Program-made: the position numbers and the translations under genes
Part shown: positions 1 to 64,000 of the stretch, piece by piece
How positions within the stretch are numbered: the first letter of the stretch is position 1
How the letters are laid out: each line of letters begins with the position of its first letter
The notes under the pieces: model-generated
The model's database searches: none
Told to the model about the DNA's origin: nothing
What the model saw: only the letters and a program-made list of their open reading frames with translations
Virus record (IMG/VR): IMGVR_UViG_3300028601_000022
Location: 64,001 to 128,000 of that record
DNA: 64,000 nucleotides
Source of the DNA: a virus
Taxonomy: Duplodnaviria > Caudoviricetes
Strand: one strand, 5' to 3'

Positions 1-672
1 TCCCTCGCCGAAAGTGGAATCGGATACAGGAGCTCTGAAGTACCACGGAGTTGCAACAATGCCACCTGAGGTATCAGCAGTATAGTACCTGCGAAAACCC
101 GATAGAATAAGCCACTGGTCATAGGCGTCCTTCTGCTTAGCCAAATCATCTACCGGATATGGGTCGTGGTACTTCTTCATCCACTCCACAGGGTTATAGG
201 TAACATACAGGTCGGAGGAATCAAACAGAGTCAGGCCAACACCGCTGCTATCTGACTCCGCAAGCAACTTTGCAAGCAGGAGATTAAAGCCGGTTGGCTC
301 TGCACTCATAGTATCCCATTTGAAAAACAAAATAGACCAACTTTTTTGCAGGAGATATTCAATCCTTTGGTCGTTAGTCATCCAAGATGGGTATTTTTCA
401 ATCTCCACTGCATACGCATTCGTTATCTCTTCTGGTATCTCGCCTACTTTAGGCTTCCTGCACCAGCATACGTGCCTTTCAGGGTCTGTAGTAGAGAAGG
501 ACGGCCTGTGGTCATACAGACCGTGAACTCCCTTTTCATTTAGCCTGGCTTGCGTTGCAATAAGCCAGTCCAGCATCTCCTTACCGGAAAGCGCCCAATA
601 AGAAGTACCCCACACGCTTGCAGCATGCTCAAAGGTAAATACAGGAGTTCTGTACTGTTTTATTGCAGCCAT
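1..672 (-). CDS. hypothetical protein, partial (runs off window start)
   Basis: Read manually: ATG at 672 (MAAIKQYRTPVF...) stays open to position 1; directly follows 679..1467. Confidence 0.7.
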   Translation of the reverse strand, partial: MAAIKQYRTPVFTFEHAASVWGTSYWALSGKEMLDWLIATQARLNEKGVHGLYDHRPSFSTTDPERHVCWCRKPKVGEIPEEITNAYAVEIEKYPSWMTNDQRIEYLLQKSWSILFFKWDTMSAEPTGFNLLLAKLLAESDSSGVGLTLFDSSDLYVTYNPVEWMKKYHDPYPVDDLAKQKDAYDQWLILSGFRRYYTADTSGGIVATPWYFRAPVSDSTFGEG

Positions 673-678
673 GACAAC

Positions 679-1467
679 CTACCTGTAAAACGGGTCAAAT
701 AATGCATGCCTTACTTTAGCTTGAACGCTAGACGCCACCTTTCTCATTGAAAGACCTTGCTTTCCAGAAATATCAGCATCCTTAATCTTGCTTTGCTGAT
801 TCCAATCTTCCGTGCTGATTCCTTTCCATGACCGCCGAATTGTGTAAGTATTAACCGGCAGACGCTCTGCACCAAGACGGAGATGCTCCTCTGTAATGCG
901 GTCAATACGAGCGTACCCGTAGGCTCTACCAGGTATGGCATCATCAGGGATGTAGTCTGTAAGAACAATTTCTCCTACAGAAAAGCGTGGATACTTAGGA
1001 TAGTAAACCACATCCCCGTAGCCAGGGCGCAAGTCATACACGCACCAGGCTTCCATAGGGACACCTTCAAAAGCGCGTTGTCTTTCGTTGTAAGTACGGA
1101 AGTCCGCGTACTCATTCCAGAAAGAAACAGCGCGGGATGGTATGGTGCTTATAGGGAAAGCACCCGCCATGTTAAGGCTCTCGCTGAGGAGCCCTATAAT
1201 GTTTTCAGATGCAAGGTCTACCGATACAGAGGTGCCGTCACGGTAGACAAACTTACCGGTGTTACGGAATACCTTAATAAGGTCAGCCTCTTTAACGAAA
1301 ATGTCACTACCAGGCTCACACTTTGCAGGGCGGGGCACCCGGAGAAGCCAGGGCCCCGCATTATGGATTACCCCAATCCAGTTAGGGCGTTCTACACTTA
1401 CGGAAGCTTTAAGCCTGCCTGACATGGGGTTTATTCCGCCCTTATTGAACATACTCCCTCCGTACAA
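679..1467 (-). CDS. hypothetical protein (likely ATG start 1452)
   Basis: 262 aa ORF in tightly packed minus-strand operon; GGAGG upstream of MFNKGG. Confidence 0.7.
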   Translation of the reverse strand: MYGGSMFNKGGINPMSGRLKASVSVERPNWIGVIHNAGPWLLRVPRPAKCEPGSDIFVKEADLIKVFRNTGKFVYRDGTSVSVDLASENIIGLLSESLNMAGAFPISTIPSRAVSFWNEYADFRTYNERQRAFEGVPMEAWCVYDLRPGYGDVVYYPKYPRFSVGEIVLTDYIPDDAIPGRAYGYARIDRITEEHLRLGAERLPVNTYTIRRSWKGISTEDWNQQSKIKDADISGKQGLSMRKVASSVQAKVRHALFDPFYR

Positions 1468-1470
1468 GGC

Positions 1471-2850
1471 TTACTTATTATTCATACGCAGCCAGTTATC
1501 GACCACGTTTTTCAGACCGGTGCTAGACAGGCTGCCCGGGCCGCCATTGTCCATATCGAACTCAGGGTCGATGCCAGTGCGGTCAATTTCTTTCGTTACC
1601 AGGTCGTCTGTGGTAAGACGGTCGCTGGTGATGTTGAGAACGCGGAAAAGGAAGTAAACAAAGGAGCCCTTCTTGTACACCTTTTCAATACGGAGTCTGC
1701 CCGAATTGTAGCGGGAATTTTTAGGAAGACCCGCGTAGGCCTGCACGTCCATGTAAAGATTCTTGTCCCACTCGGTTGGGTTAGTCGTCTTGGGGAGTTC
1801 TCCAGAGGAGCCGAGATTGGAGTTTACCTTGCGTACAGGAACCTTCACCGTAATGAAGTTGCGCTTGTTCTTGTCCTTGAGAACTTCAATGTCAGGGTCA
1901 TTAAGAATGCGCAGGCGTTCCTTCACCTTCTCTATGCGGCTCTGTACTGTGCCTTCAATTTCATGGCCGAAGATAGCGAGGTTGTTCTTCTGCGCCAGAT
2001 AGGACAGAACGTCCTTGGCTTCATTGACAGAGGAAACCTTGTAAAGGATTTTGGAAAGGGCAATAGGGTCATTGAACTTGTTCATCATGCCTATGCTGAA
2101 CTGGGAAATCGCAGGCTTTTTAACACCGCGCTTATCCACAAGCATCATGGGGAGGATTTTGCCCCGCTTTTCCTCGGATGCAAGGAACGTGATGGTAACG
2201 ACCAAGTAGGTGTTCTTGGTTTCACCGAAGATGGTAGGCACGTTCACAAGGGGAATGTAACGAGCCCAGCGAATCTGCCCTGACTCGGTAACGCCGGGAA
2301 TGTACTTTGATTCCTTCACCTTGATGTCTGCATCTGTCCCGAGCGCCTTCAGGTCATTCACAACATAGACAATGAGGGGGCGGAAAAAGTCCATATCGTG
2401 GGTTGTAAGCTGCACAGGAACATGGCTCTTTGTGAGTTCGGAGAGCATTTTCTCCTTCTCGGTATTGAGCGCAGACAGTTTCTTTACAAGAGCCTTAGCC
2501 TGCGTGAGGAGCTTTGAGGCGGCCGGATTGTCGCCGAAGTCGGACTCAATCTGCACAACCAGGCTGGCAGCCTTGGCCCATTTTTCACGGGTGCTCTTGA
2601 AGGTAGCAACGGAGTCTTCAAGCTGCTTACGCACAGACACCCTAGCTGCCTTTACAAACACCTTCTTGAGCCGTACCATTTCCTTCTTCAGCTCCTCCGC
2701 ATCATCCTGCAGGCCCTCAAGCGCCTTGGTGTACTTCTGCAAAGTAGAACCAAGGTCGCTGGTTTTCTTCGCAGTCACCGTAGCTTTGCGCTGCAAAGCA
2801 GCCTTAAGGGTAAGGGAGACGTTGCCCCGGATACGGGAAAGTATATCCAT
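1471..2850 (-). CDS. hypothetical protein with N-terminal coiled coil, possibly virion-associated
   Basis: 459 aa ORF, helical K/E/A-rich N-terminus, structural-gene context. Confidence 0.65.
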   Translation of the reverse strand: MDILSRIRGNVSLTLKAALQRKATVTAKKTSDLGSTLQKYTKALEGLQDDAEELKKEMVRLKKVFVKAARVSVRKQLEDSVATFKSTREKWAKAASLVVQIESDFGDNPAASKLLTQAKALVKKLSALNTEKEKMLSELTKSHVPVQLTTHDMDFFRPLIVYVVNDLKALGTDADIKVKESKYIPGVTESGQIRWARYIPLVNVPTIFGETKNTYLVVTITFLASEEKRGKILPMMLVDKRGVKKPAISQFSIGMMNKFNDPIALSKILYKVSSVNEAKDVLSYLAQKNNLAIFGHEIEGTVQSRIEKVKERLRILNDPDIEVLKDKNKRNFITVKVPVRKVNSNLGSSGELPKTTNPTEWDKNLYMDVQAYAGLPKNSRYNSGRLRIEKVYKKGSFVYFLFRVLNITSDRLTTDDLVTKEIDRTGIDPEFDMDNGGPGSLSSTGLKNVVDNWLRMNNK

Positions 2851-2896
2851 GACTAACCTCGTCTGAATTGTTTTGTAGTAAGTTATGCACTAGGTG

Positions 2897-3916
2897 CTAT
2901 ACAATAAAGATGGTATCTTCACACGGATACTTGGACAGGCTCGCCTTGCTTGGCAGGATGTAGTAATGCTGGTTGGGCCTTACAAGGTTTGCCTGGCAGT
3001 TCCAAGAGATAGTCACACCCAAGGGTCGGTTGCAATCTACCTCAACAATTCTGTATATGAAACCTTCATCATTAAGAATGAAGATATCCTGGGGAGTGAG
3101 GTTATTTATGCGGGCATCAAAGTTGGCAGTAAGACTTTCCTGGACTTCTTCCCATATGCGCAAACCGCTAGAGAAGTTCTTTGTCCAGTTAGGGAGGTCT
3201 ACATTCACCATCGTTGAGCCTGTAACGAAATACAGGAAAACGCCAAACAGCCCAAGGTCCGGTGTATCTGCATCCTTGATAGTGACCGAAAGGGATACAC
3301 GCTTTCCTGCATTAGCCAAGAGAGTGTCCGCAGTAAGAGGGCCGCCGTCAAGGTCAACTTTATATTTTTTAGGCGTTGTCTTCCACTTGATACAGACACC
3401 ATAAATGGCCTGCACATACTTCGGAATGGTTACAACCCAGGAAACCTTAGAGCCCTTCGTAGGAAGCTCAATCCACCAAGGGCGTTCCTTAGCTATTGAG
3501 GCTTCCTTTAACGTAGTTACGTTAGTTGCATCCAATACAACCGATTGGGAACCCTGCAAATCATAGCCGCCTGAGTACCCTGTACCAAAGCAGATAGGGC
3601 AACGCTCCGTAACCGAGGACGGAACGAACTCCTTCGTCTCCAGGAAGCTCTGCAGGTCAAGATAGCTGTCGCGTTTTTCAACGCGGGTAGCCTCTATAGA
3701 TTCCTTGGTGCAGGAGCATGCTGGGCCATTTCGCTTTGCTTTCCACACCTCACATAGCTGCATTACCACAGAGGAGTTAGCGTTTATGTGCTCCTGCTGG
3801 GCTTGCATAAGCATCCTCTTCGCGCGGGCATGGGCTTCCGGGAGAAGGTGCTGATTACGACCACCGTTTATCTTAGGACGAAACATCCCTGAAGTAGTGG
3901 TGTTTGTAGAGAACAT
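2897..3916 (-). CDS. putative neck/head-closure protein with CxC...CxxCxGxG motif
   Basis: W..CSC and CPICFGTGYSGGY resemble Zn-binding neck proteins of large myoviruses; GGAGG RBS. Confidence 0.45.
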   Translation of the reverse strand: MFSTNTTTSGMFRPKINGGRNQHLLPEAHARAKRMLMQAQQEHINANSSVVMQLCEVWKAKRNGPACSCTKESIEATRVEKRDSYLDLQSFLETKEFVPSSVTERCPICFGTGYSGGYDLQGSQSVVLDATNVTTLKEASIAKERPWWIELPTKGSKVSWVVTIPKYVQAIYGVCIKWKTTPKKYKVDLDGGPLTADTLLANAGKRVSLSVTIKDADTPDLGLFGVFLYFVTGSTMVNVDLPNWTKNFSSGLRIWEEVQESLTANFDARINNLTPQDIFILNDEGFIYRIVEVDCNRPLGVTISWNCQANLVRPNQHYYILPSKASLSKYPCEDTIFIV

Positions 3917-3934
3917 TGCTGGCCTCCAATGCGC

Positions 3935-4297
3935 TTACTTTTTCTTTGTGCCAGGCTTGCGGTGTACCGGGACTTTCGTTACCTGGATAACGCCGGCATC
4001 AATTTCGATTATGTAGTTCCGGCTACCTATGGTGGCCGAGGAGCATACCGAACGGCCATTGTAAGCAGGAGAATTGAAGGGACGGTCACCGGGGAGCATC
4101 ACCTTTTTAAGGAGCATATTGAGCATGGTTACAAATCCATGACAATTTACTCCAGGGCCGTCGGAAGACCAGCGCAAACAGAAGCCCTTGTTGGTTTCAC
4201 GGAACTTGGAGAACCCTATCTTGTTTGCAGCCTTGGCTACAGGGTCAGCCGTAGGGGCAGCAACTATGGTTACTTGGGATACTTTCATAGGAACCAC
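3935..4297 (-). CDS. hypothetical protein
   Basis: 120 aa ORF abutting neighbours. Confidence 0.55.
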   Translation of the reverse strand: MVPMKVSQVTIVAAPTADPVAKAANKIGFSKFRETNKGFCLRWSSDGPGVNCHGFVTMLNMLLKKVMLPGDRPFNSPAYNGRSVCSSATIGSRNYIIEIDAGVIQVTKVPVHRKPGTKKK

Positions 4298-4609
4298 CTA
4301 GAACAGGCCAGACATGCCTTTCTTCAGGCACTCAAGGTTGGTGATTTCCAATTCAGCAGCCTGATTTCTTTCATCCTCGCTGTCAACGTAAACAGGAGAA
4401 ATTTCAGGCCCGAGAGAGAACACGCCGGGCGCCTTGGGGAGGTTGAATACGGGGGTTTCCCCTGCAGGGAGCATTCCAAGTTTGCGCAAGCGACGGACAA
4501 GATAGTCCTCGCGGGTAATAGGCTCTTTACGAAGCCGCCGCTTTATCTGAATAGTAACAGGCATAACATACTCCTGGTTATTATCATTAGTGAACATGCA
4601 AAACTTCAA
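4298..4609 (-). CDS. hypothetical protein
   Basis: 103 aa ORF abutting next gene. Confidence 0.5.
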   Translation of the reverse strand: MKFCMFTNDNNQEYVMPVTIQIKRRLRKEPITREDYLVRRLRKLGMLPAGETPVFNLPKAPGVFSLGPEISPVYVDSEDERNQAAELEITNLECLKKGMSGLF

Positions 4610-4631
4610 GATAGCCAGCGTATAGGCATGG

Positions 4632-4670
4632 AAAAGCGCCTAACCTACATAAAGTAAGCTAGGCGCTTTT
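4632..4670. terminator. intrinsic terminator downstream of the H1-like gene (symmetric A/T flanks)
   Basis: AAAAGCGCCTA...TAGGCGCTTTT inverted repeat. Confidence 0.7.
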
Positions 4671-4704
4671 AGTTCAGCTAAGGCGCAGTGCCGGTGAATG
4701 AAGT

Positions 4705-5508
4705 CTACTTCTTGGTCTTCTTGGCCTTCTTGGCCGGGGCCTTCTTGGCCTTGGTAGCCTTCTTGGGAGCCGCAGCCTTCTTGGGAGCAGCAGCCTTCTT
4801 GGTCTTGGGAGCAGCAGCCTTCTTCGTGGCCTTGGTGGCCTTGGTCTTCGTGGCCTTGGTGGCCTTGGTGGCCTTGGTGGCCTTGGTGGCCTTGGTGGCC
4901 TTGGTGGCCTTGGTCTTCGTGGCCTTGGTGGCCTTGGTCTTCGTGGCCTTGGTGGCCTTGGTGGCCTTCTTGGTGCCGCCCTTGGCCTTGCGGGTTTCGG
5001 CAGCCTTCTTGAACGAAGAGGCATCAGCGCGGCCGACCTTGCCGTACTTCTTGCGGCGCTGCATCCAAGCAAGCTTGGCAGCGCGTTTGCGCTTGGCCGG
5101 GGTGTAAGAACGCTTCATGCCCTTCAGGCGCTTTTTCTGTTCGGGAGTCAGCTGACGGCGATGGCTCTTCTTGTACTTGCGCAGTTTGGCCAGGGTGGCA
5201 GCGTCGGACTTGGTGAGCTTGCCGCCGGCGCGCGACTTCTGGAACACAACGGCAGCCTTACGGGCGAGAGCGGCGCCCTGCTGCTTTTTCTTGGAAAGAC
5301 CTTTCATGCGGTCGGCCACGGAAGTCTTTTTCTTGGCCGGGGCCTTCTTGGTCTTGGGAGCCGCAGCCTTCTTGGTCTTGGGAGCCGCAGCCTTCTTGGT
5401 CTTGGGAGCCGCAGCCTTCTTGGTCTTGGTGGCCTTAGGGGCTTTGGAAGCGGCGGGCTTCTTGGTCTTCTTGGGGGCCTTTTCTTTCGCGGCAGTTTTC
5501 TTGGCCAT
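4705..5508 (-). CDS. histone H1-like Lys/Ala-rich DNA-binding protein
   Basis: 267 aa with KKAAAPKT and KAT repeats and almost no acidic residues; GAGGAG RBS; own terminator. Confidence 0.8.
   Translation of the reverse strand: MAKKTAAKEKAPKKTKKPAASKAPKATKTKKAAAPKTKKAAAPKTKKAAAPKTKKAPAKKKTSVADRMKGLSKKKQQGAALARKAAVVFQKSRAGGKLTKSDAATLAKLRKYKKSHRRQLTPEQKKRLKGMKRSYTPAKRKRAAKLAWMQRRKKYGKVGRADASSFKKAAETRKAKGGTKKATKATKATKTKATKATKTKATKATKATKATKATKATKATKTKATKATKKAAAPKTKKAAAPKKAAAPKKATKAKKAPAKKAKKTKK
4826..4968. repeat. tandem 9-bp repeat (GTGGCCTTG) encoding KAT units
   Basis: Visible tandem array, interrupted by GTCTTC. Confidence 0.9.
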
Positions 5509-5611
5509 GATGTATCTCCTCGGATTGTTTCTGGTATAGTATGCGCTAGTGTTTCTGGCACCTTACCGTACCAGACCCGCTAAACGTACCCTTAAGGAGC
5601 AGCCCACTTCC

Positions 5612-6118
5612 CTATGAAGTGAGCTTTCTTGCGTATTGGTAAAGTCTGCTATACTGCGCAGGGTCTAGGTCAGACCCCAATGACATTGCCAGCATCGAAC
5701 CTGCAAGGGCGAGCTTGGAAAGCGTTATTGGGTCGTCAGTGCTAAGTGCATTACTTACCAACACCTGTGCGAGTTGAATAGAGCGAGTCCTTGATACCTT
5801 CGGACCCAACTTTGCCAGGCTACGCTTTTCTTGCTCATATATGGCACCCATCGGGATTACAGCCCCGGTGAGCTTTGCCTTTGACCTTGATGTGCTAATG
5901 ACCTTGTACTTGGCATTTGCAGGAAGCATGACTTTGTTATCCAGGATGTCCTGAACAACTATGCCTTTCTTCTGAACCTCTACCACAGTAACAACGTCAC
6001 CTTTAGGTATGATGATGCGTCCGGCTTTGATTGCTGTAAGCAGCTTTATCCGAAACCCGGATTTGAGTTCCATACATGAACTCCTTGTGTATAGACTAAA
6101 CTGAGGTTCATAAGGCAA
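5612..6118 (-). CDS. hypothetical protein
   Basis: 168 aa ORF; likely start at MELKSG with AGGAG RBS. Confidence 0.6.
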   Translation of the reverse strand: MPYEPQFSLYTRSSCMELKSGFRIKLLTAIKAGRIIIPKGDVVTVVEVQKKGIVVQDILDNKVMLPANAKYKVISTSRSKAKLTGAVIPMGAIYEQEKRSLAKLGPKVSRTRSIQLAQVLVSNALSTDDPITLSKLALAGSMLAMSLGSDLDPAQYSRLYQYARKLTS

Positions 6119-6136
6119 AAGTAGCCTATGTAAAGA

Positions 6137-6649
6137 CTAAGGCTTCTGACAATTATTTCCTGATGACCTAGGAGGTCCGGCTTCGGCAGTGCCAGGGGCG
6201 GGGGCATCTGCAGGGGGTGCATTAGGCTCAACGGGAGGTGCATACGGCGGGCTACCGTAACCCGGCCCGTACTGCGGACCGTAGGGGTCTCCTGGATACC
6301 CGCCGGGGCCCCGTTGCCTGTTGCGGAGAAGAATAGAGCTAACGTCCACTCCCTTCTTTGCAAACTCATACAAAAGACAGGCATACAGCATTTCCTGCAG
6401 GCCGGGAGGAAACGGCGTTGAGTAGGGAATCTCACCCATCACGTACCGTAGCCAATACGAAAACGCAAGATAAAACAACAACCAGGACCAGCACCTGCCC
6501 ATTGACAAAGTATTAGGGGTACTGCTGTCCTTATCCTCGTTATCGTACAGGAGGTCCTTTCTATTGGTATAGAGAACCCAAATGCCTGCAATGTGAAGTG
6601 CGCCAACGAGAACCAGTTGTGCTGTTACGTGGTACCCCAATAGAGTCAT
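6137..6649 (-). CDS. membrane protein, putative holin/lysis accessory, Pro/Gly-rich C-terminus
   Basis: 2-3 hydrophobic segments; start overlaps o-spanin stop. Confidence 0.5.
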   Translation of the reverse strand: MTLLGYHVTAQLVLVGALHIAGIWVLYTNRKDLLYDNEDKDSSTPNTLSMGRCWSWLLFYLAFSYWLRYVMGEIPYSTPFPPGLQEMLYACLLYEFAKKGVDVSSILLRNRQRGPGGYPGDPYGPQYGPGYGSPPYAPPVEPNAPPADAPAPGTAEAGPPRSSGNNCQKP

Positions 6650-6942
6650 TTTTCCTCCAGTGCCGCTTTCCGTTTGGTTTCCATGAGGTCATACCAGTCT
6701 CTCAGGAGCTTCTTTTTCCTGTTGCACTCCTTAAAATCCAGCCACAAAGTCTGGAAAGAGATAAGTATTTCCGCATTGGTTGTCAGGGCAGTAAAGGGCG
6801 TGGGCTCGCAGTCGTCCAAGAGAACAGAGGGCGGGCGCTCCTGCTTGGCCGCAACGACCTTTGTTTCCTTGGTAGCGCAGCCTGCAAGCGCGAGGGAAAG
6901 GGACAGCGTAGCAAGCATAAATAGATACTGCAAAGTTTTCAT
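6646..6942 (-). CDS. o-spanin (Rz1-like lipoprotein)
   Basis: Signal peptide with lipobox LAGC, PPS.LL.DC..TP, overlaps i-spanin. Confidence 0.8.
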   Translation of the reverse strand: MKTLQYLFMLATLSLSLALAGCATKETKVVAAKQERPPSVLLDDCEPTPFTALTTNAEILISFQTLWLDFKECNRKKKLLRDWYDLMETKRKAALEEK

Positions 6943-7292
6943 TTCTTCTCTCCCTTTTCCTGCGTAAGGTTGCGAAGGAAGTTGCGAACTTCTTCAGGTG
7001 CCTGGCTAGCGCCCCAGGAGGAGCTACCTGGATTGCCAAGAATTTCCTCAAGTTTCTTGTTGGTTGCCGCGCGTTCGAGAGCGAGGTCTCGGTTCTGCTG
7101 CTCAAGGTCTTTTGTGACCTTGTCATTCGCCTCTATAACGCGTGTTTTCTGTTCCACATCTGCCCTGGCAGATTCCAACTTCTCCTCGGTTTCTTTCAAG
7201 TCCGAGCGAAGGCTTGTAGTCTGCCAATACAGGAGACCGCACACGATAAGAAGGGCTATGCTTACGCCCGACAAAATCTTGGTGAGAAGCAT
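6939..7292 (-). CDS. i-spanin (Rz-like)
   Basis: N-terminal TM helix, coiled coil, C-terminal W...P..V; precedes lipoprotein. Confidence 0.8.
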   Translation of the reverse strand: MLLTKILSGVSIALLIVCGLLYWQTTSLRSDLKETEEKLESARADVEQKTRVIEANDKVTKDLEQQNRDLALERAATNKKLEEILGNPGSSSWGASQAPEEVRNFLRNLTQEKGEKK

Positions 7293-7321
7293 GTTTCCTC
7301 CTGCATCTCCAATAAACAGGC

Positions 7322-8029
7322 CTACTGTTGCTGCTTTATCCAGGCTGCGCGAGCAAGGTCCATCTGAAGGATTTGACCTTCAATGAACACCTTGATGGAA
7401 TCAAGAAGGTCTTCGTCCTTGGTGACGTTGGTCTGAAAGTTGAAGTCCTCGTCAAAGTAGTTGAACACTACAATGCCGGTAAGCCAATGTTCCTTTGTAT
7501 AAACAGGAACAGCCAGAGCCGACTTGGCGGAGTCGTGCAAAGGGCTGCCAGAGAACGGTGAGTCCATTATGTTCGGTATGCGAAGAATGCCGTTTACTTC
7601 CAACTCCGCGCACCAGGACGCTATGGAGGCATAGGGAATGCGCTGAACCTTCTGCGCCTTCTTTGTGCAGCGCGATATGCCTGAGGTTTCCGCTTGAACC
7701 GAAACATACATGGAGTGAATCCTGCCCGGCCCGACAACGCCATTTTCAATACCAAGGTAGAGAATTTGGTCCGTCATGCAGTACGGGTTAGAATCAATAC
7801 CATCAAGATAGAATCCCAGACTCTGGATGATGTTTCTGGAAAAATTTGTCTCCCAATCACGCAACCGTGCGTCATAGCCTCGGCCAAACCCGGTTTTAAG
7901 GCTCTTAATATGCTTGGCTATCTTGTAATAGCCGGCATACAGGGTGGGAACCATTATGACGATGAAGGGGACAAGCGCATCCGTAACAAAATCACGCATT
8001 TCCTGGAGCGTGTAAGGCCACTCAAGCAT
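7322..8029 (-). CDS. putative holin with one TM and a GAF-like domain (T4 T-like)
   Basis: Single TM, then SALAVPV...LTGIVVFNY GAF-like strands; lies between endolysin and spanins. Confidence 0.55.
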   Translation of the reverse strand: MLEWPYTLQEMRDFVTDALVPFIVIMVPTLYAGYYKIAKHIKSLKTGFGRGYDARLRDWETNFSRNIIQSLGFYLDGIDSNPYCMTDQILYLGIENGVVGPGRIHSMYVSVQAETSGISRCTKKAQKVQRIPYASIASWCAELEVNGILRIPNIMDSPFSGSPLHDSAKSALAVPVYTKEHWLTGIVVFNYFDEDFNFQTNVTKDEDLLDSIKVFIEGQILQMDLARAAWIKQQQ

Positions 8030-8669
8030 TCACATTCCCCTTCAGGTAGGCCTCAAGGCTGTTGATACGGTTGAACCATCCGCCACCGAAGGTGCCAAAG
8101 GTAGACAGGCCCCTCAGGAAGTCCTTGCGGAGTTCGCATACCTTGAGCGCGAGCTTCAGATCCCATTCAGGGGACGCAAAGTCCTTAAGGCGAGCAAATG
8201 TCTTCGGCCCTAAGGCACCATCACACTCAAGCAACGGCACACCTTCAGTGACAAAGCAATTGACGGCCCTTTGCAGGTAGCTCTTGCCACGATACACGCC
8301 GGAGTTCACACAATAGTCATAGGTAGCGCAGGCAGCAAGTCGGGTAGGAAGCTTTTCAAGCCCTGTCCATACCCAAAAGAACTGCATAAGAATCAGGTCG
8401 CACTGGCGGGGCGTAAAGGACATAAGAAGTTCCGGGTCAAAGATGCGGGTCTTTTTCGAGGACTTCTTATTGGCGTATCCCATAATGAACTGGGCTTCTA
8501 TACCTATGGAGCGCAAGAACTCCAGCCCCTCCGGCTTGGAAGCAAAGTCCGTGATGAAGTGGGTGGCTACACCATTATTGGTAGCACCGCCGGGGTCATC
8601 CTTGTGGTTACATTTTCCCTTTTCCCAAACCGCGGTCACGGCTGCATGAAACTGCTCGATTGTAACCAT
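8022..8669 (-). CDS. endolysin, glycoside hydrolase family 108
   Basis: E..K..HKDDPGGATNNGV, DYCVNSG, LQRA, DGALGPKT, FGGGWFNRI. Confidence 0.85.
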   Translation of the reverse strand: MVTIEQFHAAVTAVWEKGKCNHKDDPGGATNNGVATHFITDFASKPEGLEFLRSIGIEAQFIMGYANKKSSKKTRIFDPELLMSFTPRQCDLILMQFFWVWTGLEKLPTRLAACATYDYCVNSGVYRGKSYLQRAVNCFVTEGVPLLECDGALGPKTFARLKDFASPEWDLKLALKVCELRKDFLRGLSTFGTFGGGWFNRINSLEAYLKGNVNA

Positions 8670-8704
8670 CGTGTAGCCTCCTTAAAAAGTTTTATATGCC
8701 AAGC

Positions 8705-9256
8705 CTAGCAAGTTATTCTAAGTTCCAAGCGGATGCGTCCTGGGTCTTGTCCTGCTAGTTCTTTGAATGAAAAGTACAAGTACGGAGGCGTTACTCGGTT
8801 TAGATACGGGGCAAGCCAGGTTTCCTGGAGGATTTCATCCGTTTTATCAGTAACGCCTTTATACAGCCAGTCTACGCCCTGACACTCCGCGTAGGGCCTG
8901 GTATGCAATGCCCATTCACATGACGGAGAATCGCAGGTCATGCGAATCTGGAATATCTGAATATAGCGCTGAAGGGGCGGCCCTATAGGTATATTCAGAA
9001 TGCTGCCGCTTGCCCCAATGTCAGAAAGATGCACACTAGCCATGTTATAGTATTCACTGTCATGGCGGATTGGCGATATGGTTAGTATGGCATTGGGAAA
9101 AAGCTCATAGCTTCTTATGCTCATGTTGACCAGCCTTTGGTATGGAGATACGGTTGAACTCACCGTTAGTGAGAAGTTCTGCTGATAGGAGGTTATCCAT
9201 TGGGATAGTTTCGGCAGAACCCGCGCCTGAAACCAGAACAAAGAATTTGCGCCCAA
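8705..9256 (-). CDS. hypothetical protein
   Basis: 183 aa ORF; start uncertain. Confidence 0.5.
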   Translation of the reverse strand: MGANSLFWFQARVLPKLSQWITSYQQNFSLTVSSTVSPYQRLVNMSIRSYELFPNAILTISPIRHDSEYYNMASVHLSDIGASGSILNIPIGPPLQRYIQIFQIRMTCDSPSCEWALHTRPYAECQGVDWLYKGVTDKTDEILQETWLAPYLNRVTPPYLYFSFKELAGQDPGRIRLELRITC

Positions 9257-9339
9257 TTAGAAACTCGGCAACCTTCTTACGAATAAGGATGTCACCTGTC
9301 CTAAGACGCAGCCGAAGAGTCTTTTCAGGCATTTCCACA

Positions 9340-10188
9340 TTACAACCCCTTGAATAGGATGCTGTCTTCCGCCCTTCTGTAAACCTCAGCACAGAATCGG
9401 GGATTCCGTACGTAGGCGGCAAGAATGGTCTTTAACAATGCTTTCCCTTCATCCTTTGACGTTCTCGGGTTCTTGTGATTTTGCAACCGTGTAAAGGAAG
9501 AAGTGGAGTAGCAGGATTCAAGCTGAATAGTTCCGTTGGCCGATTCTGCTGCACCGCGCATCGTTCCAGGCAGCACATAGTCTATGAAAGGAGACGGACG
9601 GTCATTCCAGGCTTCGCCGAAGTGGTTCCCTATATCAACGAGGAATCTCCCTACGTTGCTAAAGATGGGAGTACGCTGGGCGAAGATACAGTCCTTGGCT
9701 ACTATACTTGCCCCGGAGTGTGCCCAGGCACCGAAAGCTCTTACGTCAAAGGCCTCGCCCCAGTTTTCTATGATGCACTGGTTCATAGTAACGCGCACGC
9801 CATCTTGTGCTTCCGGGCAGCGGCGCCCGCAGCCTAAAAAGAGAACGCGGTTAAGGTTCCACTCACCGAACTCTCGGTCAATTGATGGATAATCGCCGTT
9901 ACCGCAGAGCATTGCCTTTATGGAGCCGATAATAACGGAGTCTTCTACCGTAACTTGGGCTCCATAGATTCCTACGAGGGCTTCATCCTGCCTATCGTGA
10001 GGTATGTGGCTAAAGTCAATGATGCAGTTCCTAATAACGGTTTTCTTTGCGAGGGCTTTTTCATGGCCCGGGCCATAAATTTCAATGCCATGCCCTTCCG
10101 AAGCTATTTGCCCGGGTTGGACGATAATAAGGTTTTCGTAAAGTTGCACGTCCTGAAGTTCACCCGTAGGCGCCAGGGATGTATCCAC
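9340..10188 (-). CDS. right-handed beta-helix (pectin-lyase-like) protein
   Basis: Repeating V.I.NC.I / V.VEDS.I / V.MNQC.I strands, DEA and RRCP motifs; GTG start after AGGAG. Confidence 0.6.
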   Translation of the reverse strand: MDTSLAPTGELQDVQLYENLIIVQPGQIASEGHGIEIYGPGHEKALAKKTVIRNCIIDFSHIPHDRQDEALVGIYGAQVTVEDSVIIGSIKAMLCGNGDYPSIDREFGEWNLNRVLFLGCGRRCPEAQDGVRVTMNQCIIENWGEAFDVRAFGAWAHSGASIVAKDCIFAQRTPIFSNVGRFLVDIGNHFGEAWNDRPSPFIDYVLPGTMRGAAESANGTIQLESCYSTSSFTRLQNHKNPRTSKDEGKALLKTILAAYVRNPRFCAEVYRRAEDSILFKGL

Positions 10189-10224
10189 GGTTGTCTCCTA
10201 AAAATATGAATCGTATAGAGGTAG

Positions 10225-10262
10225 AAAACCTCCCTTACGCGCAAAACTTTGCAAGGGAGGTT
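10225..10262 (-). terminator. intrinsic terminator after terminase
   Basis: AACCTCCCTT...AAGGGAGGTT stem followed by Ts on the minus strand. Confidence 0.65.
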
Positions 10263-10305
10263 CCTATTACTAGACAAAATAGCTAGTTACTGATTGTTTA
10301 GGGTT

Positions 10306-12726
10306 CTACCGAGATAGAAGAACGGCAGTTCCGATGCCCGGCAGGGTTGTTACTACGTTGTTAGAACCGCCAGAGTTTCCTGAATACGCGCCTATAACAC
10401 CATCGAACTTTTCGCGGGTATATTCACCCTCACCGGTAAACATAGGACCGAACTCTTCACTTTCAACAAGGGCAACACCAAGGGCAGCGGCCCTAAGAAT
10501 GTCGTCTGTAAAGTCGTCTCCTGCATCCGAGTTCTTGGTGATGGTTCTTCCTGTATCCTTCGATACTAAAAGCTGAATCATGAGGTGAGAAACAGGCTTC
10601 TTGAACACCAGTTCCTGGAAGTCCTTATCCATATCAAGGATGTCCTTAAGCTCACCGTCAAGGCGCGGAAGAACCCAGGTTTCTGAATTGATACGTGTCC
10701 TTAAGGATTCAAAATCATCATATCGGAGAGAATACTGGGTTGCATCCACACCGAAGTCCGTGTACACCCTGGACTGAAAGTCCACACCTTGCCAGCTATC
10801 TGTGGCAAACAGCTTCACGTTGTAAGCCTCTATGATAGGGGCAATAACGTGTTTGTACACCATGTTGTGACTGATAGGGATACCGTCCATAGGCTGGATC
10901 TCTAGTAGACCGCTGGTTGCTATCAAGGCATCTTCTGGGTCGTCCGGGTGCGGTATAAGATGCGTAAGGGCAAGAGCAAAGGAGTTCTTCTTCCAGCCAC
11001 CGTCAATAGAAAGGCAACAAGGGAAGCTGTGAGGGTTCATCTTGATTGTAGGATACAGGGCCCTACCACCGAGAGAGTCCTTAACTACCTTGATTTTGTC
11101 GATGGCCAGAACATTAGGACGTTTGGAAAGAATAGGAACAATCTGTGAAGCCCTACGGATAAACGGGTCGCTTGCAAACGGTGGGTTGGAACCGTAATCT
11201 CGTTCTGCGGCAACCGGGTCTTCCATGTACTTTGTCCGAATAAACTCGCAGTCCCTTGGCATATTGGGGTTGAACTCCCAAGTAGCCATCTTCTTTCCGT
11301 ATATGTTACTGACGCGCTTTGACCTCTTGTACATGCCCATGATAAAGTCCTGCTTAGACCTGGTAGACGAGGTATACAGGCCATAGGCAGAGGGTGCCCC
11401 AGGGAAGCGCGGGAATATGCTTTCAAATGCCGTTTGTACAGTAGACAGGCTGTTGTTTAGAGCATCATAGGCTTGCCAGGCGTTCATCATAATCTTGTCA
11501 CCAGTCAAGAATGCGCCTTCGTCTATTGATGCAAGTATCCTGGTCTTACCGCGAAGCTTACGAAAGTCGCCATTAGAGAAGGATGCGTAGAGGCCCTTGT
11601 GGTTGTAGGCAATAAAGGTGTCCATATGCTTATACAGTTCAGTGCCAATACGCTTGCCCTCGGAGTCCAAGAACTGATGGTACATTCTATACCAAGGTGA
11701 CCAAGTAAAGACGTTATCCATAGGCGACCAGACGTTCTTGTAGGTTTCCTCCGACGTAACACCTACAAACGTAGCGTGAAACTCGGTAACGTCAAGTTGC
11801 CGCATGAACTTAGCCGGGCTAGGGAGTTGCAGATATTCATGGATGATAGCCGGTGACACCATCCACAAAAGACCGGTTTTACCAGAACGCTGACCAACGG
11901 CAAGAACGAGGCTAGCATACAGGGTGTGTTTTCCATCCTGCACAGCCTCGTACTTTGTCTTTTTGCACTTAGGGCATACACCCTTTGAGTACAGGACCAC
12001 ACGGTCAAGTATTTCATCGGGTGGAGTATCAACCTCAATCTTTTTCCGTACCCACTGCGTGTCCGAACAATACGGGCAGTATGCACCAAAGAAGTCAAGG
12101 GATATTTGCAGCTGCCTTGGATACAGTGGCTGGTTGAGGAAAGACGGGTCAATGATGAACTTGATAATGTTATCGGACTTTGGAAGGTCACGTTCATCCA
12201 CCAAAGCAAAGGCTTCTGGGTCGTAGTTCCTCGATACAATCTCCTCAATCTTGTCCAGCGCAGACCATTCAGACCTGTCTTTGTCCTGTAACGTAGGGTC
12301 AAGAAGCTTTTTAGGTTTCGGTGACTTTACAATAGGGCCAGGGATAGGCGTTGGCGTATCCTTGTCCAGGAGCTCAATCTTTCCTACGTCCTTCTTTTTC
12401 TTCTTTTTCCCCTTGCGTTCTGCCGATGCAGCCTTTTCGGCCCTCTTAAGCCGTTTCTTTTTGAGGTATTCCTCGTACTCAAGGGCATCAGGGAATATGG
12501 AATAGTCGTTGCGCTTGTCTGCCTTAGAAAAGGAGGTACAGAAATTGCGGCAACCCGGATTGTTCTTGCAGAGGACAATACAAGAGGTAGCGTATTCGCA
12601 ATGCCTGCAGGTGTACTTATAGTTCACCCACTTGCCGCATTTCTTTCCTGGCTTTTTGCATAGACCGTGCTTCAACAATGCACAGGTATCACAGGTCTTT
12701 TCGACCTTCTTCTTTACCTTCTCCAT
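10306..12726 (-). CDS. terminase large subunit with Cys-rich N-terminal extension
   Basis: YPRQ adenine motif, Walker A GQRSGKT, LRG, Walker B ASIDE, TWEFNP, nuclease SID...D...DD. Confidence 0.85.
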   Translation of the reverse strand: MEKVKKKVEKTCDTCALLKHGLCKKPGKKCGKWVNYKYTCRHCEYATSCIVLCKNNPGCRNFCTSFSKADKRNDYSIFPDALEYEEYLKKKRLKRAEKAASAERKGKKKKKKDVGKIELLDKDTPTPIPGPIVKSPKPKKLLDPTLQDKDRSEWSALDKIEEIVSRNYDPEAFALVDERDLPKSDNIIKFIIDPSFLNQPLYPRQLQISLDFFGAYCPYCSDTQWVRKKIEVDTPPDEILDRVVLYSKGVCPKCKKTKYEAVQDGKHTLYASLVLAVGQRSGKTGLLWMVSPAIIHEYLQLPSPAKFMRQLDVTEFHATFVGVTSEETYKNVWSPMDNVFTWSPWYRMYHQFLDSEGKRIGTELYKHMDTFIAYNHKGLYASFSNGDFRKLRGKTRILASIDEGAFLTGDKIMMNAWQAYDALNNSLSTVQTAFESIFPRFPGAPSAYGLYTSSTRSKQDFIMGMYKRSKRVSNIYGKKMATWEFNPNMPRDCEFIRTKYMEDPVAAERDYGSNPPFASDPFIRRASQIVPILSKRPNVLAIDKIKVVKDSLGGRALYPTIKMNPHSFPCCLSIDGGWKKNSFALALTHLIPHPDDPEDALIATSGLLEIQPMDGIPISHNMVYKHVIAPIIEAYNVKLFATDSWQGVDFQSRVYTDFGVDATQYSLRYDDFESLRTRINSETWVLPRLDGELKDILDMDKDFQELVFKKPVSHLMIQLLVSKDTGRTITKNSDAGDDFTDDILRAAALGVALVESEEFGPMFTGEGEYTREKFDGVIGAYSGNSGGSNNVVTTLPGIGTAVLLSR

Positions 12727-12735
12727 GCTTTACCT

Positions 12736-13830
12736 CTAGCTGGATACAGGGCCTACCGCCATGAACGAATATCGGTCGTTCTTTGCTGTGAGTTTGTACA
12801 GGTTACCGTTTGTTCCCACCTGGAAAGACACCCGCTCGGCGGAAGAACTTGCAGTTGCCAATGTAGAATGGAGGTATACCTCGGGTATTTCAAGGGAGAC
12901 CTTACCCAGCGTATTCTTTTCGACTTCAAAGGAGTCGCCGCAAGTGCCGTTCTTCGATTCCAAGCGCATCTTTCCCCTGGTACCGTTGAATGAAACCTTC
13001 ACAAGGTCAGCACCGCTGGACGTTGCACGAACGGAACTGAGGACAGGAAGAACATCCTTAGGAACCATTGTGATTTTGCCCTTTGTAAAGGCGCTGTCGT
13101 CCAACAGGGTTGCGTAGAAGTCCGTGTAGCCCTTCGTTTCGTCTTCAATGGTAGGAATGACCGCTTCAACGGTATCGCTTTCTACCACAAAAGAGTTTTC
13201 CGTAACCGAGATTCGGGCTTCGGAAGAAACAACGGACAAGACATCCATCACACGGGCCATAGGCACTGTAACTTCAAACGGCGTCTTGGAGATGGGCTCC
13301 GGCGAATCGTAGAATGCGCAGGAGTTCACCGATGCAAAGCGGACAGACATGCCGTCCTTTGAATTCCTGAAAAGAGCAGAGCCATTGAAGCTTGCGTCAG
13401 GTGTCTGGAACGTGAAGTCCTTGAATACCTCGCGCAAGAATGCCACCTTCTTTGCAGGTATGTTGATGAAGTCCAACCCTTCCCGGTCACGCGCAATGCT
13501 GTCCTTGGTGACGTCCAGGACATAGATGCTATTCTTGGAACCGCAGGCGATATCCAGCTTGGAATTGGCAGAGTCATAGGTGGCCTCGTACTCTGCACCG
13601 CGCATGGAAAGGGTGTTGTTGAATACCTCGGATGCAAGTCCGACCAGCCCTTTCTTTGTAACTTCCGCACCAAGAACAGCAATGCGGAGATAGTGAGTGG
13701 GCTCGTTGGCAATGAGCCATAACGTGCCTTCTTTCGGCTGTGCCAGTATGTAAATGGTCGTCAGGTCTTTAACGACCTTGGTAATAACCTTGAATGCCTC
13801 GGACAGGGCCTTCTTATCTGCTTTGAACAT
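12736..13830 (-). CDS. DNA sliding clamp, beta-subunit-like
   Basis: 364 aa three-domain alpha/beta pattern typical of DnaN; DnaX-like loader also in window. Confidence 0.65.
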   Translation of the reverse strand: MFKADKKALSEAFKVITKVVKDLTTIYILAQPKEGTLWLIANEPTHYLRIAVLGAEVTKKGLVGLASEVFNNTLSMRGAEYEATYDSANSKLDIACGSKNSIYVLDVTKDSIARDREGLDFINIPAKKVAFLREVFKDFTFQTPDASFNGSALFRNSKDGMSVRFASVNSCAFYDSPEPISKTPFEVTVPMARVMDVLSVVSSEARISVTENSFVVESDTVEAVIPTIEDETKGYTDFYATLLDDSAFTKGKITMVPKDVLPVLSSVRATSSGADLVKVSFNGTRGKMRLESKNGTCGDSFEVEKNTLGKVSLEIPEVYLHSTLATASSSAERVSFQVGTNGNLYKLTAKNDRYSFMAVGPVSS

Positions 13831-13861
13831 TGGCTAAATCCTCCTTACTATATATTAAACG

Positions 13862-14038
13862 CTACCGAGCGATTCGTCTGTTTTTAGAAGGTGCTCCTCC
13901 CCTATCCCTCTCAAACTCATCCTTAAGCACCTCATACATATAAAAGAACTTTTGGTACTCCATAGAAGCAAAGGAGTTGTAACTCGTATGCCGACTAAGG
14001 GAGTATTCCATATTCCAGATTGACTGGGGTTCTACGAA
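13862..14038 (-). CDS. short ORF overlapping the end of the tail chaperone (candidate frameshift extension)
   Basis: +1 frame relative to 13995..15359, ...MEYQKFFYMYEVLKDE..., fills gap to next gene. Confidence 0.45.
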   Translation of the reverse strand, partial: FVEPQSIWNMEYSLSRHTSYNSFASMEYQKFFYMYEVLKDEFERDRGGAPSKNRRIAR

Positions 14039-15359
14039 AGGGAATAAGGATGTCACCTGCCACAACATCGACTGTGTTTTCAGCACCACATACCTTGATG
14101 CCGCCTTTCTTTGCAGCTGGGGCGTCCAGATGTGCCTCCATCCATTTCGGTAGTTCCTTGTCTGGGTTAGGCGTTTCTGTAGAAAGTTCGCCATTCATAA
14201 CACCCTGAACGAGGTCTGCCGTAACCGCAGCCATTTCTTTTTGTTTTGTTTTGTCTAAAGGAATGCGACACCGGAACTTGATAGGGTCAGAGCCATGATA
14301 CAGCACCCGACCAAGTTCCCGCATGATAGCTCGGTCTTCTGGGTTTTCGGAAGCCTGCAAGAAATTGAAGTAGGATACTTCCCAAGGGTGAGAAACACAG
14401 CGGCAAGCATTCACTGCCATTGTATCTATGATTTGGTTGCCCTCATCTGTTACGAGGTATTCAGCACCCATCTTCCGCCAGTAACGGTCAGTCTTAATGA
14501 GGTGCATTACATCACCGATGGTGTGAGGCATAAACACAAACACCTCATCCGGGAATGTATGAAAACGAACCTTCAAAGGAAGTTCAATGTCTTCCAGAGT
14601 AGTGAAAGACACATCACTGAGGTGAAACTCGGCAAGGCCTGGTCTGCCGCAGGACTTGCATACGTACGGGTAGCGGAAAAGGGAGTCACCGAGGGACTGC
14701 AAATGCCGGGTATCACCAATAAAGGTGAAGTCCGAGAAGGTAAGCTCTAGCGGGCTCATGCCGAGGGTGTATATTCCCTCAAGCATAATTTCGTACTTCT
14801 GGTACAGCGAAACGTCCGGATTGTTGATGGCCTCAATGTCGGCTACGCTGTAGGGGGAGTAAGAAATAAGGTAGTCCTCAGGGTACACAACCCCGCCTGA
14901 CGGAACAGCCGGTATATGTATAGCCCTGCGCTGCCTTCGATTGCGATAGTATTCCCGCTCTATAGCTAGTGAGGCCTTGGTAAAGCGTGCCTGGTCGAGA
15001 AGTTCCTTCTTCTCTAGCCTCGTTGCGTTGAGGTCATCAAAGGCTGCCTGCAAAAAGGCCGGCACATTAGACGGTACGCCAGTAGGGGCAACCGGTGCAT
15101 CTACCACTCGGGTACCGGCCAGTGCTGGGTCATCAGTCAACACGAGGGGCTCACCGGAGTTGATTGCGTCAACCATCCAGTCTTCCAGGGGCTTCATGTT
15201 AGCCGGGTCGTCAGGCTTAGGGAGGACGGCAGATTTTGGCGGTTCTTTCTTTTGGTTAAGAATGTCGTCCTCCCGACCGGTCTGTATCGTAAGAACCTTT
15301 TCGGGTTTATGTGGTTTGGGAGGCTCTTTGAATTGACGGTTTACACGCTCACTGCTCAT
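13995..15359 (-). CDS. putative tail/baseplate assembly chaperone (T4 gp26-like)
   Basis: PSGG..YP, LT..DF..I, CxxC, P.TIGD and terminal C...CG pattern of large-myovirus chaperones. Confidence 0.55.
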   Translation of the reverse strand: MSSERVNRQFKEPPKPHKPEKVLTIQTGREDDILNQKKEPPKSAVLPKPDDPANMKPLEDWMVDAINSGEPLVLTDDPALAGTRVVDAPVAPTGVPSNVPAFLQAAFDDLNATRLEKKELLDQARFTKASLAIEREYYRNRRQRRAIHIPAVPSGGVVYPEDYLISYSPYSVADIEAINNPDVSLYQKYEIMLEGIYTLGMSPLELTFSDFTFIGDTRHLQSLGDSLFRYPYVCKSCGRPGLAEFHLSDVSFTTLEDIELPLKVRFHTFPDEVFVFMPHTIGDVMHLIKTDRYWRKMGAEYLVTDEGNQIIDTMAVNACRCVSHPWEVSYFNFLQASENPEDRAIMRELGRVLYHGSDPIKFRCRIPLDKTKQKEMAAVTADLVQGVMNGELSTETPNPDKELPKWMEAHLDAPAAKKGGIKVCGAENTVDVVAGDILIPFRRTPVNLEYGILP

Positions 15360-15367
15360 TGTTGCTC

Positions 15368-15895
15368 CTAAAGGTCTTCCTTGCGAACGTAGCCACGCGC
15401 TAGTGTAACCAGGTCGCTCATGGAAGAAGTAGCGGTGCTAAGGTTAAGGGACGCTTCCTCGTCCTTGCCAAGAGGCTCGAACTCTTGATGCACCCCAGTG
15501 AGGCAGTCTGCATTCTTTCCGTACAGACCCTTGCTGTCACGGGCAGCGCACACGTCCAACGGTGTGGAGATGTATATGAGGCGGAATTTATCCTCACCAA
15601 TAATACTTTGTGCTGCCTGCCGCATAGACTTCATTGGCGTAATCATGGACACAACGCACGATATGCCCTGGTCATTGCACAACTTGCAGATACCAGCAAC
15701 CCGTCGGACGTTTTCAAGCCGGTCTTCCAGGGAAAATCCCAGGTCAGAACAGATGCTTTGGCGGATAACATCACCGTCAAGGTGAAGGTAAGGCATCCGC
15801 ATTTTAGTGATAATTTCCTTGGCAAAAGTGGTCTTTCCGGCTCCTGACAAACCGAATATCCAGACCGTCCGCACCTTACTCGCGTTTACGCACAT
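15368..15895 (-). CDS. cysC: adenylyl-sulfate (APS) kinase
   Basis: WIFGLSGAGKTT, LDGD, DLGFSLEDRLENVRR, RDSKGLY, LTGV..EFEP. Confidence 0.93.
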   Translation of the reverse strand: MCVNASKVRTVWIFGLSGAGKTTFAKEIITKMRMPYLHLDGDVIRQSICSDLGFSLEDRLENVRRVAGICKLCNDQGISCVVSMITPMKSMRQAAQSIIGEDKFRLIYISTPLDVCAARDSKGLYGKNADCLTGVHQEFEPLGKDEEASLNLSTATSSMSDLVTLARGYVRKEDL

Positions 15896-15907
15896 TTAAT
15901 CCTCCAT

Positions 15908-16051
15908 TCAATACGTTACATCTGAATCGGCAGGATATACCCGCCCACACTTGATGCACTCCACTATCCTCTTTTTAGCCATGAAAATCTTAGGTTCAGT
16001 AGGGCTACCCAGTACGGTCGCCGCAGCAGATGTAGAAGAACCTCCGCTCAT
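15908..16051 (-). CDS. small protein with CxxC
   Basis: AAGGAGG RBS before ATG 16051; ECIKCG. Confidence 0.5.
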   Translation of the reverse strand: MSGGSSTSAAATVLGSPTEPKIFMAKKRIVECIKCGRVYPADSDVTY

Positions 16052-16109
16052 TATAGCCTCCTTTAGGTAACCTATCTTCATATACTTAAACGTCATTTAG
16101 GATATTGGA

Positions 16110-16212
16110 ACAAAACGTGTGTATTGACACGCGCAGCGAAAATATAACCCAATAGGAACGCCTACGGGTGCCCTATGGTGTGTCCAGGGTACTCATAGGC
16201 GCTCCTATTTCC
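16110..16212 (-). repeat. copy 1 of dispersed structured intergenic element (inverted relative to copies 2 and 3)
   Basis: Minus strand: AATAGGAGCGCCTATGAGTACCCTG...CGTAGGCGTTCCTATTGGGTTATATTTTC...GCGTGTCAATACAC. Confidence 0.75.
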
Positions 16213-16425
16213 TAGTTTTTCAACGGCCTGGTCTATTGGTAATCACCCTGCAACCGGCGTTTTGCTGCGGCATCCAGTACCTCATAGCACTTGCAGAAAC
16301 GGGTACCCGTGATATTACCCTACGAGGAAACACGGTAGAAAATGCCTTGGTATTAGGCGGAGTATAAGACATTCTCCTCGAAGGGTGGCGTTTCAAGAAG
16401 GGAAGAGGCCGGACACGCCCGTAAC

Positions 16426-17331
16426 CTACGCCTTTAGCTCAAGGAAGGCTACAACGTCTTCCCTCAGCGTGTTATCCGAATCTATGTAGCCGCAGCACTT
16501 CTTTGTGCAGGGCCCCTGGCGAAGGCAGGTATTGTTCTGCTTGTGACGGTCACCCATGTGCAGCCAGGTTTCATCATCCAAGGTGTAATACAGGTTGGTA
16601 GAATGCTGGCTAACACTCAACAGCGTATTGAGGTCAATGTCGCCTGAGCTATCGGCCTTTTCAAGAAGCCGAAAGAAGTCCGCCCGCTTAGGGAAGAATC
16701 CGGGAAGGTTATCTTCCATGTCGGCCTTGTCTTTGAACTTAATGAAAGGAACATACGGTGTGTTGAAGTCCACCCTACAGCCCCATTTTTCCTCGAACCC
16801 CTTCACTGTGAACTCACCCTTGAGGTAAGAATCAATGAATGCCTGGGTCATAATGATTTCCACATGCAGGGGTATTTCAGGATACAGGTCATGAAGGATC
16901 TTGACGTTCTCCTCCCAATGCTTCCGCGTTACCGGATTGAATCGGTATGCCGTATCCCAAGAGGTGCAGAGGAGGAATCTGTTAGCTACACCGAAGAACC
17001 GCAGCAACCCGCAGGCATGAAGCAGCCTGGTTTCATCGCCGTACATAAGGGACGTGCAAATAAGACCACGCTCGGTATGGCCGTACTTTATTCGGTATGC
17101 AATGGATACCAGAAGGTCTTCAAAGGCCCACTGAATCTTCCGTGATTCAAGTTGGCCGTCAAAGAACTCGCCGCCAATGAGGGAGATAGAGTCGCAGTTA
17201 CCTACTTCCTCTATCTTCTCCTTAGCAAAGCGCAATGATTCCAACTTATCCCTGACGTGTGGTATATCACGGTTACAGCAGAATGGGCAGTTGTGCCTGC
17301 AGTCCTTCCACAGTTCAAATTGAAGAAACAT
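16426..17331 (-). CDS. radical SAM enzyme (paralog A)
   Basis: QFELW..CRHNCPFC, IGGEF, TSWD..YRF, PGFFPKR, Cys-rich C-terminus. Confidence 0.85.
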   Translation of the reverse strand: MFLQFELWKDCRHNCPFCCNRDIPHVRDKLESLRFAKEKIEEVGNCDSISLIGGEFFDGQLESRKIQWAFEDLLVSIAYRIKYGHTERGLICTSLMYGDETRLLHACGLLRFFGVANRFLLCTSWDTAYRFNPVTRKHWEENVKILHDLYPEIPLHVEIIMTQAFIDSYLKGEFTVKGFEEKWGCRVDFNTPYVPFIKFKDKADMEDNLPGFFPKRADFFRLLEKADSSGDIDLNTLLSVSQHSTNLYYTLDDETWLHMGDRHKQNNTCLRQGPCTKKCCGYIDSDNTLREDVVAFLELKA

Positions 17332-17339
17332 GAGGCCTC

Positions 17340-18239
17340 CTAAAAGAAGTCTTCCTCCTCAAGGAGGAGATAGGGGAACTTGCCCATATCACCAATGACC
17401 AGGGTATCCACGCCGCCCACATTGTGGACATGCTGCGTAAGATAGTGGTTATTGATGTATCGGCCAATAGCAGACAGGAAACGCGCATAGTCTGCATGAT
17501 ATTTCATCTCGGCACAGAACATTCCCCGAACCATGTCAGGGTCGGAAGAACCTGCGCAGTCACAACCAATAGACAGGGCAAAGTTGCCGCGGGTGGCTTG
17601 ACGGTAGTTGTACAGGTCACCCTGCTTGTGGGTGACGGTAAACAGGTCAATTTCGCTGACCTGTGTTACGCACTTTACCGAGCCGTCCGTGTTTGTTCCG
17701 TAGGAGAACAAGTCCATGTAGAATCCGGGCTTGATGCACACAGGGTTGTCCGAGTTGCGGATGCTGGACAGCACCAGGCGAAAGTCAAGGTCAGTGTGGA
17801 CTTCAAACACCTCGAATATGTCACCGCTTTCCGTGGTCACAATGAGCAGGTCGTCAAACTGACCGCCGAATACCTTGCTACGGATTCCTATAAAGAGGAG
17901 CTTGGTAAGCCCTTGGCCTGGCTGCTGCGGATTAACATCCTTTACTGCCCTGGCCTTAGCAGGAAGCAGCCCCTTACTGTCGATGGTATCCAGCATTTCC
18001 CTGATGATAATGGTGTTTTCTTCCACATTGGGAATAGCATCGGCATCGAAATTGTGGTCGTTGAAGACCTGCTGGACTACGGCAAGAACAGGCTTGTTCA
18101 TCACAATCTTATAGAGGAAGTCCAGGGGAATTTCCCCGGATATAGTATTCTTGGAAAGAGAGCTTTCAACGGCAAAAAGGTTACTGTAGCCTTTAGCCGC
18201 AATAGCAGCCTTTATCTGGTCAAGGGTAGGTACTTTCAT
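17340..18239 (-). CDS. hypothetical protein inside the radical SAM cluster
   Basis: 299 aa; IGIRS..FDD..PGFY weakly recalls phage YkuD-like proteins, but catalytic residues are not evident. Confidence 0.55.
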   Translation of the reverse strand: MKVPTLDQIKAAIAAKGYSNLFAVESSLSKNTISGEIPLDFLYKIVMNKPVLAVVQQVFNDHNFDADAIPNVEENTIIIREMLDTIDSKGLLPAKARAVKDVNPQQPGQGLTKLLFIGIRSKVFGGQFDDLLIVTTESGDIFEVFEVHTDLDFRLVLSSIRNSDNPVCIKPGFYMDLFSYGTNTDGSVKCVTQVSEIDLFTVTHKQGDLYNYRQATRGNFALSIGCDCAGSSDPDMVRGMFCAEMKYHADYARFLSAIGRYINNHYLTQHVHNVGGVDTLVIGDMGKFPYLLLEEEDFF

Positions 18240-18259
18240 GTATTCCTCCGAATTACGGT

Positions 18260-19186
18260 TTAGGACATAAGGAGCTTGTCACAAAGCATGCAGGCTTCGG
18301 AATCAATGTAACCGGCATACGGGAAAGGGTGGCCACAAGGGAGAAAAGTTTCTGAGGCTATTTCGTAGCGCGTGTCTTTTTCCCTGTATTCAGGAACATC
18401 CGTGCCGGAGCGAAGTAGCGTATCCGCACGGAAGTGGATGTTGCATATTTTGTCAAAGACGTAGCATTCTTCCTCGGTGGACACCTTTGCAAGAAACTTG
18501 AGGAAGTCCTTGCGCTTTACAAAAAAGCCAGGCACCCGACGCTCCATTTCATTCTTGTCCTTGTACAGGCCCTTGATAAGGTGAGGCGGTTTGAAGAACA
18601 GCTGGGTATTGTAGGTATCCATGAAGTCATGGAAGTGAAGTTCACTGTTCAGGTAGCGTTCGATAGCATGCTGCGTGAGGATGATTGTGGTGTTGCAGCG
18701 GATGTTGGGATAGTTGGTCTTTATGTTGACCATGTTCTGCTTCCACGTCTCTTCCGACTTAGGCTTGTGAAAACGCCCGATGGTGTCGTAAGAGGTGATA
18801 ATCCAGAATCCTCCTGTCTTGGACACGGGGACAACGTCCTTAAACATGTCCAGCACTTCACACAGAACGGCACTTTCTTCCGTAAGGGCAGCACTCAACC
18901 AAGCACCCTCAAGCTTGCCAGCAAGAATGAGGTCTTTTGTAAGCTGGAGCAGGCGGAAGAACTGGTCGCGTATTTCAGGCGTATTGAGTTGCCCCTGCAT
19001 GAACTCGCCGCCAATGAAGGCCACGTTGGTGTAATCCTTCATATCACCGGCGAGGAGAAAAGCTTCGGCTCTGTCCATTTCGCGCTTTTTGTCTGCGTCT
19101 TCCGTTTTCCGAATGCGCTTGTTAAGGTAGCAGAACTTGCACCCTACGTTACACTCCGGCCACAACTCAAACTGAATAGCTTTCAT
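18260..19186 (-). CDS. radical SAM enzyme (paralog B)
   Basis: QFELW..CNVGCKFC, IGGEF, TSYD..GRF, CGH...YIDS..CMLCD. Confidence 0.87.
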   Translation of the reverse strand: MKAIQFELWPECNVGCKFCYLNKRIRKTEDADKKREMDRAEAFLLAGDMKDYTNVAFIGGEFMQGQLNTPEIRDQFFRLLQLTKDLILAGKLEGAWLSAALTEESAVLCEVLDMFKDVVPVSKTGGFWIITSYDTIGRFHKPKSEETWKQNMVNIKTNYPNIRCNTTIILTQHAIERYLNSELHFHDFMDTYNTQLFFKPPHLIKGLYKDKNEMERRVPGFFVKRKDFLKFLAKVSTEEECYVFDKICNIHFRADTLLRSGTDVPEYREKDTRYEIASETFLPCGHPFPYAGYIDSEACMLCDKLLMS

Positions 19187-19194
19187 ATAGGCTC

Positions 19195-20697
19195 CTACAG
19201 GGAGGTATCGGTAACGTCAATGTAAAAGAACCGACCACCCTGAACAAAGATAAGATGAATAGGAGTACCAGCAACGAACCTGCAAGCCTCGTCCAGCGTT
19301 TCGCATATGGGCTCTCCTCTACCATTCAGGCTTGTGTTAAGCAAGATAGGCAGATTGTAGTTCTCCATAAAGTGGTACAGTGTGGCATTCTCAGGAACGT
19401 CAAACAGAACCTGAGGTCTGGATGTTCCGTCTTGTGCCACTATAGACGGGTACTTGCGCTGATACCACGGTCGCACGTCCTCAGTAGCAAGCATGTAACG
19501 ATGCAGGTTATGGGGTTCATCCACTGCAAAGACCTTCGGGAAGAAGGTATCAAGAATGACAGGAGCAAACGGACGCCAGGACTCGCGTTCCTTGAGGCCA
19601 TTAACGTATTGTGCCATCCACGGGAAAGACGGATTGGCAAGAAGGCTTCTATGGCCCAGTGCGCGTGGGCCGTATTCACTGCCTCCCTCAAACCAAGCAA
19701 CCACATCACCGTGATTCAGCCATTCTGCAATGATTGGAGCTTCAATTTCTACATACTCATGGTTAGTTGGGAGGCTATACTTGCGGGAGTTGTAAGTAAG
19801 CGTACCGTTGACCTCGAGACCCTCTTCAAGGTGCGCTCTGCCAAGCATAAGGCCGGCATCAGTGCAAAGGGGAGGAACATAGAAGTTCTTCCACATTCCA
19901 AGCCGTGCTATCTTGCCGTTAAGGGTGCAGTTAAGGCCACACCCGCCTGTGATTATGAGGTTCTTGCTGGGCAGCTGCTTCATAAACTGAAGGAGGCTAA
20001 AAACGCTCCTCTCAAAGATGTGCTGCGTGTAACCGGCAACCCGGGTATAGTCGAACGTAAGTGTATCCGTTTGGGGCAGACCGAACTTCCGTTGGAAGAT
20101 ATCCTGTAGACCTGCAACAGGTTCAACCGTACTGCTAAGGTTGCCAGTGTTAGGGCTTACTGTAATGATGCCTTCCTTGTCTGCCCGAAAGTCCTCGTTG
20201 CAGTAGGTAGCAAGACCCATAACCTTACCGGCATGGCAAGTGCCTTCAAATGGGCTATTAGCACTCAACCCGCAGTGCTTTGCGGCAATGGAGAACATGC
20301 GACCAAGGGAGTATTCAGCAGAATAGCGGCGAACGGTATCGAACTTGGTTCCATTCGCCGTAAAGATACCGATAGCGTATTCGTTGTTTTCGTCGCACCC
20401 GTCAATAACAAGGATTGAGGCATCTTCAAATCCAGATTGAATGAAGGCACTCACTGCATGATACAGGTGGTGATTGTCACCATCACCGCAGTCTTTTGCA
20501 GGAGTGCCATCACTATCGGAATGATACGGGGTAGTTGTTTCAAGGTCGAGCTTGGAGGCAATATCTGCGCACCAAGCCCGTGCCTTACCGTGGTCTTGCT
20601 TGTCTTTCTTCCTCGTCAATCGTTCCTCCTCTATCATTGCAAGGAGTACGCCAGAATCAACGAGGCAGGATGCCATGCTAGAGGAGTATATGTTCAC
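19195..20697 (-). CDS. carbamoyltransferase, NodU/CmcH/TobZ family
   Basis: EEERLTRKK, HHLYHA, AGKVMGLA, GGCGLN, EYGPRALGHRS, RPFAP, LLNTSLN.RGEPI; GTG start after GGAGG. Confidence 0.92.
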   Translation of the reverse strand: MNIYSSSMASCLVDSGVLLAMIEEERLTRKKDKQDHGKARAWCADIASKLDLETTTPYHSDSDGTPAKDCGDGDNHHLYHAVSAFIQSGFEDASILVIDGCDENNEYAIGIFTANGTKFDTVRRYSAEYSLGRMFSIAAKHCGLSANSPFEGTCHAGKVMGLATYCNEDFRADKEGIITVSPNTGNLSSTVEPVAGLQDIFQRKFGLPQTDTLTFDYTRVAGYTQHIFERSVFSLLQFMKQLPSKNLIITGGCGLNCTLNGKIARLGMWKNFYVPPLCTDAGLMLGRAHLEEGLEVNGTLTYNSRKYSLPTNHEYVEIEAPIIAEWLNHGDVVAWFEGGSEYGPRALGHRSLLANPSFPWMAQYVNGLKERESWRPFAPVILDTFFPKVFAVDEPHNLHRYMLATEDVRPWYQRKYPSIVAQDGTSRPQVLFDVPENATLYHFMENYNLPILLNTSLNGRGEPICETLDEACRFVAGTPIHLIFVQGGRFFYIDVTDTSL

Positions 20698-20699
20698 GA

Positions 20700-21635
20700 T
20701 TATTTTCCTCCGAAGCTTGTCATGCAAAGAATGTCGCACAGCATGCACTTAGGGCTGTCAGAGTAGCACCTGTACAGTTCCGAGTGCCCGCAGTCCATAA
20801 GGACTTCCTTACCGTCCGCAAGAACAGGCTTCTGGTCATTTGTGCCGTAGCGATTGTGAAGGCCACCGTACTTGTAGATGCCAGAGTGATAAGAGGAAGA
20901 AACCGTGTCCATGTATATCTTATGGTGAGTCTTCTCCAGATAGAGGAGGAAGTTGAGGAAGTCCCTGCGCTTGAAGAAAAAGTCGGTAAGCTGCTTTCCT
21001 GTATGAACCGGGTGAGGGTACAAGAATACCAGGGAGCAGCCGGGTATTTCTTCATCCAGGAAACGCTGAATGCTGAATTTGCCGCTGAATACCTGGTCAA
21101 TGACGTGCTGTGTAAGAATCATTTGCACACCCACGCCGTAGTTGTAACGGTCACGGAAGGCCAGGATATTCTTCAGCGCAAGCAAGCGCATTTCTTCCGT
21201 CTTGTACCTGTATTTCAGGTCGTAGGAGAAGTTCACGTCAAGGACTTTGGAGGTACATTCCTCAACGATGCGGTCGCAAACACGATAGAGAAACGAGGGC
21301 TCATACATGCCATTGGTGACAGTAGAGTAGCGGCAGCGCGGGTTCTTGGAAACCTTCAGCACCTTCTCTATGATGTCCTCTATGAGGAGCATGAACTCAT
21401 CCTCATAGATAGGGTTACGGTAGCCGTAAACCTCACCGCCCAGCAAAGATATACCGTGGGAGAACTTGCCAGCCCAGTCAACGTAGTTGAGGTTATCGCG
21501 TATGTTCCGCACGTGGGTGATTATTTGCTGCAAGGACCGGTCTTGCCGGTCCAAGCGCAAACAGAAGTCGCAATTGCCAGTGCAGTTGGGAAGGACACCA
21601 TACTGCACACAGTATCCGTCAGGGCCAGAACTCAT
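20700..21635 (-). CDS. radical SAM enzyme (paralog C)
   Basis: CTGNCDFC, LGGEV, VTNG, SYDLKYRY, CGH...YSDS..CMLCD. Confidence 0.87.
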   Translation of the reverse strand: MSSGPDGYCVQYGVLPNCTGNCDFCLRLDRQDRSLQQIITHVRNIRDNLNYVDWAGKFSHGISLLGGEVYGYRNPIYEDEFMLLIEDIIEKVLKVSKNPRCRYSTVTNGMYEPSFLYRVCDRIVEECTSKVLDVNFSYDLKYRYKTEEMRLLALKNILAFRDRYNYGVGVQMILTQHVIDQVFSGKFSIQRFLDEEIPGCSLVFLYPHPVHTGKQLTDFFFKRRDFLNFLLYLEKTHHKIYMDTVSSSYHSGIYKYGGLHNRYGTNDQKPVLADGKEVLMDCGHSELYRCYSDSPKCMLCDILCMTSFGGK

Positions 21636-22588
21636 AGCCGGGCTCCCCCTTCAGTATCCAGCATTTTGAGGATGTCGCATGCGTAGCATTCATCCGAATC
21701 GGCATAACTGCGGCAGTACACAAAGTGGCCGCAAGGAGCAAGCAGGTCAAGGTCGTGGCTAGTGTGGTTCTTTACATCACGCCACACCGTCATGTCCTGG
21801 ATTGGTCGGTACACGTTCGTAGCACGCCGCCCTGACTGGTCTGCAAAGCGACGCCACAGGGGGAAGTTGTTCTTCATAAGAAAGAAGCAGAAAGCCACGA
21901 ACGAAGACCGCTTCGGAAGGAAGTCTGCCGGAAGCATAAGGCTGTGCCTGTCGCCAATTGTACCGATAAGGTCAAGCAAGCGACCAGGGAATACCTTGAG
22001 CATGCGCACGATTCGCTTGTCGCCGCCCATGTAGGCGTCGATAAGGAACTGCGACAGGATGGTGGTACAGTGGACTTTGCAGCCTGTACGCTTTACCTTG
22101 CCCAGGTTAATCCACCATTCGCGCTCGTTGGCTTTCGTGAAGCGGTACTTTATGTCATAGCTTGTGCCGACCATAACACGGTCAATGAAGCCTGCCGCTT
22201 TGAACTTTTCCAGAGTAAACTGGAGCAACGAGTCTTCATACTTGAATTTGAGGCTCGTGATGGGATACAGCTTTTTGAGCTTATCCTCCTTCATAAGGAG
22301 AATAAGCTCATCCAGGAGCCTTTCATAGGTAGGGAGCCATTCCTGGTCGTAACCATTCATAATCTCCCCACCCTGAAAGGACACCTCGTCAAACTGGTTC
22401 CAGTCGATAGTGGGCAGGTGGCCCAGAATCTGCTCCAGAATGTCTTTCTTTTCAGCGGGTGAGCGGAACCGCTCAGGGTCGCAGGTATTGTCGCCATTAG
22501 CCGTATAGGCTAGGGAGCAGAATGCGCACCTGTTCTCTCTGCATTCATTCCAGAACTCAAACTGGATGATTTCCTTGTCCTTTTTCAT
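21632..22588 (-). CDS. radical SAM enzyme (paralog D, CX4CX2C variant)
   Basis: QFEFW.ECRENRCAFC, QGGEI, TSYDIKYRF, CGH...YADS..CYACD. Confidence 0.8.
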   Translation of the reverse strand: MKKDKEIIQFEFWNECRENRCAFCSLAYTANGDNTCDPERFRSPAEKKDILEQILGHLPTIDWNQFDEVSFQGGEIMNGYDQEWLPTYERLLDELILLMKEDKLKKLYPITSLKFKYEDSLLQFTLEKFKAAGFIDRVMVGTSYDIKYRFTKANEREWWINLGKVKRTGCKVHCTTILSQFLIDAYMGGDKRIVRMLKVFPGRLLDLIGTIGDRHSLMLPADFLPKRSSFVAFCFFLMKNNFPLWRRFADQSGRRATNVYRPIQDMTVWRDVKNHTSHDLDLLAPCGHFVYCRSYADSDECYACDILKMLDTEGGARL

Positions 22589-22600
22589 ATTCCCCTCGGT

Positions 22601-23281
22601 CTATGCTACAAGATTATACCAGGCGATGTAGGAGCAGGAGCTTGAAGAACTGGAAGAGCAGGAACTGGAAGAACTCGAGGAGCACGAGGAGCTGGACGAG
22701 CTGGACGAGCAAGACGAGCAAGTAACTGCCATCGCGCCCCAACTGACAGAGCAGGGGGCGGCTTTGTATGCGTCGATGCCGTCCTTCAAAGCAGCCAACA
22801 TGCCGGTAATGTCAGAAGCCTTGATGGGCTCAAGTTCCGACGGCTCCGTGATTGCAGGAAGGGGATTGTTCACAAAGCAGCGCGAAGTGAGGCCATTCGT
22901 GGGGTTTGTAACCACCACAAAGCGCACCGAAGTGTAGGTGGCCAGGCATGTAAGGAAGTGAATCAGACCCTTCAGAGTGATAAGGTTGTCCATCTTGGAC
23001 GCAAACCCGTTTTCATTGATGAAGGTGTTCCATGCCGCAGTGAATGCCGCTGTGGTAACGATGGGTGGGCGGCCAGAGAAGTTAATGTCCAACCTGGCAG
23101 CGGCAGCCTTCAACTGGCCAGTAACCGTAACGGTACGGCCAGTGAAGCTGGGGTCTGTGATATTGCCTTTGTAAACGTCAAGGTTGTCGATAGAGGTCTT
23201 GAGGGTTTCAAAAGCCTCATTAACAACCTGTCCAAACGTAATAACTGCACCGGGTAAAATAGCCATAAGCTCAATCTCCAT
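22601..23281 (-). CDS. protein with C-terminal Cys/poly-Ser repeat; candidate substrate of the radical SAM cluster (alternative start 23266)
   Basis: Ends CSSC-S8-C-S7-C-S7-CSYIAWYNLVA; immediately upstream of the enzymes. Confidence 0.7.
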   Translation of the reverse strand: MEIELMAILPGAVITFGQVVNEAFETLKTSIDNLDVYKGNITDPSFTGRTVTVTGQLKAAAARLDINFSGRPPIVTTAAFTAAWNTFINENGFASKMDNLITLKGLIHFLTCLATYTSVRFVVVTNPTNGLTSRCFVNNPLPAITEPSELEPIKASDITGMLAALKDGIDAYKAAPCSVSWGAMAVTCSSCSSSSSSSSCSSSSSSSCSSSSSSSCSYIAWYNLVA

Positions 23282-23346
23282 GTAGTAACGGGACTTCTCC
23301 TAGAAAGAAGCCCCGCACGTTTTGTTTTCAGAGGCCAAAGCCGTTT

Positions 23347-23868
23347 TTACAGCTTTTCGAGAAAGGCGCCGACCAGGGCATGGTTGCCGAGAATACGCGA
23401 AAGCACAGAGAAGCCTTCCTTGACCTTGTACAGGTTCGTCATGTCGATGCGGGACATATCGACCTTGCCCATGAGCGAGGACATGAGGGGCGCCGTGCCG
23501 AGAAGGAAGATGCCGTAGAACATGGTTGGAATGGAGACCTTGGAATCATCCTGCTCAATGGTGAGGGGAATGTCGCAGGAAGTAAGGATGGAAAGGTACC
23601 ACTTGACCAGTTCCAAGATAAATTCATGGAGTTCGGTCTGCAGGGCCGACTTCACGTCAATGAATTCGGAAATTTCATTGAAGTAACAGTTTTCCTGCTT
23701 GAAGAAATCCTCGTCAAAGACGTTGTAGGAGTTCACCAAGCGGTACACGTTGAGAATGTCCACTTCGTTGCAGTCATTGCCTTCGGCAAGATAGCCGTTG
23801 GTAAGGAGCTTGCGGAAAACCTCAATCTTCTGTTCCAAGGGAAGTGCTTTGATTTCCTGGGGTGTCAT
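23347..23868 (-). CDS. hypothetical helical protein, first gene of the cluster
   Basis: 173 aa, AGGAG RBS, strong C-ending codon preference. Confidence 0.7.
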   Translation of the reverse strand: MTPQEIKALPLEQKIEVFRKLLTNGYLAEGNDCNEVDILNVYRLVNSYNVFDEDFFKQENCYFNEISEFIDVKSALQTELHEFILELVKWYLSILTSCDIPLTIEQDDSKVSIPTMFYGIFLLGTAPLMSSLMGKVDMSRIDMTNLYKVKEGFSVLSRILGNHALVGAFLEKL

Positions 23869-23964
23869 TGTAACCGTCTCCTAAAGGTTTAGCCCAAATG
23901 CGGGCTTCGTTGAACAAATCTCATTTGAACGAAAACCTACCCGATACGCTATATTTAACGTATC

Positions 23965-25095
23965 CTAGATGCGCAGAGCAGGTACTCGGTGAAGAGGAAC
24001 GCCGGCAATTTGCATACCGTCCATGTATGGATATCTCCAGGAAGTGGAAGGCCAAGAGAGCCCAAGGTGGCCAACAGGGCGCATATTCTTGAGGATTTGA
24101 TTCTTTACAGCAACAAGCTGGTTATCCAAGCCGTCCTTGATTCTGCCCAATTCGCTTTCAATGAACTGGCTTCTGTCTGAGGACAGAGATACCGGTTGGC
24201 CCGAAAAGTCGAATGAGCTATCCCCTTCAGCAAGATACTGCGCCCTGAGGGCAGCCCACTTTGCAGCCTCAAGGAGCCAATACTGGCACCCTTTAAGCTG
24301 ATACATTGTTTGGTAGCTTTGGAGCGTCCAGTCAGTAGGAATCTTCAGGCCATTTATGTATTCCGCCCCCTGTTGGAGATAGAAGTACAGTTCTGAATCC
24401 CGGTAGCCTTGGTATATGTCAACAGCCTTGGCTACTTTATCCAGGTACATGCGCAAATCAGAGATTTTCTGCATATCCCACAGGGACGCGCAACGGATAA
24501 CCTGGGTAAATACACAGGTATTACCGCTATCCTTCATAACCCATACGGCCATGTAGTCCGAACCTGACACAAACGTACCCTCAGGTATTGTGGTACTGTA
24601 AATGTAATAGTCCGAATACAGGCCTTTCTGCTCCGGCACCGCAGAAAATACCTTGGTACCTGTGGAGTTAAACACCTGAAGCTCTACATCCATAACCCGT
24701 CGGGGCAGGGGTATTGAAAGCTCAATAGAGGTTAGGGCCAGAACCAGCTTTTGCTGTTCCCTTGCCTGTGTAAGGTCATAGGTTGGATGCACAACATCGA
24801 AGGTTTCCCGAAAAGCATGCTCCTTGCCGTTAGTAGCCAGGAAATCCCACGATATAGAGTAGTGGCCTACATCCGTGGAGAGCATTGCGGTTTCAGGTAT
24901 GGTGAATGTGGCATCATAGCCCATTGTTCGGTCGTTGAAAGAGCCAACTCCAGCAACCACCAAGTCGCCCATAGGGTCAAGGACCTGGTAGCTGGGATAC
25001 AGGGTTGGGTTGCTGGTTTCAAGCGGTGCATTGAACTTGTCGAGGAAGAAGGCAGATGCCGTAACTTCCTGTCCCAAATACACTGTTCTTTCCAT
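23965..25095 (-). CDS. putative head-tail adaptor/neck protein
   Basis: Beta-rich N-terminal domains plus helical C-terminal LRMYLD..DSEL...FDFSGQPVSLSSDR. Confidence 0.5.
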   Translation of the reverse strand: MERTVYLGQEVTASAFFLDKFNAPLETSNPTLYPSYQVLDPMGDLVVAGVGSFNDRTMGYDATFTIPETAMLSTDVGHYSISWDFLATNGKEHAFRETFDVVHPTYDLTQAREQQKLVLALTSIELSIPLPRRVMDVELQVFNSTGTKVFSAVPEQKGLYSDYYIYSTTIPEGTFVSGSDYMAVWVMKDSGNTCVFTQVIRCASLWDMQKISDLRMYLDKVAKAVDIYQGYRDSELYFYLQQGAEYINGLKIPTDWTLQSYQTMYQLKGCQYWLLEAAKWAALRAQYLAEGDSSFDFSGQPVSLSSDRSQFIESELGRIKDGLDNQLVAVKNQILKNMRPVGHLGLSWPSTSWRYPYMDGMQIAGVPLHRVPALRI

Positions 25096-25106
25096 ATAAA
25101 TACCGC

Positions 25107-25580
25107 CTAGCTAGCGTACTGCGAGTGGTTGTAAGACCAAGGGCCCCAAACTGTGCCGTTGAAGCAGCGGCTAAGCACTTGTGCTACGCCACCTATGTCG
25201 GTGTTGTGCATGCGGGCACTCTGCAACACCTGCAGGGAGTCGTCGAGCATTACCGTAGACACATCCAGCCACCAGTAGGCAGTAACGTCCTGCGGAGGGT
25301 TAACGGATACCCCCTGAATAGACTGCATCAGGAACTTGCCATCCATCTTCATTTCGTCCCAGTTCTCCTCTTCGTGAAGAACCGTGTGGGGAACGATGCA
25401 AGTATCAATAACCTGCCAGTGATTGGGAGAAAGGCCGGGTTCCCTAGGCCCGCCAAGCTGTGGGCCACTTGCAGCAATCCAGACGTATATCTTGTCCTTA
25501 TGCCGTTTGATTGTGGGAATGTAGTAGTTATTCCCTGAGTTCCAATCCAGGGCAACCTGATTGAAGATACCGGGCAACAT
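25107..25580 (-). CDS. tail-fibre-related protein with pyocin-knob-like C-terminus
   Basis: G..NPP...WWLDV...LQ...RCFNGTVWGPWS. Confidence 0.55.
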   Translation of the reverse strand: MLPGIFNQVALDWNSGNNYYIPTIKRHKDKIYVWIAASGPQLGGPREPGLSPNHWQVIDTCIVPHTVLHEEENWDEMKMDGKFLMQSIQGVSVNPPQDVTAYWWLDVSTVMLDDSLQVLQSARMHNTDIGGVAQVLSRCFNGTVWGPWSYNHSQYAS

Positions 25581-25599
25581 AAAGCCTCCTTAGTCGTGT

Positions 25600-26120
25600 T
25601 AGTAGTGTTCTTAATGGTCATTCAATGGTCATTCAATATGTCCTGTGTAATGCAGTGGACACCTAGTCCGATAGACAAATCTCTGCCTTACCGTATGCGC
25701 GTATCCAGATACTTAATCGTTGTATGCTTTATGCTTCTTACATAGTCTACCTGGTAACTACCTCGAAATACGTTTAAGCGAAGAAAAGAGCGAAAGAAGA
25801 GAGTTAGCTTTCGTAGCGTTATGAGTGAAACGAACTTGCGATAGCAATGTAAGTGATAACGGAGCGTGCGAACGAGCAAAGCATAGTATCACTTACTTAT
25901 TGCGTAAGCAGAGAGCTTCCGAGACGAACGGGAGAACATTCAAAAATCCAGAGAAAAAAGACCAGGAAACAAGGTGTAGATACATGGCGGATATTGCTGT
26001 GTTCTGCACCTTTTCCTCTACCTAAGGAATCTGTGTGGTAAATCCTCTATGTTAGGATTCTGTGTGGTACTAGACGTTCAATGCTATGCGAGAGAATACA
26101 TATTGTGTACCTGAATCCTT
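25600..26120. promoter_or_regulatory. divergent non-coding control region at the main strand switch
   Basis: About 500 bp with no convincing ORF; short direct repeats; CGTTTAA and CGTTCAA motifs. Confidence 0.5.
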
Positions 26121-26480
26121 ATGATGTACGGAGTAACCTATATGTCTGCTAAAGAACGCAGTATGTCTGCTAAAGAACGCAATGTTCCTAAGACAAGCAA
26201 AGAAGCCTGGGTAGCGGTTAAGCGGGCTGAGGAAGACCTTAGAAAGAAGACAAAGAAGGCTTTGAATCTGGAGAAGAAGGAAACGAAGGGTGGTAGGGCC
26301 TGGATAAACATAAGTGTTAGTACCGAACTGAAAGAAGCCCTTATTATGCTAAAGCAGCACTATAGTGCCAAGGCGGAGAAGAAAGGGAAGAAGTTCCTAT
26401 ATGATGACCTATTCCGTTGCTTAGTGAAGCAGAATCCTAAGACTAGGCGGGTTCTGGAAGAGCTAGGAATAGACCTTTAA
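26121..26480 (+). CDS. small basic protein, possible ribbon-helix-helix DNA-binding regulator
   Basis: Lys-rich; INISVSTELKEAL...YDDLFR.L strand-helix-helix pattern. Confidence 0.5.
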   Translation: MMYGVTYMSAKERSMSAKERNVPKTSKEAWVAVKRAEEDLRKKTKKALNLEKKETKGGRAWINISVSTELKEALIMLKQHYSAKAEKKGKKFLYDDLFRCLVKQNPKTRRVLEELGIDL

Positions 26481-26492
26481 AAGGAGAAGCTT

Positions 26493-26588
26493 ATGCTGAA
26501 TGGTATTTCTGTTAGCCCTGCGGATATGTACCCGGTAAACCTGGGCATTGAAATGGGTGAAAATACCTACACCGTAGACTTAAAATAA
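26493..26588 (+). CDS. 31 aa small ORF
   Basis: AAGGAG RBS; MLNGISVSPADMYPVNLGIEMGENTYTVDLK. Confidence 0.4.
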   Translation: MLNGISVSPADMYPVNLGIEMGENTYTVDLK

Positions 26589-26611
26589 GGGAGAACTAAC
26601 ATGGCCGGTTT

Positions 26612-27133
26612 TTGTACACACCGATTAACTCGCCTCTTTTGCACGTTCTGCGCAAGGCTATCCGCAGGGAAGATGTATCTCCTATTGTACCTGACTGGTG
26701 CAAGGAGGGAGTTGAATGGGATAGCCACTGCACCATGTACTACGGTCTTACCAATCCTAATGGTACCGACGTAACGAAGGAATCTCTTCCTGAGATTGTG
26801 GACTTCCTGCAGTGCTTTATTGCAGACAATGAAGAACTGGTGTTCGTGCCTAATAAGTGCGAAGTGTTTGAAAACCCCAACTGGGACTGCCTTGTGGTGA
26901 CAGCCGTAGCCGGTGGGCTGAATGCACTTCACGCCGCCTTCCAGAAACGCTTCAACTACAAGGGCAGCGAATATGAGTACAACCCTCATGTTACTCTTGG
27001 CTATGTTAAAAAGGGTTTAGGCAAGGGCTACGCCAACAAGTTCAACACCGGCTATGCAGGCCACAAGGCTATGCCAGTGAATAGCATTGTGATTGAATTT
27101 GAAGACGGTTTCAAGCACGAAATATATGTGTAA
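26612..27133 (+). CDS. 2H phosphoesterase (T4 57B/Acb1-like)
   Basis: Two HxT motifs: SHCTMYYG and YNPHVTLGY. Confidence 0.75.
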   Translation: MYTPINSPLLHVLRKAIRREDVSPIVPDWCKEGVEWDSHCTMYYGLTNPNGTDVTKESLPEIVDFLQCFIADNEELVFVPNKCEVFENPNWDCLVVTAVAGGLNALHAAFQKRFNYKGSEYEYNPHVTLGYVKKGLGKGYANKFNTGYAGHKAMPVNSIVIEFEDGFKHEIYV

Positions 27134-27766
27134 GTGACCTCGACCTCGAGGATGATTAACCATTTAATAAGGAAAATTACCGTGGCAAAGAAAGCCAAAG
27201 AAGCAGAAGACCTTCCTGGGCGTATAATCGCAGTTGACCCTGGTGTGGACAACCTGGGCTGGTGCATATTGACCTGCGAGGGGAAGTTAACTGACTGGGG
27301 CCTTGTTACAAAGACCCTGGATGACGTTAAAACTACTGCGGACATTGCCTCATTCCATGAAAACATGAAGCCGCTCGTGCAGATTCTTTCCGCCTCCCCT
27401 AACCAGGAGTTCATCATGGAACGATATATGCCTCGCGGTATGCGGCGTGGGAATCAGGTGGAACGTATCAATATCGTTATTGGCTATATAATGGCGGCTG
27501 TTCCTTACCTGTCTTTAACCATGGTGCCCGCAAGTAGCTGGAAGAACCACAGCGAAAAGCACTATACCTATGTGGACAACCCAACTGTTCCGCCCCACAT
27601 CGTTGACGCCTACACGATGGGTCTGTATTATGCCGAGCGTGTGCGAGGCTTCATTACACCCAAGGAAGTGAAGCGGCATCTGCGTTCCGTGCGTGAAAAC
27701 GAATGGGGTTGGAAAAAGAAGAAGAACGTCTGGACTCGCATTGACCCGAAGAAACGAGGTGCATAA
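27134..27766 (+). CDS. RuvC-like Holliday junction resolvase
   Basis: IIAVDPG..NLGW, internal E, P.SWK, H.VDA. Confidence 0.75.
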   Translation: MTSTSRMINHLIRKITVAKKAKEAEDLPGRIIAVDPGVDNLGWCILTCEGKLTDWGLVTKTLDDVKTTADIASFHENMKPLVQILSASPNQEFIMERYMPRGMRRGNQVERINIVIGYIMAAVPYLSLTMVPASSWKNHSEKHYTYVDNPTVPPHIVDAYTMGLYYAERVRGFITPKEVKRHLRSVRENEWGWKKKKNVWTRIDPKKRGA

Positions 27767-29325
27767 TGGGAAAGGGAGAAGCGAACATCATCATAAGCGA
27801 CCGATTGTATGTGCCGCTGAAGGCCTGGAAGCGCGTCCCTGGCGATACGCGGAAAAGCATAGTGAAGTGGTTCAAGAAGGTGTACGTTTCTCCTAGCACC
27901 TATTGTGACCTCATACAGAATAATAGGCACTGTACCAACTGGGAGAATATGCAAGATGAAGAGGGCAACCAGGCTGCCGATGAAATGTGCAAGTCCTGCC
28001 CTATGGCAAAGCGGAAGTTTGTTTGCGCTTTCCGCAATGAGGAATACGCTTCTTTCTATCGGGGTGACCTTGATAAGGTGAAGAAGGTCATTGCTCTTGT
28101 AAAGAAACACAACAAGGGCATTGAATTGCAGGATGACCGAGTGCTTGCTCCCTTGAAAACGCGGTTCTCTGTAACCGAGTCCGGCGACTCCCGCAGCGAA
28201 AGCCAGAACAAACTAGCCCGTTCTTACATAAAGAAGGGCTACGGTATCCTGGTTGCAGCGGCCCGCTTTGGCAAAACGCGCATGGCTGGTGTTGTTGCGG
28301 CGGAACTAGGGCAGCGCACTTTCGTTCTTGCTCACCAGAAGGAACTCCTTGAGCAGTTTCTTTCCAACTGGTTGAAGTTCACCAACATAACACCTGACCA
28401 AATCAAAATCAATCCTACCGAAGAAGAAGCGAAGAAAATCGCTGTTAGCCTCTTTACATACCAGCACTTCCTGCAAAAGCATGGCAGAAAAAGGCTCAAG
28501 GCCCTACGCAAAGTCCCTGGCCTTGTCATTGTTGATGAAGCCCACCGATGCGGTGCAAAGGGATTCAATCGAACTGTCAATGCCTTTCATGCCATGTATC
28601 GCCTGGGCATCACTGCAACGCCTAACCGCAAGGACAAAGCGTCCTTCCTCATATACAACACCTTCGGCCCTGTCACAGCAGAGGGCGGTGTCGAAATGCT
28701 TAGTTGCGACTACAAAGTGGTCAAGACTGGTGTTATCTTCCCTGACTACGATAAGGTTGCGCATCGCCGGCGATTCCAGTACCTGCAAGCAGCAATGCAG
28801 AAGGATGAGGAGCGCAACGGCATCATTGCAAAACGGGCAGTGCGCAACGTGGATAAGGGCCACCAAGTCCTCATTCCCCTCAAGGGTGTTGCTCATGTAA
28901 AAGAGGTAGCCAAGCTGATTCGTGCCCGCATGAAGAAGGAAGGTTACAGGAATGCCCGCGTCTGTGAGTTCTCCGCTGCCTTTGTAAAGGGCAAGGCTCG
29001 TGAGGAAACCGCGCAGAAGATACGCGACGGCTACTACGATGTGGTTGTTGCCGTGGAGTCCATGATTAACGTAGGCTTTGACGCGCCACACATGAGCAAT
29101 CTTGTCCTTAACGCAGGGACATACTCCTTCAACAACGAAAACCGCTACCAGCTGTTCTCGCGTATCCGCACCAAGTGCGAAGGGAAGAAGAAACCGCTTA
29201 TAGACATTCTTTCGGATGACTGCAAGTGGTCGGACTTCTCCCTTAAGGCCACGTTGAAGCAGATGGAAGAATACAAGTTTACTGAGGTTAAGGCGAAGAA
29301 GAAAAAGAAGGCAAAGGCAACATGA
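27766..29325 (+). CDS. superfamily 2 DNA helicase (UvsW-like)
   Basis: AARFGKT, VDEAH, TATP.RKD, GFDAP, Q..SRI. Confidence 0.88.
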   Translation: MGKGEANIIISDRLYVPLKAWKRVPGDTRKSIVKWFKKVYVSPSTYCDLIQNNRHCTNWENMQDEEGNQAADEMCKSCPMAKRKFVCAFRNEEYASFYRGDLDKVKKVIALVKKHNKGIELQDDRVLAPLKTRFSVTESGDSRSESQNKLARSYIKKGYGILVAAARFGKTRMAGVVAAELGQRTFVLAHQKELLEQFLSNWLKFTNITPDQIKINPTEEEAKKIAVSLFTYQHFLQKHGRKRLKALRKVPGLVIVDEAHRCGAKGFNRTVNAFHAMYRLGITATPNRKDKASFLIYNTFGPVTAEGGVEMLSCDYKVVKTGVIFPDYDKVAHRRRFQYLQAAMQKDEERNGIIAKRAVRNVDKGHQVLIPLKGVAHVKEVAKLIRARMKKEGYRNARVCEFSAAFVKGKAREETAQKIRDGYYDVVVAVESMINVGFDAPHMSNLVLNAGTYSFNNENRYQLFSRIRTKCEGKKKPLIDILSDDCKWSDFSLKATLKQMEEYKFTEVKAKKKKKAKAT

Positions 29326-29522
29326 GTGACCTGGAATACATAATTCACACAATGCAGGCAATGTCAGAGAGTGAGGATGCAACAGAGCGCCTTTTAGCGG
29401 AGCGCATCACCAACTTGGCAAGGTCAGCAGAAAAGGCGAGGCATCGTGCTCAATTTGCTGGAACCCGAATGCTTAGAATGGCGAGAAAGTACCGGGCAGC
29501 ACTGAAACTCATACATAGTTAG
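29322..29522 (+). CDS. hypothetical protein
   Basis: ATGA overlap with helicase stop. Confidence 0.5.
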   Translation: MSDLEYIIHTMQAMSESEDATERLLAERITNLARSAEKARHRAQFAGTRMLRMARKYRAALKLIHS

Positions 29523-29824
29523 CCTAAGGGGAGGTAGTATGGAAATTTCTTTGAGGGATTACTTTGCAGCACCCTGCCCTGAGCAGGAGTTGCTTCTTAG
29601 TGGTATATCAAGCAGTGAGGACTGGCATGTGGGCCGTGTTTAAAGTGCGGGATGATGAAGGAAACAAGGTTGCCGTTCACATTGCTCCTTGTGACTCTGG
29701 TGGATGGCTTTCTCCATTACATGGACTTATTCCCAATTGCAGGTGCCGCCCGGAAGAAGAGTTGAATGAGGGGTGCGTCCCTATCTATATCCATCACCAT
29801 CTACATTAGGAAAGAGAGGACAAC

Positions 29825-30178
29825 ATGGATGAAGTAGTCTACATATCTGGTCCTATGGCAGGCCTTCCTGAGATGAATTACCCTGCATTCAACCGTGCTG
29901 CGCGGCATCTCCGCAACATGGGTTACCAGGTTGAAAATCCGGCTGATAACCCTGAGCCTGAATGCAAGTCCTGGGAAGGGTACATGCGCTTGGCTATCAT
30001 TCAGCTTATGCGCTGTCACATTCTTGTTCGCCTGCCAGGCTGGGAAAACTCCCGCGGCGCCTCCGTTGAAAACGACCTTGCGCAACGCTTAGGGTTCAAG
30101 ATATTTGACCTCCATGTTTTCCTCGGTTTGCAAATACACAAAAACCTGCCCGTTGTGGGCGAGGCAAGCAATGCGTAA
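29825..30178 (+). CDS. DUF4406 / nucleoside deoxyribosyltransferase-like protein
   Basis: YISGPM.G...NYPAF, NPA, LPGWENSRGA..E. Confidence 0.8.
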   Translation: MDEVVYISGPMAGLPEMNYPAFNRAARHLRNMGYQVENPADNPEPECKSWEGYMRLAIIQLMRCHILVRLPGWENSRGASVENDLAQRLGFKIFDLHVFLGLQIHKNLPVVGEASNA

Positions 30179-30262
30179 ATTCGCGTTCCTTATTGTTGTG
30201 GTTGCCCTGCTGGCTTATGCGAGTTTGCGTCCCATAAAAGAATAACTTCCCAGGGAGGGAGT

Positions 30263-31057
30263 ATGCTTACAGAAAAATATACAGGCGGGGGCAAGGTAGT
30301 CCTCATTGCTGGCGGAGGCAAGATATTCACTGACATTGCTGCACGTTTTGTGCAGAGCGAGCGCAACCTGGAAGAAATTGTCTCCTCTCCTTACAGCCGC
30401 CAGATTGTCCAGAATATCCTTGATTCCGGACACCGCGCTGCTTTGGAGTTTGACTTCTTCCTGTTCGGGGTGGAAGGCTATTCTCGCGTTACCGAAGTTC
30501 AATTGGTGCGCAAACGCCTTGCCTCCTACCTCATAAAGTCGGGCAGGGCTGAACTCGGCGGCAAGCGCAGCTACAGCGTGGTCTATCCCCGTGAAGCTGC
30601 CGAGTTTACAGCCAATGTAACGCTGCCGGACGGGCACATGGCTGCACTTAGCGGCCGTGACCTCGCCGATGTATCCAGGCAATGGTACGAAGCTGGCTTG
30701 GAAGCCGGGCTCCCTGAACAGGACCTTCGTTACCTCAAGCCTCAGGCTACCGAGTTCAAAGCCATCATTGGCATGAATGCACATGCCTTGCTTGATTGGT
30801 TTGGCATTCGCTGCTGCCTTAATGCGCAGCATGAAATTCGCCATATGGCTACTTCCATGCTTTCTCTCGCAAAAGAAGCTGCCCCGGACTTGTTTGCAAA
30901 TGCAGGCGCCCAGTGCCTTCAGCTGGGGTACTGCCCTGAAAACGACAGGCAGAACCCTGCTTGCCGCGGTAAGGTATACACGCAGAAACAAGCCATCCAG
31001 ATTCTCAAGGAAGCACGGGCTTACAGAAAACCTGAGATTCTTGAGGAATCCCACTAG
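30263..31057 (+). CDS. thyX: flavin-dependent thymidylate synthase
   Basis: SGH...LEF, SR...QLVRKRLASYLIKSGR, RY..P, RCC.NAQHEIR. Confidence 0.88.
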   Translation: MLTEKYTGGGKVVLIAGGGKIFTDIAARFVQSERNLEEIVSSPYSRQIVQNILDSGHRAALEFDFFLFGVEGYSRVTEVQLVRKRLASYLIKSGRAELGGKRSYSVVYPREAAEFTANVTLPDGHMAALSGRDLADVSRQWYEAGLEAGLPEQDLRYLKPQATEFKAIIGMNAHALLDWFGIRCCLNAQHEIRHMATSMLSLAKEAAPDLFANAGAQCLQLGYCPENDRQNPACRGKVYTQKQAIQILKEARAYRKPEILEESH

Positions 31058-31061
31058 CCAG

Positions 31062-31096
31062 AAAGCCCGCTTCTAATAACACAGGGGCGGGCTTTT
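31062..31096 (+). terminator. intrinsic terminator
   Basis: AAAGCCCGC...GCGGGCTTTT. Confidence 0.75.
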
Positions 31097-31160
31097 ACCC
31101 TACCACCCACGATTAAAATATATAGATACGAATACGGAATAACATAAGGCAGGACGCGGC

Positions 31161-31577
31161 ATGAGCAACTATACCCTTGAGGATGTCTGCCTTACCTGGA
31201 ATGAATATCCGAATTTCATGTTTACGGACGTTCTGGTAGGGCCTGAAAAATCTTTCGTTTTTAAGTTTTCCAACTGCCATAATACCCAGCACAGGCCTAT
31301 TTTTGAGAGTAAATTTTGGGATATATACTCTGTCGTCAGCAGGGGAATATCTAAGCCTGCTGGTCTTATAATGGTGGCAAAGGGTGAGACCGTTGTTTGT
31401 ACAGAAAAAGCGGTTTCGTCCTGCAGGTCAGATAACTCTAAGGACTATATTGAGTCCCTTGAAAAAACAAAACCCTGGTCTTTCAATGGCCTTGACCTTA
31501 TCCGTTATGAGGAGGCCGGGGAAGTTATCACTGACTTGTGCACCATAATGGGTGTAGACGTAACAGTTGAACTATAA
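31161..31577 (+). CDS. hypothetical protein
   Basis: 138 aa ORF with AGGA RBS. Confidence 0.6.
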   Translation: MSNYTLEDVCLTWNEYPNFMFTDVLVGPEKSFVFKFSNCHNTQHRPIFESKFWDIYSVVSRGISKPAGLIMVAKGETVVCTEKAVSSCRSDNSKDYIESLEKTKPWSFNGLDLIRYEEAGEVITDLCTIMGVDVTVEL

Positions 31578-31794
31578 CTACAAGGAGCCAGTTATGGCCA
31601 ATCAGTATGGTATTCCTGAAGGCTTTGGTATACCCAGGGCTCGCATCAGCGTTTTTGAAAAGCCTAAGCCGAACCCGGCCGAAGTAAACATGGAACGCTG
31701 CAGGGTATGCGGTCGCTTTGTAAATGACCATGAAAAGCACTGTCCCCGCGGCCTTGCTTCTCCTCCAGAGAACGACACCTCCGAAAAGGAGTAG
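31567..31794 (+). CDS. small protein with CxxC...HxxxC zinc finger
   Basis: CRVCG...HEKHC; AAGGAG before the MANQ start. Confidence 0.55.
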   Translation: MNYNYKEPVMANQYGIPEGFGIPRARISVFEKPKPNPAEVNMERCRVCGRFVNDHEKHCPRGLASPPENDTSEKE

Positions 31795-31800
31795 CACGTC

Positions 31801-32496
31801 ATGGCTGTAAAGCGTCTTGCTTTTTGCAAGTTACTGAAGGCGCAGTATGTGCCCTACTATGCGTATCCTCGGTTTCGCCCGTCAGAGGCCGTGGACTTTT
31901 ACCAGTTTGGCAAGATTGAAAGACTGCGCAAGCTGTCCGGAATTATTCCCCGCGAGGAGATGGCCGTAATACGGCCCTCGTTACAGGTAAAAACTTGGGA
32001 GCGGCTGCTCAATCTGGCAAATATACCAGAGGCTACTATCGTTATCTCTTCCGAGATTACGAACTACCTCGCAATACAGGCAGCTGCTCTCCTCAACTGG
32101 CGCTGGGTGAACTTGTTCCCTAACTCCGATTGGAAATGGTTTACGCCCTCGCAGCGCGTGAACGAATACAACCGAGATATGTCCTTTATGTTCATCCGCT
32201 CGGTGCTGCCGTCTAAAGACCAGTCTTATCAGATTATGGACTTGATTGACAAGCATCCTCGCGCTCTCAAGGTCATTATCGTTGGTGGAATGCAGGGACT
32301 TGAATACACGGATACGTTTCTGCGCATTCCGGTTCATATTGCTCTGCATATAGAAGGGACAAGAGAGAAGTTACCTCCTGCTGTTCAGGTGAGGTCATCC
32401 GTTGACGTGGACTGCGCTGTACCTGTTCTTACCATGAACTGGTCTAGCACGTTGTCTACCCTTAATGTCTTGAAGAAAGGCGGCAAGCAGGTATGA
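31801..32496 (+). CDS. hypothetical protein coupled to the replicative helicase
   Basis: AAGGAG RBS; stop overlaps helicase start. Confidence 0.65.
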   Translation: MAVKRLAFCKLLKAQYVPYYAYPRFRPSEAVDFYQFGKIERLRKLSGIIPREEMAVIRPSLQVKTWERLLNLANIPEATIVISSEITNYLAIQAAALLNWRWVNLFPNSDWKWFTPSQRVNEYNRDMSFMFIRSVLPSKDQSYQIMDLIDKHPRALKVIIVGGMQGLEYTDTFLRIPVHIALHIEGTREKLPPAVQVRSSVDVDCAVPVLTMNWSSTLSTLNVLKKGGKQV

Positions 32497-34022
32497 ATCC
32501 ATTAAGAGAATGGGCCCAGCACAACCTGATACGGGCCCTAACTGCTCCTCGAAATAAGGAAATCAGCAGAAAGATTCTGCCTGAAATCCGAAAGAAGTGG
32601 TTCGTGTCTCCCAGATACAGGAAGGCCTTCGTTGTCCTAAAGAAGGAGTTTGCTGAAACAGGGAAGTTCCCCTCGTGGAAATCCCTCATGTCGAACCCCT
32701 CCCTTCCGCCTGAGGATTCTAAGTACCTTCGTACAAAGGAAATAAAAAGAAAGAACAACGAGAAGGACGATGTAACTCTCCGCATTCCGGTAACAGAGCA
32801 GGACTACAGCGGTCTTACCGCGCGTATGCGGTTTGACTCGCAGCATGTAGCCCTCATAAACATGCACAACAAGGTTTCAAGTGCCCTCGATGACGATAAC
32901 CTTACGCCGGAAGGTCTAGAGGCTATAACAAGGATTATCCAGGGCACGACTGCTACCGTAAGCGACTTCAATAACACCAAAGGTGAGCATGTTTCCCTTG
33001 ACAGGAAGTCTGCAAAGACTTACCTTAAGAAGGCCTACAAGAACCTGCAAAATCGGTTTTTTATACCGACAGGCTTTAAAGCATTCGACAATGTCAACGT
33101 AGGTATCCCTAGCTCGGCGCTGTTTGTTATCCTTGGAAAGACAGGCGCTGGTAAGTCCTCCTTGGCTTTGAACATTTGCATGAATGGTGCCCGTGCAGGG
33201 GCTAGGGTATGCTTTGTTCCGTTGGAAATGTCGATTGACGAAATGCTGCTTAAGGTTGGTTCACGGCTTCTAATGCAGCCTCTTGCCGAACTGATGCAGG
33301 ACTTCAAGAAGTCCTTCCGCAAGATATTCAAAGTCACTGACCAGTATCTCAAGGACATACAACTGCAAGGTGATGCCTGCTTTGACTTTTATGTGCCGGA
33401 GCAGGGCGACACAGTGCAGGATGTGCTTGACTTCCTTCAGCCCCATGGGTACGACATTGTTTGCTTGGACTACCCTAAGCTTCTGTCTTCTGGCAAGGAT
33501 GAAGAATGGAAGGCTCTGGATAAGGGGGCAGCCTATGCGAAACGCTGGTCAGCCCGTAATCTTACCTATGTCATGTGGCTTGCCCAGATGGATGATTCTA
33601 CCGAAAGTATTCGATACTGTAAGGCCGTGTTGGAGCATGCTTCCAACTCATGGGCAATCTCTGGTGACGTGGAAGAGAACAGAGAGTCTGGTCAAGTGCT
33701 TATAAAGCAGCGAAAGGCCAGAAGCCAGGTACCAATGTCCTTCCCCCTCAAGGCCGACCTTGCATGCTCCTATTTTGGTGATATGGATGAGGACGCTTTA
33801 GGTATCGGTGATGAAGGAATAGGGGACGAAAAGTACAAAAAGAAAAAGAAGAAAAAACGCAAAGACGATGAAATCGAGGACGATGAAGTCACAACGACAA
33901 AGAAGAACCAGGACAAAACAAGGGTGCGCCGTGAAAAGGGCCGCGTTCGTATGCAAGTAGGTCCTGGTCTTGATGATATTAGCTCCAAGAATGACGTGTT
34001 CTTGGATGTTCCTGAGGAGTAG
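32493..34022 (+). CDS. replicative DNA helicase (DnaB-like)
   Basis: IPTGF, GKTGAGKS, LEMS, LDY, AQ, KAR; charged C-terminal tail. Confidence 0.88.
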   Translation: MNPLREWAQHNLIRALTAPRNKEISRKILPEIRKKWFVSPRYRKAFVVLKKEFAETGKFPSWKSLMSNPSLPPEDSKYLRTKEIKRKNNEKDDVTLRIPVTEQDYSGLTARMRFDSQHVALINMHNKVSSALDDDNLTPEGLEAITRIIQGTTATVSDFNNTKGEHVSLDRKSAKTYLKKAYKNLQNRFFIPTGFKAFDNVNVGIPSSALFVILGKTGAGKSSLALNICMNGARAGARVCFVPLEMSIDEMLLKVGSRLLMQPLAELMQDFKKSFRKIFKVTDQYLKDIQLQGDACFDFYVPEQGDTVQDVLDFLQPHGYDIVCLDYPKLLSSGKDEEWKALDKGAAYAKRWSARNLTYVMWLAQMDDSTESIRYCKAVLEHASNSWAISGDVEENRESGQVLIKQRKARSQVPMSFPLKADLACSYFGDMDEDALGIGDEGIGDEKYKKKKKKKRKDDEIEDDEVTTTKKNQDKTRVRREKGRVRMQVGPGLDDISSKNDVFLDVPEE

Positions 34023-34025
34023 ACG

Positions 34026-34544
34026 ATGGATCCTAAAGAAGAAGGACTTGCTTCCTGCCCTGGCGTTGAAGAACCTGCAAGTACAGATACCAACGTGAGC
34101 GGCATGCCTGCAGGCCTTACTTTCAGGGAATACATGGAGCGCCATGTTACTGCGTGTAAGCGCACAGGTAATGTTACAGAACGGATGATTGCCCTCACGT
34201 TCGATAACCCGCAAAGTAATGTCACTTTGACCATGACTTCTATGGGCATGACAACGGAGCTTTCGGAAATTATCGACATTATCCAGAAGAAGGTGTTCTA
34301 CGGAATCCCGATGGACATCCCTTCTCTCCTGGAAGAACTCGGTGATTTTACATACTATTGGGACTTGCTCCTTGACCATCTGCGCAGGGAACTCTGCTGC
34401 GATGCAATCAACGACATTACCATCCGCGACTTGAACCGGAAGAAGCTGCAAATACGCTACCCTGACGGTTACAGCAACAAGCGCGCCCTGGAAAAAGACA
34501 AAGCGGCAGAGCGCGCCGTTTTTGAAAATCCTGAACTGTACTAA
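34026..34544 (+). CDS. hypothetical protein
   Basis: GAGGAG RBS; 172 aa. Confidence 0.6.
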   Translation: MDPKEEGLASCPGVEEPASTDTNVSGMPAGLTFREYMERHVTACKRTGNVTERMIALTFDNPQSNVTLTMTSMGMTTELSEIIDIIQKKVFYGIPMDIPSLLEELGDFTYYWDLLLDHLRRELCCDAINDITIRDLNRKKLQIRYPDGYSNKRALEKDKAAERAVFENPELY

Positions 34545-34561
34545 CCGCCCTCGGAGGCTGT

Positions 34562-35398
34562 ATGAAAGACGTTCTTTTCCCTATCGTTCCTCTCTGCGAG
34601 AAGCAACTCCGCGACGTCCGTGAAGAAGACCGGGTTTTCGTCAACGGCGTACCTCTTGCCCGCACTTGCCGCATTGATAAGGCTGGCGGCGGATATGACC
34701 AGTTTCGTGACATTTTCCTTGCGCGCTTTGGCATTGATACTGGCCCTGACCACTTCATTGCCCAGCTTTATGGCTGCACCCACGAATGCCCTTGGTGCTA
34801 CATCACTATAGACGGCGTTTGGGGTGATGCTGTCCAGCTTAAGGCTCGCGAGATTGTAAACCTCGTGCATTACGTCAATGAAAAGCGCCGGGCCGCGGTC
34901 TCCGTGTACGACGCACGAACAGGCACTATTCAGGACGCCCAACCACAGATTCAGGTACTACATCTTATGGGAGGTGCCCCTGCACTGTACCTCAACTCCT
35001 GGCCTGCCCTGTATCACGAAACCCTCAAAGCCGACCTTGTATTTCACAGCGACTTTCTGCTGGACGAAGGGCTGTACAATATCCACGTTCTTGAATGCCT
35101 GGCTGGCCTGTACAAAGAGTATCAGGAACGCGGTGCTAGCCACGGCTATTATACTCCCTGCAACTCCGGCCAGCTTCATGCGGTTTCATTCAAGCCCGGT
35201 GCGCCTCTTTCGCGTCTGCAACTTGCCAATCTCAAGGCTCTTCATGCAAGCGGTCTTCCGTTCTACATTACTTTCACCGGCATGCAGGAAGAAGAGATTC
35301 AGGCGCGCAAGGCGCAGGTTATTGCAGCAGGCATCACCGAAGAGGTGTTCAACGACAGCTTCTCCATCAGCCTCAAGCACTACAAGTCCTTGGATTAG
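34562..35398 (+). CDS. radical SAM-fold protein (possibly QueE/activase-like), unrelated to paralogs A-E
   Basis: QLYGCTHECPWC and LHLMGGAP. Confidence 0.65.
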   Translation: MKDVLFPIVPLCEKQLRDVREEDRVFVNGVPLARTCRIDKAGGGYDQFRDIFLARFGIDTGPDHFIAQLYGCTHECPWCYITIDGVWGDAVQLKAREIVNLVHYVNEKRRAAVSVYDARTGTIQDAQPQIQVLHLMGGAPALYLNSWPALYHETLKADLVFHSDFLLDEGLYNIHVLECLAGLYKEYQERGASHGYYTPCNSGQLHAVSFKPGAPLSRLQLANLKALHASGLPFYITFTGMQEEEIQARKAQVIAAGITEEVFNDSFSISLKHYKSLD

Positions 35399-35403
35399 GG
35401 AGC

Positions 35404-35940
35404 TTGCATATGCCATCCTGCCCCTCTAAGTCAAGCTTGCATCTTGAAGGACCTTGCCCTAATACCCGATGCTACAACTACGTTCCGACTCTTGACTACT
35501 GCTGCCTTCCTTTGCATGGCAGTATCTACGGGAAGAGCCCGTCGGACATTCTGGCCAGCCTCTACGGGAAGTCCTACAAAATGACGGTAGCGCTTTCCAT
35601 AAAAGCTTCCAGAATAGCTTATGCACTTAAGGGGTTGGAGCACCGGCCAAGCCGTGATATTTCTCCTTTTGAAGGAACTTGGTGTTCTCGCGTTGTTAGC
35701 GCAGGCCCCGTAGACCCTCGCCTGCACTGGACGGAGTTTACAAAGCAGAATGAAGGTAAGAAATTTACCGACAGAATGCTCCAAGTTCTCAATACAATGG
35801 AAGTACATGAGTATTCCCTTGCTGAGGTACTGAAGTCCTACAAATCAACCTTTAGCACTCTTGACTTTGCAGCGTTCGCTTTGCAGGACACCGATGCGGA
35901 GTCTGTGGAGCAATTGATAAGGAGCCTACGATGGACCTGA
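35404..35940 (+). CDS. hypothetical protein with Cys-rich N-terminus
   Basis: 178 aa, operon packing. Confidence 0.55.
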   Translation: MHMPSCPSKSSLHLEGPCPNTRCYNYVPTLDYCCLPLHGSIYGKSPSDILASLYGKSYKMTVALSIKASRIAYALKGLEHRPSRDISPFEGTWCSRVVSAGPVDPRLHWTEFTKQNEGKKFTDRMLQVLNTMEVHEYSLAEVLKSYKSTFSTLDFAAFALQDTDAESVEQLIRSLRWT

Positions 35941-36347
35941 AAAAGTTTGTTCACTGCCCTAAAGTCGGCTGCAATAAGCCTCTGCGCGGTTCTTGGAGCG
36001 ACTACCTTACAGGCGAGAACCACCCTAAGACGGGTCTCCCTGTGTATCAGTGCCCTCATTGCCATATGAAGTTCACTGCGGATTCCTTCAAGGTGAACGC
36101 AGTGCCTGTTACCTCGGACGACAAGGATGTTGTCCTCTACGATGTATTTGCCAGGCGCGTCATTGACATTATTCCGGCGCGCTTGAAGTTTACCGACGGC
36201 AAGTTCCACTACGTCCATATTCCCATGAATATGTGCATTCAGGAAAACCTGCGCTGCTTCTCCTTTTCGGTAAAGGGCCTCGAACCCAACGAGATTGAAG
36301 CCCTGTGCGCGGAAGCCGTTAATGCAAAGTTGGAGGTACTACGATGA
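35931..36347 (+). CDS. zinc-ribbon protein
   Basis: CPKVGC...CPHC; AAGGAG RBS. Confidence 0.6.
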   Translation: MDLKKFVHCPKVGCNKPLRGSWSDYLTGENHPKTGLPVYQCPHCHMKFTADSFKVNAVPVTSDDKDVVLYDVFARRVIDIIPARLKFTDGKFHYVHIPMNMCIQENLRCFSFSVKGLEPNEIEALCAEAVNAKLEVLR

Positions 36348-37018
36348 CCGCAGAACTTACCGGCGGCCTGAACTCCAATTCCATAGTCTATACAAAAACC
36401 CTTCTTGATGACCTTGGCATCTACCTCAATCGTCGGCAGCGGGCTTCCGAAGTCTACCCCAAGTTCTGTGCCCGGTATGGAGTGGATGGCATAGTAGCCG
36501 CTATGGCTCCGTTTGAAGAACTCCGCACTTCCGTTGCCCTTGATACCAAGGCCTACTCGGATGCCGTTGACTACGTAGGGGCATTTCAGGATATAAGTGG
36601 TAGGACAGAAACGGCCTTTGCAAACTATACCCACAGCAACGTGGCCCTGGAATACGTTTCCAAGGCTTTCAAGTCCTTGCAGGCACTGTTTGAGGAAAGG
36701 AACAATCTCGTAAAGGAATTCCTTAGCAAGATTGCTTGCCACCTGGAATACTACCCCACTATTCAGGACAACATCGACACCCTCAATACAATTTTGTCTA
36801 GGAATGACCAGAAGGACACCTATGCCCTTATATGTGTCCTGGAACTTTCCAAGTCCCGAGACCGGGGCCTGGGTGTTGCAACGCAGCAGTCTATCTTCCA
36901 TCTTACCCAGACCGATGAAAGCATGAAGTCGGTATTCACGCGATTCCGTTGGCTGATGCTCCAGGAGCTTGGGTATATGGAAACCTTTGACTTTCTGTGT
37001 TCCCGGGTAGAGGCGTAA
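36344..37018 (+). CDS. hypothetical protein
   Basis: GGAGG RBS, ATGA overlap. Confidence 0.6.
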   Translation: MTAELTGGLNSNSIVYTKTLLDDLGIYLNRRQRASEVYPKFCARYGVDGIVAAMAPFEELRTSVALDTKAYSDAVDYVGAFQDISGRTETAFANYTHSNVALEYVSKAFKSLQALFEERNNLVKEFLSKIACHLEYYPTIQDNIDTLNTILSRNDQKDTYALICVLELSKSRDRGLGVATQQSIFHLTQTDESMKSVFTRFRWLMLQELGYMETFDFLCSRVEA

Positions 37019-37091
37019 TCCATCATGTATGCTTGCCAAGAATGTGGTGGCTCACTTATAAACATGGGTCATTGTTTTCTATGCGAGTGCT

Positions 37092-37364
37092 GTGGCTGGT
37101 ATGAACGGAGGTATTGGTGGTATGCCAAAAGAGGGTACAAAAGAAGGGATGTACGAGATACACGTCACGGTTGCCTGGGTTGACGTGTATATGAGGCAAC
37201 AGGTTATCAAGGATATCATTTACAGCAAAACACCTAGCGTTACCGATAGTGACCTTGATGACCTGCAAAGCACTTCTGGTTGCGGCAGGGAGCCTAGTAT
37301 TATCGACGTTGTGGTAAAAGGAAAGTGGGAAAAGGGTGAGTTAAAGCCCTACTTGCCTACTTAG
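37092..37364 (+). CDS. hypothetical protein
   Basis: Short ORF; start uncertain. Confidence 0.35.
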   Translation: MAGMNGGIGGMPKEGTKEGMYEIHVTVAWVDVYMRQQVIKDIIYSKTPSVTDSDLDDLQSTSGCGREPSIIDVVVKGKWEKGELKPYLPT

Positions 37365-37380
37365 GTGAATTGAGCTTCGG

Positions 37381-37496
37381 CTCGGAAGTTGTGGTAAAAG
37401 AAGCGCCTACAAGTACCCTGTGGTGTCACGGGAGTATCTGTAGGCGCTTCTTTTTGGGCTATTTTCAGCAATGCGTGTCAATACACGTCTTTTCTA
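37381..37496 (+). repeat. copy 2 of dispersed structured intergenic element / terminator
   Basis: AAGAAGCGCCTACA-AGTACCCTGTGGTGT...-TGTAGGCGCTTCTTTTTGGGCTATTTTCAGCAATGCGTGTCAATACACGTCTTTTCTA. Confidence 0.85.
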
Positions 37497-38840
37497 TTCC
37501 TCGTCAAGAATCGTCCTAAACTGCGTTTCTGCACAAGCCGTAGCCAACTTATCCTGTACGGACGGAGATTCAAATTCGGCTGCAACGGTTTCGAGACCTG
37601 CAAAAATTTCATCAACGGATTCGGTTATTGTATCCGTTTCCTTCTCAAGGTTAGTCTGGAGTTCGGTGAGGGCAGTATTTGCAACAACAGTCATACCCTC
37701 GATGGTCTCCAGTGTAGTATCCAGAAGAGAGGCTTCGGCTATATCCAGGTCAGCAATAATCTTGTTCAGGAGCTCCAGCACCCGTTCAAGTGCCTCTCTA
37801 TACCGAATGTCGTCAGGAGTGCTACTGCTATCGTGGTCAATACTGTCCTGAATAAGAGCAATTACTTCCAGCCTTGCCTGCTCTGCGGAAGCCAGTGCTG
37901 CCTGTATGCGCTCAAGAACTTCCACCCTTAGGTAGTTTCCTTCGGCGTAGAATCCACGGTTAGCTGCTATGCTATCCTTGGACTCATTTATTGCAGTACC
38001 GTATTCCCTCTTTAAAGTCACCATGTCATGCTTGGCTAGCTTTCTGCTATTGGTAGTGACCCTTGAAATGGCGCCAGGGGAACTTGTTTGGGAAGAACTG
38101 GAGGAACTAGAGCCTGACGAATTGGACAGTAGGCTAGCTCCCACTACACCGATAGCCGCGCATGCCGCTACGTCGCGCAGAATCTTGTTTACGGCGGCAA
38201 CAATGGTAGAAGACTTTCCGAGGATGGAGCGGAGTTCTTTTATTACATCCTTCACATTCTGAGGGCAGTCAGGTAGGACTTCCATTGCTGCACTTACCGC
38301 TCTTTGCACAAGCTCTACTGTCTGCCTTCGGATGCTATCAATCTTTGCCAGCATGGTTCGCTGCATACGCAAGGCAGACGCTGCCAACTTTGCTATGCAG
38401 CCCTGAAGGAGGGCTGCTATAAGAATACATGCGGCCATAAGGGCGAGGGCTATGACGCCGTTTGTTCCTGATACAGCACCCTTAGCCGCCTCGAATGCCT
38501 GCGTATAGTTGGAAGAAATACCTGTTATTGAACCAGCTAGACCTGACATTCTCTGGCTTGTTCTTGCCGGCCCGTACCGCACCGCTGTTCCAAGACCGCT
38601 GCCCAGCAGGCTGTTATTCGAGTTGAGAGAGGTCTCAACGTCACTAAGTGGACTTCGTGTAAGCGTATCCACTCCAGTCCGGGCATTCTGCAAGGAAGTC
38701 TGCGCTAGACCACCAAGCATTCCCAGAGAATCAACGGAACCCTGCATGGGCTGTAGACCTCTTAGGTATGTATCAGCTACTGGGCTACCAGAAAGACCTG
38801 GCGTTGTAGTAGTTGTTGGTATAGAAACTCTTGTTCCCAT
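37494..38840 (-). CDS. hypothetical virion-associated helical protein
   Basis: AGGAGG RBS before ATG 38840; hydrophobic segment, Ser tract, acidic coiled coil; in baseplate block. Confidence 0.6.
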   Translation of the reverse strand: MGTRVSIPTTTTTPGLSGSPVADTYLRGLQPMQGSVDSLGMLGGLAQTSLQNARTGVDTLTRSPLSDVETSLNSNNSLLGSGLGTAVRYGPARTSQRMSGLAGSITGISSNYTQAFEAAKGAVSGTNGVIALALMAACILIAALLQGCIAKLAASALRMQRTMLAKIDSIRRQTVELVQRAVSAAMEVLPDCPQNVKDVIKELRSILGKSSTIVAAVNKILRDVAACAAIGVVGASLLSNSSGSSSSSSSQTSSPGAISRVTTNSRKLAKHDMVTLKREYGTAINESKDSIAANRGFYAEGNYLRVEVLERIQAALASAEQARLEVIALIQDSIDHDSSSTPDDIRYREALERVLELLNKIIADLDIAEASLLDTTLETIEGMTVVANTALTELQTNLEKETDTITESVDEIFAGLETVAAEFESPSVQDKLATACAETQFRTILDEE

Positions 38841-38860
38841 AATTCCTCCTGCATATGCAG

Positions 38861-38990
38861 AAAATAAAAAACCCCCGCTACGCAAGTGTCCGGCAAGCGC
38901 AGCGGGGGTGACCCAGGGGAGGGAGTAGGGCTTGGAAACATCCTGGCGAGAGATGGGGCTTTGGCGTACCCGCTGTTTCCAAACAAAGCT
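38861..38990 (-). terminator. tandem hairpins ending in a strong intrinsic terminator
   Basis: Minus strand: TTGGAAACA...TGTTTCCAA, then ACCCCCGCTGCGC...GCGTAGCGGGGGTTTTTTATTTT. Confidence 0.7.
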
Positions 38991-40142
38991 TTACTGCTGC
39001 ATGCCACTATCGCGTGTTGCTTGAAAAGACATTTTTGCCATGCCATCGGAAATGCCACGAACCACTTTACCAATGAGATACTTGCCTGAGGAATCTTGGT
39101 TCATTCTGCTGCTAGTGGAAGAGGTATCGTGGACTTTCACCACATCACACACTTTCACATCTTTATCCATAGCACTTGTGGTTATTTCAAATACTTCCAT
39201 GGACAAAAGCATTTGACCGTAGTCATAGTTTACTTCCGCTTTGCAGAATCCAGCATCTTCATTGCTACCAGAGAAATACACCGGGGCCAAAGTACGGCGT
39301 TGCACGTTTCCTGTTTCAGGCGGCCTCTTACCTGTAAGTCCAAGGTCAATATCAACAGAATAGTTCGTGCGGATACCGTGCTCGGCAGATACAATAGGTA
39401 AGTCCAGACCATACCCGCCAAAGGTATTGAGAGCACCTGAGCGTGACTTTACAGTAGGGACAGAAATTAAGGGTATGCCCGTTGAACCAGAACCACCTAC
39501 TACCCAGGTTTCCTTGCCACTGCACTCTTTGGCGGTGTCAATGATGATATACTCACCATTCATGGTGATACCGACAGTAACAAAGGACTTGTCAATGTAA
39601 CTGTGGCGTACCACATGGTCCATAAACTTCTTATACGATTGGTTCCCTTGATACCAAGCATGGTTACCGGAGGACTTTGCTTTGTTAGTAACCCTGCTGA
39701 AAAACTTCTTAGCGCAGGCTTCAAGGCACTCTGTACCGGTGCAAGGGCCAAGGGTTTGAATATACGGCGTTTGGCACATTACTGTGGCATTGTTGTCACC
39801 AACATACACGCCTTGTGCGCTGTACCTAAACCGGCCGTTTCCTACGTCAGTAACATCCTTTGCGAGGATGGCAACGCGGGAATCAATAATCTTCCTTGAA
39901 GAAGTTCCTGCCGACATGGACAGTTTCAGGTGAGAGTTCTCGTTCCAATACCTTTTCCAGGCTTCGGTTGCAGAGAACTCAATGGAGAACGTAGGGAGGT
40001 TGTTCCCTGTCTCCTCTATCATGTAGAACTGGTGCATATCGGCCGGGGCGATACCGCTTAGTCTGCGCGACTCTACCTCGCTCCCTTTGTAGATAAGACC
40101 AATCCCCAACTTCCACTGGTGCTCAATGCCAAGAGTAATCAT
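38991..40142 (-). CDS. putative baseplate hub protein (T4 gp27-like)
   Basis: 383 aa; WYQ.NQSY..F pattern, C-terminal SGKYLIGKVVR; follows gp53-like gene. Confidence 0.6.
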   Translation of the reverse strand: MITLGIEHQWKLGIGLIYKGSEVESRRLSGIAPADMHQFYMIEETGNNLPTFSIEFSATEAWKRYWNENSHLKLSMSAGTSSRKIIDSRVAILAKDVTDVGNGRFRYSAQGVYVGDNNATVMCQTPYIQTLGPCTGTECLEACAKKFFSRVTNKAKSSGNHAWYQGNQSYKKFMDHVVRHSYIDKSFVTVGITMNGEYIIIDTAKECSGKETWVVGGSGSTGIPLISVPTVKSRSGALNTFGGYGLDLPIVSAEHGIRTNYSVDIDLGLTGKRPPETGNVQRRTLAPVYFSGSNEDAGFCKAEVNYDYGQMLLSMEVFEITTSAMDKDVKVCDVVKVHDTSSTSSRMNQDSSGKYLIGKVVRGISDGMAKMSFQATRDSGMQQ

Positions 40143-40144
40143 AC

Positions 40145-40474
40145 CTACCTCACCGTGGTGTCAAAAAGAATGGCTTCCATTGAGGACAATGAGGGGTAGG
40201 ACAGCGTGATACCAGGAACTACCTCGGTATAGGAGTTTAGGTTATTGTATAGCATGAGCATAAGTTTGTACTGCTCACTGCCGTAAATTTTATAGGAGAT
40301 AAGGTCAGGACGAAAGCGTTCGGTAGTAACCGAATACGTCCCGGCTACCGGTAGTTGAAGCAGCTTTTCAACGAATACCGAAGTAAGAATATCGTAGAAC
40401 CCCTCGTTGAACTCAAGTATCTTACCAAGGTCAAAGACCGGTTCTGCATTGAATGAGGTATTAGGAGCAAACAT
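40145..40474 (-). CDS. baseplate wedge protein (T4 gp53/LysM-like)
   Basis: RPDLISYKIYG...LMLYNN...PG..LSYP. Confidence 0.75.
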   Translation of the reverse strand: MFAPNTSFNAEPVFDLGKILEFNEGFYDILTSVFVEKLLQLPVAGTYSVTTERFRPDLISYKIYGSEQYKLMLMLYNNLNSYTEVVPGITLSYPSLSSMEAILFDTTVR

Positions 40475-40482
40475 ATGCCCTC

Positions 40483-41232
40483 CTAGGACATGCCAAGAAA
40501 CATGCGCTTGTATTCCGCAGCTTTCAGGTCACGGTAGGTAGTAAAGGTAACTGTTCCTGTAACATACAGGGGATTACCAAGCTTCGTGGTTTCTTTCGAG
40601 GCTTCAAATGAAGATACTTCAGGTAGAAGGCCGTGAGCTTCAAACCAGTTACCTATGCGAACGGAGCAGGTACCCTGAATATTGCCACCGTAACCGAAGC
40701 CGTCATTTACTATGTTCTCCAGCACCCTAGCTGGGCTGTATCCGTTAGGTGCCCAAAAGAAGAGGTCTCTATCCGATTGCGTTCCAGCAAACGGCTTACC
40801 TGGCATGCTTAGTGCAAGCAACTTAGCCATGTCATCTTGTGGTCTATCTTCAGGCTTCAAGGCCACAAATAGAAGCTGCAGTGGAGGGAGCTGCATCTGG
40901 GAACCATCCCACTTCTTAACAGAACCGGCTACTGTCTTTCCCTTACCTGTAAGAGAAGCCATCGCATTGACGCTTTCTATCACGCCAAGAGCGGCAGCTA
41001 CACCAGCTCCTACCCTACCAGGAAGCGCCTCAATGAGCCTGTTTGCAATGTTACTGGCTGCCGCACCGAACATATCAGCAACTTCGGTGTATGCAGCACT
41101 GGTCGAGAAAGAGTAGGTGTCTGCCGTAGCAAATCCTACCAGTGGACGTGAACCCTCGGCATCATTTATGCCTATTGTAATACGGGTATTCTCGCAGTCC
41201 ATGATTTTCTGAATTTCCCACAACGCATCCAT
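40483..41232 (-). CDS. putative baseplate tail-tube initiator/cap (gp48/gp54-like)
   Basis: Position between tail lysin and gp53-like; VRIGNWF, GNP...TVTFTT. Confidence 0.5.
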   Translation of the reverse strand: MDALWEIQKIMDCENTRITIGINDAEGSRPLVGFATADTYSFSTSAAYTEVADMFGAAASNIANRLIEALPGRVGAGVAAALGVIESVNAMASLTGKGKTVAGSVKKWDGSQMQLPPLQLLFVALKPEDRPQDDMAKLLALSMPGKPFAGTQSDRDLFFWAPNGYSPARVLENIVNDGFGYGGNIQGTCSVRIGNWFEAHGLLPEVSSFEASKETTKLGNPLYVTGTVTFTTYRDLKAAEYKRMFLGMS

Positions 41233-41244
41233 ATATGTTTCCCC

Positions 41245-43551
41245 TTAGGAGTGTACCGGCGTAAGCGGGTCTATTTGAAAAGCCAACACAGAAAGGTTAT
41301 CTACGCGCATCGGCAAAGAGCCACCCGCACCACTAGACTGCCCTTTATCTTCCTTCTGCGGTGGAGCCTGCTGAATAATTATAGGGGCCTGTGCTACGGG
41401 TGCAGGTTCTTTTGCAGCTACCGGACGAATGGGAGCAGCCTTATTAACAGGAGCTACGTTAGGAGCGAGAGAGCCGCCCTTTGCCTGAGGAGCGCCCAGA
41501 ATACCTGCTCCTGTATGTGCTCGATTGCGGCTTGGATTAAGGCCTGCTAGCTCGGACTTAGGCTCCGGTTCTTTAAAGAACGGCGAGTCGGTATTATCCG
41601 GGCCGGGGTCAGTCAAGTTGTTGCTTGCAAGGTAATCTCGATACCGCTGCTGGTAGGTGCTTGCTCTGTCACCAAGGCCGTAATCTGCCTCCCGCGTAAG
41701 CCTAACACCAGAGTTCTTGAGGTACTCTTGGAAGGAGGGGCCTGTTGCCTGTGCGGTATTTGCACCAGGCGTCACTCCCTCGGTTCCATTCTGCGGTGCG
41801 GATAACGCATCTGCAACCTGAGTTCCAGGTATGCTTGCCTGCTGTGCTCCAGCCTCCGCAGGCTCTTGCACAGGCTGACCTGTAAGTGCCGCGGTTACCT
41901 CAGGGGCGGCCTGAGTTGTATTAGCTGCAAGGTCTGACGCCTGCTTCGCATCTTCTGCCTTTGTATCTTCTGCCTTCTTTATCTGGCGAGAGGCTTCAAG
42001 CGGGTCTGACGTAAGAAATCCGTATTTACCGAAGTTCCGCTGGAAAGAAGCAACAGGTTGCCAGATAACGCCCTTGCTGGATGAAGAATGAGAAACCCCA
42101 AGCTCGCCAGTATCTGGATTGCGTACAACAATGCCGACGTGACCGATACCGCCCATTCGGCTACCGTTGTTTCGTACACCAATAAGCTGGCCTTCTTTCA
42201 GCCCGCCAGATGAAACATCATTGGTAGCCTGCAAAGTGTTATTTCTTCTTCCGGTTCCTATAACCTGTTCAGCCGCATTCTTCCCTGATAGCTGTTCAAT
42301 TACATTCTGCGGGGCACCTGCTTTTTTCATAGCACTCTGAACCCATCCGGAACAATCTATAGCTCCGGTCGCTAGGTTCTTCGAGCCGTATCCATACCGC
42401 GTACCCGCAGCTTCCTTTGTAGCGTTGAACAGGTCAACATTAAGGTCACCGGACTTGCCGGCAACCAAGGCTTCAGCAGCACGCCTTCCAGGTGTATTCT
42501 GTGGACGCAAGTAGGCAGCATGCTTTTCGTAAGCTGCGTCCTTTCCTAGAAGTGCCCTATCCGAACCAATTTCAATGCCCTTGTTAATCTCCGCTTCTGT
42601 ATAGGCTCTAGCTCCGGGAGACTCGTTCTTCATGATGGTCTGCACGAAGGGCTTTAGGAGTTCCGGATTTTGTTTGAAGTCAATTTTTTGGTCAGGGGAA
42701 ATACCTAGCCGCTTAGATATGCTGGCTATATATGCCTCGGTGTTGTTATTGTCAGACGCCGGAGCATAAATCTGCATAATCTCGCGGATTGTTTTCTTAC
42801 CTGCAAGACCAGGGTTCCTGTCACCAGGCTGCGCATCTTGGTTATAACGGTATAGCCGGTCAACAATGCCTGCCACACCAGCTTCTTTCGTAGCGAACTT
42901 GGCATGGCCTTTTTCGTCTTGACCTACCTGACCAAGGTAGCCGGTCCCCTTTACGTTACCTGGGTTTACGTTGCGCGAACCACGGTCATTGAAAGCAGAA
43001 AGGTCTTCATACTTCTGGCTTTCACCTGGAGTATAGCCAAGACCTCCACCTCCACTCCCACTGCTAGAAGAGCCGCTAGCTCCACCGCTAGAAGAGCCGA
43101 TAGCTCCACCTACGGCACCACCGGCTATGCCCCCAAGAAAGCTAGGAAGCAGGGTCTTAAGGAGAGTTTTTAGGTTGCTGGTAAAGCTGCCCATACCAGG
43201 CTGCGTTAACCCTCCCATAAAGGGGCGGCCACCTATGCCCGCATTACCAAGTCCTCTTGCGTTCAAAGCATTAAGATTGCGCTTTATCTCGCCAGATATA
43301 AACTTGCCAAGAGGGCTGGTTCGAAGGTTTGGCACTATGGTATTGGTACCCATAAGGGAGCCAATTTTATCAATCTGCTTGCTTGAACGGCTGTGCAGAC
43401 TTTGTATAGACTTTATCAGTGCCATGTTGTCATCCAGGTCGGACTTCAACTTGGCTTCTCCTTGTTTGCGCTCCGTACCTTCTTTCTCCAGGGCAGCAAC
43501 TACCTCAGAGATTGAGGTTTTATCTTTTTTGTCACGGCGATTCATATGCAC
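41245..43551 (-). CDS. tail-associated peptidoglycan hydrolase (lysozyme-like plus NlpC/P60 domains)
   Basis: RNVNPGNV...F.T.EAG...YAP.SDNNNT.AY domain; YGYG...IDCSGWVQ...GHVGI...HSSS. Confidence 0.8.
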   Translation of the reverse strand: MHMNRRDKKDKTSISEVVAALEKEGTERKQGEAKLKSDLDDNMALIKSIQSLHSRSSKQIDKIGSLMGTNTIVPNLRTSPLGKFISGEIKRNLNALNARGLGNAGIGGRPFMGGLTQPGMGSFTSNLKTLLKTLLPSFLGGIAGGAVGGAIGSSSGGASGSSSSGSGGGGLGYTPGESQKYEDLSAFNDRGSRNVNPGNVKGTGYLGQVGQDEKGHAKFATKEAGVAGIVDRLYRYNQDAQPGDRNPGLAGKKTIREIMQIYAPASDNNNTEAYIASISKRLGISPDQKIDFKQNPELLKPFVQTIMKNESPGARAYTEAEINKGIEIGSDRALLGKDAAYEKHAAYLRPQNTPGRRAAEALVAGKSGDLNVDLFNATKEAAGTRYGYGSKNLATGAIDCSGWVQSAMKKAGAPQNVIEQLSGKNAAEQVIGTGRRNNTLQATNDVSSGGLKEGQLIGVRNNGSRMGGIGHVGIVVRNPDTGELGVSHSSSSKGVIWQPVASFQRNFGKYGFLTSDPLEASRQIKKAEDTKAEDAKQASDLAANTTQAAPEVTAALTGQPVQEPAEAGAQQASIPGTQVADALSAPQNGTEGVTPGANTAQATGPSFQEYLKNSGVRLTREADYGLGDRASTYQQRYRDYLASNNLTDPGPDNTDSPFFKEPEPKSELAGLNPSRNRAHTGAGILGAPQAKGGSLAPNVAPVNKAAPIRPVAAKEPAPVAQAPIIIQQAPPQKEDKGQSSGAGGSLPMRVDNLSVLAFQIDPLTPVHS

Positions 43552-43617
43552 ATCCTGTCCTTAGAATAAGGGCGGATTCTGGCCCTACAATCAAAACTTT
43601 CACCAAGGGTTTATACC

Positions 43618-44565
43618 ATGAATACAGCAACCGAAACTCTTCCTCCGATTTACGAGTTCCTTCTCTGGAACAACTGCAACAACAACTGCAAGTTCTGCCA
43701 CCAGAAGGCTCGCAAGGCACGCTTCCCTGGCAAGTTCTTGGATGCCAAACAGCAGGCGCATTCCATTCAGTTGGTACGCGACTTCCTTACAACGGGACAC
43801 CTCGTTGGTCAGGAAAGTATGCCGGCTGAAAAGAAGTTTAACATGCTTCTTATGGGCGGTGAGTTGTTTGATAACCGCCTTACGCCTGCGAATGAAAAAG
43901 CCTTCTTTGACCTTGCAGACGTTATTCTCGTCCAGATGTTGGAAGGCCGCATTGACCACCTTTACGTCAACACCAACCTGCTTTATGATATGAACATCAT
44001 GCTGTTGGACTTTCTGTACCGCTTTACACGTGCTGGGTTGAGCAGTCGTATCCGCTTTACTACCTCGTGTGACGTGGCTTACCGCTTTGCGAATCACGGC
44101 GCACTTGCCTTCATGACCAGCAATCTGAAGAAACTGCGCGTTACCTACCCTGAAATTCCGATGGTTGCAAACTGTATTCTTACTGATGCTGCGGTGCAGT
44201 TCCTGCTGAACAACCCCATGTATCCTTCCGTGTTTGAGGAACGTTACGGGGCGAGGCTCAACCTTATCCCATACATCACCCTCAAAAACAGCATGGCACC
44301 GGAAAGGGCTGACGTTCATAAGGTTCTCCTTCTCCTCAATGAACTCAACCCAGGCTATTTGAAGGCATACGTTGACGGCATCGACATGCCACAGAAGAAA
44401 TTCCTGTATGAATATGACAGTGGTAGCTATCATTCCGCTACTTCCGCTGATGCAGCCTGCGGCCACGGTGTGAACTTCGGCCATTGCTACAAGTCTACCG
44501 ACGATAAAAAGTCGGGCGCCTGCTTCATTTGTGATTGCAAAGCCCTTCTCGATTCCGTATCCTAG
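43618..44565 (+). CDS. radical SAM enzyme (paralog E)
   Basis: YEFLLWNNCNNNCKFC, MGGEL, TSCD..YRF, ILT, CGH...CFICD. Confidence 0.85.
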   Translation: MNTATETLPPIYEFLLWNNCNNNCKFCHQKARKARFPGKFLDAKQQAHSIQLVRDFLTTGHLVGQESMPAEKKFNMLLMGGELFDNRLTPANEKAFFDLADVILVQMLEGRIDHLYVNTNLLYDMNIMLLDFLYRFTRAGLSSRIRFTTSCDVAYRFANHGALAFMTSNLKKLRVTYPEIPMVANCILTDAAVQFLLNNPMYPSVFEERYGARLNLIPYITLKNSMAPERADVHKVLLLLNELNPGYLKAYVDGIDMPQKKFLYEYDSGSYHSATSADAACGHGVNFGHCYKSTDDKKSGACFICDCKALLDSVS

Positions 44566-44573
44566 GAGGATGT

Positions 44574-45422
44574 ATGTTCAACCCTAACGATAACACTCAT
44601 CCTGTTGACCAGCGGGCAAAACCCCTCATTGGCATTGTGATAAACAACCAAGACCCGTTGCAGTTACGCCGGGTTCAGGTGAAGATTGAGGGCCTGCTCG
44701 AGGGCGTAGATACAAAGACCGCACCTTGGTTTCGCCCGGAAGCTTCTGGCCTTGGTAGCCGTTCTGACTACGGCACTTTCGATGAAGTACCCGAGGTAAA
44801 CTCCCCGGTACAAGTTACGCTCACTGGCGGTGACCTTCGTAGCGGCACCTACAAAGCCTGCCATGATACCTCGGTTGATAGCTCTATGATTCGCCTCTTT
44901 GGCGAAGATTACCCGGCCACCAGCGGTAAATGCGATGCAAAAGGAACATTTACGCGCAAGAACAAAAAGCGCGGATATACCGAGAAGATGCACCAGTCAG
45001 GCTTTTATACTCAGGTAGACAAAGCCGGCAACTTGCACGTTTACATTCCCGGTAATATCTTCGTTCACGTCAAGGGCGGTATTGCAATGCAGGTCGACAA
45101 GGATTTCCTCATGAAATGCCTGGGCATGCTTGGCCTAAGCAGCGACGGTGATGCTGGCATAAGTGCTGGCGGAAACCTGGAAGCTCTTGCCGGACAGGAT
45201 ATTTCTATTGATTCTGAATCCAGTGGCCGCATTGATACTGGTCTTGGCGTGCGCTTTGGCGTGAAGGATAAGACCAACTCTGGCACAAGTAGTGCCGCTT
45301 CTACCGTAGATGCTCGCCAGGCTGAGGTTAAGGAGTTGCAGGATGCTGTTCTCCTTTCTGGCGAAGTTGCCAAGGACTCGATTGAAGTTCACTCCAACTC
45401 CCTTTTGGGCACCCGTAGCTAG
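44574..45422 (+). CDS. baseplate central spike (gp5/VgrG OB-fold)
   Basis: GIVINNQDP..LRRVQVKI, PEVNS.V.V, HQSG, beta-helix repeats; AGGAGG RBS. Confidence 0.8.
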   Translation: MFNPNDNTHPVDQRAKPLIGIVINNQDPLQLRRVQVKIEGLLEGVDTKTAPWFRPEASGLGSRSDYGTFDEVPEVNSPVQVTLTGGDLRSGTYKACHDTSVDSSMIRLFGEDYPATSGKCDAKGTFTRKNKKRGYTEKMHQSGFYTQVDKAGNLHVYIPGNIFVHVKGGIAMQVDKDFLMKCLGMLGLSSDGDAGISAGGNLEALAGQDISIDSESSGRIDTGLGVRFGVKDKTNSGTSSAASTVDARQAEVKELQDAVLLSGEVAKDSIEVHSNSLLGTRS

Positions 45423-45461
45423 GTTCGTTTAATACTGAAACAAGAACATAAGGAGTTCATC

Positions 45462-45836
45462 ATGCCTATCCAATACAAGAAAGAAGGTTTTATTTACGTT
45501 ACGTTTGACGTGGAAGGCTACCACGCTTGGGCCAATGCGCCGGAAGAGGTTGCCTTCTTGCGTAATACCCATCGGCATATGTTCAAGTTCAAGGCAACCA
45601 TCAGTGTCACTCACGATGACCGCGAAGTGGAGTTCTTCCTGTTCCAGCGCGAGGTGTCCAAGGCTATTGATTGCGTGGACAACAAGTCCTGCGAAACCCT
45701 TGCCCGGGAACTGTGCGAATACATCTCCTCTACTTACCCTGGCCGCTATGTGGAAGTGGAAGTTTCCGAAGACGGCGAGAACGGCGCCATTGTGGCTTAT
45801 ACTCCCGTTAACCGGCCGGGTAAAGCGGAGGCATAA
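45462..45836 (+). CDS. QueD-like T-fold protein with LxxxHRHxF motif (DpdL-like)
   Basis: EGYH.W, LRNTHRHMF, DREVEF, SCE, V.EDGENGA. Confidence 0.65.
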   Translation: MPIQYKKEGFIYVTFDVEGYHAWANAPEEVAFLRNTHRHMFKFKATISVTHDDREVEFFLFQREVSKAIDCVDNKSCETLARELCEYISSTYPGRYVEVEVSEDGENGAIVAYTPVNRPGKAEA

Positions 45837-47042
45837 ATGCACATCGTCCTCCTTCCCATTGAGCCGTTGGAAGAGCGGTACAGCAAGCAGTGGCTTGACT
45901 GGACGCTGGAATATTTCAACTCGGATGAGCCCTACGCTCATTATACACCGAAGGACCTCACCTACGATGTTCTTCTGCCCGAATCCTACGAATCAATCAA
46001 AAACGGCCAATTCCTGGACTGCATTCAGACTAACGCCTTTAAGGCAAAGCAGTTGCAGATGGCTATTGACTGGATATCCAAACAGGATGAGCGCGTTTTG
46101 CGCAGTCCGCAGACTGTTTTCCTCCTGCATGACGGGTGGTTTCCAGGCATTGAAATGCTGGCATATATCCGCAGTGCTATGCGGTACAACTTCCGCATTG
46201 CTGCCTGCCTTCATGCTGGCACCTGGGATACCCATGACTTCACATTCCGTTCTGGCATGAGTGTTTGGGCGCGCGGTATAGAAGCGTCTTGGATGGCTAT
46301 TTACGACCACATCTTTGTTGCAACCGAGTTTCACAAGAGCCTTATGCAGCAAAGCGGCGTTTTTGCCAATCCCCTTGCGGCCCCTATCTCGGTTACGGGG
46401 TTTCCCATATTTTCTCCCCCTAAGTTGGAACTTGCATTTCCGCAGGCTGTGAAAAAAGACTTGGTAGTCTTCCCCCACCGTGTTGCCCCTGAAAAGCGAA
46501 ATGCTTTGTTTGAAATTCTTGCAGAACGAGCCGCTAAGGTGCCCGAGCTTCGGCATTTTTCATTCGTGCAAACGAAGGAAGTCTGCACTTCGGACAACCC
46601 GAAGATTGCAAAGGAGCAGTATTACGACTTGCTTCGGTCTGCCCGGTATGCTGTGTCGTTTGCAACGCAGGAAACCTGGGGTATCGCAATGCAGGAAAGC
46701 GTCATGTGCGGCTGCATTCCTATTGTCCCTGACAGGCTTTCTTACCGGGAAATGTACCCTCCCTGCTTCCGCATACCTGATTCCCTCACATTGGACGCTG
46801 AAGTAGAGCAAATGCTTATTCGGATGGTCAAGCTTGAAGGCCTTCGTGAATATGCAGAAGAAAAGCGTGCTAACCTCAGCGGCATCTTTCAGGTAAAGGG
46901 GTTTTCTGCCCTTATAAATATGATTGATGACCTGGAGTCGAACAATTCGTTTTCACGGGCACACTCGGCTTATGCCAAAGAGGTAGCCAAGCTGGATAAC
47001 CCTGGCTCTATTCTCGACCAAGAGTTCAAAAAGCTTCTGTAA
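45837..47042 (+). CDS. GT-B glycosyltransferase
   Basis: HAG..D..DF, FPHRVAPEK, QETWGI...E, PDRLSY.EMY. Confidence 0.8.
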   Translation: MHIVLLPIEPLEERYSKQWLDWTLEYFNSDEPYAHYTPKDLTYDVLLPESYESIKNGQFLDCIQTNAFKAKQLQMAIDWISKQDERVLRSPQTVFLLHDGWFPGIEMLAYIRSAMRYNFRIAACLHAGTWDTHDFTFRSGMSVWARGIEASWMAIYDHIFVATEFHKSLMQQSGVFANPLAAPISVTGFPIFSPPKLELAFPQAVKKDLVVFPHRVAPEKRNALFEILAERAAKVPELRHFSFVQTKEVCTSDNPKIAKEQYYDLLRSARYAVSFATQETWGIAMQESVMCGCIPIVPDRLSYREMYPPCFRIPDSLTLDAEVEQMLIRMVKLEGLREYAEEKRANLSGIFQVKGFSALINMIDDLESNNSFSRAHSAYAKEVAKLDNPGSILDQEFKKLL

Positions 47043-47059
47043 CCAATAAGGATATCGCA

Positions 47060-47821
47060 ATGATTATTTGCGTAGCCAACACTTCACCGGCTAAGGTGAA
47101 GAAGCAGTTTGAAAAGAAGGGCATCGCGTTTTCCATGTGGAAGCCCGATACTGAAATTGACCCTGATACTACCTACGGGTTCTTTAACTTCAATGACCTT
47201 CGTGCCGCTAAGGTGAAAAGAACTCCCGTGTTCTTCAACATTGTGAGCGCCTTCGGGCATATTGCAATCAACCATCCTATCTATCGGTACGACTTCAAGG
47301 AGATGGACAACGGGATGGTGTTCTTTCACGAGCCGAAAATGAACAAGGTGGCGAAACTCGCTGCTTCCAAATTCTCTACCAAAGCGCTCAATGACGTTAT
47401 GTTCAAGCCTGCAAAGGTATCCTCACACGACGGCTCCGAATTGGCGCGGAGGTGGAATAACTTCATCATTACTCTGCCGTCGTGCGTGGCTGAAACCTTC
47501 ATGGTGTGCTTCCTTACATGCGTAAGGTCGAATGACAAGGAGAAGTTTCAGGCCTTCGTCACCGATAACCGTCTGGTAGGAACGGCAAACAAGGCGGCTT
47601 ATCAGGAATTGCAGGCAATCATTGCCTGCATGTGGGCCGTCATGCACGCCTGCGCAATGAAGACGGAGAAAATGGAAAAACTCCGCAAGAGCTTCATCAA
47701 GAAGAATCCGGCTCTGGAAAACTCCCTTTCAAGGTTCCTCTTCTGGAACAAGTCCTACAAAGGGAAGGAGTTGTCAGACTATCTGGATGATGAAAACAAC
47801 GTGTCCCTGGGAATACAATAA
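47060..47821 (+). CDS. hypothetical protein
   Basis: 253 aa, AAGGA RBS. Confidence 0.65.
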   Translation: MIICVANTSPAKVKKQFEKKGIAFSMWKPDTEIDPDTTYGFFNFNDLRAAKVKRTPVFFNIVSAFGHIAINHPIYRYDFKEMDNGMVFFHEPKMNKVAKLAASKFSTKALNDVMFKPAKVSSHDGSELARRWNNFIITLPSCVAETFMVCFLTCVRSNDKEKFQAFVTDNRLVGTANKAAYQELQAIIACMWAVMHACAMKTEKMEKLRKSFIKKNPALENSLSRFLFWNKSYKGKELSDYLDDENNVSLGIQ

Positions 47822-47844
47822 CAACCTACCCTGGCGAGGAATAC

Positions 47845-48876
47845 ATGAATCCTGTAAAAGTTGCCCAATTGATTATGGAGAAACTGCTTCTTGACCCTGA
47901 AAGCGAGGTTGTTCTCCCCGTTGTTGCAGTGGCTCATACCTCTGACACGCTTAAGGTGGTGCAGGAGCTGGTTAAGCTGGAAGTGGCAGACAAGTTTCTG
48001 TCCGGGTACTCTTCGGACTTGGATGTCCCATCAGGTTACAGCGACCGCTGTCACGACTTTACGTCCTTGTGTGTCACCGATGAACCATCTTCTATCGACT
48101 ACATTAAAAGGTTATTCAACCCTAACTATGTTATTACCGTGAATGGCGACGACTCTATTCACGTCATTCACGCCAGGGCGTCTTTCCCTCATTGCACCGT
48201 CCCCTCTCATACGCTTCGAAAGAAGTTTCTATACCTTCCTGAAAGGAAGCTCGTTTACTGTGTAATGAACAAGTGCGGCAGCACCTACATCGGCAGGGGG
48301 TTGACTGGCCTTGATACGGACGATGCCATTCAGGCCCGTTCGTCCTCCCTTTATCACATGCAGGACATATTCTCGCGCACCAATGACCTGTACAAGTTCA
48401 CCGTGGTGCGCAACCCCTACTCCCGCTTTGTGTCCACCTACCTTGACATTATTGCAGGGCCCGAAGGTGTACCGTCTCCGCGAAACATTTACTACCGTAG
48501 GGCCTTGAAGCTCCCGGTTGACCGCCGTATCGAGTTCACTGAACTGATTGACGCGGTTGAAAAGCAGGGCTTTATCTGGGGGCCGGGCCACGAGCATTGG
48601 CTGCCTCAAACGACCATCGCCTGCATAGGCATCATCAAGTATGACGATGTTGGTCGCCTTGAAGACCTCAACAACTTCCTTGAAACCAAGGTTGTTCCTG
48701 TGCTGCGCGCCAACGGTGATACCAGGCAGAACATATTCAGTGGTGAACACTGCCGAAAGTCTGGCGCCTCGGATAGCTGGACACAATTCTACACGGACGA
48801 CGGTATCCGAAACCGCGTGTACAGCCTGTACGAAATTGACTTTGACGTTCTCCGCTACTCGAAATGGATTATCTAG
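47845..48876 (+). CDS. PAPS-dependent sulfotransferase (Sulfotransfer_2-like) with extra N-terminal domain
   Basis: 5'-PSB NKCGST, 3'-PB VRNPYSRFVSTY, HWLPQ, GRLEDL, Y..DF..L.Y. Confidence 0.85.
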   Translation: MNPVKVAQLIMEKLLLDPESEVVLPVVAVAHTSDTLKVVQELVKLEVADKFLSGYSSDLDVPSGYSDRCHDFTSLCVTDEPSSIDYIKRLFNPNYVITVNGDDSIHVIHARASFPHCTVPSHTLRKKFLYLPERKLVYCVMNKCGSTYIGRGLTGLDTDDAIQARSSSLYHMQDIFSRTNDLYKFTVVRNPYSRFVSTYLDIIAGPEGVPSPRNIYYRRALKLPVDRRIEFTELIDAVEKQGFIWGPGHEHWLPQTTIACIGIIKYDDVGRLEDLNNFLETKVVPVLRANGDTRQNIFSGEHCRKSGASDSWTQFYTDDGIRNRVYSLYEIDFDVLRYSKWII

Positions 48877-48963
48877 CGGCTACGTTTAATACAAAGTATT
48901 GTTGCAATAGCCTATAAGGCATAGGGCCTTTTGGCTTGAACTCACAAAATCAGGAGAAATCCA

Positions 48964-49260
48964 ATGGGTGTCATTTACTGCAAAGAATCCAATGAGCTTG
49001 TTGCCTTCAATTTTGCCAATCCCGCCATGGTCATCAACATCTACGAACAGGACAACGGCATGCTGGTCGCCTTCAGCGATGGCCTCCATGACATTCAGGC
49101 CCTGCAGTACGCCAAGCGCCCGGCCACGGAAGTTCTGGCCGAGCTTAAAACCGAAAACCCGTTTATTGCCGACGAACTGTTCGTGGTTACGCCCAGCAGC
49201 GCCGACGCAGAAGGCGAAGACGACGAAGACGAAGACGGTGAAGACTGGCAGAGCCAGTAA
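48964..49260 (+). CDS. small acidic protein
   Basis: AGGAG RBS, D/E-rich C-terminus, flanked by promoter-like motif and terminator. Confidence 0.7.
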   Translation: MGVIYCKESNELVAFNFANPAMVINIYEQDNGMLVAFSDGLHDIQALQYAKRPATEVLAELKTENPFIADELFVVTPSSADAEGEDDEDEDGEDWQSQ

Positions 49261-49291
49261 TCCGGCGCCGGCCTAGGCCACGAGCGAAAGC

Positions 49292-49330
49292 GGAAACCCG
49301 TAGTTCCATTAGGCGCTACGGGTTTCCTTT
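49292..49330 (+). terminator. intrinsic terminator
   Basis: GGAAACCCGTAG...CTACGGGTTTCCTTT. Confidence 0.75.
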
Positions 49331-49351
49331 GTTTCTGACAAGGAGATACCG

Positions 49352-49954
49352 ATGAATGCTGACTTAGCTGGTAAGTATGCGGTTGTAGTGGACCGCGAAA
49401 CAAAAAGAGTTATAGCGGCAGGATTGGTAGTGGATGTAAAAGCAGGAAATTTCAACCTTATAAGCTTCGACCGTATTGCATTTTACCACGAAAATGGTAA
49501 CTACCACTATCGCGTTCTTGTACTTCCGCAGAATGTTATTGAAGACCTTACGATACACCCTACCCCTTCGAGCTACCTAGTATTGCCATTCAACAGGAAC
49601 GGAATGGCCGCAGATATTTATTTGGAGAATACCGAGTATGACGTTGAAGTAAGTGAGTTGGTTGCTACCTTGAACACCGTATCTGGTATACAGACTACCG
49701 GAAGCTGCTCTGGTCACGGGCGTGACCACCTGTTTGTGACTATGTTCTTTAGCTCCCTCGACCCGCTGTCCAGGCTTGCCTCTATTATTGAGGATAATGG
49801 ACTTTGGTTTACTCTTTCTACTGATACCCGTGTTTACCAGGCTAAGACACCGGGTAAGATACACTTACGGCTGCAATCTGGCTATTTAGGAAATGCAGCA
49901 TATGAAGAGGCCCAAAGGCTGGCCAACATTATTAAAGAAAATTGGGTGAATTAA
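49352..49954 (+). CDS. hypothetical protein with T.SCSGH motif
   Basis: AAGGAG RBS; LN...GIQTTGSCSGH. Confidence 0.6.
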   Translation: MNADLAGKYAVVVDRETKRVIAAGLVVDVKAGNFNLISFDRIAFYHENGNYHYRVLVLPQNVIEDLTIHPTPSSYLVLPFNRNGMAADIYLENTEYDVEVSELVATLNTVSGIQTTGSCSGHGRDHLFVTMFFSSLDPLSRLASIIEDNGLWFTLSTDTRVYQAKTPGKIHLRLQSGYLGNAAYEEAQRLANIIKENWVN

Positions 49955-49955
49955 G

Positions 49956-50915
49956 ATGGCAGCGAATAGAGGTCCTACTCCCCAGTTTGTTAAGCAGGAA
50001 TTGAACAGACTTAACGTAAATTTCCAGAAGGCCGGTGATAGCTACATGATGATGTGCTGCTTTCACCGGGATGTTAAGACACCCAGCCTATCTATCAAGG
50101 TAGAGGCTGGTGGAACTTATCCTCCTGGAACTTTCAACTGCCTGGGTTGCCATGAATCAGGCTCTTGGAACACCCTTGCTGCACGGCTTGGTCTAGCGCA
50201 GTGGGGTAAGGAGACAGAGCAAGACAACTTCTATGTGGACAAATCCATCAAGGAAGTAAAGAAGGAAATCGAAGACTCTACCTTGCGCCTTTCCAAGTGG
50301 GACAGGAAGTGGAAGCGGTATGACCCTGCGTTTTTGCGCAAGTTCCAGGCTCGTAAGCTTACAGACTCGCGTACAGGAATTGAATATCTGTGGCTACCAC
50401 TGAATTATGGTGGCGACATGCAAGGTTACATTCGGGTGAGGGTATCTGAAAAAGACCAAGGACCAAAATATTTCTTCTCCCCGAGGATGACCAAAGTTCT
50501 TTTTCCTGGCGATTACCTATTGAAGTACCAGACACCTGTTATTATTCTGGTAGAAGGAATAGCCGATGCGCTACGCCTAGTGCGGTATCGCATGGCGGCT
50601 GCCTCTATACTGGGTACTATCCTTCTCCCTACAATGAAAGACCAACTGGAGCTCATGGGAGTTCAAACTATTATCACATGCTTAGACGGTGATAAGGCTG
50701 GACGCAGGGCAACTAAGGGGTACAGGCTTGAATCAGGAAAGAAAGTAACCGGTCTTATTGAAACGGTTGAAAATATGGGGCTGAAAGCGGTAGACTTTCG
50801 TTTGCCTAAAGAGAACGACCCTGACGATGCTCCTGTAGAGGTTCTTCGCAAGCTGTGGAAGCTGTATAAAAAACATGGCGGAATAAAACTTCCCAAATGG
50901 GATGCCACTATATAA
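49956..50915 (+). CDS. DNA primase (zinc finger plus TOPRIM)
   Basis: CCFH..K.PSL, FNCLGC..SG, LVEG..DA, LDGDKAG, DPDD. Confidence 0.88.
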   Translation: MAANRGPTPQFVKQELNRLNVNFQKAGDSYMMMCCFHRDVKTPSLSIKVEAGGTYPPGTFNCLGCHESGSWNTLAARLGLAQWGKETEQDNFYVDKSIKEVKKEIEDSTLRLSKWDRKWKRYDPAFLRKFQARKLTDSRTGIEYLWLPLNYGGDMQGYIRVRVSEKDQGPKYFFSPRMTKVLFPGDYLLKYQTPVIILVEGIADALRLVRYRMAAASILGTILLPTMKDQLELMGVQTIITCLDGDKAGRRATKGYRLESGKKVTGLIETVENMGLKAVDFRLPKENDPDDAPVEVLRKLWKLYKKHGGIKLPKWDATI

Positions 50916-50933
50916 CAAGTTCTGGAGCCCGCA

Positions 50934-51911
50934 ATGTCCTATAAGAATGTTCTTGATGCCGCATGGCAGAAAACTACCAAGATGGAACCCTTCAAAATGG
51001 ACAGGGGCCGCCCTCCGAGGTTTCGTCTTTCTGGCAGCCCTTTCTGCCCCTACAAGTTTCTATACCAGTGGTATGACTATGTGACAACTGGTAGGGTAGA
51101 CTTCTGGGACTATCCGGCGGACTTCTATACCGGCATCGGTACAGCTATTCACTCCACTCTTCAGAAGTGGGTTCCCCTTTGCAATCCTGGTCTATACCTC
51201 GGCAACTGGCAATGCCCTGAATGCCGTAAGGTAATTCAGTCTGCGGTGGGCCCTAAGATGTGCCCTGACTGCAACCGCTGGATGCGCTATGAGGAATATG
51301 AATACTCGGACGGGTGGTACTTCTCGGCCCATTGGGACGGTGTTCTTATTACCGACACCAATCTCATAAAGACCCTTGGCATTACGCTCGATAATACGAA
51401 GCCGATGGACAAGTACCTGCGTAAATGCAAGGTGCCGGTGAAGGCCATCGTTACAGAATACAAGTCGGCTGGATCTTTCAAGTCAAAGAGAATTGGTGGG
51501 CCTACTCCTGAAAACAAGGCACAGGCCCTCATGTATGCCCCATGCGCAACGCGCAAGCTTAAAGCCGAGGGGCTCAACATTGAGATAATAGGCTCCGTCG
51601 TAAAGTACCTGTCAAGGGATAATCCCAACTCTGCCAGCAATGACTTCTTCCTTCCGGCTGACGGCGACGGCTTCTACTACCACAGCAAGAAGGTAGTGAA
51701 GTCTGTCGTTAAAGCTATAAAGGAAGGTAGCATTGACCCTATCGTGGACTTCGGTCTCCCCTGCAAGGGCAAGTACAAAGACCTGCATTCCAAGTGCGGT
51801 TACCGTGACTCTTGTGAGGGGTTGCGAAAGAGCATCAAGTCCATGTTCAAGGACGTGAAAAAGGATATCAAGAAGGACTTCTTGTTCCTGAAAAGCCTGA
51901 GGAGTGAGTAA
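50934..51911 (+). CDS. Cas4-like PD-(D/E)XK exonuclease
   Basis: S..P.C, GTAIH, HWDG, EYKS, Q...Y, C-terminal Cys cluster. Confidence 0.7.
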   Translation: MSYKNVLDAAWQKTTKMEPFKMDRGRPPRFRLSGSPFCPYKFLYQWYDYVTTGRVDFWDYPADFYTGIGTAIHSTLQKWVPLCNPGLYLGNWQCPECRKVIQSAVGPKMCPDCNRWMRYEEYEYSDGWYFSAHWDGVLITDTNLIKTLGITLDNTKPMDKYLRKCKVPVKAIVTEYKSAGSFKSKRIGGPTPENKAQALMYAPCATRKLKAEGLNIEIIGSVVKYLSRDNPNSASNDFFLPADGDGFYYHSKKVVKSVVKAIKEGSIDPIVDFGLPCKGKYKDLHSKCGYRDSCEGLRKSIKSMFKDVKKDIKKDFLFLKSLRSE

Positions 51912-53320
51912 TGTTTACTCTCGTTCACGCTGGCAATACCTACGCAACACGCGGCGGCCTTGCCATATATGTAAAGTTGAAGAAGCGCGTAGGCGGATAT
52001 TCGGAGTTGCAAACGCCGAACGGTACCTACGTTTCTTTGAAGGACAGGGAAATCTTTATTGCACGCCGCGGGTTTCGCGAGTACGGTATGCCCTTGTTCC
52101 TTGAGGGCTATGACTTTGCGGTAAACCTGGACATTGCAAACAATAAGTCCGCTGTTCACTCTCCAGGAATAATGTTCATCAACGAACAGAGCAACCTGGA
52201 ATTTGACAAGCGCATGTTCAACCCGCGCAAGATGTTTCTGGACTCTGGCGGATTCCTTCTGCTTGCAGGAACAAAGGACTTCCTCGATCCTGTCGAGCTT
52301 GCCCTTACTTACAACAAGTACGCCAATCTTGGCATGGCACTGGATATACCTCTCGGGCGCGCAAGCGGGCAAACCCTTAACCGGGCAATCTTTCACGCGC
52401 ATGTGCAGCGCCTTAATACGAATATTATCAAGAAGCACCTTGACGATTCCGTTACACTGTACAACATATCCCACGGTTCTACGCCTGAAATAAGAAAGGC
52501 ATACATGGATATTGTGCAGGACGATGACCTTGACCATTGGGCCTGCGCAGGTTCCATTGGCACTCCTTTTGACCGCATCTATAACGTCCTCAACACCATT
52601 GACTTTGCCGGGCGCAAAAAGGTAAAGAGTATTCACGTTCTCGGTGTTGCTTCGGCTATTTTCATTCCCGTTCTTGCCTGGCTTGGCCGCTATATAGACA
52701 TTTCTTCAGACGCGTCCTCTGCAATGAAATTTGCAAGCAATTACTGCGTGAATGAGCTTCACGGTATCAAGTTGTCCCAGTCCTACATAGGGAACAATTT
52801 CAAGACCGAGGGTAAGGTAAGGACAAAGAACTTTCACCCTAAGTTCATGTGCAGTTGTGGTGTATGCCAGGCCCTGGGTTCAACGGAACTGTACCAGAAA
52901 ATTGGAACTTACGGCGCGTCTTCTCCGCATACCGAAGTTCTGTGGATACATAACCAAAGTATCTATGATGAATACACCGCTAGCTGGAACGCACTCGCAA
53001 AAGCCTGTACGCCTTCTGAATACAAGGCAGAATACGCCCGCATCCTGGCTCGCAGCGACATGCGCAATACCAAAATCATTGACCTTATTGAAGACTGGAC
53101 TGGAACAAATGCAAAGCATGCGTGTTCCAAGTACAAGACCTACATGCTTAACATGCTAGGCAGTCAGGTACTTCGTACCGGCGATCCTAAGAAGTTCAAC
53201 CTCATTGAACCCGACGTTGTGGAGCCAGCCAGGCTGAAAGTTCTGGATGCGGCAGCCCATCGCTACCTTGAATTTCATGGGAAGAAACTGGCAAAATACG
53301 CAAAGTACCTGAAAGGATAA
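51911..53320 (+). CDS. tRNA-guanine transglycosylase family protein (DpdA-like DNA transglycosylase)
   Basis: FLDSGGF, MALDIP, SHG, IHVLG, SSDASS, Zn site CSCGVC...H. Confidence 0.75.
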   Translation: MFTLVHAGNTYATRGGLAIYVKLKKRVGGYSELQTPNGTYVSLKDREIFIARRGFREYGMPLFLEGYDFAVNLDIANNKSAVHSPGIMFINEQSNLEFDKRMFNPRKMFLDSGGFLLLAGTKDFLDPVELALTYNKYANLGMALDIPLGRASGQTLNRAIFHAHVQRLNTNIIKKHLDDSVTLYNISHGSTPEIRKAYMDIVQDDDLDHWACAGSIGTPFDRIYNVLNTIDFAGRKKVKSIHVLGVASAIFIPVLAWLGRYIDISSDASSAMKFASNYCVNELHGIKLSQSYIGNNFKTEGKVRTKNFHPKFMCSCGVCQALGSTELYQKIGTYGASSPHTEVLWIHNQSIYDEYTASWNALAKACTPSEYKAEYARILARSDMRNTKIIDLIEDWTGTNAKHACSKYKTYMLNMLGSQVLRTGDPKKFNLIEPDVVEPARLKVLDAAAHRYLEFHGKKLAKYAKYLKG

Positions 53321-53324
53321 TGCT

Positions 53325-54236
53325 ATGTCATCAGGCTGGCCTAAAGTAAGGGGATTCGTTGGCTTGCATGCTAAGTCCTATACCTGGATGGTAGCTTTTG
53401 ACGTGTGGGCCAGAAACTTCCTGTGCTGCATCTATAATAGCCCAGGTCTGAATAGGTACTATACGAACTCCCTTCGGAGATACCATACATACCAGGACAG
53501 ACACAAAGAAACCACTAACTACTTGAACTTCCTGGTTACTTCCGATGCGACCAGGATAAATTGCATGTATCTGACAAAGTCCTTTTCTCGAAAGACTTTC
53601 GTGGAGATGCTAAGTTATCTTGACTCCCTTCTGAAGTCCAAGAAAGAGGAAGATAAGCACGAACTGTACCGAAGCTGGCCTGTATCAGACCTTCTACGGA
53701 TGCAGGTTCATGAAACCCAGGAAAAGGTAGTGGAGTTTCTTGGCCTTCTGTATCACTACCTGAAAAGCTTGGTAATCAAGTTGCTTCTTACCAATCGGTC
53801 TAAGGAGAGGGCATACGATGCGGACAAACTTCGCTCCGAAGCTTTCAATGTTCTCCTCTCAATGCTGGAGAAGTACCAACTGCATCATTCAGGTTTCAAG
53901 GTACCCTTCACCTCCCAGCTTATGTGGCTTGCAAAGCCAAAGAAGAAGGAAATAGTCGAATATGAAATGTGGGGATTCGGTGAGGAAGCAAAGATTCTAT
54001 CGCTTGACCTCACCACGCTAGATGGCGAGGATTACTCAACTACGGAAAACAGGGTTATCCATCTTGAGGCCATCGACAAGATACAGCAGGCTTCTGACTC
54101 TGACGCTGAAGCCGAATCTGACATAGCCAAAGTAGAGGATGCCCTTAGTTATATACCAACCCAACTTCGTGACTTTTTACTTGCCGTTACAGGACTGACA
54201 ACCTATCAGGGTGATCCTGAACAGTATCAGGACTAG
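53325..54236 (+). CDS. possible phage RNA polymerase sigma factor
   Basis: DKLRSEAF..LL..LEKY....PFTS.LMW...ILSLD resembles sigma70 regions 2-3. Confidence 0.4.
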   Translation: MSSGWPKVRGFVGLHAKSYTWMVAFDVWARNFLCCIYNSPGLNRYYTNSLRRYHTYQDRHKETTNYLNFLVTSDATRINCMYLTKSFSRKTFVEMLSYLDSLLKSKKEEDKHELYRSWPVSDLLRMQVHETQEKVVEFLGLLYHYLKSLVIKLLLTNRSKERAYDADKLRSEAFNVLLSMLEKYQLHHSGFKVPFTSQLMWLAKPKKKEIVEYEMWGFGEEAKILSLDLTTLDGEDYSTTENRVIHLEAIDKIQQASDSDAEAESDIAKVEDALSYIPTQLRDFLLAVTGLTTYQGDPEQYQD

Positions 54237-54253
54237 GCAACTCGGGGGATGAA

Positions 54254-54724
54254 ATGAGTTATGTAACCAATATTTTTGAGGGTGTGGAAACGATGATGGT
54301 TTCTCAACCTCTGCGGGGAAAGACCGAAGATGAAATCACGGCAGACCGAAACAGGGCTATCAATTTCAGCATCCTGTACGGTTTCAACTTCATCAATACC
54401 AGGAATACAGACGACTGGTATGACCCCGAAGCGATGAAGGGGCGCGGCGTGGCCAACGTACCGCTGTGCTTCTTCGCCAAGTCTATTGAATCCATGAGCA
54501 AGTGCCAACTTGCATACTTCGCTTACGGCTGGGAATTTGCCCGCGGCTGTCGCCTTGAACACGCCGTTGCTGAATCCTACGGTCTGGTTATCGTTGAAGA
54601 AAAGGGCCCCAACGGTTCTCCGCTTCACGTTTCTCGCCAGGGCCCAGACGATGCAAGACGTGGCCGCCAGTGGTTTGAAATTTCCGAAGAATACCTCCGC
54701 AGTCTTGATGCCAAGAAAGCATAG
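54254..54724 (+). CDS. DUF4406-like protein
   Basis: MVSQP.RGKT, WEFARGCRLEH..A..YG. Confidence 0.65.
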   Translation: MSYVTNIFEGVETMMVSQPLRGKTEDEITADRNRAINFSILYGFNFINTRNTDDWYDPEAMKGRGVANVPLCFFAKSIESMSKCQLAYFAYGWEFARGCRLEHAVAESYGLVIVEEKGPNGSPLHVSRQGPDDARRGRQWFEISEEYLRSLDAKKA

Positions 54725-54808
54725 CCTCGTTTAAGGCAGAAAGATACAGCGCACACAATGTCACCCAGCTAGGGCATACGCTCTAATAAATTCCTTTAGG
54801 AGGAAGAC

Positions 54809-56347
54809 ATGGCTAAGGAAAAGGTTCGTAAATCACGGGGTTTTGACCTCGAGGACGTTCCCCCGATTACTGAGGGTCGCCGCTTTGATTCTGAAATTGA
54901 AACTTTTGGTTTCTCCGAAAGTTCACACGCGCAAATACGCCTTATTGGCAAGGTCTTTCAGGTCAAAATACACTGGGTGCCCACAATCAAGAAGGACGGC
55001 TCACGTTCGCAGTTCCCGAAGCTGTGTTTGCACAACGACGACGGCAACGAAGAATGCCCTTATTGCAAAATGGGCTTGAGCACCAATACGCGCTACATGC
55101 AGAACGCCATCATTCGCGACCTCGAAGAAGCGCGGCCCAAGAAGGCCAAGTACAGCAAGAAGGCCGAGTTCAAGAAGCCCGGCGACGACAATTGGACTCC
55201 GGTGCGCGTTGTTTCGTTCCCGGCCTCGGTCATGCAGAAAATCCTCAACTTCAAATCGCTGTCCAAGGTCAAGACCAAGGACGGCATCAAGACGTTCCAC
55301 GTGTCCGATGAAAAGTACGGGCGCGACCTTAACGTGAAGCTTGACCCCAACGGGTCTGGCTCCGGCATGTATGATGTGCAGCGCGAAGCAATCTCGCGGC
55401 TGGAGGGCGAAGAACTCGAATACCTGATGTATGACATAGACTCTATCTATGACTGCGTGGAATCCGAGGAAGAAGCCCTTGCCATCATCCGCTCTTGCTA
55501 CGACCGCGGCACGCTTGAAGGCGCCAAGTCCAAAGACGGCAAGGCCCTTGTCAATATGCAGGCCGTCCAGGACCTCCTCGGCATCAAAAGCAAGAAAAAA
55601 CGCCGTGACGAGGATGAGGATGAGGATGACGAGGACGATGATGTTCCTCGCTCCTCGAAGAAATCCAAGTCCAAGAAATCCTCGAAGAAACGCCGCTACG
55701 AGGATGAGGACGAGGACGACGACCTCGAAGACGATGACCTCGAGGATGACGAGGATGAGGACGAGGAAGAAGACGAAGCCCCGCGCGGCAAGAAGGGCAA
55801 GAAGTCCAAGTCCAAGTCCAAGAAATCCTCGAAAAAACGCCGTGACGGGGATGAGGATGACGAGGACGAGGACGATGATGAAGACAGACGTTCTTCCAAG
55901 AAGTCCAAGAAATCCTCAAAAAAGCGGCGTGACGAAGACGAGGATGAGGACGAGGACGACGACCTCGAAGAGGATGAGGATGATGAAGACGAGGACGAAG
56001 CTCCTCGTGGCAAGAAGTCATCCAAGTCCAAGAAATCCTCGAAAAAACGCCGTGACGAGGACGATGACCTCGAGGATGACGAGGATGACGACCTCGAAGA
56101 CGATGACCTCGAGGATGAGGACGACGACGAGGAGGATGAGGACGAGGAAGACGAGCGTACTTCCAAGAAGTCCAAGAAGTCATCCAAGTCCAAGAAATCC
56201 TCGAAGAAACGCCGTGACGAGGATGAGGATGACGAGGACGAGGACGATGATGACCTCGACCTGGATGATGAAGACGAAGACGACGAGGACGAGGATGAAC
56301 GTCCTTCCAAGAAGTCCAAGTCTAAGAAGTCCTCGAAGAAACGCTAA
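54809..56347 (+). CDS. single-stranded DNA-binding protein (gp32-like) with very long charge-blocked tail
   Basis: HW...C...CPYC, N.I.R, D.KYGRD.NV; precedes RecA; D/E and K/S block tail. Confidence 0.65.
   Translation: MAKEKVRKSRGFDLEDVPPITEGRRFDSEIETFGFSESSHAQIRLIGKVFQVKIHWVPTIKKDGSRSQFPKLCLHNDDGNEECPYCKMGLSTNTRYMQNAIIRDLEEARPKKAKYSKKAEFKKPGDDNWTPVRVVSFPASVMQKILNFKSLSKVKTKDGIKTFHVSDEKYGRDLNVKLDPNGSGSGMYDVQREAISRLEGEELEYLMYDIDSIYDCVESEEEALAIIRSCYDRGTLEGAKSKDGKALVNMQAVQDLLGIKSKKKRRDEDEDEDDEDDDVPRSSKKSKSKKSSKKRRYEDEDEDDDLEDDDLEDDEDEDEEEDEAPRGKKGKKSKSKSKKSSKKRRDGDEDDEDEDDDEDRRSSKKSKKSSKKRRDEDEDEDEDDDLEEDEDDEDEDEAPRGKKSSKSKKSSKKRRDEDDDLEDDEDDDLEDDDLEDEDDDEEDEDEEDERTSKKSKKSSKSKKSSKKRRDEDEDDEDEDDDDLDLDDEDEDDEDEDERPSKKSKSKKSSKKR
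55585..56344 (+). repeat. degenerate repeats encoding alternating SKKSKSKKSSKKRR and poly-D/E blocks
   Basis: TCCAAGAAATCCTCGAA(A/G)AAACGCCG and GAGGATGAGGACGAC units recur about 5-6 times. Confidence 0.85.
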
Positions 56348-56431
56348 CGCGGCGCCTGCTGCCTAGATACATCGGAGTGCCTTAGTGCCCAGCATTGAGG
56401 CACTCCTCATCCTATACATACGAGGTAAGGG

Positions 56432-57883
56432 ATGGCAAAGAAAGCAACAAAGAAAAAGGCTCGCGAAGCTGCTGAAATGGACTTTGACTTTTCAGATGCT
56501 TTCGACAATGCAGAGCGGGCATCGAAGCTTACAGCCGTTGAGGTGTCGGAAAAAGTAGACCTTAATACGGTCATCCACTCCGGCTCCCTCGTTATGGACC
56601 TGGTTATGTACGGTGGCGGCCTGCAGGCTGGTCGTGTGTATGACCTTCACGGCCCTGAGTCCGGTGGTAAGACCACTCTTGGCAATATCATTCTCTGCCA
56701 GGCAATCAAATCCATACCGGGCCCTGCTAACAGAACGCGCGGCTACTACATTGACGCCGAAGGAACTCTTGACCGGATATGGTTCCGAAACATTGCACGT
56801 TCCTACGGCATCAAACTTTCTCTCCGCGAAATATTCGGCGAGAAGGACAAGGACGGCAACTGGATTACAAAGCCTGTTATACGTCTCCTTAAGCCCACGG
56901 TTGGCGATACGGCCCTGAAGACTGAAATTCGCGTTATGAACTCCATGCCTGACAAGGTATTCATGCGCGATATCTGGATGTATTCATGGACTCCAGTCGA
57001 AGCCAAGACTGCCAAGAAGACTGGCGGTGCTACGGACAAGCAACTCCGTGCAATGCTTACTGAGCGCGGCATTAAGTGGGATAAGGACCTCCTTTCTAAG
57101 ACAGGTTCTTACATGGTACCTGTTCCTGACAACTACGGTGGCCCTGAGCTTATCATATTTACAGACTCCATGATTGCCCTTACGCCGCGCCAGACGGCCG
57201 AGGATGACTCTTCTGCAATGGCGCAGCATGGCCGCATGTTCTCCAAATACATCAACAACATCAAGAGCCTGGCGGCTGCAAAAGGGGTGACGCTGGTAAA
57301 CGTCAACCAGTTGCGCAAGAATCCTGGTCAGATGTTTGGCGACCCCACTTACTCGCCGGGCGGCGAAGCAATCAAGTATGTTGCAGACTGCCGCAATATC
57401 GTTAGCCCCTGTGCAAACCCTGCAGGTGGCGGGCAGTATGAAGAGGACGGAAACAACAAGTATCGTTGGACGTCCTTCACCAACAAAAAGAACAAGCTCT
57501 CCACTCCCGGAACCAAGATTAAATTCCGCTGGTGGACCGAGCGCGACGGCAAGACTGGTTGCGGTCTCGACCCTGTGCATGACACCCTCGAGTACCTTGA
57601 ACTTACAGGGCAGCTTGTTACTAAGGGCCGCAAGGGATTCTATATAGTCCTGGCCAACCAGTGCAAGGCCAAAGCGGTTCTGGACAAGCTCATGCTTACT
57701 GTGGACTCCTTCAAAGACCTGGCTGTCGACGGTAGGACACTCATCGGTGAAGACACCCTCAAGTGCAATATTCGCCGCATATGCCGCGACCAGATAAAGT
57801 CCGGCCTCGCCTTCACTCTTTACACCGATTTCAAGAACAAGAAGTCCAAGGATGGGGTGCTTGAGGAGGACGAGGACGATTAA
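56432..57883 (+). CDS. recA: RecA/UvsX-like recombinase with insertion
   Basis: GPESGGKTT, YIDAEG, TDS, NQLR..PG.MFGDP..SPGGEAIKY, KNK. Confidence 0.88.
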   Translation: MAKKATKKKAREAAEMDFDFSDAFDNAERASKLTAVEVSEKVDLNTVIHSGSLVMDLVMYGGGLQAGRVYDLHGPESGGKTTLGNIILCQAIKSIPGPANRTRGYYIDAEGTLDRIWFRNIARSYGIKLSLREIFGEKDKDGNWITKPVIRLLKPTVGDTALKTEIRVMNSMPDKVFMRDIWMYSWTPVEAKTAKKTGGATDKQLRAMLTERGIKWDKDLLSKTGSYMVPVPDNYGGPELIIFTDSMIALTPRQTAEDDSSAMAQHGRMFSKYINNIKSLAAAKGVTLVNVNQLRKNPGQMFGDPTYSPGGEAIKYVADCRNIVSPCANPAGGGQYEEDGNNKYRWTSFTNKKNKLSTPGTKIKFRWWTERDGKTGCGLDPVHDTLEYLELTGQLVTKGRKGFYIVLANQCKAKAVLDKLMLTVDSFKDLAVDGRTLIGEDTLKCNIRRICRDQIKSGLAFTLYTDFKNKKSKDGVLEEDEDD

Positions 57884-57911
57884 GTCTTGCATAAAGACTT
57901 GGAGGACTAGC

Positions 57912-59798
57912 ATGAAGCTATCGGAAGTACGCCAGGCTATAAAGGACGGCAAGAATGCAGACCCAGCAACATTGGTACGCATCCTGAAAATAGCCAAGAA
58001 TGTCTACTACAACGACGGGGAGGGTCTTCCTCCCCGTGTGATAACTTGGTTTGAAACCAATGTAACAGACAGGGTGTTTGACGACCTGGAGAACACGCTG
58101 AAAGCAATTCAGCCAAATTCCAGTTATTTCTCGCCTAAGAACATCGGGGCCCCTATCAAGAACGCAAAAGCGCGAAAGGTGGAGTTGCCTGTCCCCATGG
58201 CCTCTTTGGATAAGCCTAAGCCTGGCTCAAAGGCTTTTGCCAAGTTTATCCTTAAGGGCCCGTTTGTGCTGTCTGCCAAAGTTGACGGTGTGTCCTTGCT
58301 TATTCTTACGAAAAGCAAGAAGCTGTATACCAGGGGCAACGGAACAGTGGGCCAGGACATATCCCATATGTGGGATGCGCTGCGTCTTCCGAAGAACCCT
58401 AAGGGAAACTACATTATCCGTGCGGAAATGATTATCTCGAAGGCTGCCTTTGAAAGTAATTTCAGCGGCAAGAAGAACGCCCGTAACACAATGTCTGGCT
58501 TGGTCAACAGCGGCTCCCTTGCAAAGGAGCTAAAGCACGTTGACGTTCTAGGCTATGCAGTGATAGGGAAGAAGCCTTCCGTGGCTTTTCCCCTCATTGA
58601 AAAACTGGGGTTCAAAACACCCTTCTGGAAAGTAGTGAACTCCCTTACGCTGGAAAAGGCCAATAAGTATCTGGTAAAGGTGAAAGCCGGAAGCCATGAG
58701 GCTGACGGCCTTGTTGTAGCAAAGGACGTGGTTGAACAGCCGTCTGAAAACAACCCCGTCAATACCATTGCATTCAAGAACAACGAGCTTGCAGAGGCCA
58801 AAGAATTTACCGTAAAGGAAGTTCTGTGGACTCCCAGTAAGCACGGCCTTTTGAAACCGGTGCTGCTTTTAAAACCGCAGGTTCTGGACGGGGTTACCAT
58901 TGGTCGAAGCACTGCGTTCAACGGGAGGTTTGTTTACAACAACAAACTTGGACCTGGTGCTAAGGTTGAGTTGGTAAGGTCTGGCGGTGTCATACCTGAT
59001 GTGCAGCGCGTGACCAAGCCAGCATCTGCCCCTCAGATGCCAGACGAGTATGAATGGTCTGGTGCTGACATTCGGCTGGTGGATGCAGCCAGTAACGACA
59101 CGGTTTCCATAAAGAAGATTGCCTACTTCTTTAAGTACCTCGGTGCTGAAGGAGTTTCAGGGAAATTTTTTAAAAAACTGTATGATGCTGGCTATACCAC
59201 ACTGCAGGACATTCTCTCTATAAGGAAGAAGGACTTGCTGGAACTTCCTGGCGTTAAGGACAAGACGGCAAGCTTGGTGTACCTGCAAATTCAGAAGACC
59301 AAGGAAGCCACCCTTGCAGACTATATGACTGCTAGCGGGTGCTTCCCCTCAACGGTTGCATCCACCCGCATCAACAAAATTCTTGATACGCACCCGGATA
59401 TACTGCGCTATTCGGCTGCTGAAATGAAGCGCCTAGTTTCTGCCCTGCCTGGGTTCTCTACCATAACCACAAAAGGCTTTGTAAGCGGTGCTACCCTGTT
59501 TAAGGATTGGGCAAAGAAACTCAAAGGGCTTATTCATATCAAGGAAAAGGTAAGAGCCAAGGCAAAGAGCACCAAGCTTAAGGCTATCCGTGCTGTACCT
59601 ACAGGTTTTCGCTTTGACGCTAGCCTCGTAAAATACCTCGAGGAAAACGGTGGGTCAGTACAAGGGAACATAAGCAAAGAAACTACCCATGTGGTAACAA
59701 AAGACTTGGGCAGTTCATCAGGAAAGATACGGAAGGCCAAGTCCCTTGGCCTGAAGGTTATGTCGTTGGATGCGTTTAAAAAAGCAATAGGTTTATAA
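57912..59798 (+). CDS. ligA: NAD-dependent DNA ligase
   Basis: YYN, KVDG, YTRGNG..GQDI, RAE, NARN, DGLV, IAFK, RSGGVIP, HhH, C-terminal BRCT. Confidence 0.92.
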   Translation: MKLSEVRQAIKDGKNADPATLVRILKIAKNVYYNDGEGLPPRVITWFETNVTDRVFDDLENTLKAIQPNSSYFSPKNIGAPIKNAKARKVELPVPMASLDKPKPGSKAFAKFILKGPFVLSAKVDGVSLLILTKSKKLYTRGNGTVGQDISHMWDALRLPKNPKGNYIIRAEMIISKAAFESNFSGKKNARNTMSGLVNSGSLAKELKHVDVLGYAVIGKKPSVAFPLIEKLGFKTPFWKVVNSLTLEKANKYLVKVKAGSHEADGLVVAKDVVEQPSENNPVNTIAFKNNELAEAKEFTVKEVLWTPSKHGLLKPVLLLKPQVLDGVTIGRSTAFNGRFVYNNKLGPGAKVELVRSGGVIPDVQRVTKPASAPQMPDEYEWSGADIRLVDAASNDTVSIKKIAYFFKYLGAEGVSGKFFKKLYDAGYTTLQDILSIRKKDLLELPGVKDKTASLVYLQIQKTKEATLADYMTASGCFPSTVASTRINKILDTHPDILRYSAAEMKRLVSALPGFSTITTKGFVSGATLFKDWAKKLKGLIHIKEKVRAKAKSTKLKAIRAVPTGFRFDASLVKYLEENGGSVQGNISKETTHVVTKDLGSSSGKIRKAKSLGLKVMSLDAFKKAIGL

Positions 59799-59824
59799 CA
59801 TCAACTCCTTAGGAGGAGCTACCC

Positions 59825-60412
59825 ATGGCGTCTGCAATGTCTATCACCGATATTTCCAAACAGGCCAAGCATGTTTATGTCATCAACCTTACCAAGTCCG
59901 ACCTGTCCATTACCGTGAAGGATGAGGACGGCGTTAGCCGCCTGCTGCGTTTCTTGCGTGCCAGCATTCCCCAGGACGCCGCTGAGGTACTCTCCGCGGC
60001 TATGCTCAAGAAGAATGCCCACTTCAAGCGTTCCATCGCGTCCGGCTATCTGCGCCTGGTTTCTGAAGAAGAAGCGGAAGCAATGCTTGCGCGCCCGGAA
60101 GCCAAAATCGAGCTGGCCGCTATCCGCAAAAAACTCTCGCGCATTCCTGCGGAACTGCTGGTTGAAGGGTCGGAACTGTCGCCACTGGAAGCGGTATCCG
60201 GCGGCGCTACTTCGGCCGCTATCCGCGAGGAACTCAAGGACATTGCGGTGAGCGAAGATGAATCTGCCGACGACAAGTTCGCCAGGCTCATTACGCTCAA
60301 CACCGAAGAAGCCTTGTCCAACGAGGAAATCAGCTGGCTTCTTTCGCGCCTCCCCACCAGCGGCAACGAATACAAGGAAATCATTGACTGGCTCCGCGAC
60401 AAAATCTCCTAG
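59825..60412 (+). CDS. hypothetical protein
   Basis: AGGAGG RBS, strong codon bias. Confidence 0.7.
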   Translation: MASAMSITDISKQAKHVYVINLTKSDLSITVKDEDGVSRLLRFLRASIPQDAAEVLSAAMLKKNAHFKRSIASGYLRLVSEEEAEAMLARPEAKIELAAIRKKLSRIPAELLVEGSELSPLEAVSGGATSAAIREELKDIAVSEDESADDKFARLITLNTEEALSNEEISWLLSRLPTSGNEYKEIIDWLRDKIS

Positions 60413-60423
60413 TAGTCCGCTCA

Positions 60424-60540
60424 CTCGGAAAGTGCGGAAATAGAGGCTCCTATGAGTACCCTGTGGTGTATCCTGGGGTGTCATAGGAGCCTCTTTTTGG
60501 GCTATTTTCAGCAATGCGTGTCAATATACGTCTTTTCTAG
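60424..60540 (+). repeat. copy 3 of dispersed structured intergenic element / terminator
   Basis: AGAGGCTCCTATGA-GTACCCTGTGGTGT...-TCATAGGAGCCTCTTTTTGGGCTATTTTCAGCAATGCGTGTCAATATACGTCTTTTCTA. Confidence 0.85.
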
Positions 60541-60645
60541 GTTGTTCATATAATTTCAATAGGTTATGTATTAAGCTGCCCTATAACCCTAAAATCCGTG
60601 TTTTCGTTCAATATTGAAATATAGGATACTAGCAGGAGAATTACT

Positions 60646-63600
60646 ATGCCTTGCAAGCACCAAGTTAAAGAATGCAAATGCTCCAATATCTCACTGGAGC
60701 TTAAGGGTTCTGCCCCTGTTGATATATTTTTCGTGACCGAGTTTCCTGGGCGTACCGAGTGCAAAGAGAAAAAGTTTCTGTCCGGTGCGCATGGGAAATT
60801 CTTTCGGGAGATACTGAAACGCCTTGTGGAAAAGACCAAGTTCACCTATGCAATATCTGGTGTTACTCGGTCTGAATCAAAGCCTAACATGCTTATGCAC
60901 TACAGTGCTGAGGTAAGGGCATGCCTTCCTAACCTTGAGGCCGAGATACGGAGGTGCAAACCAAAGGTCATCGTGGTTTTGGGTGACCTTCCCTACTCGG
61001 TCTTCTCCAAGAACAACGCACTTCCTAAGCACGGGTCGCGTGTTGAAGATGGCCTTCTCCAGCCGATGAATGTATTTGGTAAGACGCGGCCCGTTATGTA
61101 CTGCCAGCACACTACCTGGTATATGCACAATGATGAGTCCTGTGCTGTAGGCTTCCTCTATGAGAATATCCGCAAGGCCATCGACTTTGCCCAGCACGGT
61201 ATCAACCCCAACATTCCAAACAAGTTCAAAAGCGTAACGCTACGCAGCCTTAAGGACGTAAAAGCCTGCCTCAATGACATGGCTACTGTGGATGACTACA
61301 TATCGGTAGATACAGAAGGCTGCAATCTTTTGCGGGTATACGGAAACAAACTTCTTAGTGTTCAGCTATCCGGCGACGGCAAGACAGGATACCTCATTCC
61401 GTACCTGCACCGTGACTCTCCCTTCATAAACAAGATTGACCGCCTGCGGGAACTCTTTGTAAATTTCTTCTACGAAAGGGAAGTAAACACGCTGGGCTAC
61501 CTGTTTGTCAATGCCAAATATGACTACCATCAATTTTACAGGGAACTACGGAGATTCAGCTTCAACGCACCTGTGATAGACGCCTCCTTCGCACAGTATT
61601 CCCTTGATGAAAATTGGGTGCGGGTGCATTCTTTTCCGAAGCAGAAAGGTATGTATTCCCTATTCACCATGTCATACAAGCGCGGATTCAAGTTCTATTC
61701 CGATACCGACTCTAAAGAAAAGCGGTCTATTCTTGAAAAAATCCCCCTGTCTGAATGGGAAGAATATGCTGCGGCTGACGTTGTGGCCCCTTGGCACATA
61801 TTCAAAAAGCAATTGCAGGAAGCAACGCGAACTGGCTACCGCGAGGGCTTTCTGTACCTCAACAACATTTACGAAAACCACCTCGTGCGCTGTCTTACCT
61901 ATGCGGAGCACTGTGGCCTGTCAATGAATCCTGCCAAGGTGAAAGAACTTGTAAACTCGGACTCCGTTATATCCTCGGCTATCAAGGACATTATGAACCG
62001 GTTCTATGCACTACCCTCAGTGCAGGAAGCTAACGCTATTCTGTCAAAGGGCAAGACGGGTATGGCAACGGGACTTGCAGGCGCCGTGAGAACTTGGTCG
62101 CCGCAGTCTCCTAAGCACAGGGAACTTCTGTACTTTGACATACTAGGACTTGATCCTGTCAATGAAGAAGACGACGGGGATACTTCGCATACAGGTAAAG
62201 CGTTTCAGAAAAGTTACGCCGGTACCCCTGAGGTAGACCTGCTTACCGAGTATATGTCCTTCACCAAGATGATGTCCGGTTTCATCAACCCAATGGCTGA
62301 CTACCTTGATAAGAACAGTTCTAAGGGTAGCCCGGATATGTACATCGACAACAAAGCCCGGACTCACTTCTCTCCACTAGCCGTTACAGGACGCCTCCGT
62401 TCAGCTAACCCTAACTTGCAGCAGCGCCCTGCTGGCCGCTCCAAGGCAGCAAAGACCATTCTTAGCATGTATGAACCGAAGCCTGGTCGCGTTGTGGTAA
62501 AGCTTGACTACAAGACCTTCGAAGTTATGGGGTCAGGCTTTCTTTCAGGCGACAAGGTAATGATTAAGTCCTTCAGGGAAATGCACGCCTTGAAAGAACA
62601 GTTCCGTGCTAACCCTCGCAAGTTCATTGAAGATGGCTACGCGATGGTTAAGCAGGGATTGCGCGACATACGAAAAGGGCTTAAAAAGAAAAAGCAGGAG
62701 CTTATAGACTCCAAGGGAATAGCTGCGAAGGCCGACTACATCCTTGCAAAGGATTCCTTCAAAAAGGAACTTGCAAAGTACCGCGAGGAGCTTAAGGAGC
62801 TAGAAAACCTCAAGATTAACGACCCGATTGAACTTAGCCGCAAGTATGTAACCCTGCTTACGGACTCACACCGAAAGTTCGCGGCCCTTTTCTTTAAAAC
62901 GCCAGTAATGGAGATTACGAAAACCCAGCGGCAGTCTGCAAAGACGCTGGTCTTCGGTCTCCTTTACGGTATGTCGCTTGCATCCATTGCAAAGAGCCTC
63001 AAAATTACGGAAGACGAAGCCGTCAAGCTACACGAAACCTACATGAAGTCTTTCCCGTATGCAGCAAAGTGGCTTGAACAGTCTAAGAAGTTCGGCCAGA
63101 AGTACCTGTATGTTCAATCACCTCTTGGTCGCCGACGCCGCCTGTGGGGTCACCTGCGTCAGGACAAGGGTGTTGCTGGCAAGATGAACCGCTATGCAGG
63201 CAATACAGTTATTCAGGGCGTGTGTTCGGACAACAACATTATTGCAGGGTCATTGTGCGTCCAGGCAATGGAAGCGCATGAGAAAAACAAGTATGCCGTC
63301 CCTGACGAGGAGAGTTGGGAACTGACCAACTTGGTGCATGACTCCTGCGAATTTGAAATGCCCTTGGAAGATACCTACTACTTCATCAAGGAATTCGAAC
63401 CTATCTATACCGAATACCTTATGCTGTATCTGGAAAAGGTATTCGGATTCAAGATTGAGATTCCTCTTGAAGTTGACTTCACCGTAGGCACCAACTACGG
63501 TAACACCAGGGACTGGGACGGCTCAGAAGAAGACCTGCGCGCCTGCATGAAGTGGTTGTGTGAAGAAACTGCCAAAAGAGATAAAACTAAGGTAGTGAAC

Positions 63601-63735
63601 TACATGAAGCTGGTGAAAAGCCCGCTGTACAAAAAGTATCCGAAGGGCTTTGTTTTGAAGGTAGTTAAGAAGGCAATCAAGCGCGACAGGGCTCGCGCAG
63701 CACGCCTTGGTCTATACAAGAACAAGAATAAGTAG
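60646..63735 (+). CDS. polA: family A DNA polymerase with N-terminal uracil-DNA glycosylase-like domain
   Basis: EFPG..E, C...LEAEI...KPKVIVVLG; exonuclease DTE, NAKYD, YAAAD; TGRL..ANPNLQ; DY..FE; R..AK...FG..YG; VHDS. Confidence 0.92.
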   Translation: MPCKHQVKECKCSNISLELKGSAPVDIFFVTEFPGRTECKEKKFLSGAHGKFFREILKRLVEKTKFTYAISGVTRSESKPNMLMHYSAEVRACLPNLEAEIRRCKPKVIVVLGDLPYSVFSKNNALPKHGSRVEDGLLQPMNVFGKTRPVMYCQHTTWYMHNDESCAVGFLYENIRKAIDFAQHGINPNIPNKFKSVTLRSLKDVKACLNDMATVDDYISVDTEGCNLLRVYGNKLLSVQLSGDGKTGYLIPYLHRDSPFINKIDRLRELFVNFFYEREVNTLGYLFVNAKYDYHQFYRELRRFSFNAPVIDASFAQYSLDENWVRVHSFPKQKGMYSLFTMSYKRGFKFYSDTDSKEKRSILEKIPLSEWEEYAAADVVAPWHIFKKQLQEATRTGYREGFLYLNNIYENHLVRCLTYAEHCGLSMNPAKVKELVNSDSVISSAIKDIMNRFYALPSVQEANAILSKGKTGMATGLAGAVRTWSPQSPKHRELLYFDILGLDPVNEEDDGDTSHTGKAFQKSYAGTPEVDLLTEYMSFTKMMSGFINPMADYLDKNSSKGSPDMYIDNKARTHFSPLAVTGRLRSANPNLQQRPAGRSKAAKTILSMYEPKPGRVVVKLDYKTFEVMGSGFLSGDKVMIKSFREMHALKEQFRANPRKFIEDGYAMVKQGLRDIRKGLKKKKQELIDSKGIAAKADYILAKDSFKKELAKYREELKELENLKINDPIELSRKYVTLLTDSHRKFAALFFKTPVMEITKTQRQSAKTLVFGLLYGMSLASIAKSLKITEDEAVKLHETYMKSFPYAAKWLEQSKKFGQKYLYVQSPLGRRRRLWGHLRQDKGVAGKMNRYAGNTVIQGVCSDNNIIAGSLCVQAMEAHEKNKYAVPDEESWELTNLVHDSCEFEMPLEDTYYFIKEFEPIYTEYLMLYLEKVFGFKIEIPLEVDFTVGTNYGNTRDWDGSEEDLRACMKWLCEETAKRDKTKVVNYMKLVKSPLYKKYPKGFVLKVVKKAIKRDRARAARLGLYKNKNK

Positions 63736-63744
63736 GAGGGAATC

Positions 63745-64000
63745 ATGGCGAAGAAAGAAACCGAATCAGTATCCCTTGTGGATGCTATTGCTGTTAAGTA
63801 CCGCCCGCGAACTTTTTCGGATATTGTGGGCAATGAAAAGAACATGGACATTATCCGTGGCTATTTTGCCCGAAGAAAGCTCGTAAAGTCCTGGGGCATG
63901 TTTGGCCCAAGCGGCTCGGGTAAAAGCACCACAGCCCGCATTCTTGCAATGGCTGCAAACTGCCAGAACCTGAGTGATAACGGCGACCCCTGCCTCGAAT
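63745..64000 (+). CDS. dnaX: clamp loader gamma/tau subunit, partial
   Basis: AGGAGG RBS; KYRPRTFSDIVG, GPSGSGKST.ARILA...NC...DPC. Confidence 0.88.
   Translation, partial: MAKKETESVSLVDAIAVKYRPRTFSDIVGNEKNMDIIRGYFARRKLVKSWGMFGPSGSGKSTTARILAMAANCQNLSDNGDPCLE

Follow-up and report, generated by a model that had tools for sequence, protein, structure and literature searches.

An uncultured giant phage from landfill and wastewater encodes a folded protein that ends in 30 serines and cysteines, next to a helical partner protein and a set of related radical SAM (rSAM) enzymes. Because this gene set recurs in the related phages examined (27 of 27 loci seeded with one rSAM type), it probably represents an undescribed way of chemically modifying a phage tail-region protein, with the chemistry itself inferred from sequence. 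We found no paper describing the system and no GenBank phage carrying it.

A serine/cysteine-tailed protein within a set of radical SAM genes

The window analysed here, a stretch of 64,000 nucleotides (positions 64,001 to 128,000) of the 143-kb IMG/VR record IMGVR_UViG_3300028601_000022, contains the following features.

23347-23868 (-): H, a 173-aa helical protein
22601-23281 (-): CS, a 226-aa protein with a folded alpha/beta N-domain (about residues 1-187), a Ser/Cys tail and a hydrophobic end; the true start may be the Met at residue 6, as in the sequence P0001
22631-22720 (-): tail core of CS, C-S2-C-S8-C-S7-C-S7-C-S (25 Ser, 5 Cys), the proposed modification site
22604-22630 (-): terminal motif of CS, YIAWYNLVA, which may be a recognition handle or a structural strand
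21632-22588 (-): rSAM D-type, 318 aa
20700-21635 (-): rSAM C-type, 311 aa
19195-20748 (-): NodU/TobZ-family O-carbamoyltransferase, 517 aa from a GTG, start uncertain
18260-19186 (-): rSAM B-type, 308 aa
17340-18239 (-): U, a 299-aa clade-specific protein without a family match
16426-17331 (-): rSAM A-type, 301 aa
15368-15895 (-): APS kinase homolog, a neighbour not shown to belong to the module
43618-44565 (+): rSAM E-type, 315 aa, overlapping the start of a baseplate spike gene (44535-45422)

The run of eight minus-strand genes from H to rSAM A, reported in the first-pass annotation, was confirmed, with all eight open reading frames present and separated by gaps of 65, 12, -4, -49 (measured from the uncertain GTG start of the carbamoyltransferase), 8, 20 and 8 nt. 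The four rSAMs in this run are true paralogs (blastp E values of 6e-12 to 2e-28, 24-30% identity), each with an N-terminal CxxxCxxC motif (Cx4Cx2C in D), and B, C and D also carry a C-terminal CGH...Y.DS..CxxCD motif, which the A-type lacks and for which the A-type ortholog in the related locus L007 has no Cys in the corresponding region. Pfam Radical_SAM matches were below threshold for A, B and C and absent for D. However, the genome holds six members of this rSAM family rather than the four first annotated, one being the E-type enzyme, which belongs to a core type but lies 20 kb away, and the other lying outside the window. The carbamoyltransferase matches Carbam_trans_C (3e-40), Carbam_trans_N (1e-21) and PHROG 1601 (3e-72). 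The APS kinase homolog matches PF01583 (7e-37) and scores 127.5 bits with TIGR00455 against a cut-off of 138.7, but it is separated from rSAM A by a 329-nt gap and a 62-codon open reading frame. The flanks include a sliding-clamp-like gene as well as the terminase and a connector-like gene, and the gene next to the E-type rSAM has a Phage_base_V hit.

The CS tail is encoded by mixed TCN and AGY Ser codons and is the only Ser/Cys run in the record. It carries no listed indel in two independent assemblies, X2 (8,701 bases, 74 substitutions, 0 gaps) and the more divergent X4. In an AF2 model of CS, the N-domain is confident and residues 190-226 are disordered, and no fold match was found in PDB, BFVD or the Atlas. 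H, which the first-pass annotation passed over, has no Pfam, PHROG or NCBIfam hit, occurs as a single copy in the record and shows no invariant polar residues in the alignment of its family, so that it is probably a non-enzymatic adaptor or chaperone.

Conservation of the module across related phages

The first-pass annotation had proposed, as a test, whether the tailed protein co-occurs with the rSAM paralogs across phage genomes, and the outcome is positive. All 27 loci, namely 24 IMG/VR loci seeded with the C-type rSAM plus L009, L011 and the window, carry H (a family of 29 members), a Ser/Cys-tailed CS protein and 2-8 rSAMs. Among nine mis-binned MAG contigs, six show the same, two more are cut at the contig end and the last has CS homologs about 5 kb upstream. 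Contexts seeded from CS homologs and from rSAM fusion proteins show the same set, and the whole unit is duplicated in L018 and L030. Blastp clustering of the 27 loci found only three families common to all of them: the rSAMs, H and CS. The loci were seeded with closely related queries, so distant rSAM relatives without a CS protein may exist.

The rSAMs fall into four conserved types (E, A, C and B) that occur in 22-27 of the 27 loci, mostly in the order EACB (the C-type in 27 by construction, since it was the seed), with clade support of 0.98-1.0 for B, C and E (1.0 for C) and 0.70 for A. This points to distinct, non-redundant steps. The C-type is the best conserved core type (about 50% identity to the L007 and L009 members), whereas the D-type is an extra type found in only 5 locus sets, 65% identical to its ortholog in L046, the closest relative. 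The E-type, apart here, sits inside the module in other phages. The B-type (AF2 model with pLDDT 88.6) is fused in other phages to a P-loop ATPase or to an unknown domain of about 290 aa, and the A-type to a MiaB/RimO-like methylthiotransferase (P0128, P0136, P0155, P0164 and P0207).

Across 93 distinct family tails, the composition is 85% Ser, 14% Cys and under 1% other (1804 Ser, 305 Cys and 14 other residues), although many other residues are one mutation away from Ser codons. Cys number and spacing are not conserved: the roughly 8-residue Cys period is specific to this phage, two tails have no Cys at all and seven have only one. By contrast, a short end is conserved, with 55 of the 93 tails having exactly 8 residues after the tract, and YIAWYNLVA is a divergent form of this x-F-I-A-Y-M-[KND]-[IL] end.

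The carbamoyltransferase is an accessory gene, present in a minority of loci (the window, L009, L028, L029, L030, L043, L045, L046 and the contig of the CS homolog P0212 only), and the only homolog of U sits at the same position in L046 (36% identity). The APS kinase is not conserved next to the cluster, being absent from that position even in L046, and no sulfotransferase or ATP sulfurylase is seen in the record. The accessory enzymes act on hydroxyls or insert sulfur, and they sit between the rSAM genes. The neighbours of the module are baseplate, fibre and spike genes, and two CS homologs, P0211 and P0212, carry long N-terminal extensions.

Comparison with characterized radical SAM systems

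The closest solved relative of the rSAM family profile is the peptide epimerase YydG/EpeE of Bacillus subtilis, which acts on the epipeptide substrate YydF (PDB 8ai1-8ai6; E 9e-10 over profile positions 1-178), the next hit being viperin at 9e-4. The two share CxxxCxxC, GGE and an SYD motif, a size of about 300 aa and, for YydG/EpeE, action on a ribosomal peptide. However, the match covers only the rSAM core and does not reach the C-terminal part of YydG/EpeE, where its catalytic residues are mutated in the solved structures; the C-terminal halves do not align, and searches of NCBIfam and Pfam gave no family-level hit. Furthermore, one enzyme and one short peptide in that system contrast with four to eight paralogs and a 200-aa folded protein with a Ser/Cys tract here, set in a phage tail gene module. 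Foldseek top hits include SuiB, EpeE and anSME, but the fold matches are generic (TM 0.43-0.53) and also include enzymes that act on nucleotides or sugars (viperin, BlsE, DesII and MoaA). SPASM and twitch models did not hit.

The CXXX-repeat radical SAM target system (TIGR04114/TIGR04115, PF27846) also pairs Cys-containing low-complexity tracts with rSAM enzymes, and the Atlas search gave a weak lead to PF27846 (score 0.82, 19% of the members of one cluster). In that system, Cys comes every fourth residue and the maturases are SPASM-type, whereas here the tract is poly-Ser with irregular or absent Cys and the rSAMs are non-SPASM; none of these NCBIfam models hit CS or the rSAMs. The anaerobic sulfatase-maturing enzyme (anSME; PDB 4k36) treats Ser and Cys alike, turning either into formylglycine, which would explain a tract restricted to Ser and Cys. 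Yet anSME has a full SPASM domain with two auxiliary clusters and a defined sulfatase motif, neither of which is present here, and there was no family hit. The sactipeptide and ranthipeptide maturases (CteB/SCIFF, PapB, SkfB and AlbA) crosslink Cys-rich cores, and PapB gave a weak N-terminal hit (E 0.0015, 17.8 bits against a cut-off of 340), with CteB and SkfB among the fold matches, but no SPASM or twitch hit was obtained, the A-type lacks the CGH...CxxC motif and some tails have no Cys or only one. Finally, the carbamoyltransferase shares both Pfam domains and, by eye, the HHxxH metal motif with the NodU/TobZ/CmcH enzymes but scores far below the NodU equivalog cut-off (E 5e-31, 108 against 1000 bits), and a protein Ser hydroxyl is not known as an acceptor for such enzymes.

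Models of tail modification

Several models can be envisioned to explain these trends. The glycan model posits that the poly-Ser tail is an O-glycosylation acceptor and that the rSAMs, the carbamoyltransferase and perhaps the APS kinase build or decorate an unusual sugar attached to the tail or to another virion part. Specifically, L045 and L028 interleave rSAMs with DegT aminotransferases, a 4,6-dehydratase, GT2 enzymes and carbamoyltransferases, the P0212 contig has glycosyltransferases and sugar-phosphate enzymes nearby, characterized NodU/TobZ-type enzymes carbamoylate sugars or small molecules, and BlsE and DesII appear among the fold hits. The rSAMs could therefore build a glycan rather than modify the peptide. 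However, homologs of the GT2, DegT and dehydratase genes were found only in L028, L045 and, weakly, L026 among the loci examined, and the record of the window has one GT2 homolog, far from the cluster. In addition, four conserved paralogous rSAMs are unusual for a sugar pathway, the best sequence relative is a peptide epimerase, and a glycosylation linker would tolerate Thr, which is nearly absent from the tails (6 of 2123 residues). We consider this model possible but unlikely.

Two further models are less likely still. Under the released-peptide model, a true RiPP, the N-domain would act as a long leader and the modified tail would be cut off as a bioactive peptide; the layout does resemble a recognition sequence followed by a low-complexity core and several maturases, and long folded leaders exist (nitrile-hydratase-like leaders). 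Conversely, none of the accessory families scanned was a protease or an exporter (the one peptidase-type domain found is the autoproteolytic domain of fibre proteins upstream), tail-less paralogs that end exactly at the strand before the tail sit next to the tailed copies, some homologs are fused behind large extra domains, and the setting is one of fibre and baseplate genes. In the absence of any functional link, the tract would be only a flexible linker of a structural protein and the rSAMs, merely syntenic, would do something else, such as nucleotide or DNA modification or counter-defence, in line with the viperin-type matches and with one D-type paralog lying far from any CS gene. Yet the adjacency survives rearrangement, strand changes and duplication across proteins only about 25% identical, and a plain linker would not exclude Gly, Thr, Asn, Pro and Ala so strictly, nor keep a fixed 8-residue end. 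Least likely is a carrier or scaffold role, in which the tail would hold sulfur or an iron-sulfur cluster for the rSAMs together with the lysine-less IscS-like proteins encoded in 16 of 27 loci, alongside methylthiotransferase and Cys/Met PLP enzymes in L011 and L034, given that Ser dominates the tails, some of which have no Cys or only one, and that the IscS-like proteins appear, by eye, to lack the cofactor lysine and are absent from this window.

The interpretation in the first-pass annotation, a RiPP-like system heavily modifying the tail to give either a decorated virion protein or a released peptide, with carbamoylation and possibly sulfation, is thus only partly supported: the layout, the co-occurrence, the peptide-modifying nearest relative and the tail-gene setting hold, but the carbamoyltransferase is accessory, the APS kinase is not conserved and H is one of three universal parts. 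The gene content, paralogy, co-occurrence, orthogroups, tail composition and nearest solved relative are established by our survey, whereas the identity of the tail as the substrate, to which no experiment or structure links any of these rSAMs, every chemical step (crosslink, epimer, formylglycine, carbamate or sulfate) and incorporation into the virion, suggested by gene neighbourhood alone in a family with only uncultured members, are inferences.

We favour, somewhat more likely than not, a conserved jumbo-phage protein-maturation module, consisting of CS (a folded protein of about 190 aa ending in a pure Ser/Cys tract and a short fixed hydrophobic end), H and four anciently diverged rSAM types, to which this phage adds type D. 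Under this model, the rSAMs, as distant relatives of YydG/EpeE, would abstract hydrogen atoms from Ser/Cys residues of the disordered tail, presented by the terminal motif and perhaps by H, to yield non-standard residues: in order of preference, D-residues by C-alpha epimerization, products of C-beta oxidation of Ser/Cys towards formylglycine, or Cys-to-carbon thioethers. Lineage-specific enzymes would then optionally decorate the tail hydroxyls, here the O-carbamoyltransferase, possibly with U, and elsewhere GT2 glycosyltransferases with amino-sugar enzymes, methylthiotransferases and lysine-less IscS-like proteins. The product would stay on a tail, baseplate or fibre-associated protein rather than being released.

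Genomic setting and composition of the radical SAM module

The window comprises bases 64001-128000 of a 142.8-kb IMG/VR virus record that is estimated to be 52% complete, so that the phage is jumbo-sized. Its large terminase (10306-12726) is about 31% identical to those of Lu11-like and Erwinia jumbo phages. Near-identical DNA occurs in a landfill sequencing run, which is the likely source, and in activated-sludge and wastewater runs from several studies, and one sludge contig spans 15300-24000 with 74 substitutions and no gaps. The minus strand carries a tightly packed run of genes, confirming the arrangement described in the first-pass annotation:

23347-23868, minus strand, H, helical protein
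22601-23281, minus strand, CS, Ser/Cys-tailed protein
21632-22588, minus strand, radical SAM (rSAM) enzyme of type D
20700-21635, minus strand, rSAM enzyme of type C
19195-20748, minus strand, carbamoyltransferase
18260-19186, minus strand, rSAM enzyme of type B
17340-18239, minus strand, U, protein of unknown function
16426-17331, minus strand, rSAM enzyme of type A

The four rSAMs are paralogs (E 6e-12 to 2e-28) and belong to the radical SAM superfamily. The N-terminal CxxxCxxC cluster motif is seen in A, B and C, whereas D has Cx4Cx2C; G59, G60 and E61 of the GGE SAM-binding motif are invariant in an alignment of 20 sequences; and the AF2 model of B (pLDDT 88.6) matches rSAM structures, although Pfam detects the family only below the gathering score. 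A further rSAM of the family, type E, lies outside the cluster at 43618-44565, where it overlaps by 31 nt the start of a gene with a Phage_base_V (spike OB) domain (the two genes together spanning 43618-45422) and is divergent from a 768-aa transglycosylase or tape-measure-like gene (41245-43551). Outside the window, a second D-type paralog (14146-15048 in the coordinates of the genome, G000) stands alone, with no Ser/Cys-tailed ORF among its neighbours (G000 9237-20161) and with a gene about 2 kb upstream that looks QueD-like by eye. Yet another, weak radical SAM gene (34562-35398; Pfam 5e-4), sits among replication genes and does not belong to this family.

The tail of CS reads C-S2-C-S8-C-S7-C-S7-C-S followed by YIAWYNLVA. 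Its Ser codons mix TCN and AGY, so it is not a slippage repeat; it is the only such run in the record; and it shows no listed indel in the two assemblies that cover it, X2 (99% identical) and the more divergent X4. Short contigs in one metatranscriptome library cover parts of the cluster, but these may be DNA and are not taken as evidence of expression, and a scan for promoters and terminators was at chance level.

Linkage of the tailed protein, its helical partner and the rSAM family

CS has 60 homologs in a set of 5.8 billion proteins, all about 200-260 aa long and of the same design. In 93 distinct tails, the tract is 85% Ser, 14% Cys and under 1% anything else, with a median length of 23 residues (range 8-36) and 0-7 Cys at irregular spacing, and 55 tails end with exactly eight more residues, with the consensus x-F-I-A-Y-M-[KND]-[IL]. 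The 8-residue Cys period of the present tail is rejected as a family feature, given that Cys positions differ even among relatives that are 47-58% identical. Many loci also hold a tail-less paralog that stops at the strand just before the tail. The N-domain of CS is confidently predicted to fold but gave no convincing fold match: Foldseek searches of PDB and BFVD returned nothing at E 0.001 or better, VIA-align reached a best Z of 5.5, and the Atlas gave TM 0.33 or less, with an Atlas feature search yielding only unnamed viral clusters and a weak lead to PF27846. H gave no usable Atlas hit, and a complex prediction of H with CS scored 0.01, a value that says nothing either way about their association.

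The first-pass annotation had proposed co-occurrence across phage genomes as a test of the link between the tailed protein and the rSAMs. An alignment of C-type rSAMs retrieved 24 IMG/VR loci, all on contigs of 65-314 kb. Together with two further loci (L009 and L011) and the window, all 27 loci hold the rSAM family (133 genes), the H family (29 genes) and the CS family (48 genes), and two loci (L018 and L030) have the whole unit twice. Of nine metagenome-assembled-genome contigs with inconsistent taxonomic labels, which are most likely mis-binned phage, six show the same set, two are cut at the contig end and one has CS homologs about 5 kb upstream. Contexts reached from CS homologs and from rSAM fusion proteins agree. 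By contrast, megablast of the cluster and tblastn of rSAM B and of a C-type rSAM against 50,697 GenBank phage records gave no match, and literature searches on radical SAM enzymes in jumbo or huge phages, RiPPs and virions, polyserine, tSAM, Cxxx repeats and YydG in phages found no description of the system in the library searched. A 66.7-kb contig (L052, 1-11524) holds H, two tailed CS genes, the E-type, a methylthiotransferase-A fusion, the C-type and a P-loop-B fusion, followed directly by replication genes; the module is therefore not confined to contigs of jumbo size.

A tree of 135 rSAMs resolves types A, B, C and E in 22-27 of 27 loci, usually in the order E-A-C-B, whereas type D is rare and present in five locus sets. 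The family profile finds 1145 cluster representatives at E 0.001 or better, one of which (P0075) has weak intein and Hint matches inserted near its N-terminus. Some B-types are fused to a P-loop ATPase, which is not related to the APS kinase of the window, or to an unknown domain of about 290 aa; invariant K, E, D and DD positions suggested that the latter might be kinase-like, but neither a PDB profile search nor Pfam supported this, and it remains only an idea. Some A-types are fused to MiaB/RimO-like methylthiotransferases.

The upstream neighbours of the module are fibre proteins with autoproteolytic chaperone domains, baseplate gp6- and gp8-like genes, or a connector-like gene. Two CS homologs carry long N-terminal extensions, and a by-eye reading of the N-terminal repeats of one homolog (P0212) as leucine-rich repeats got no Pfam support. 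A 157-aa protein of the window (25107-25580) shares its last 90 or so residues with the C-terminus of a 1357-aa protein elsewhere in the genome (G000 35872-39945) and with a 330-aa protein just upstream of H in another locus (L047 8458-9450), which looks like a shared fibre-end module. A related 285-kb phage contig (L009) encodes a ribosomal protein S21 homolog (3029-3229) a few kb from the module.

Relationship to known enzyme families and accessory genes

Against PDB sequences, the family profile hits the peptide epimerase YydG/EpeE at 9e-10, with viperin next at 9e-4. The YydG match covers only the rSAM core (profile positions 1-178), the C-terminal parts do not align, and no YydG NCBIfam model was hit at E 0.01 or better. 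Fold matches of the AF2 model of B are generic, comprising SuiB, BlsE, viperin, EpeE and anSME at TM 0.43-0.53. The enzymes do not show the SPASM or twitch domain of peptide maturases such as anSME and the sacti- and ranthipeptide synthases, as no SPASM hit was obtained in Pfam or NCBIfam; a C-terminal CGH...CxxCD motif (CGH...Y.DS..CxxCD in B, C and D) has 3-4 Cys in B, C, D and E and is absent in the A-type. Nor does the system correspond to the CXXX-repeat rSAM target system (TIGR04114/TIGR04115), whose target has Cys at every fourth residue: no NCBIfam model hit CS or any rSAM, and Cys spacing in the 93 tails ranges from 1 to 13 with no dominant period of 4.

The carbamoyltransferase is a clear member of the NodU/TobZ family, with its Kae1-like and YrdC-like domains (Carbam_trans_N and Carbam_trans_C) matched at 1e-21 and 3e-40, both above the gathering score, and PHROG 1601 matched at 3e-72. 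However, it occurs in only a minority of loci, namely the window, L009, L028, L029, L030, L043, L045, L046 and the contig of P0212. The closest relative with usable context, L046 (CS 58% identical), keeps the full order H-CS-D-C-carbamoyltransferase-B-U-A but has other genes where the window has the APS kinase. The latter is recognizable as an adenylyl-sulfate kinase (7e-37), but its conserved linkage with the module is not borne out. It is separated from rSAM A by a 329-nt non-coding gap (16097-16425) and a 62-codon ORF with a CxxC pair, and consensus scans found no clear promoter in the gap and only one weak terminator-like hairpin nearby, just below the gap at 16115-16132. No Sulfotransfer_1, Sulfotransfer_3 or ATP-sulfurylase match was found in the record, which is only about 52% complete.

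Other lineages insert lysine-less IscS-like genes (16 of 27 loci), a methylthiotransferase with a Cys/Met PLP enzyme, or DegT aminotransferases with a 4,6-dehydratase and GT2 enzymes. A buffalo-rumen contig (L045, 1-16400) interleaves eight rSAMs of this family with two carbamoyltransferases, two DegT aminotransferases, a 4,6-dehydratase and a GT2 glycosyltransferase, followed on the other strand by two HINT-domain proteins.

A putative maturation pathway for a tail-region protein

The RiPP-like interpretation offered in the first-pass annotation is partly supported. A putative ribosomal precursor is encoded next to its candidate modifying enzymes in 27 of 27 loci and in the contexts seeded from CS, in agreement with the general definition of a RiPP biosynthetic cluster. 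Conversely, proteolytic release and export of a small mature peptide find no support: only the rSAM, H and CS families are common to all 27 loci, none of the accessory families scanned was a protease or an exporter, and the putative substrate is a folded protein of about 200 aa with tail-less paralogs.

The strict three-way linkage of CS, H and the rSAMs points to the tail as the rSAM substrate, as do the duplication of the unit, the chemical purity of the tract, the conserved end and the nearest solved relative, and in this view the hydroxyl-directed enzymes would be optional tailoring. We consider this reading somewhat more likely than not. Gene content, linkage and tail composition are direct observations, whereas the identity of the substrate, its post-translational modification and every step of the chemistry are inferred. 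The main rival, which we regard as unlikely, is that the enzymes build a glycan for the Ser tract.

A more far-reaching possibility, which remains tentative, is that giant phages of gut, rumen and wastewater share an undescribed virion-protein hypermodification pathway. Four conserved YydG-like rSAMs would convert a genetically encoded poly-Ser/Cys tail into a non-proteinogenic polymer made of D-residues, aldehydes or thioether links, which lineage-specific enzymes would then carbamoylate, glycosylate or methylthiolate, resulting in a chemically hardened or adhesive appendage on the tail or baseplate.

If the tail is modified as proposed, it would represent a radical-SAM, RiPP-style maturation acting on a structural protein of a bacterial virus, using an enzyme family for which we found no characterized member or description. 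This family is sizeable and occurs in uncultured large phages from landfill, activated sludge and wastewater, and in assemblies from chicken, rabbit and buffalo-rumen samples. With the putative substrate and all candidate enzymes encoded side by side, the system is directly testable. It could reveal new protein chemistry on serine, and could also explain how some giant phages stabilize or functionalize their host-contact parts.

Follow-up and report, generated by a model that had tools for sequence, protein, structure and literature searches.

The C-terminal tail of a protein encoded in a 64,000-nt window of tailed-phage DNA (Duplodnaviria; Caudoviricetes; positions 64,001 to 128,000 of IMG/VR record IMGVR_UViG_3300028601_000022) consists of a tract composed exclusively of Ser and Cys, followed by a short hydrophobic cap, and its gene lies in a cassette with several radical-SAM paralogues and a small helical protein. 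On balance, we take the tailed protein to be the substrate of this cassette, which would then constitute a phage-encoded post-translational modification system. Treating the tail as the substrate is the best reading of the locus because of the strict Ser/Cys rule of the tract, a cap that co-varies within genomes, the invariable linkage to old radical-SAM orthogroups and the variable tailoring genes that accompany them. The features of the locus are listed in Table 1.

Table 1. Features of the tailed-protein locus and of further genes discussed in the text (positions in the window; contig counts for the radical-SAM orthogroups refer to the eight contigs of the tree)
Feature	Position	Strand	Remarks
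Hydrophobic/aromatic cap YIAWYNLVA	22604-22630	-	Stop codon 22601-22603; family motif
Ser/Cys-only tract (25 Ser, 5 Cys), candidate modified core	22631-22720	-	Sequence, family-wide Ser/Cys purity, codon comparison
N-terminal alpha/beta carrier domain	22721-23281	-	Likely start Met6 at 23266; without family or fold match
173-aa helical partner protein	23347-23868	-	In every cassette examined
Radical-SAM paralogue, orthogroup E	21632-22588	-	CX4CX2C variant; start 12 nt past tail-gene stop; 3/8 contigs
Radical-SAM paralogue, orthogroup B	20700-21635	-	Most conserved group; 8/8 contigs
NodU/CmcH-type O-carbamoyltransferase	19195-20748	-	Accessory; 8/30 cassettes
Radical-SAM paralogue, orthogroup A	18260-19186	-	8/8 contigs
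299-aa orphan protein inside cassette	17340-18239	-	Without homologue in other cassettes
Radical-SAM paralogue, orthogroup D	16426-17331	-	5/8 contigs
Radical-SAM paralogue, orthogroup C	43618-44565	+	20 kb off, adjoins gp5-like baseplate gene; 6/8 contigs
APS kinase	15368-15895		About 0.5 kb beyond radical-SAM D
GT47-like protein	45837-47042		
Sulfotransfer_2 protein	47845-48876		

The Ser/Cys tract, its cap and the carrier domain

Re-translation of the minus strand reproduced exactly the 25 Ser and 5 Cys in 30 codons, with YIAWYNLVA after them, that the initial annotation had reported; the tract reads CSSCSSSSSSSSCSSSSSSSCSSSSSSSCS and follows the pattern C-S2-C-S8-C-S7-C-S7-C-S. Tract and cap together form the C-terminus of a 226-aa ORF (22601-23281, minus strand), and since the homologues begin at Met6 of this ORF, the gene probably extends over 22601-23266 and encodes 221 aa. 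Strand and frame are fixed because the homologues keep the N-terminal domain, and no long ORF is present on the opposite strand at the tract. At the Ser (6.9%) and Cys (1.7%) frequencies in the ORFs of this genome, approximately 4e-28 such runs would be expected, and a chance origin of the tract is excluded. Ser is encoded by each of its six codons (TCC 9, TCG 5, TCT 4, AGC 3, AGT 3, TCA 1), and Cys is encoded by TGC throughout. The codon usage supports the earlier statement that the tract is not a slippage microsatellite in so far as no simple microsatellite is present, but TRF does detect a weak 24-nt (8-codon) repeat (2.2 copies, 86% match, 22632-22684), and the period of about eight residues between the Cys therefore looks like the remnant of a local unit duplication.

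Across the family, the composition of the tract is almost invariant. In 56 tails, 1265 of the 1268 tract residues (99.8%) are Ser or Cys (1065 S and 200 C, next to 2 T and 1 N), over spans of 9-35 residues. The number of Cys per tail ranges from 0 to 7; the first Cys mostly falls within tract positions 1-3, occasional tails contain a single Cys or lack it, and the Cys-Cys gaps extend from 1 to 13 residues with no favoured value. The periodic Cys spacing on which the initial annotation had staked its interpretation is thus not kept in the homologues, and because both number and spacing of the Cys vary across the family, the 8-residue period is local to this phage. Conserved Cys donor positions, as found in sactipeptide and ranthipeptide cores, are absent among the 56 tails, and no conserved cleavage motif precedes the tract.

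Comparison of codons between related tails indicates that the tract is under selection at the protein level, in agreement with the original proposal. The window tract and that of a 58%-identical orthologue (contig L041) share a nucleotide identity of 0.55, with 16 codons differing synonymously, including six exchanges between TCN and AGY, and eight Ser/Cys replacements, and no other residue appears at any position. Tracts of paralogues from the same genome also differ mostly by synonymous changes, the sole amino-acid changes again being between Ser and Cys.

The cap that follows the tract conforms to the motif x[FY]I[AG][YFW]xx[IL]-COOH, with Met, Phe or Ile at position 6, mostly comprises exactly eight residues and ends the protein. 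Cap identity amounts to 0.78 among paralogues within genomes compared to 0.41 between genomes (four pairs), and the N-terminal domains of the same-genome pairs are just 27-39% identical. The caps are preserved via synonymous changes, as illustrated by an Arg-Leu pair encoded by AGG TTG in one gene and by CGT CTT in the other. The within-genome likeness fits a putative recognition element that co-evolves with a partner from the same genome, as expected if the aromatic cap is a recognition follower, the possibility raised in the initial annotation. Recent gene conversion was considered as the cause of the likeness of paralogue tracts and caps and was ruled out by their synonymous divergence and by the low identity of the adjoining N-terminal domains.

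A word-based search with the tailed protein retrieved 49 homologues of 200-257 aa, all of them unnamed and metagenomic, and a profile of the N-terminal domain only reached at least 474 clusters (50% identity), of which 354 scored E<=1e-10. Tract and cap are present in 74 of 130 further representatives; the other members of this set are fragments, tail-less paralogues that end after the last strand of the N-terminal domain, or proteins with other C-termini. In three representatives, the N-terminal domain is fused to Gly_rich_2 (Pfam). The segment of about 190 aa, previously described as a leader or carrier domain, is an independently folding domain of 187 aa, which also occurs without the tail. 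The tailed protein has no family match in Pfam, PHROG or NCBIfam. Fold prediction, suggested in the initial annotation, yielded an AF2 model of the tailed protein with a middling pLDDT of 68 and alpha/beta architecture, in which the tract is predicted to be disordered. None of the fold neighbours of the N-terminal domain found with Foldseek in PDB and BFVD, in VIA wide or by structure in the ESM Atlas was convincing (best Z 4.6, TM <0.3), and a feature search of the ESM Atlas returned unnamed viral clusters only. The nearest named Atlas cluster for this domain, the modification-target family 'tSAM_targ_Cxxx_rpt', was rejected since its score of 0.81 is at chance level.

The cassette and its radical-SAM enzymes

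All 30 contigs encoding the tailed protein (22.7 kb to 287 kb, several of them closely related to one another) contain at least three genes of the radical-SAM family and one helical protein gene within 10 kb. The modifying enzymes whose presence next to the tail was part of the original proposal thus have candidates in 30 of 30 contigs, each cassette encoding 3-8 radical-SAM enzymes. In the reverse direction, two radical-SAM-B homologues, chosen only on the extent of their contig, both had the helical and the tailed genes directly upstream. Gene linkage alone is no proof of an enzyme-substrate relation. Further genes are optional: the carbamoyltransferase occurs in 8 of the 30 cassettes and a lysine-less NifS/IscS-like protein in approximately 16. 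The NifS-like protein features the sequence TAHS at the site where IscS carries its lysine motif, and its PDB match is weak (1ecx, E=0.011). One contig adds a MiaB-like methylthiotransferase and a SPASM radical-SAM enzyme (L018), another a BCCT transporter gene (L009). The accessory enzymes thus differ from phage to phage in the manner of tailoring genes.

In the window, the cassette comes after the head-tail connector gene. The radical-SAM gene of orthogroup C, located at a distance here, is found inside the cassette in other phages. The listed GTG start of the carbamoyltransferase overlaps the preceding gene, and its true start may be further in. We considered the 299-aa orphan as a NifS-like component and rejected it, as it shows no profile match and has no homologue in other cassettes; a NifS-like gene is absent from the genome fragment to which the window belongs. 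The APS kinase, sulfotransferase and GT47-like genes were likewise rejected as conserved parts of the cassette, since none has a counterpart near the other cassettes. The cassette genes of the window include no member of a protease or transporter family, the sole transporter elsewhere being the BCCT gene, and promoter and terminator sites in the cassette showed no excess over shuffled sequence. The helical protein gave no usable match in an ESM Atlas search, and its predicted complex with the tailed protein scored 0.01, which speaks neither for nor against an interaction.

Several cassettes are located within or next to tail-fibre genes and one between T4-type gp23 and gp13. The flanks on contig L042 comprise Phage_fiber_2, DUF2793 and Mtd_N genes, and on contig L017 the cassette adjoins a Peptidase_S74 tailspike. 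Judged from its gene neighbourhood, the carrier is probably tail-fibre-associated.

The radical-SAM paralogues belong to a compact, unnamed clade. In a maximum-likelihood tree built from 35 of these sequences on eight contigs, five supported orthogroups were resolved, two of which are present in every contig (Table 1). As the paralogues are old and each is conserved, and the Cys positions in the tails drift, a division of labour by different steps is favoured over one by different sites. The paralogues carry CX3CX2C within their first ~26 residues (CX4CX2C in orthogroup E) and have in common GGE, S[YW]D..R and a C-terminal CGH-x(5-6)-Y-x-[CY]-x-DS-x2-C-x2-CD motif with three to four conserved Cys. 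No canonical 7-Cys SPASM motif was visible by eye in the core paralogues, and none of the radical-SAM paralogues contains a recognisable RiPP-recognition element. Pfam produced only sub-threshold matches to Radical_SAM and Fer4_12, and NCBIfam gave a weak match to PapB. Searching the PDB with a profile of the whole family gave YydG/EpeE as the sole significant match (E=1.7e-6), confined to the radical-SAM core; profiles of single orthogroups barely reach YydG/EpeE and are uninformative. The AF2 model of radical-SAM-B (pLDDT 89) aligned with anSMEcpe over 267 residues at Z 14.0, covering nearly the whole model including its C-terminal part, with SuiB, SkfB, ChlB, CteB, GDGT-MAS and viperin tied within about one Z unit and MoaA also tied. 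Because viperin and MoaA act on nucleotides, these structural neighbours do not fix the substrate class; the closest characterised relatives are modifiers of peptides or proteins, namely anSME, SuiB, SkfB and EpeE/YydG. Homologues of radical-SAM-B, none of them named, fall into at least 719 clusters (90% identity) and lie on contigs of up to 277 kb.

Proposed mechanism and competing explanations

We infer modification of the tail from the features described above and propose the following mechanism. The cap, possibly together with the carrier domain, would dock the protein to the enzymes, which would then act along the entire tract whatever the position, abstracting hydrogen from the alpha- or beta-carbon of Ser or Cys, and the orthogroups would represent separate steps rather than separate sites. 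Since Ser and Cys interchange freely and Thr, Ala and Gly are excluded, a chemistry that requires a beta-heteroatom is favoured, and the most economical version may convert Ser and Cys to one and the same product, for instance by an anSME-like oxidation to formylglycine. Epimerisation or the formation of thioether or ether cross-links would be alternative chemistries, of which the thioether cannot be universal because some tails have no Cys. Variable tailoring enzymes may add further groups, here by the O-carbamoyltransferase and in other phages by the lysine-less NifS-like proteins, the MiaB-like methylthiotransferase or the SPASM radical-SAM enzyme. We further infer that the carrier is a virion protein of the tail-fibre region, so that the modified tail would be displayed on the particle or built into it.

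If the tail is modified as proposed, the system would represent new radical chemistry on Ser and Cys, a new type of phage protein decoration that could affect adsorption, stability or anti-defence, and a compact enzyme set acting on a simple, programmable substrate. A bolder version of the mechanism, in which the radical-SAM set processively turns the whole tract into a uniform non-proteinogenic polymer that stays on the tail-fibre-associated protein, appears rather unlikely to us. Candidates for such a polymer would be poly-formylglycine whose cyclisation gives an oxazole-like chain, a beta-helix of alternating D and L residues, or an ether/thioether ladder; if present, virions would display a biopolymer of a new, enzymatically made class, and a phage structural protein would for the first time be known to undergo extensive hypermodification by radical-SAM enzymes.

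The explanation that competes most directly leaves the tail unmodified, as a flexible hydrophilic linker presenting the cap or as a docking or organising element, with the enzymes acting on DNA bases, nucleotides, glycans or lipids instead. The near-identical Z values of viperin, MoaA and GDGT-MAS and of the peptide maturases are compatible with such substrates, as is the predicted disorder of the tract with a linker, and DNA hypermodification in phages is known to involve carbamoyltransferases and radical-SAM enzymes (PMC8989533). However, a linker would normally accept Gly, Thr, Pro, Ala and Asn, whereas the tract has remained nearly pure Ser/Cys despite heavy synonymous turnover, and the linkage holds in every contig and in both directions; we therefore consider an unmodified linker unlikely. 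The carbamoyltransferase is moreover confined to a minority of cassettes, and within the 142.8-kb record, about half of the genome, no thymidylate-synthase-like dNMP hydroxymethylase (PF00303) was found. The initial annotation had likened the tail to a repetitive RiPP core, and the layout of a precursor, several maturases and variable tailoring genes does resemble a biosynthetic gene cluster. Linear azole peptides and products of the telomestatin type moreover typically have cores of Ser and Cys only. The tail could accordingly belong to a true RiPP whose core is modified (e.g. poly-azole-like or cross-linked), cut from the carrier and freed at lysis as a bioactive molecule. Against this stand the absence of YcaO from the genome fragment, the lack of a protease or exporter in the cassettes seen, the position of the cap at the extreme C-terminus with no conserved cleavage motif before the tract, and a large, conserved carrier that is encoded among structural genes and has tail-less and Gly-rich paralogues, which together make release of a free product quite improbable. 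The adjoining candidate enzymes speak for the RiPP-like part of the original claim. The system is RiPP-like in layout and not a classical RiPP, since neither a leader protease nor an exporter was seen in the cassette and its carrier is large, independently folding and accompanied by paralogues.

The accessory genes suggest two further possibilities. NifS/IscS-like proteins in about half of the cassettes, next to 3-8 iron-sulfur enzymes in each, would be compatible with a Cys-bearing tail that works with them as a sulfur or iron-sulfur relay or scaffold for the phage Fe-S enzymes, an idea that we rate as very improbable given that Ser dominates the tract, some tails have no Cys, and the NifS-like proteins carry TAHS, match the PDB only weakly and are missing from the genome fragment of the window. 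Similarly, the GT47-like protein, Sulfotransfer_2 protein and APS kinase encoded in the same genome could O-glycosylate and/or sulfate the poly-Ser tract to give a mucin- or proteoglycan-like tail. The three genes have no homologues in other cassette neighbourhoods, and the obligatory radical-SAM genes, the tolerance of Cys and the exclusion of Thr would be left unexplained, so that we give this possibility a very slim chance.

Relation to known systems and distribution

The proposed modification of the tail by the cassette enzymes invites comparison with several characterised systems. The anaerobic sulfatase-maturating enzyme anSME accepts Cys as well as Ser in its protein substrate and converts both to the same product, formylglycine; a single product of this type would explain the interchange of Ser and Cys in the tail. 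The anSME/AtsB structures (PDB 4k36-4k39) are also the best structural match of radical-SAM-B, albeit at 13-15% identity and tied with SuiB, SkfB, ChlB, CteB and viperin. In anSME, two auxiliary clusters are held by a complete SPASM domain, and a single residue is modified after recognition of a (C/S)xPxR sulfatase motif. The motif (C/S)-x-(P/A)-x-R is absent from the tail, whose tract contains neither Pro nor Arg, and none of the radical-SAM paralogues matched an anSME model in NCBIfam or Pfam. In the epipeptide system YydF/YydG of Bacillus subtilis, the radical-SAM enzyme YydG (EpeE) is likewise compact, modifies a peptide and has an N-terminal cluster motif. YydG epimerises Val and Ile in a short secreted peptide and, unlike the enzymes of this cassette, works alone. 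Sactipeptide and ranthipeptide maturases (SkfB, CteB, PapB, SCIFF) are likewise radical-SAM enzymes, act on Cys-containing C-terminal cores and are among the structural neighbours, but in those systems the Cys donors and acceptors are defined, RRE domains and SPASM or twitch clusters are present and peptides are released, whereas the Cys positions here drift and some tails contain no Cys. With linear azole and telomestatin-type poly-azole RiPPs, the tail shares a core made almost wholly of Ser and Cys. Linear azole RiPPs require a YcaO cyclodehydratase and an FMN dehydrogenase. YcaO (PF02624) is absent from the 142.8-kb record (~52% complete), with control genomes scoring positive, and was found neither in the Pfam scan of the window cassette genes nor in the Pfam lists of the other loci.

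In bacteria, the maturation of peptides by radical-SAM enzymes is well documented. Radical-SAM maturation of a defence protein was shown in 2026 for the HXS antiphage system (PMC13128918), which is the nearest functional precedent. In this bacterial system, the radical-SAM enzymes HxsB and HxsC and the small HxsD mature a folded HxsA with His-x-Ser repeats, introducing a single site-specific change of +8 Da within an SHRSS motif, and HxsA features N-terminal processing, export and a peptidoglycan-binding domain (PMC13128918). Both systems combine several radical-SAM paralogues and a small accessory protein with a folded target that contains a Ser-bearing repeat region, and both belong to phage-bacterium conflict. 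Unlike HXS, the system described here is phage-encoded, uses 3-8 radical-SAM enzymes of another clade in place of two, and has a pure Ser/Cys homopolymer of variable span that is followed by a C-terminal cap; His-x-Ser repeats and a signal peptide are absent. Sequence inspection and Pfam revealed no peptidoglycan-binding domain in the tailed protein, and no Hxs model, which we presume NCBIfam to include, was among the NCBIfam matches at E<=0.05. By these comparisons, the system appears to fall outside the sactipeptide, anSME, HXS and azole families. Our literature search found no published description of the family, nor of a phage-encoded system of radical-SAM maturation, nor of any system that combines a homopolymeric Ser/Cys core and a C-terminal cap with 3-8 dedicated radical-SAM paralogues. 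The system is abundant and yet every gene in it is unnamed, as the cluster counts of the carrier domain and of radical-SAM-B given above illustrate.

The window is part of a 142.8-kb IMG/VR record that CheckV estimates to be ~52% complete, and this genome fragment encodes a large terminase, a head-tail connector and an endolysin. Neither the DNA region nor the tailed protein or radical-SAM-B had a match in 50,697 GenBank phage records, a set from which close relatives may be missing. The one match among 185,579 species genomes was a 249-kb contig with the full cassette, assigned by binning to a Bacilli MAG. Within the sensitivity of these searches, the system looks phage-restricted and so far without a cultured-phage member; its carriers are large and jumbo phages. 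Sequencing runs of landfill, activated sludge and wastewater, from several studies, contain DNA nearly identical to that of the window. The tract is spanned without indels by one contig that differs at 14 positions over 2.3 kb and by another that is ~97% identical. A partial deletion was seen in one short, unrelated contig.

Possible sulfation genes of the window and a repeat-bearing protein

The window encodes an APS kinase, a GT47/exostosin-like glycosyltransferase and a Sulfotransfer_2 protein; with these, the phage may synthesise PAPS and sulfate a glycan or a protein. The 512-aa protein combines a globular N-terminal half with a C-terminal half in which acidic (D/E) repeats alternate with basic (SKKSKKSSKKRR) repeats. 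Translated in the antisense frames, its gene yields extended poly-Ser stretches that might be confused with additional Ser tails.

Selected genes of the window
Feature	Position	Context
APS kinase	15368-15895	
Radical-SAM paralogue, orthogroup C (sixth paralogue)	43618-44565	
gp5-like baseplate OB-domain gene	44535-45422	Adjoins radical-SAM C
GT47/exostosin-like glycosyltransferase	45837-47042	Downstream in region 43618-48876
Sulfotransfer_2 protein	47845-48876	After the GT47/exostosin-like gene
512-aa protein	54809-56347	

Outside the window (G000:C1:11478-15048), we identified by eye a QueD/PTPS-like protein with an FDAAHRL motif, encoded approximately 2 kb upstream of a further radical-SAM paralogue (G000:C1:14146-15048). 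This paralogue has a long branch and was placed with orthogroup E. The two genes possibly constitute a separate small-molecule or base-modification pathway.

Variation of the cassette in other phages

The cassette of tailed-protein, helical-protein and radical-SAM genes is extended in another phage contig (L018:12034-14359) by a 339-aa radical-SAM enzyme, which on inspection by eye seems to have a SPASM-type CX2CX5CX3C motif at its C-terminal end, and by a MiaB/RimO-like methylthiotransferase. Methylthiolation is thereby suggested as another possible tailoring reaction. The 58%-identical relative has an insertion, probably a mobile element, that separates the connector gene from the gene of the helical protein and encodes a DUF7487 protein of 648 aa (L041:2328-4274); it is absent from the corresponding position in the window. 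DUF7487 genes also flank the cassettes of contigs L007 and L008. The jumbo-phage contigs L026/L029 and L024 carry two separate copies of the pair formed by the tailed protein and its tail-less paralogue, a few kb apart, indicating partial duplication of the cassette.

Tail-fibre and genomic surroundings

One cassette has a reverse transcriptase gene in its vicinity (L008:588-1814), and another has a gene for a major tropism determinant, Mtd_N (L042:18557-19807); diversity-generating retroelements may act on the adjoining tail-fibre genes. A 285-kb cassette-bearing phage contig encodes a homologue of ribosomal protein S21 (L001:3029-3229).
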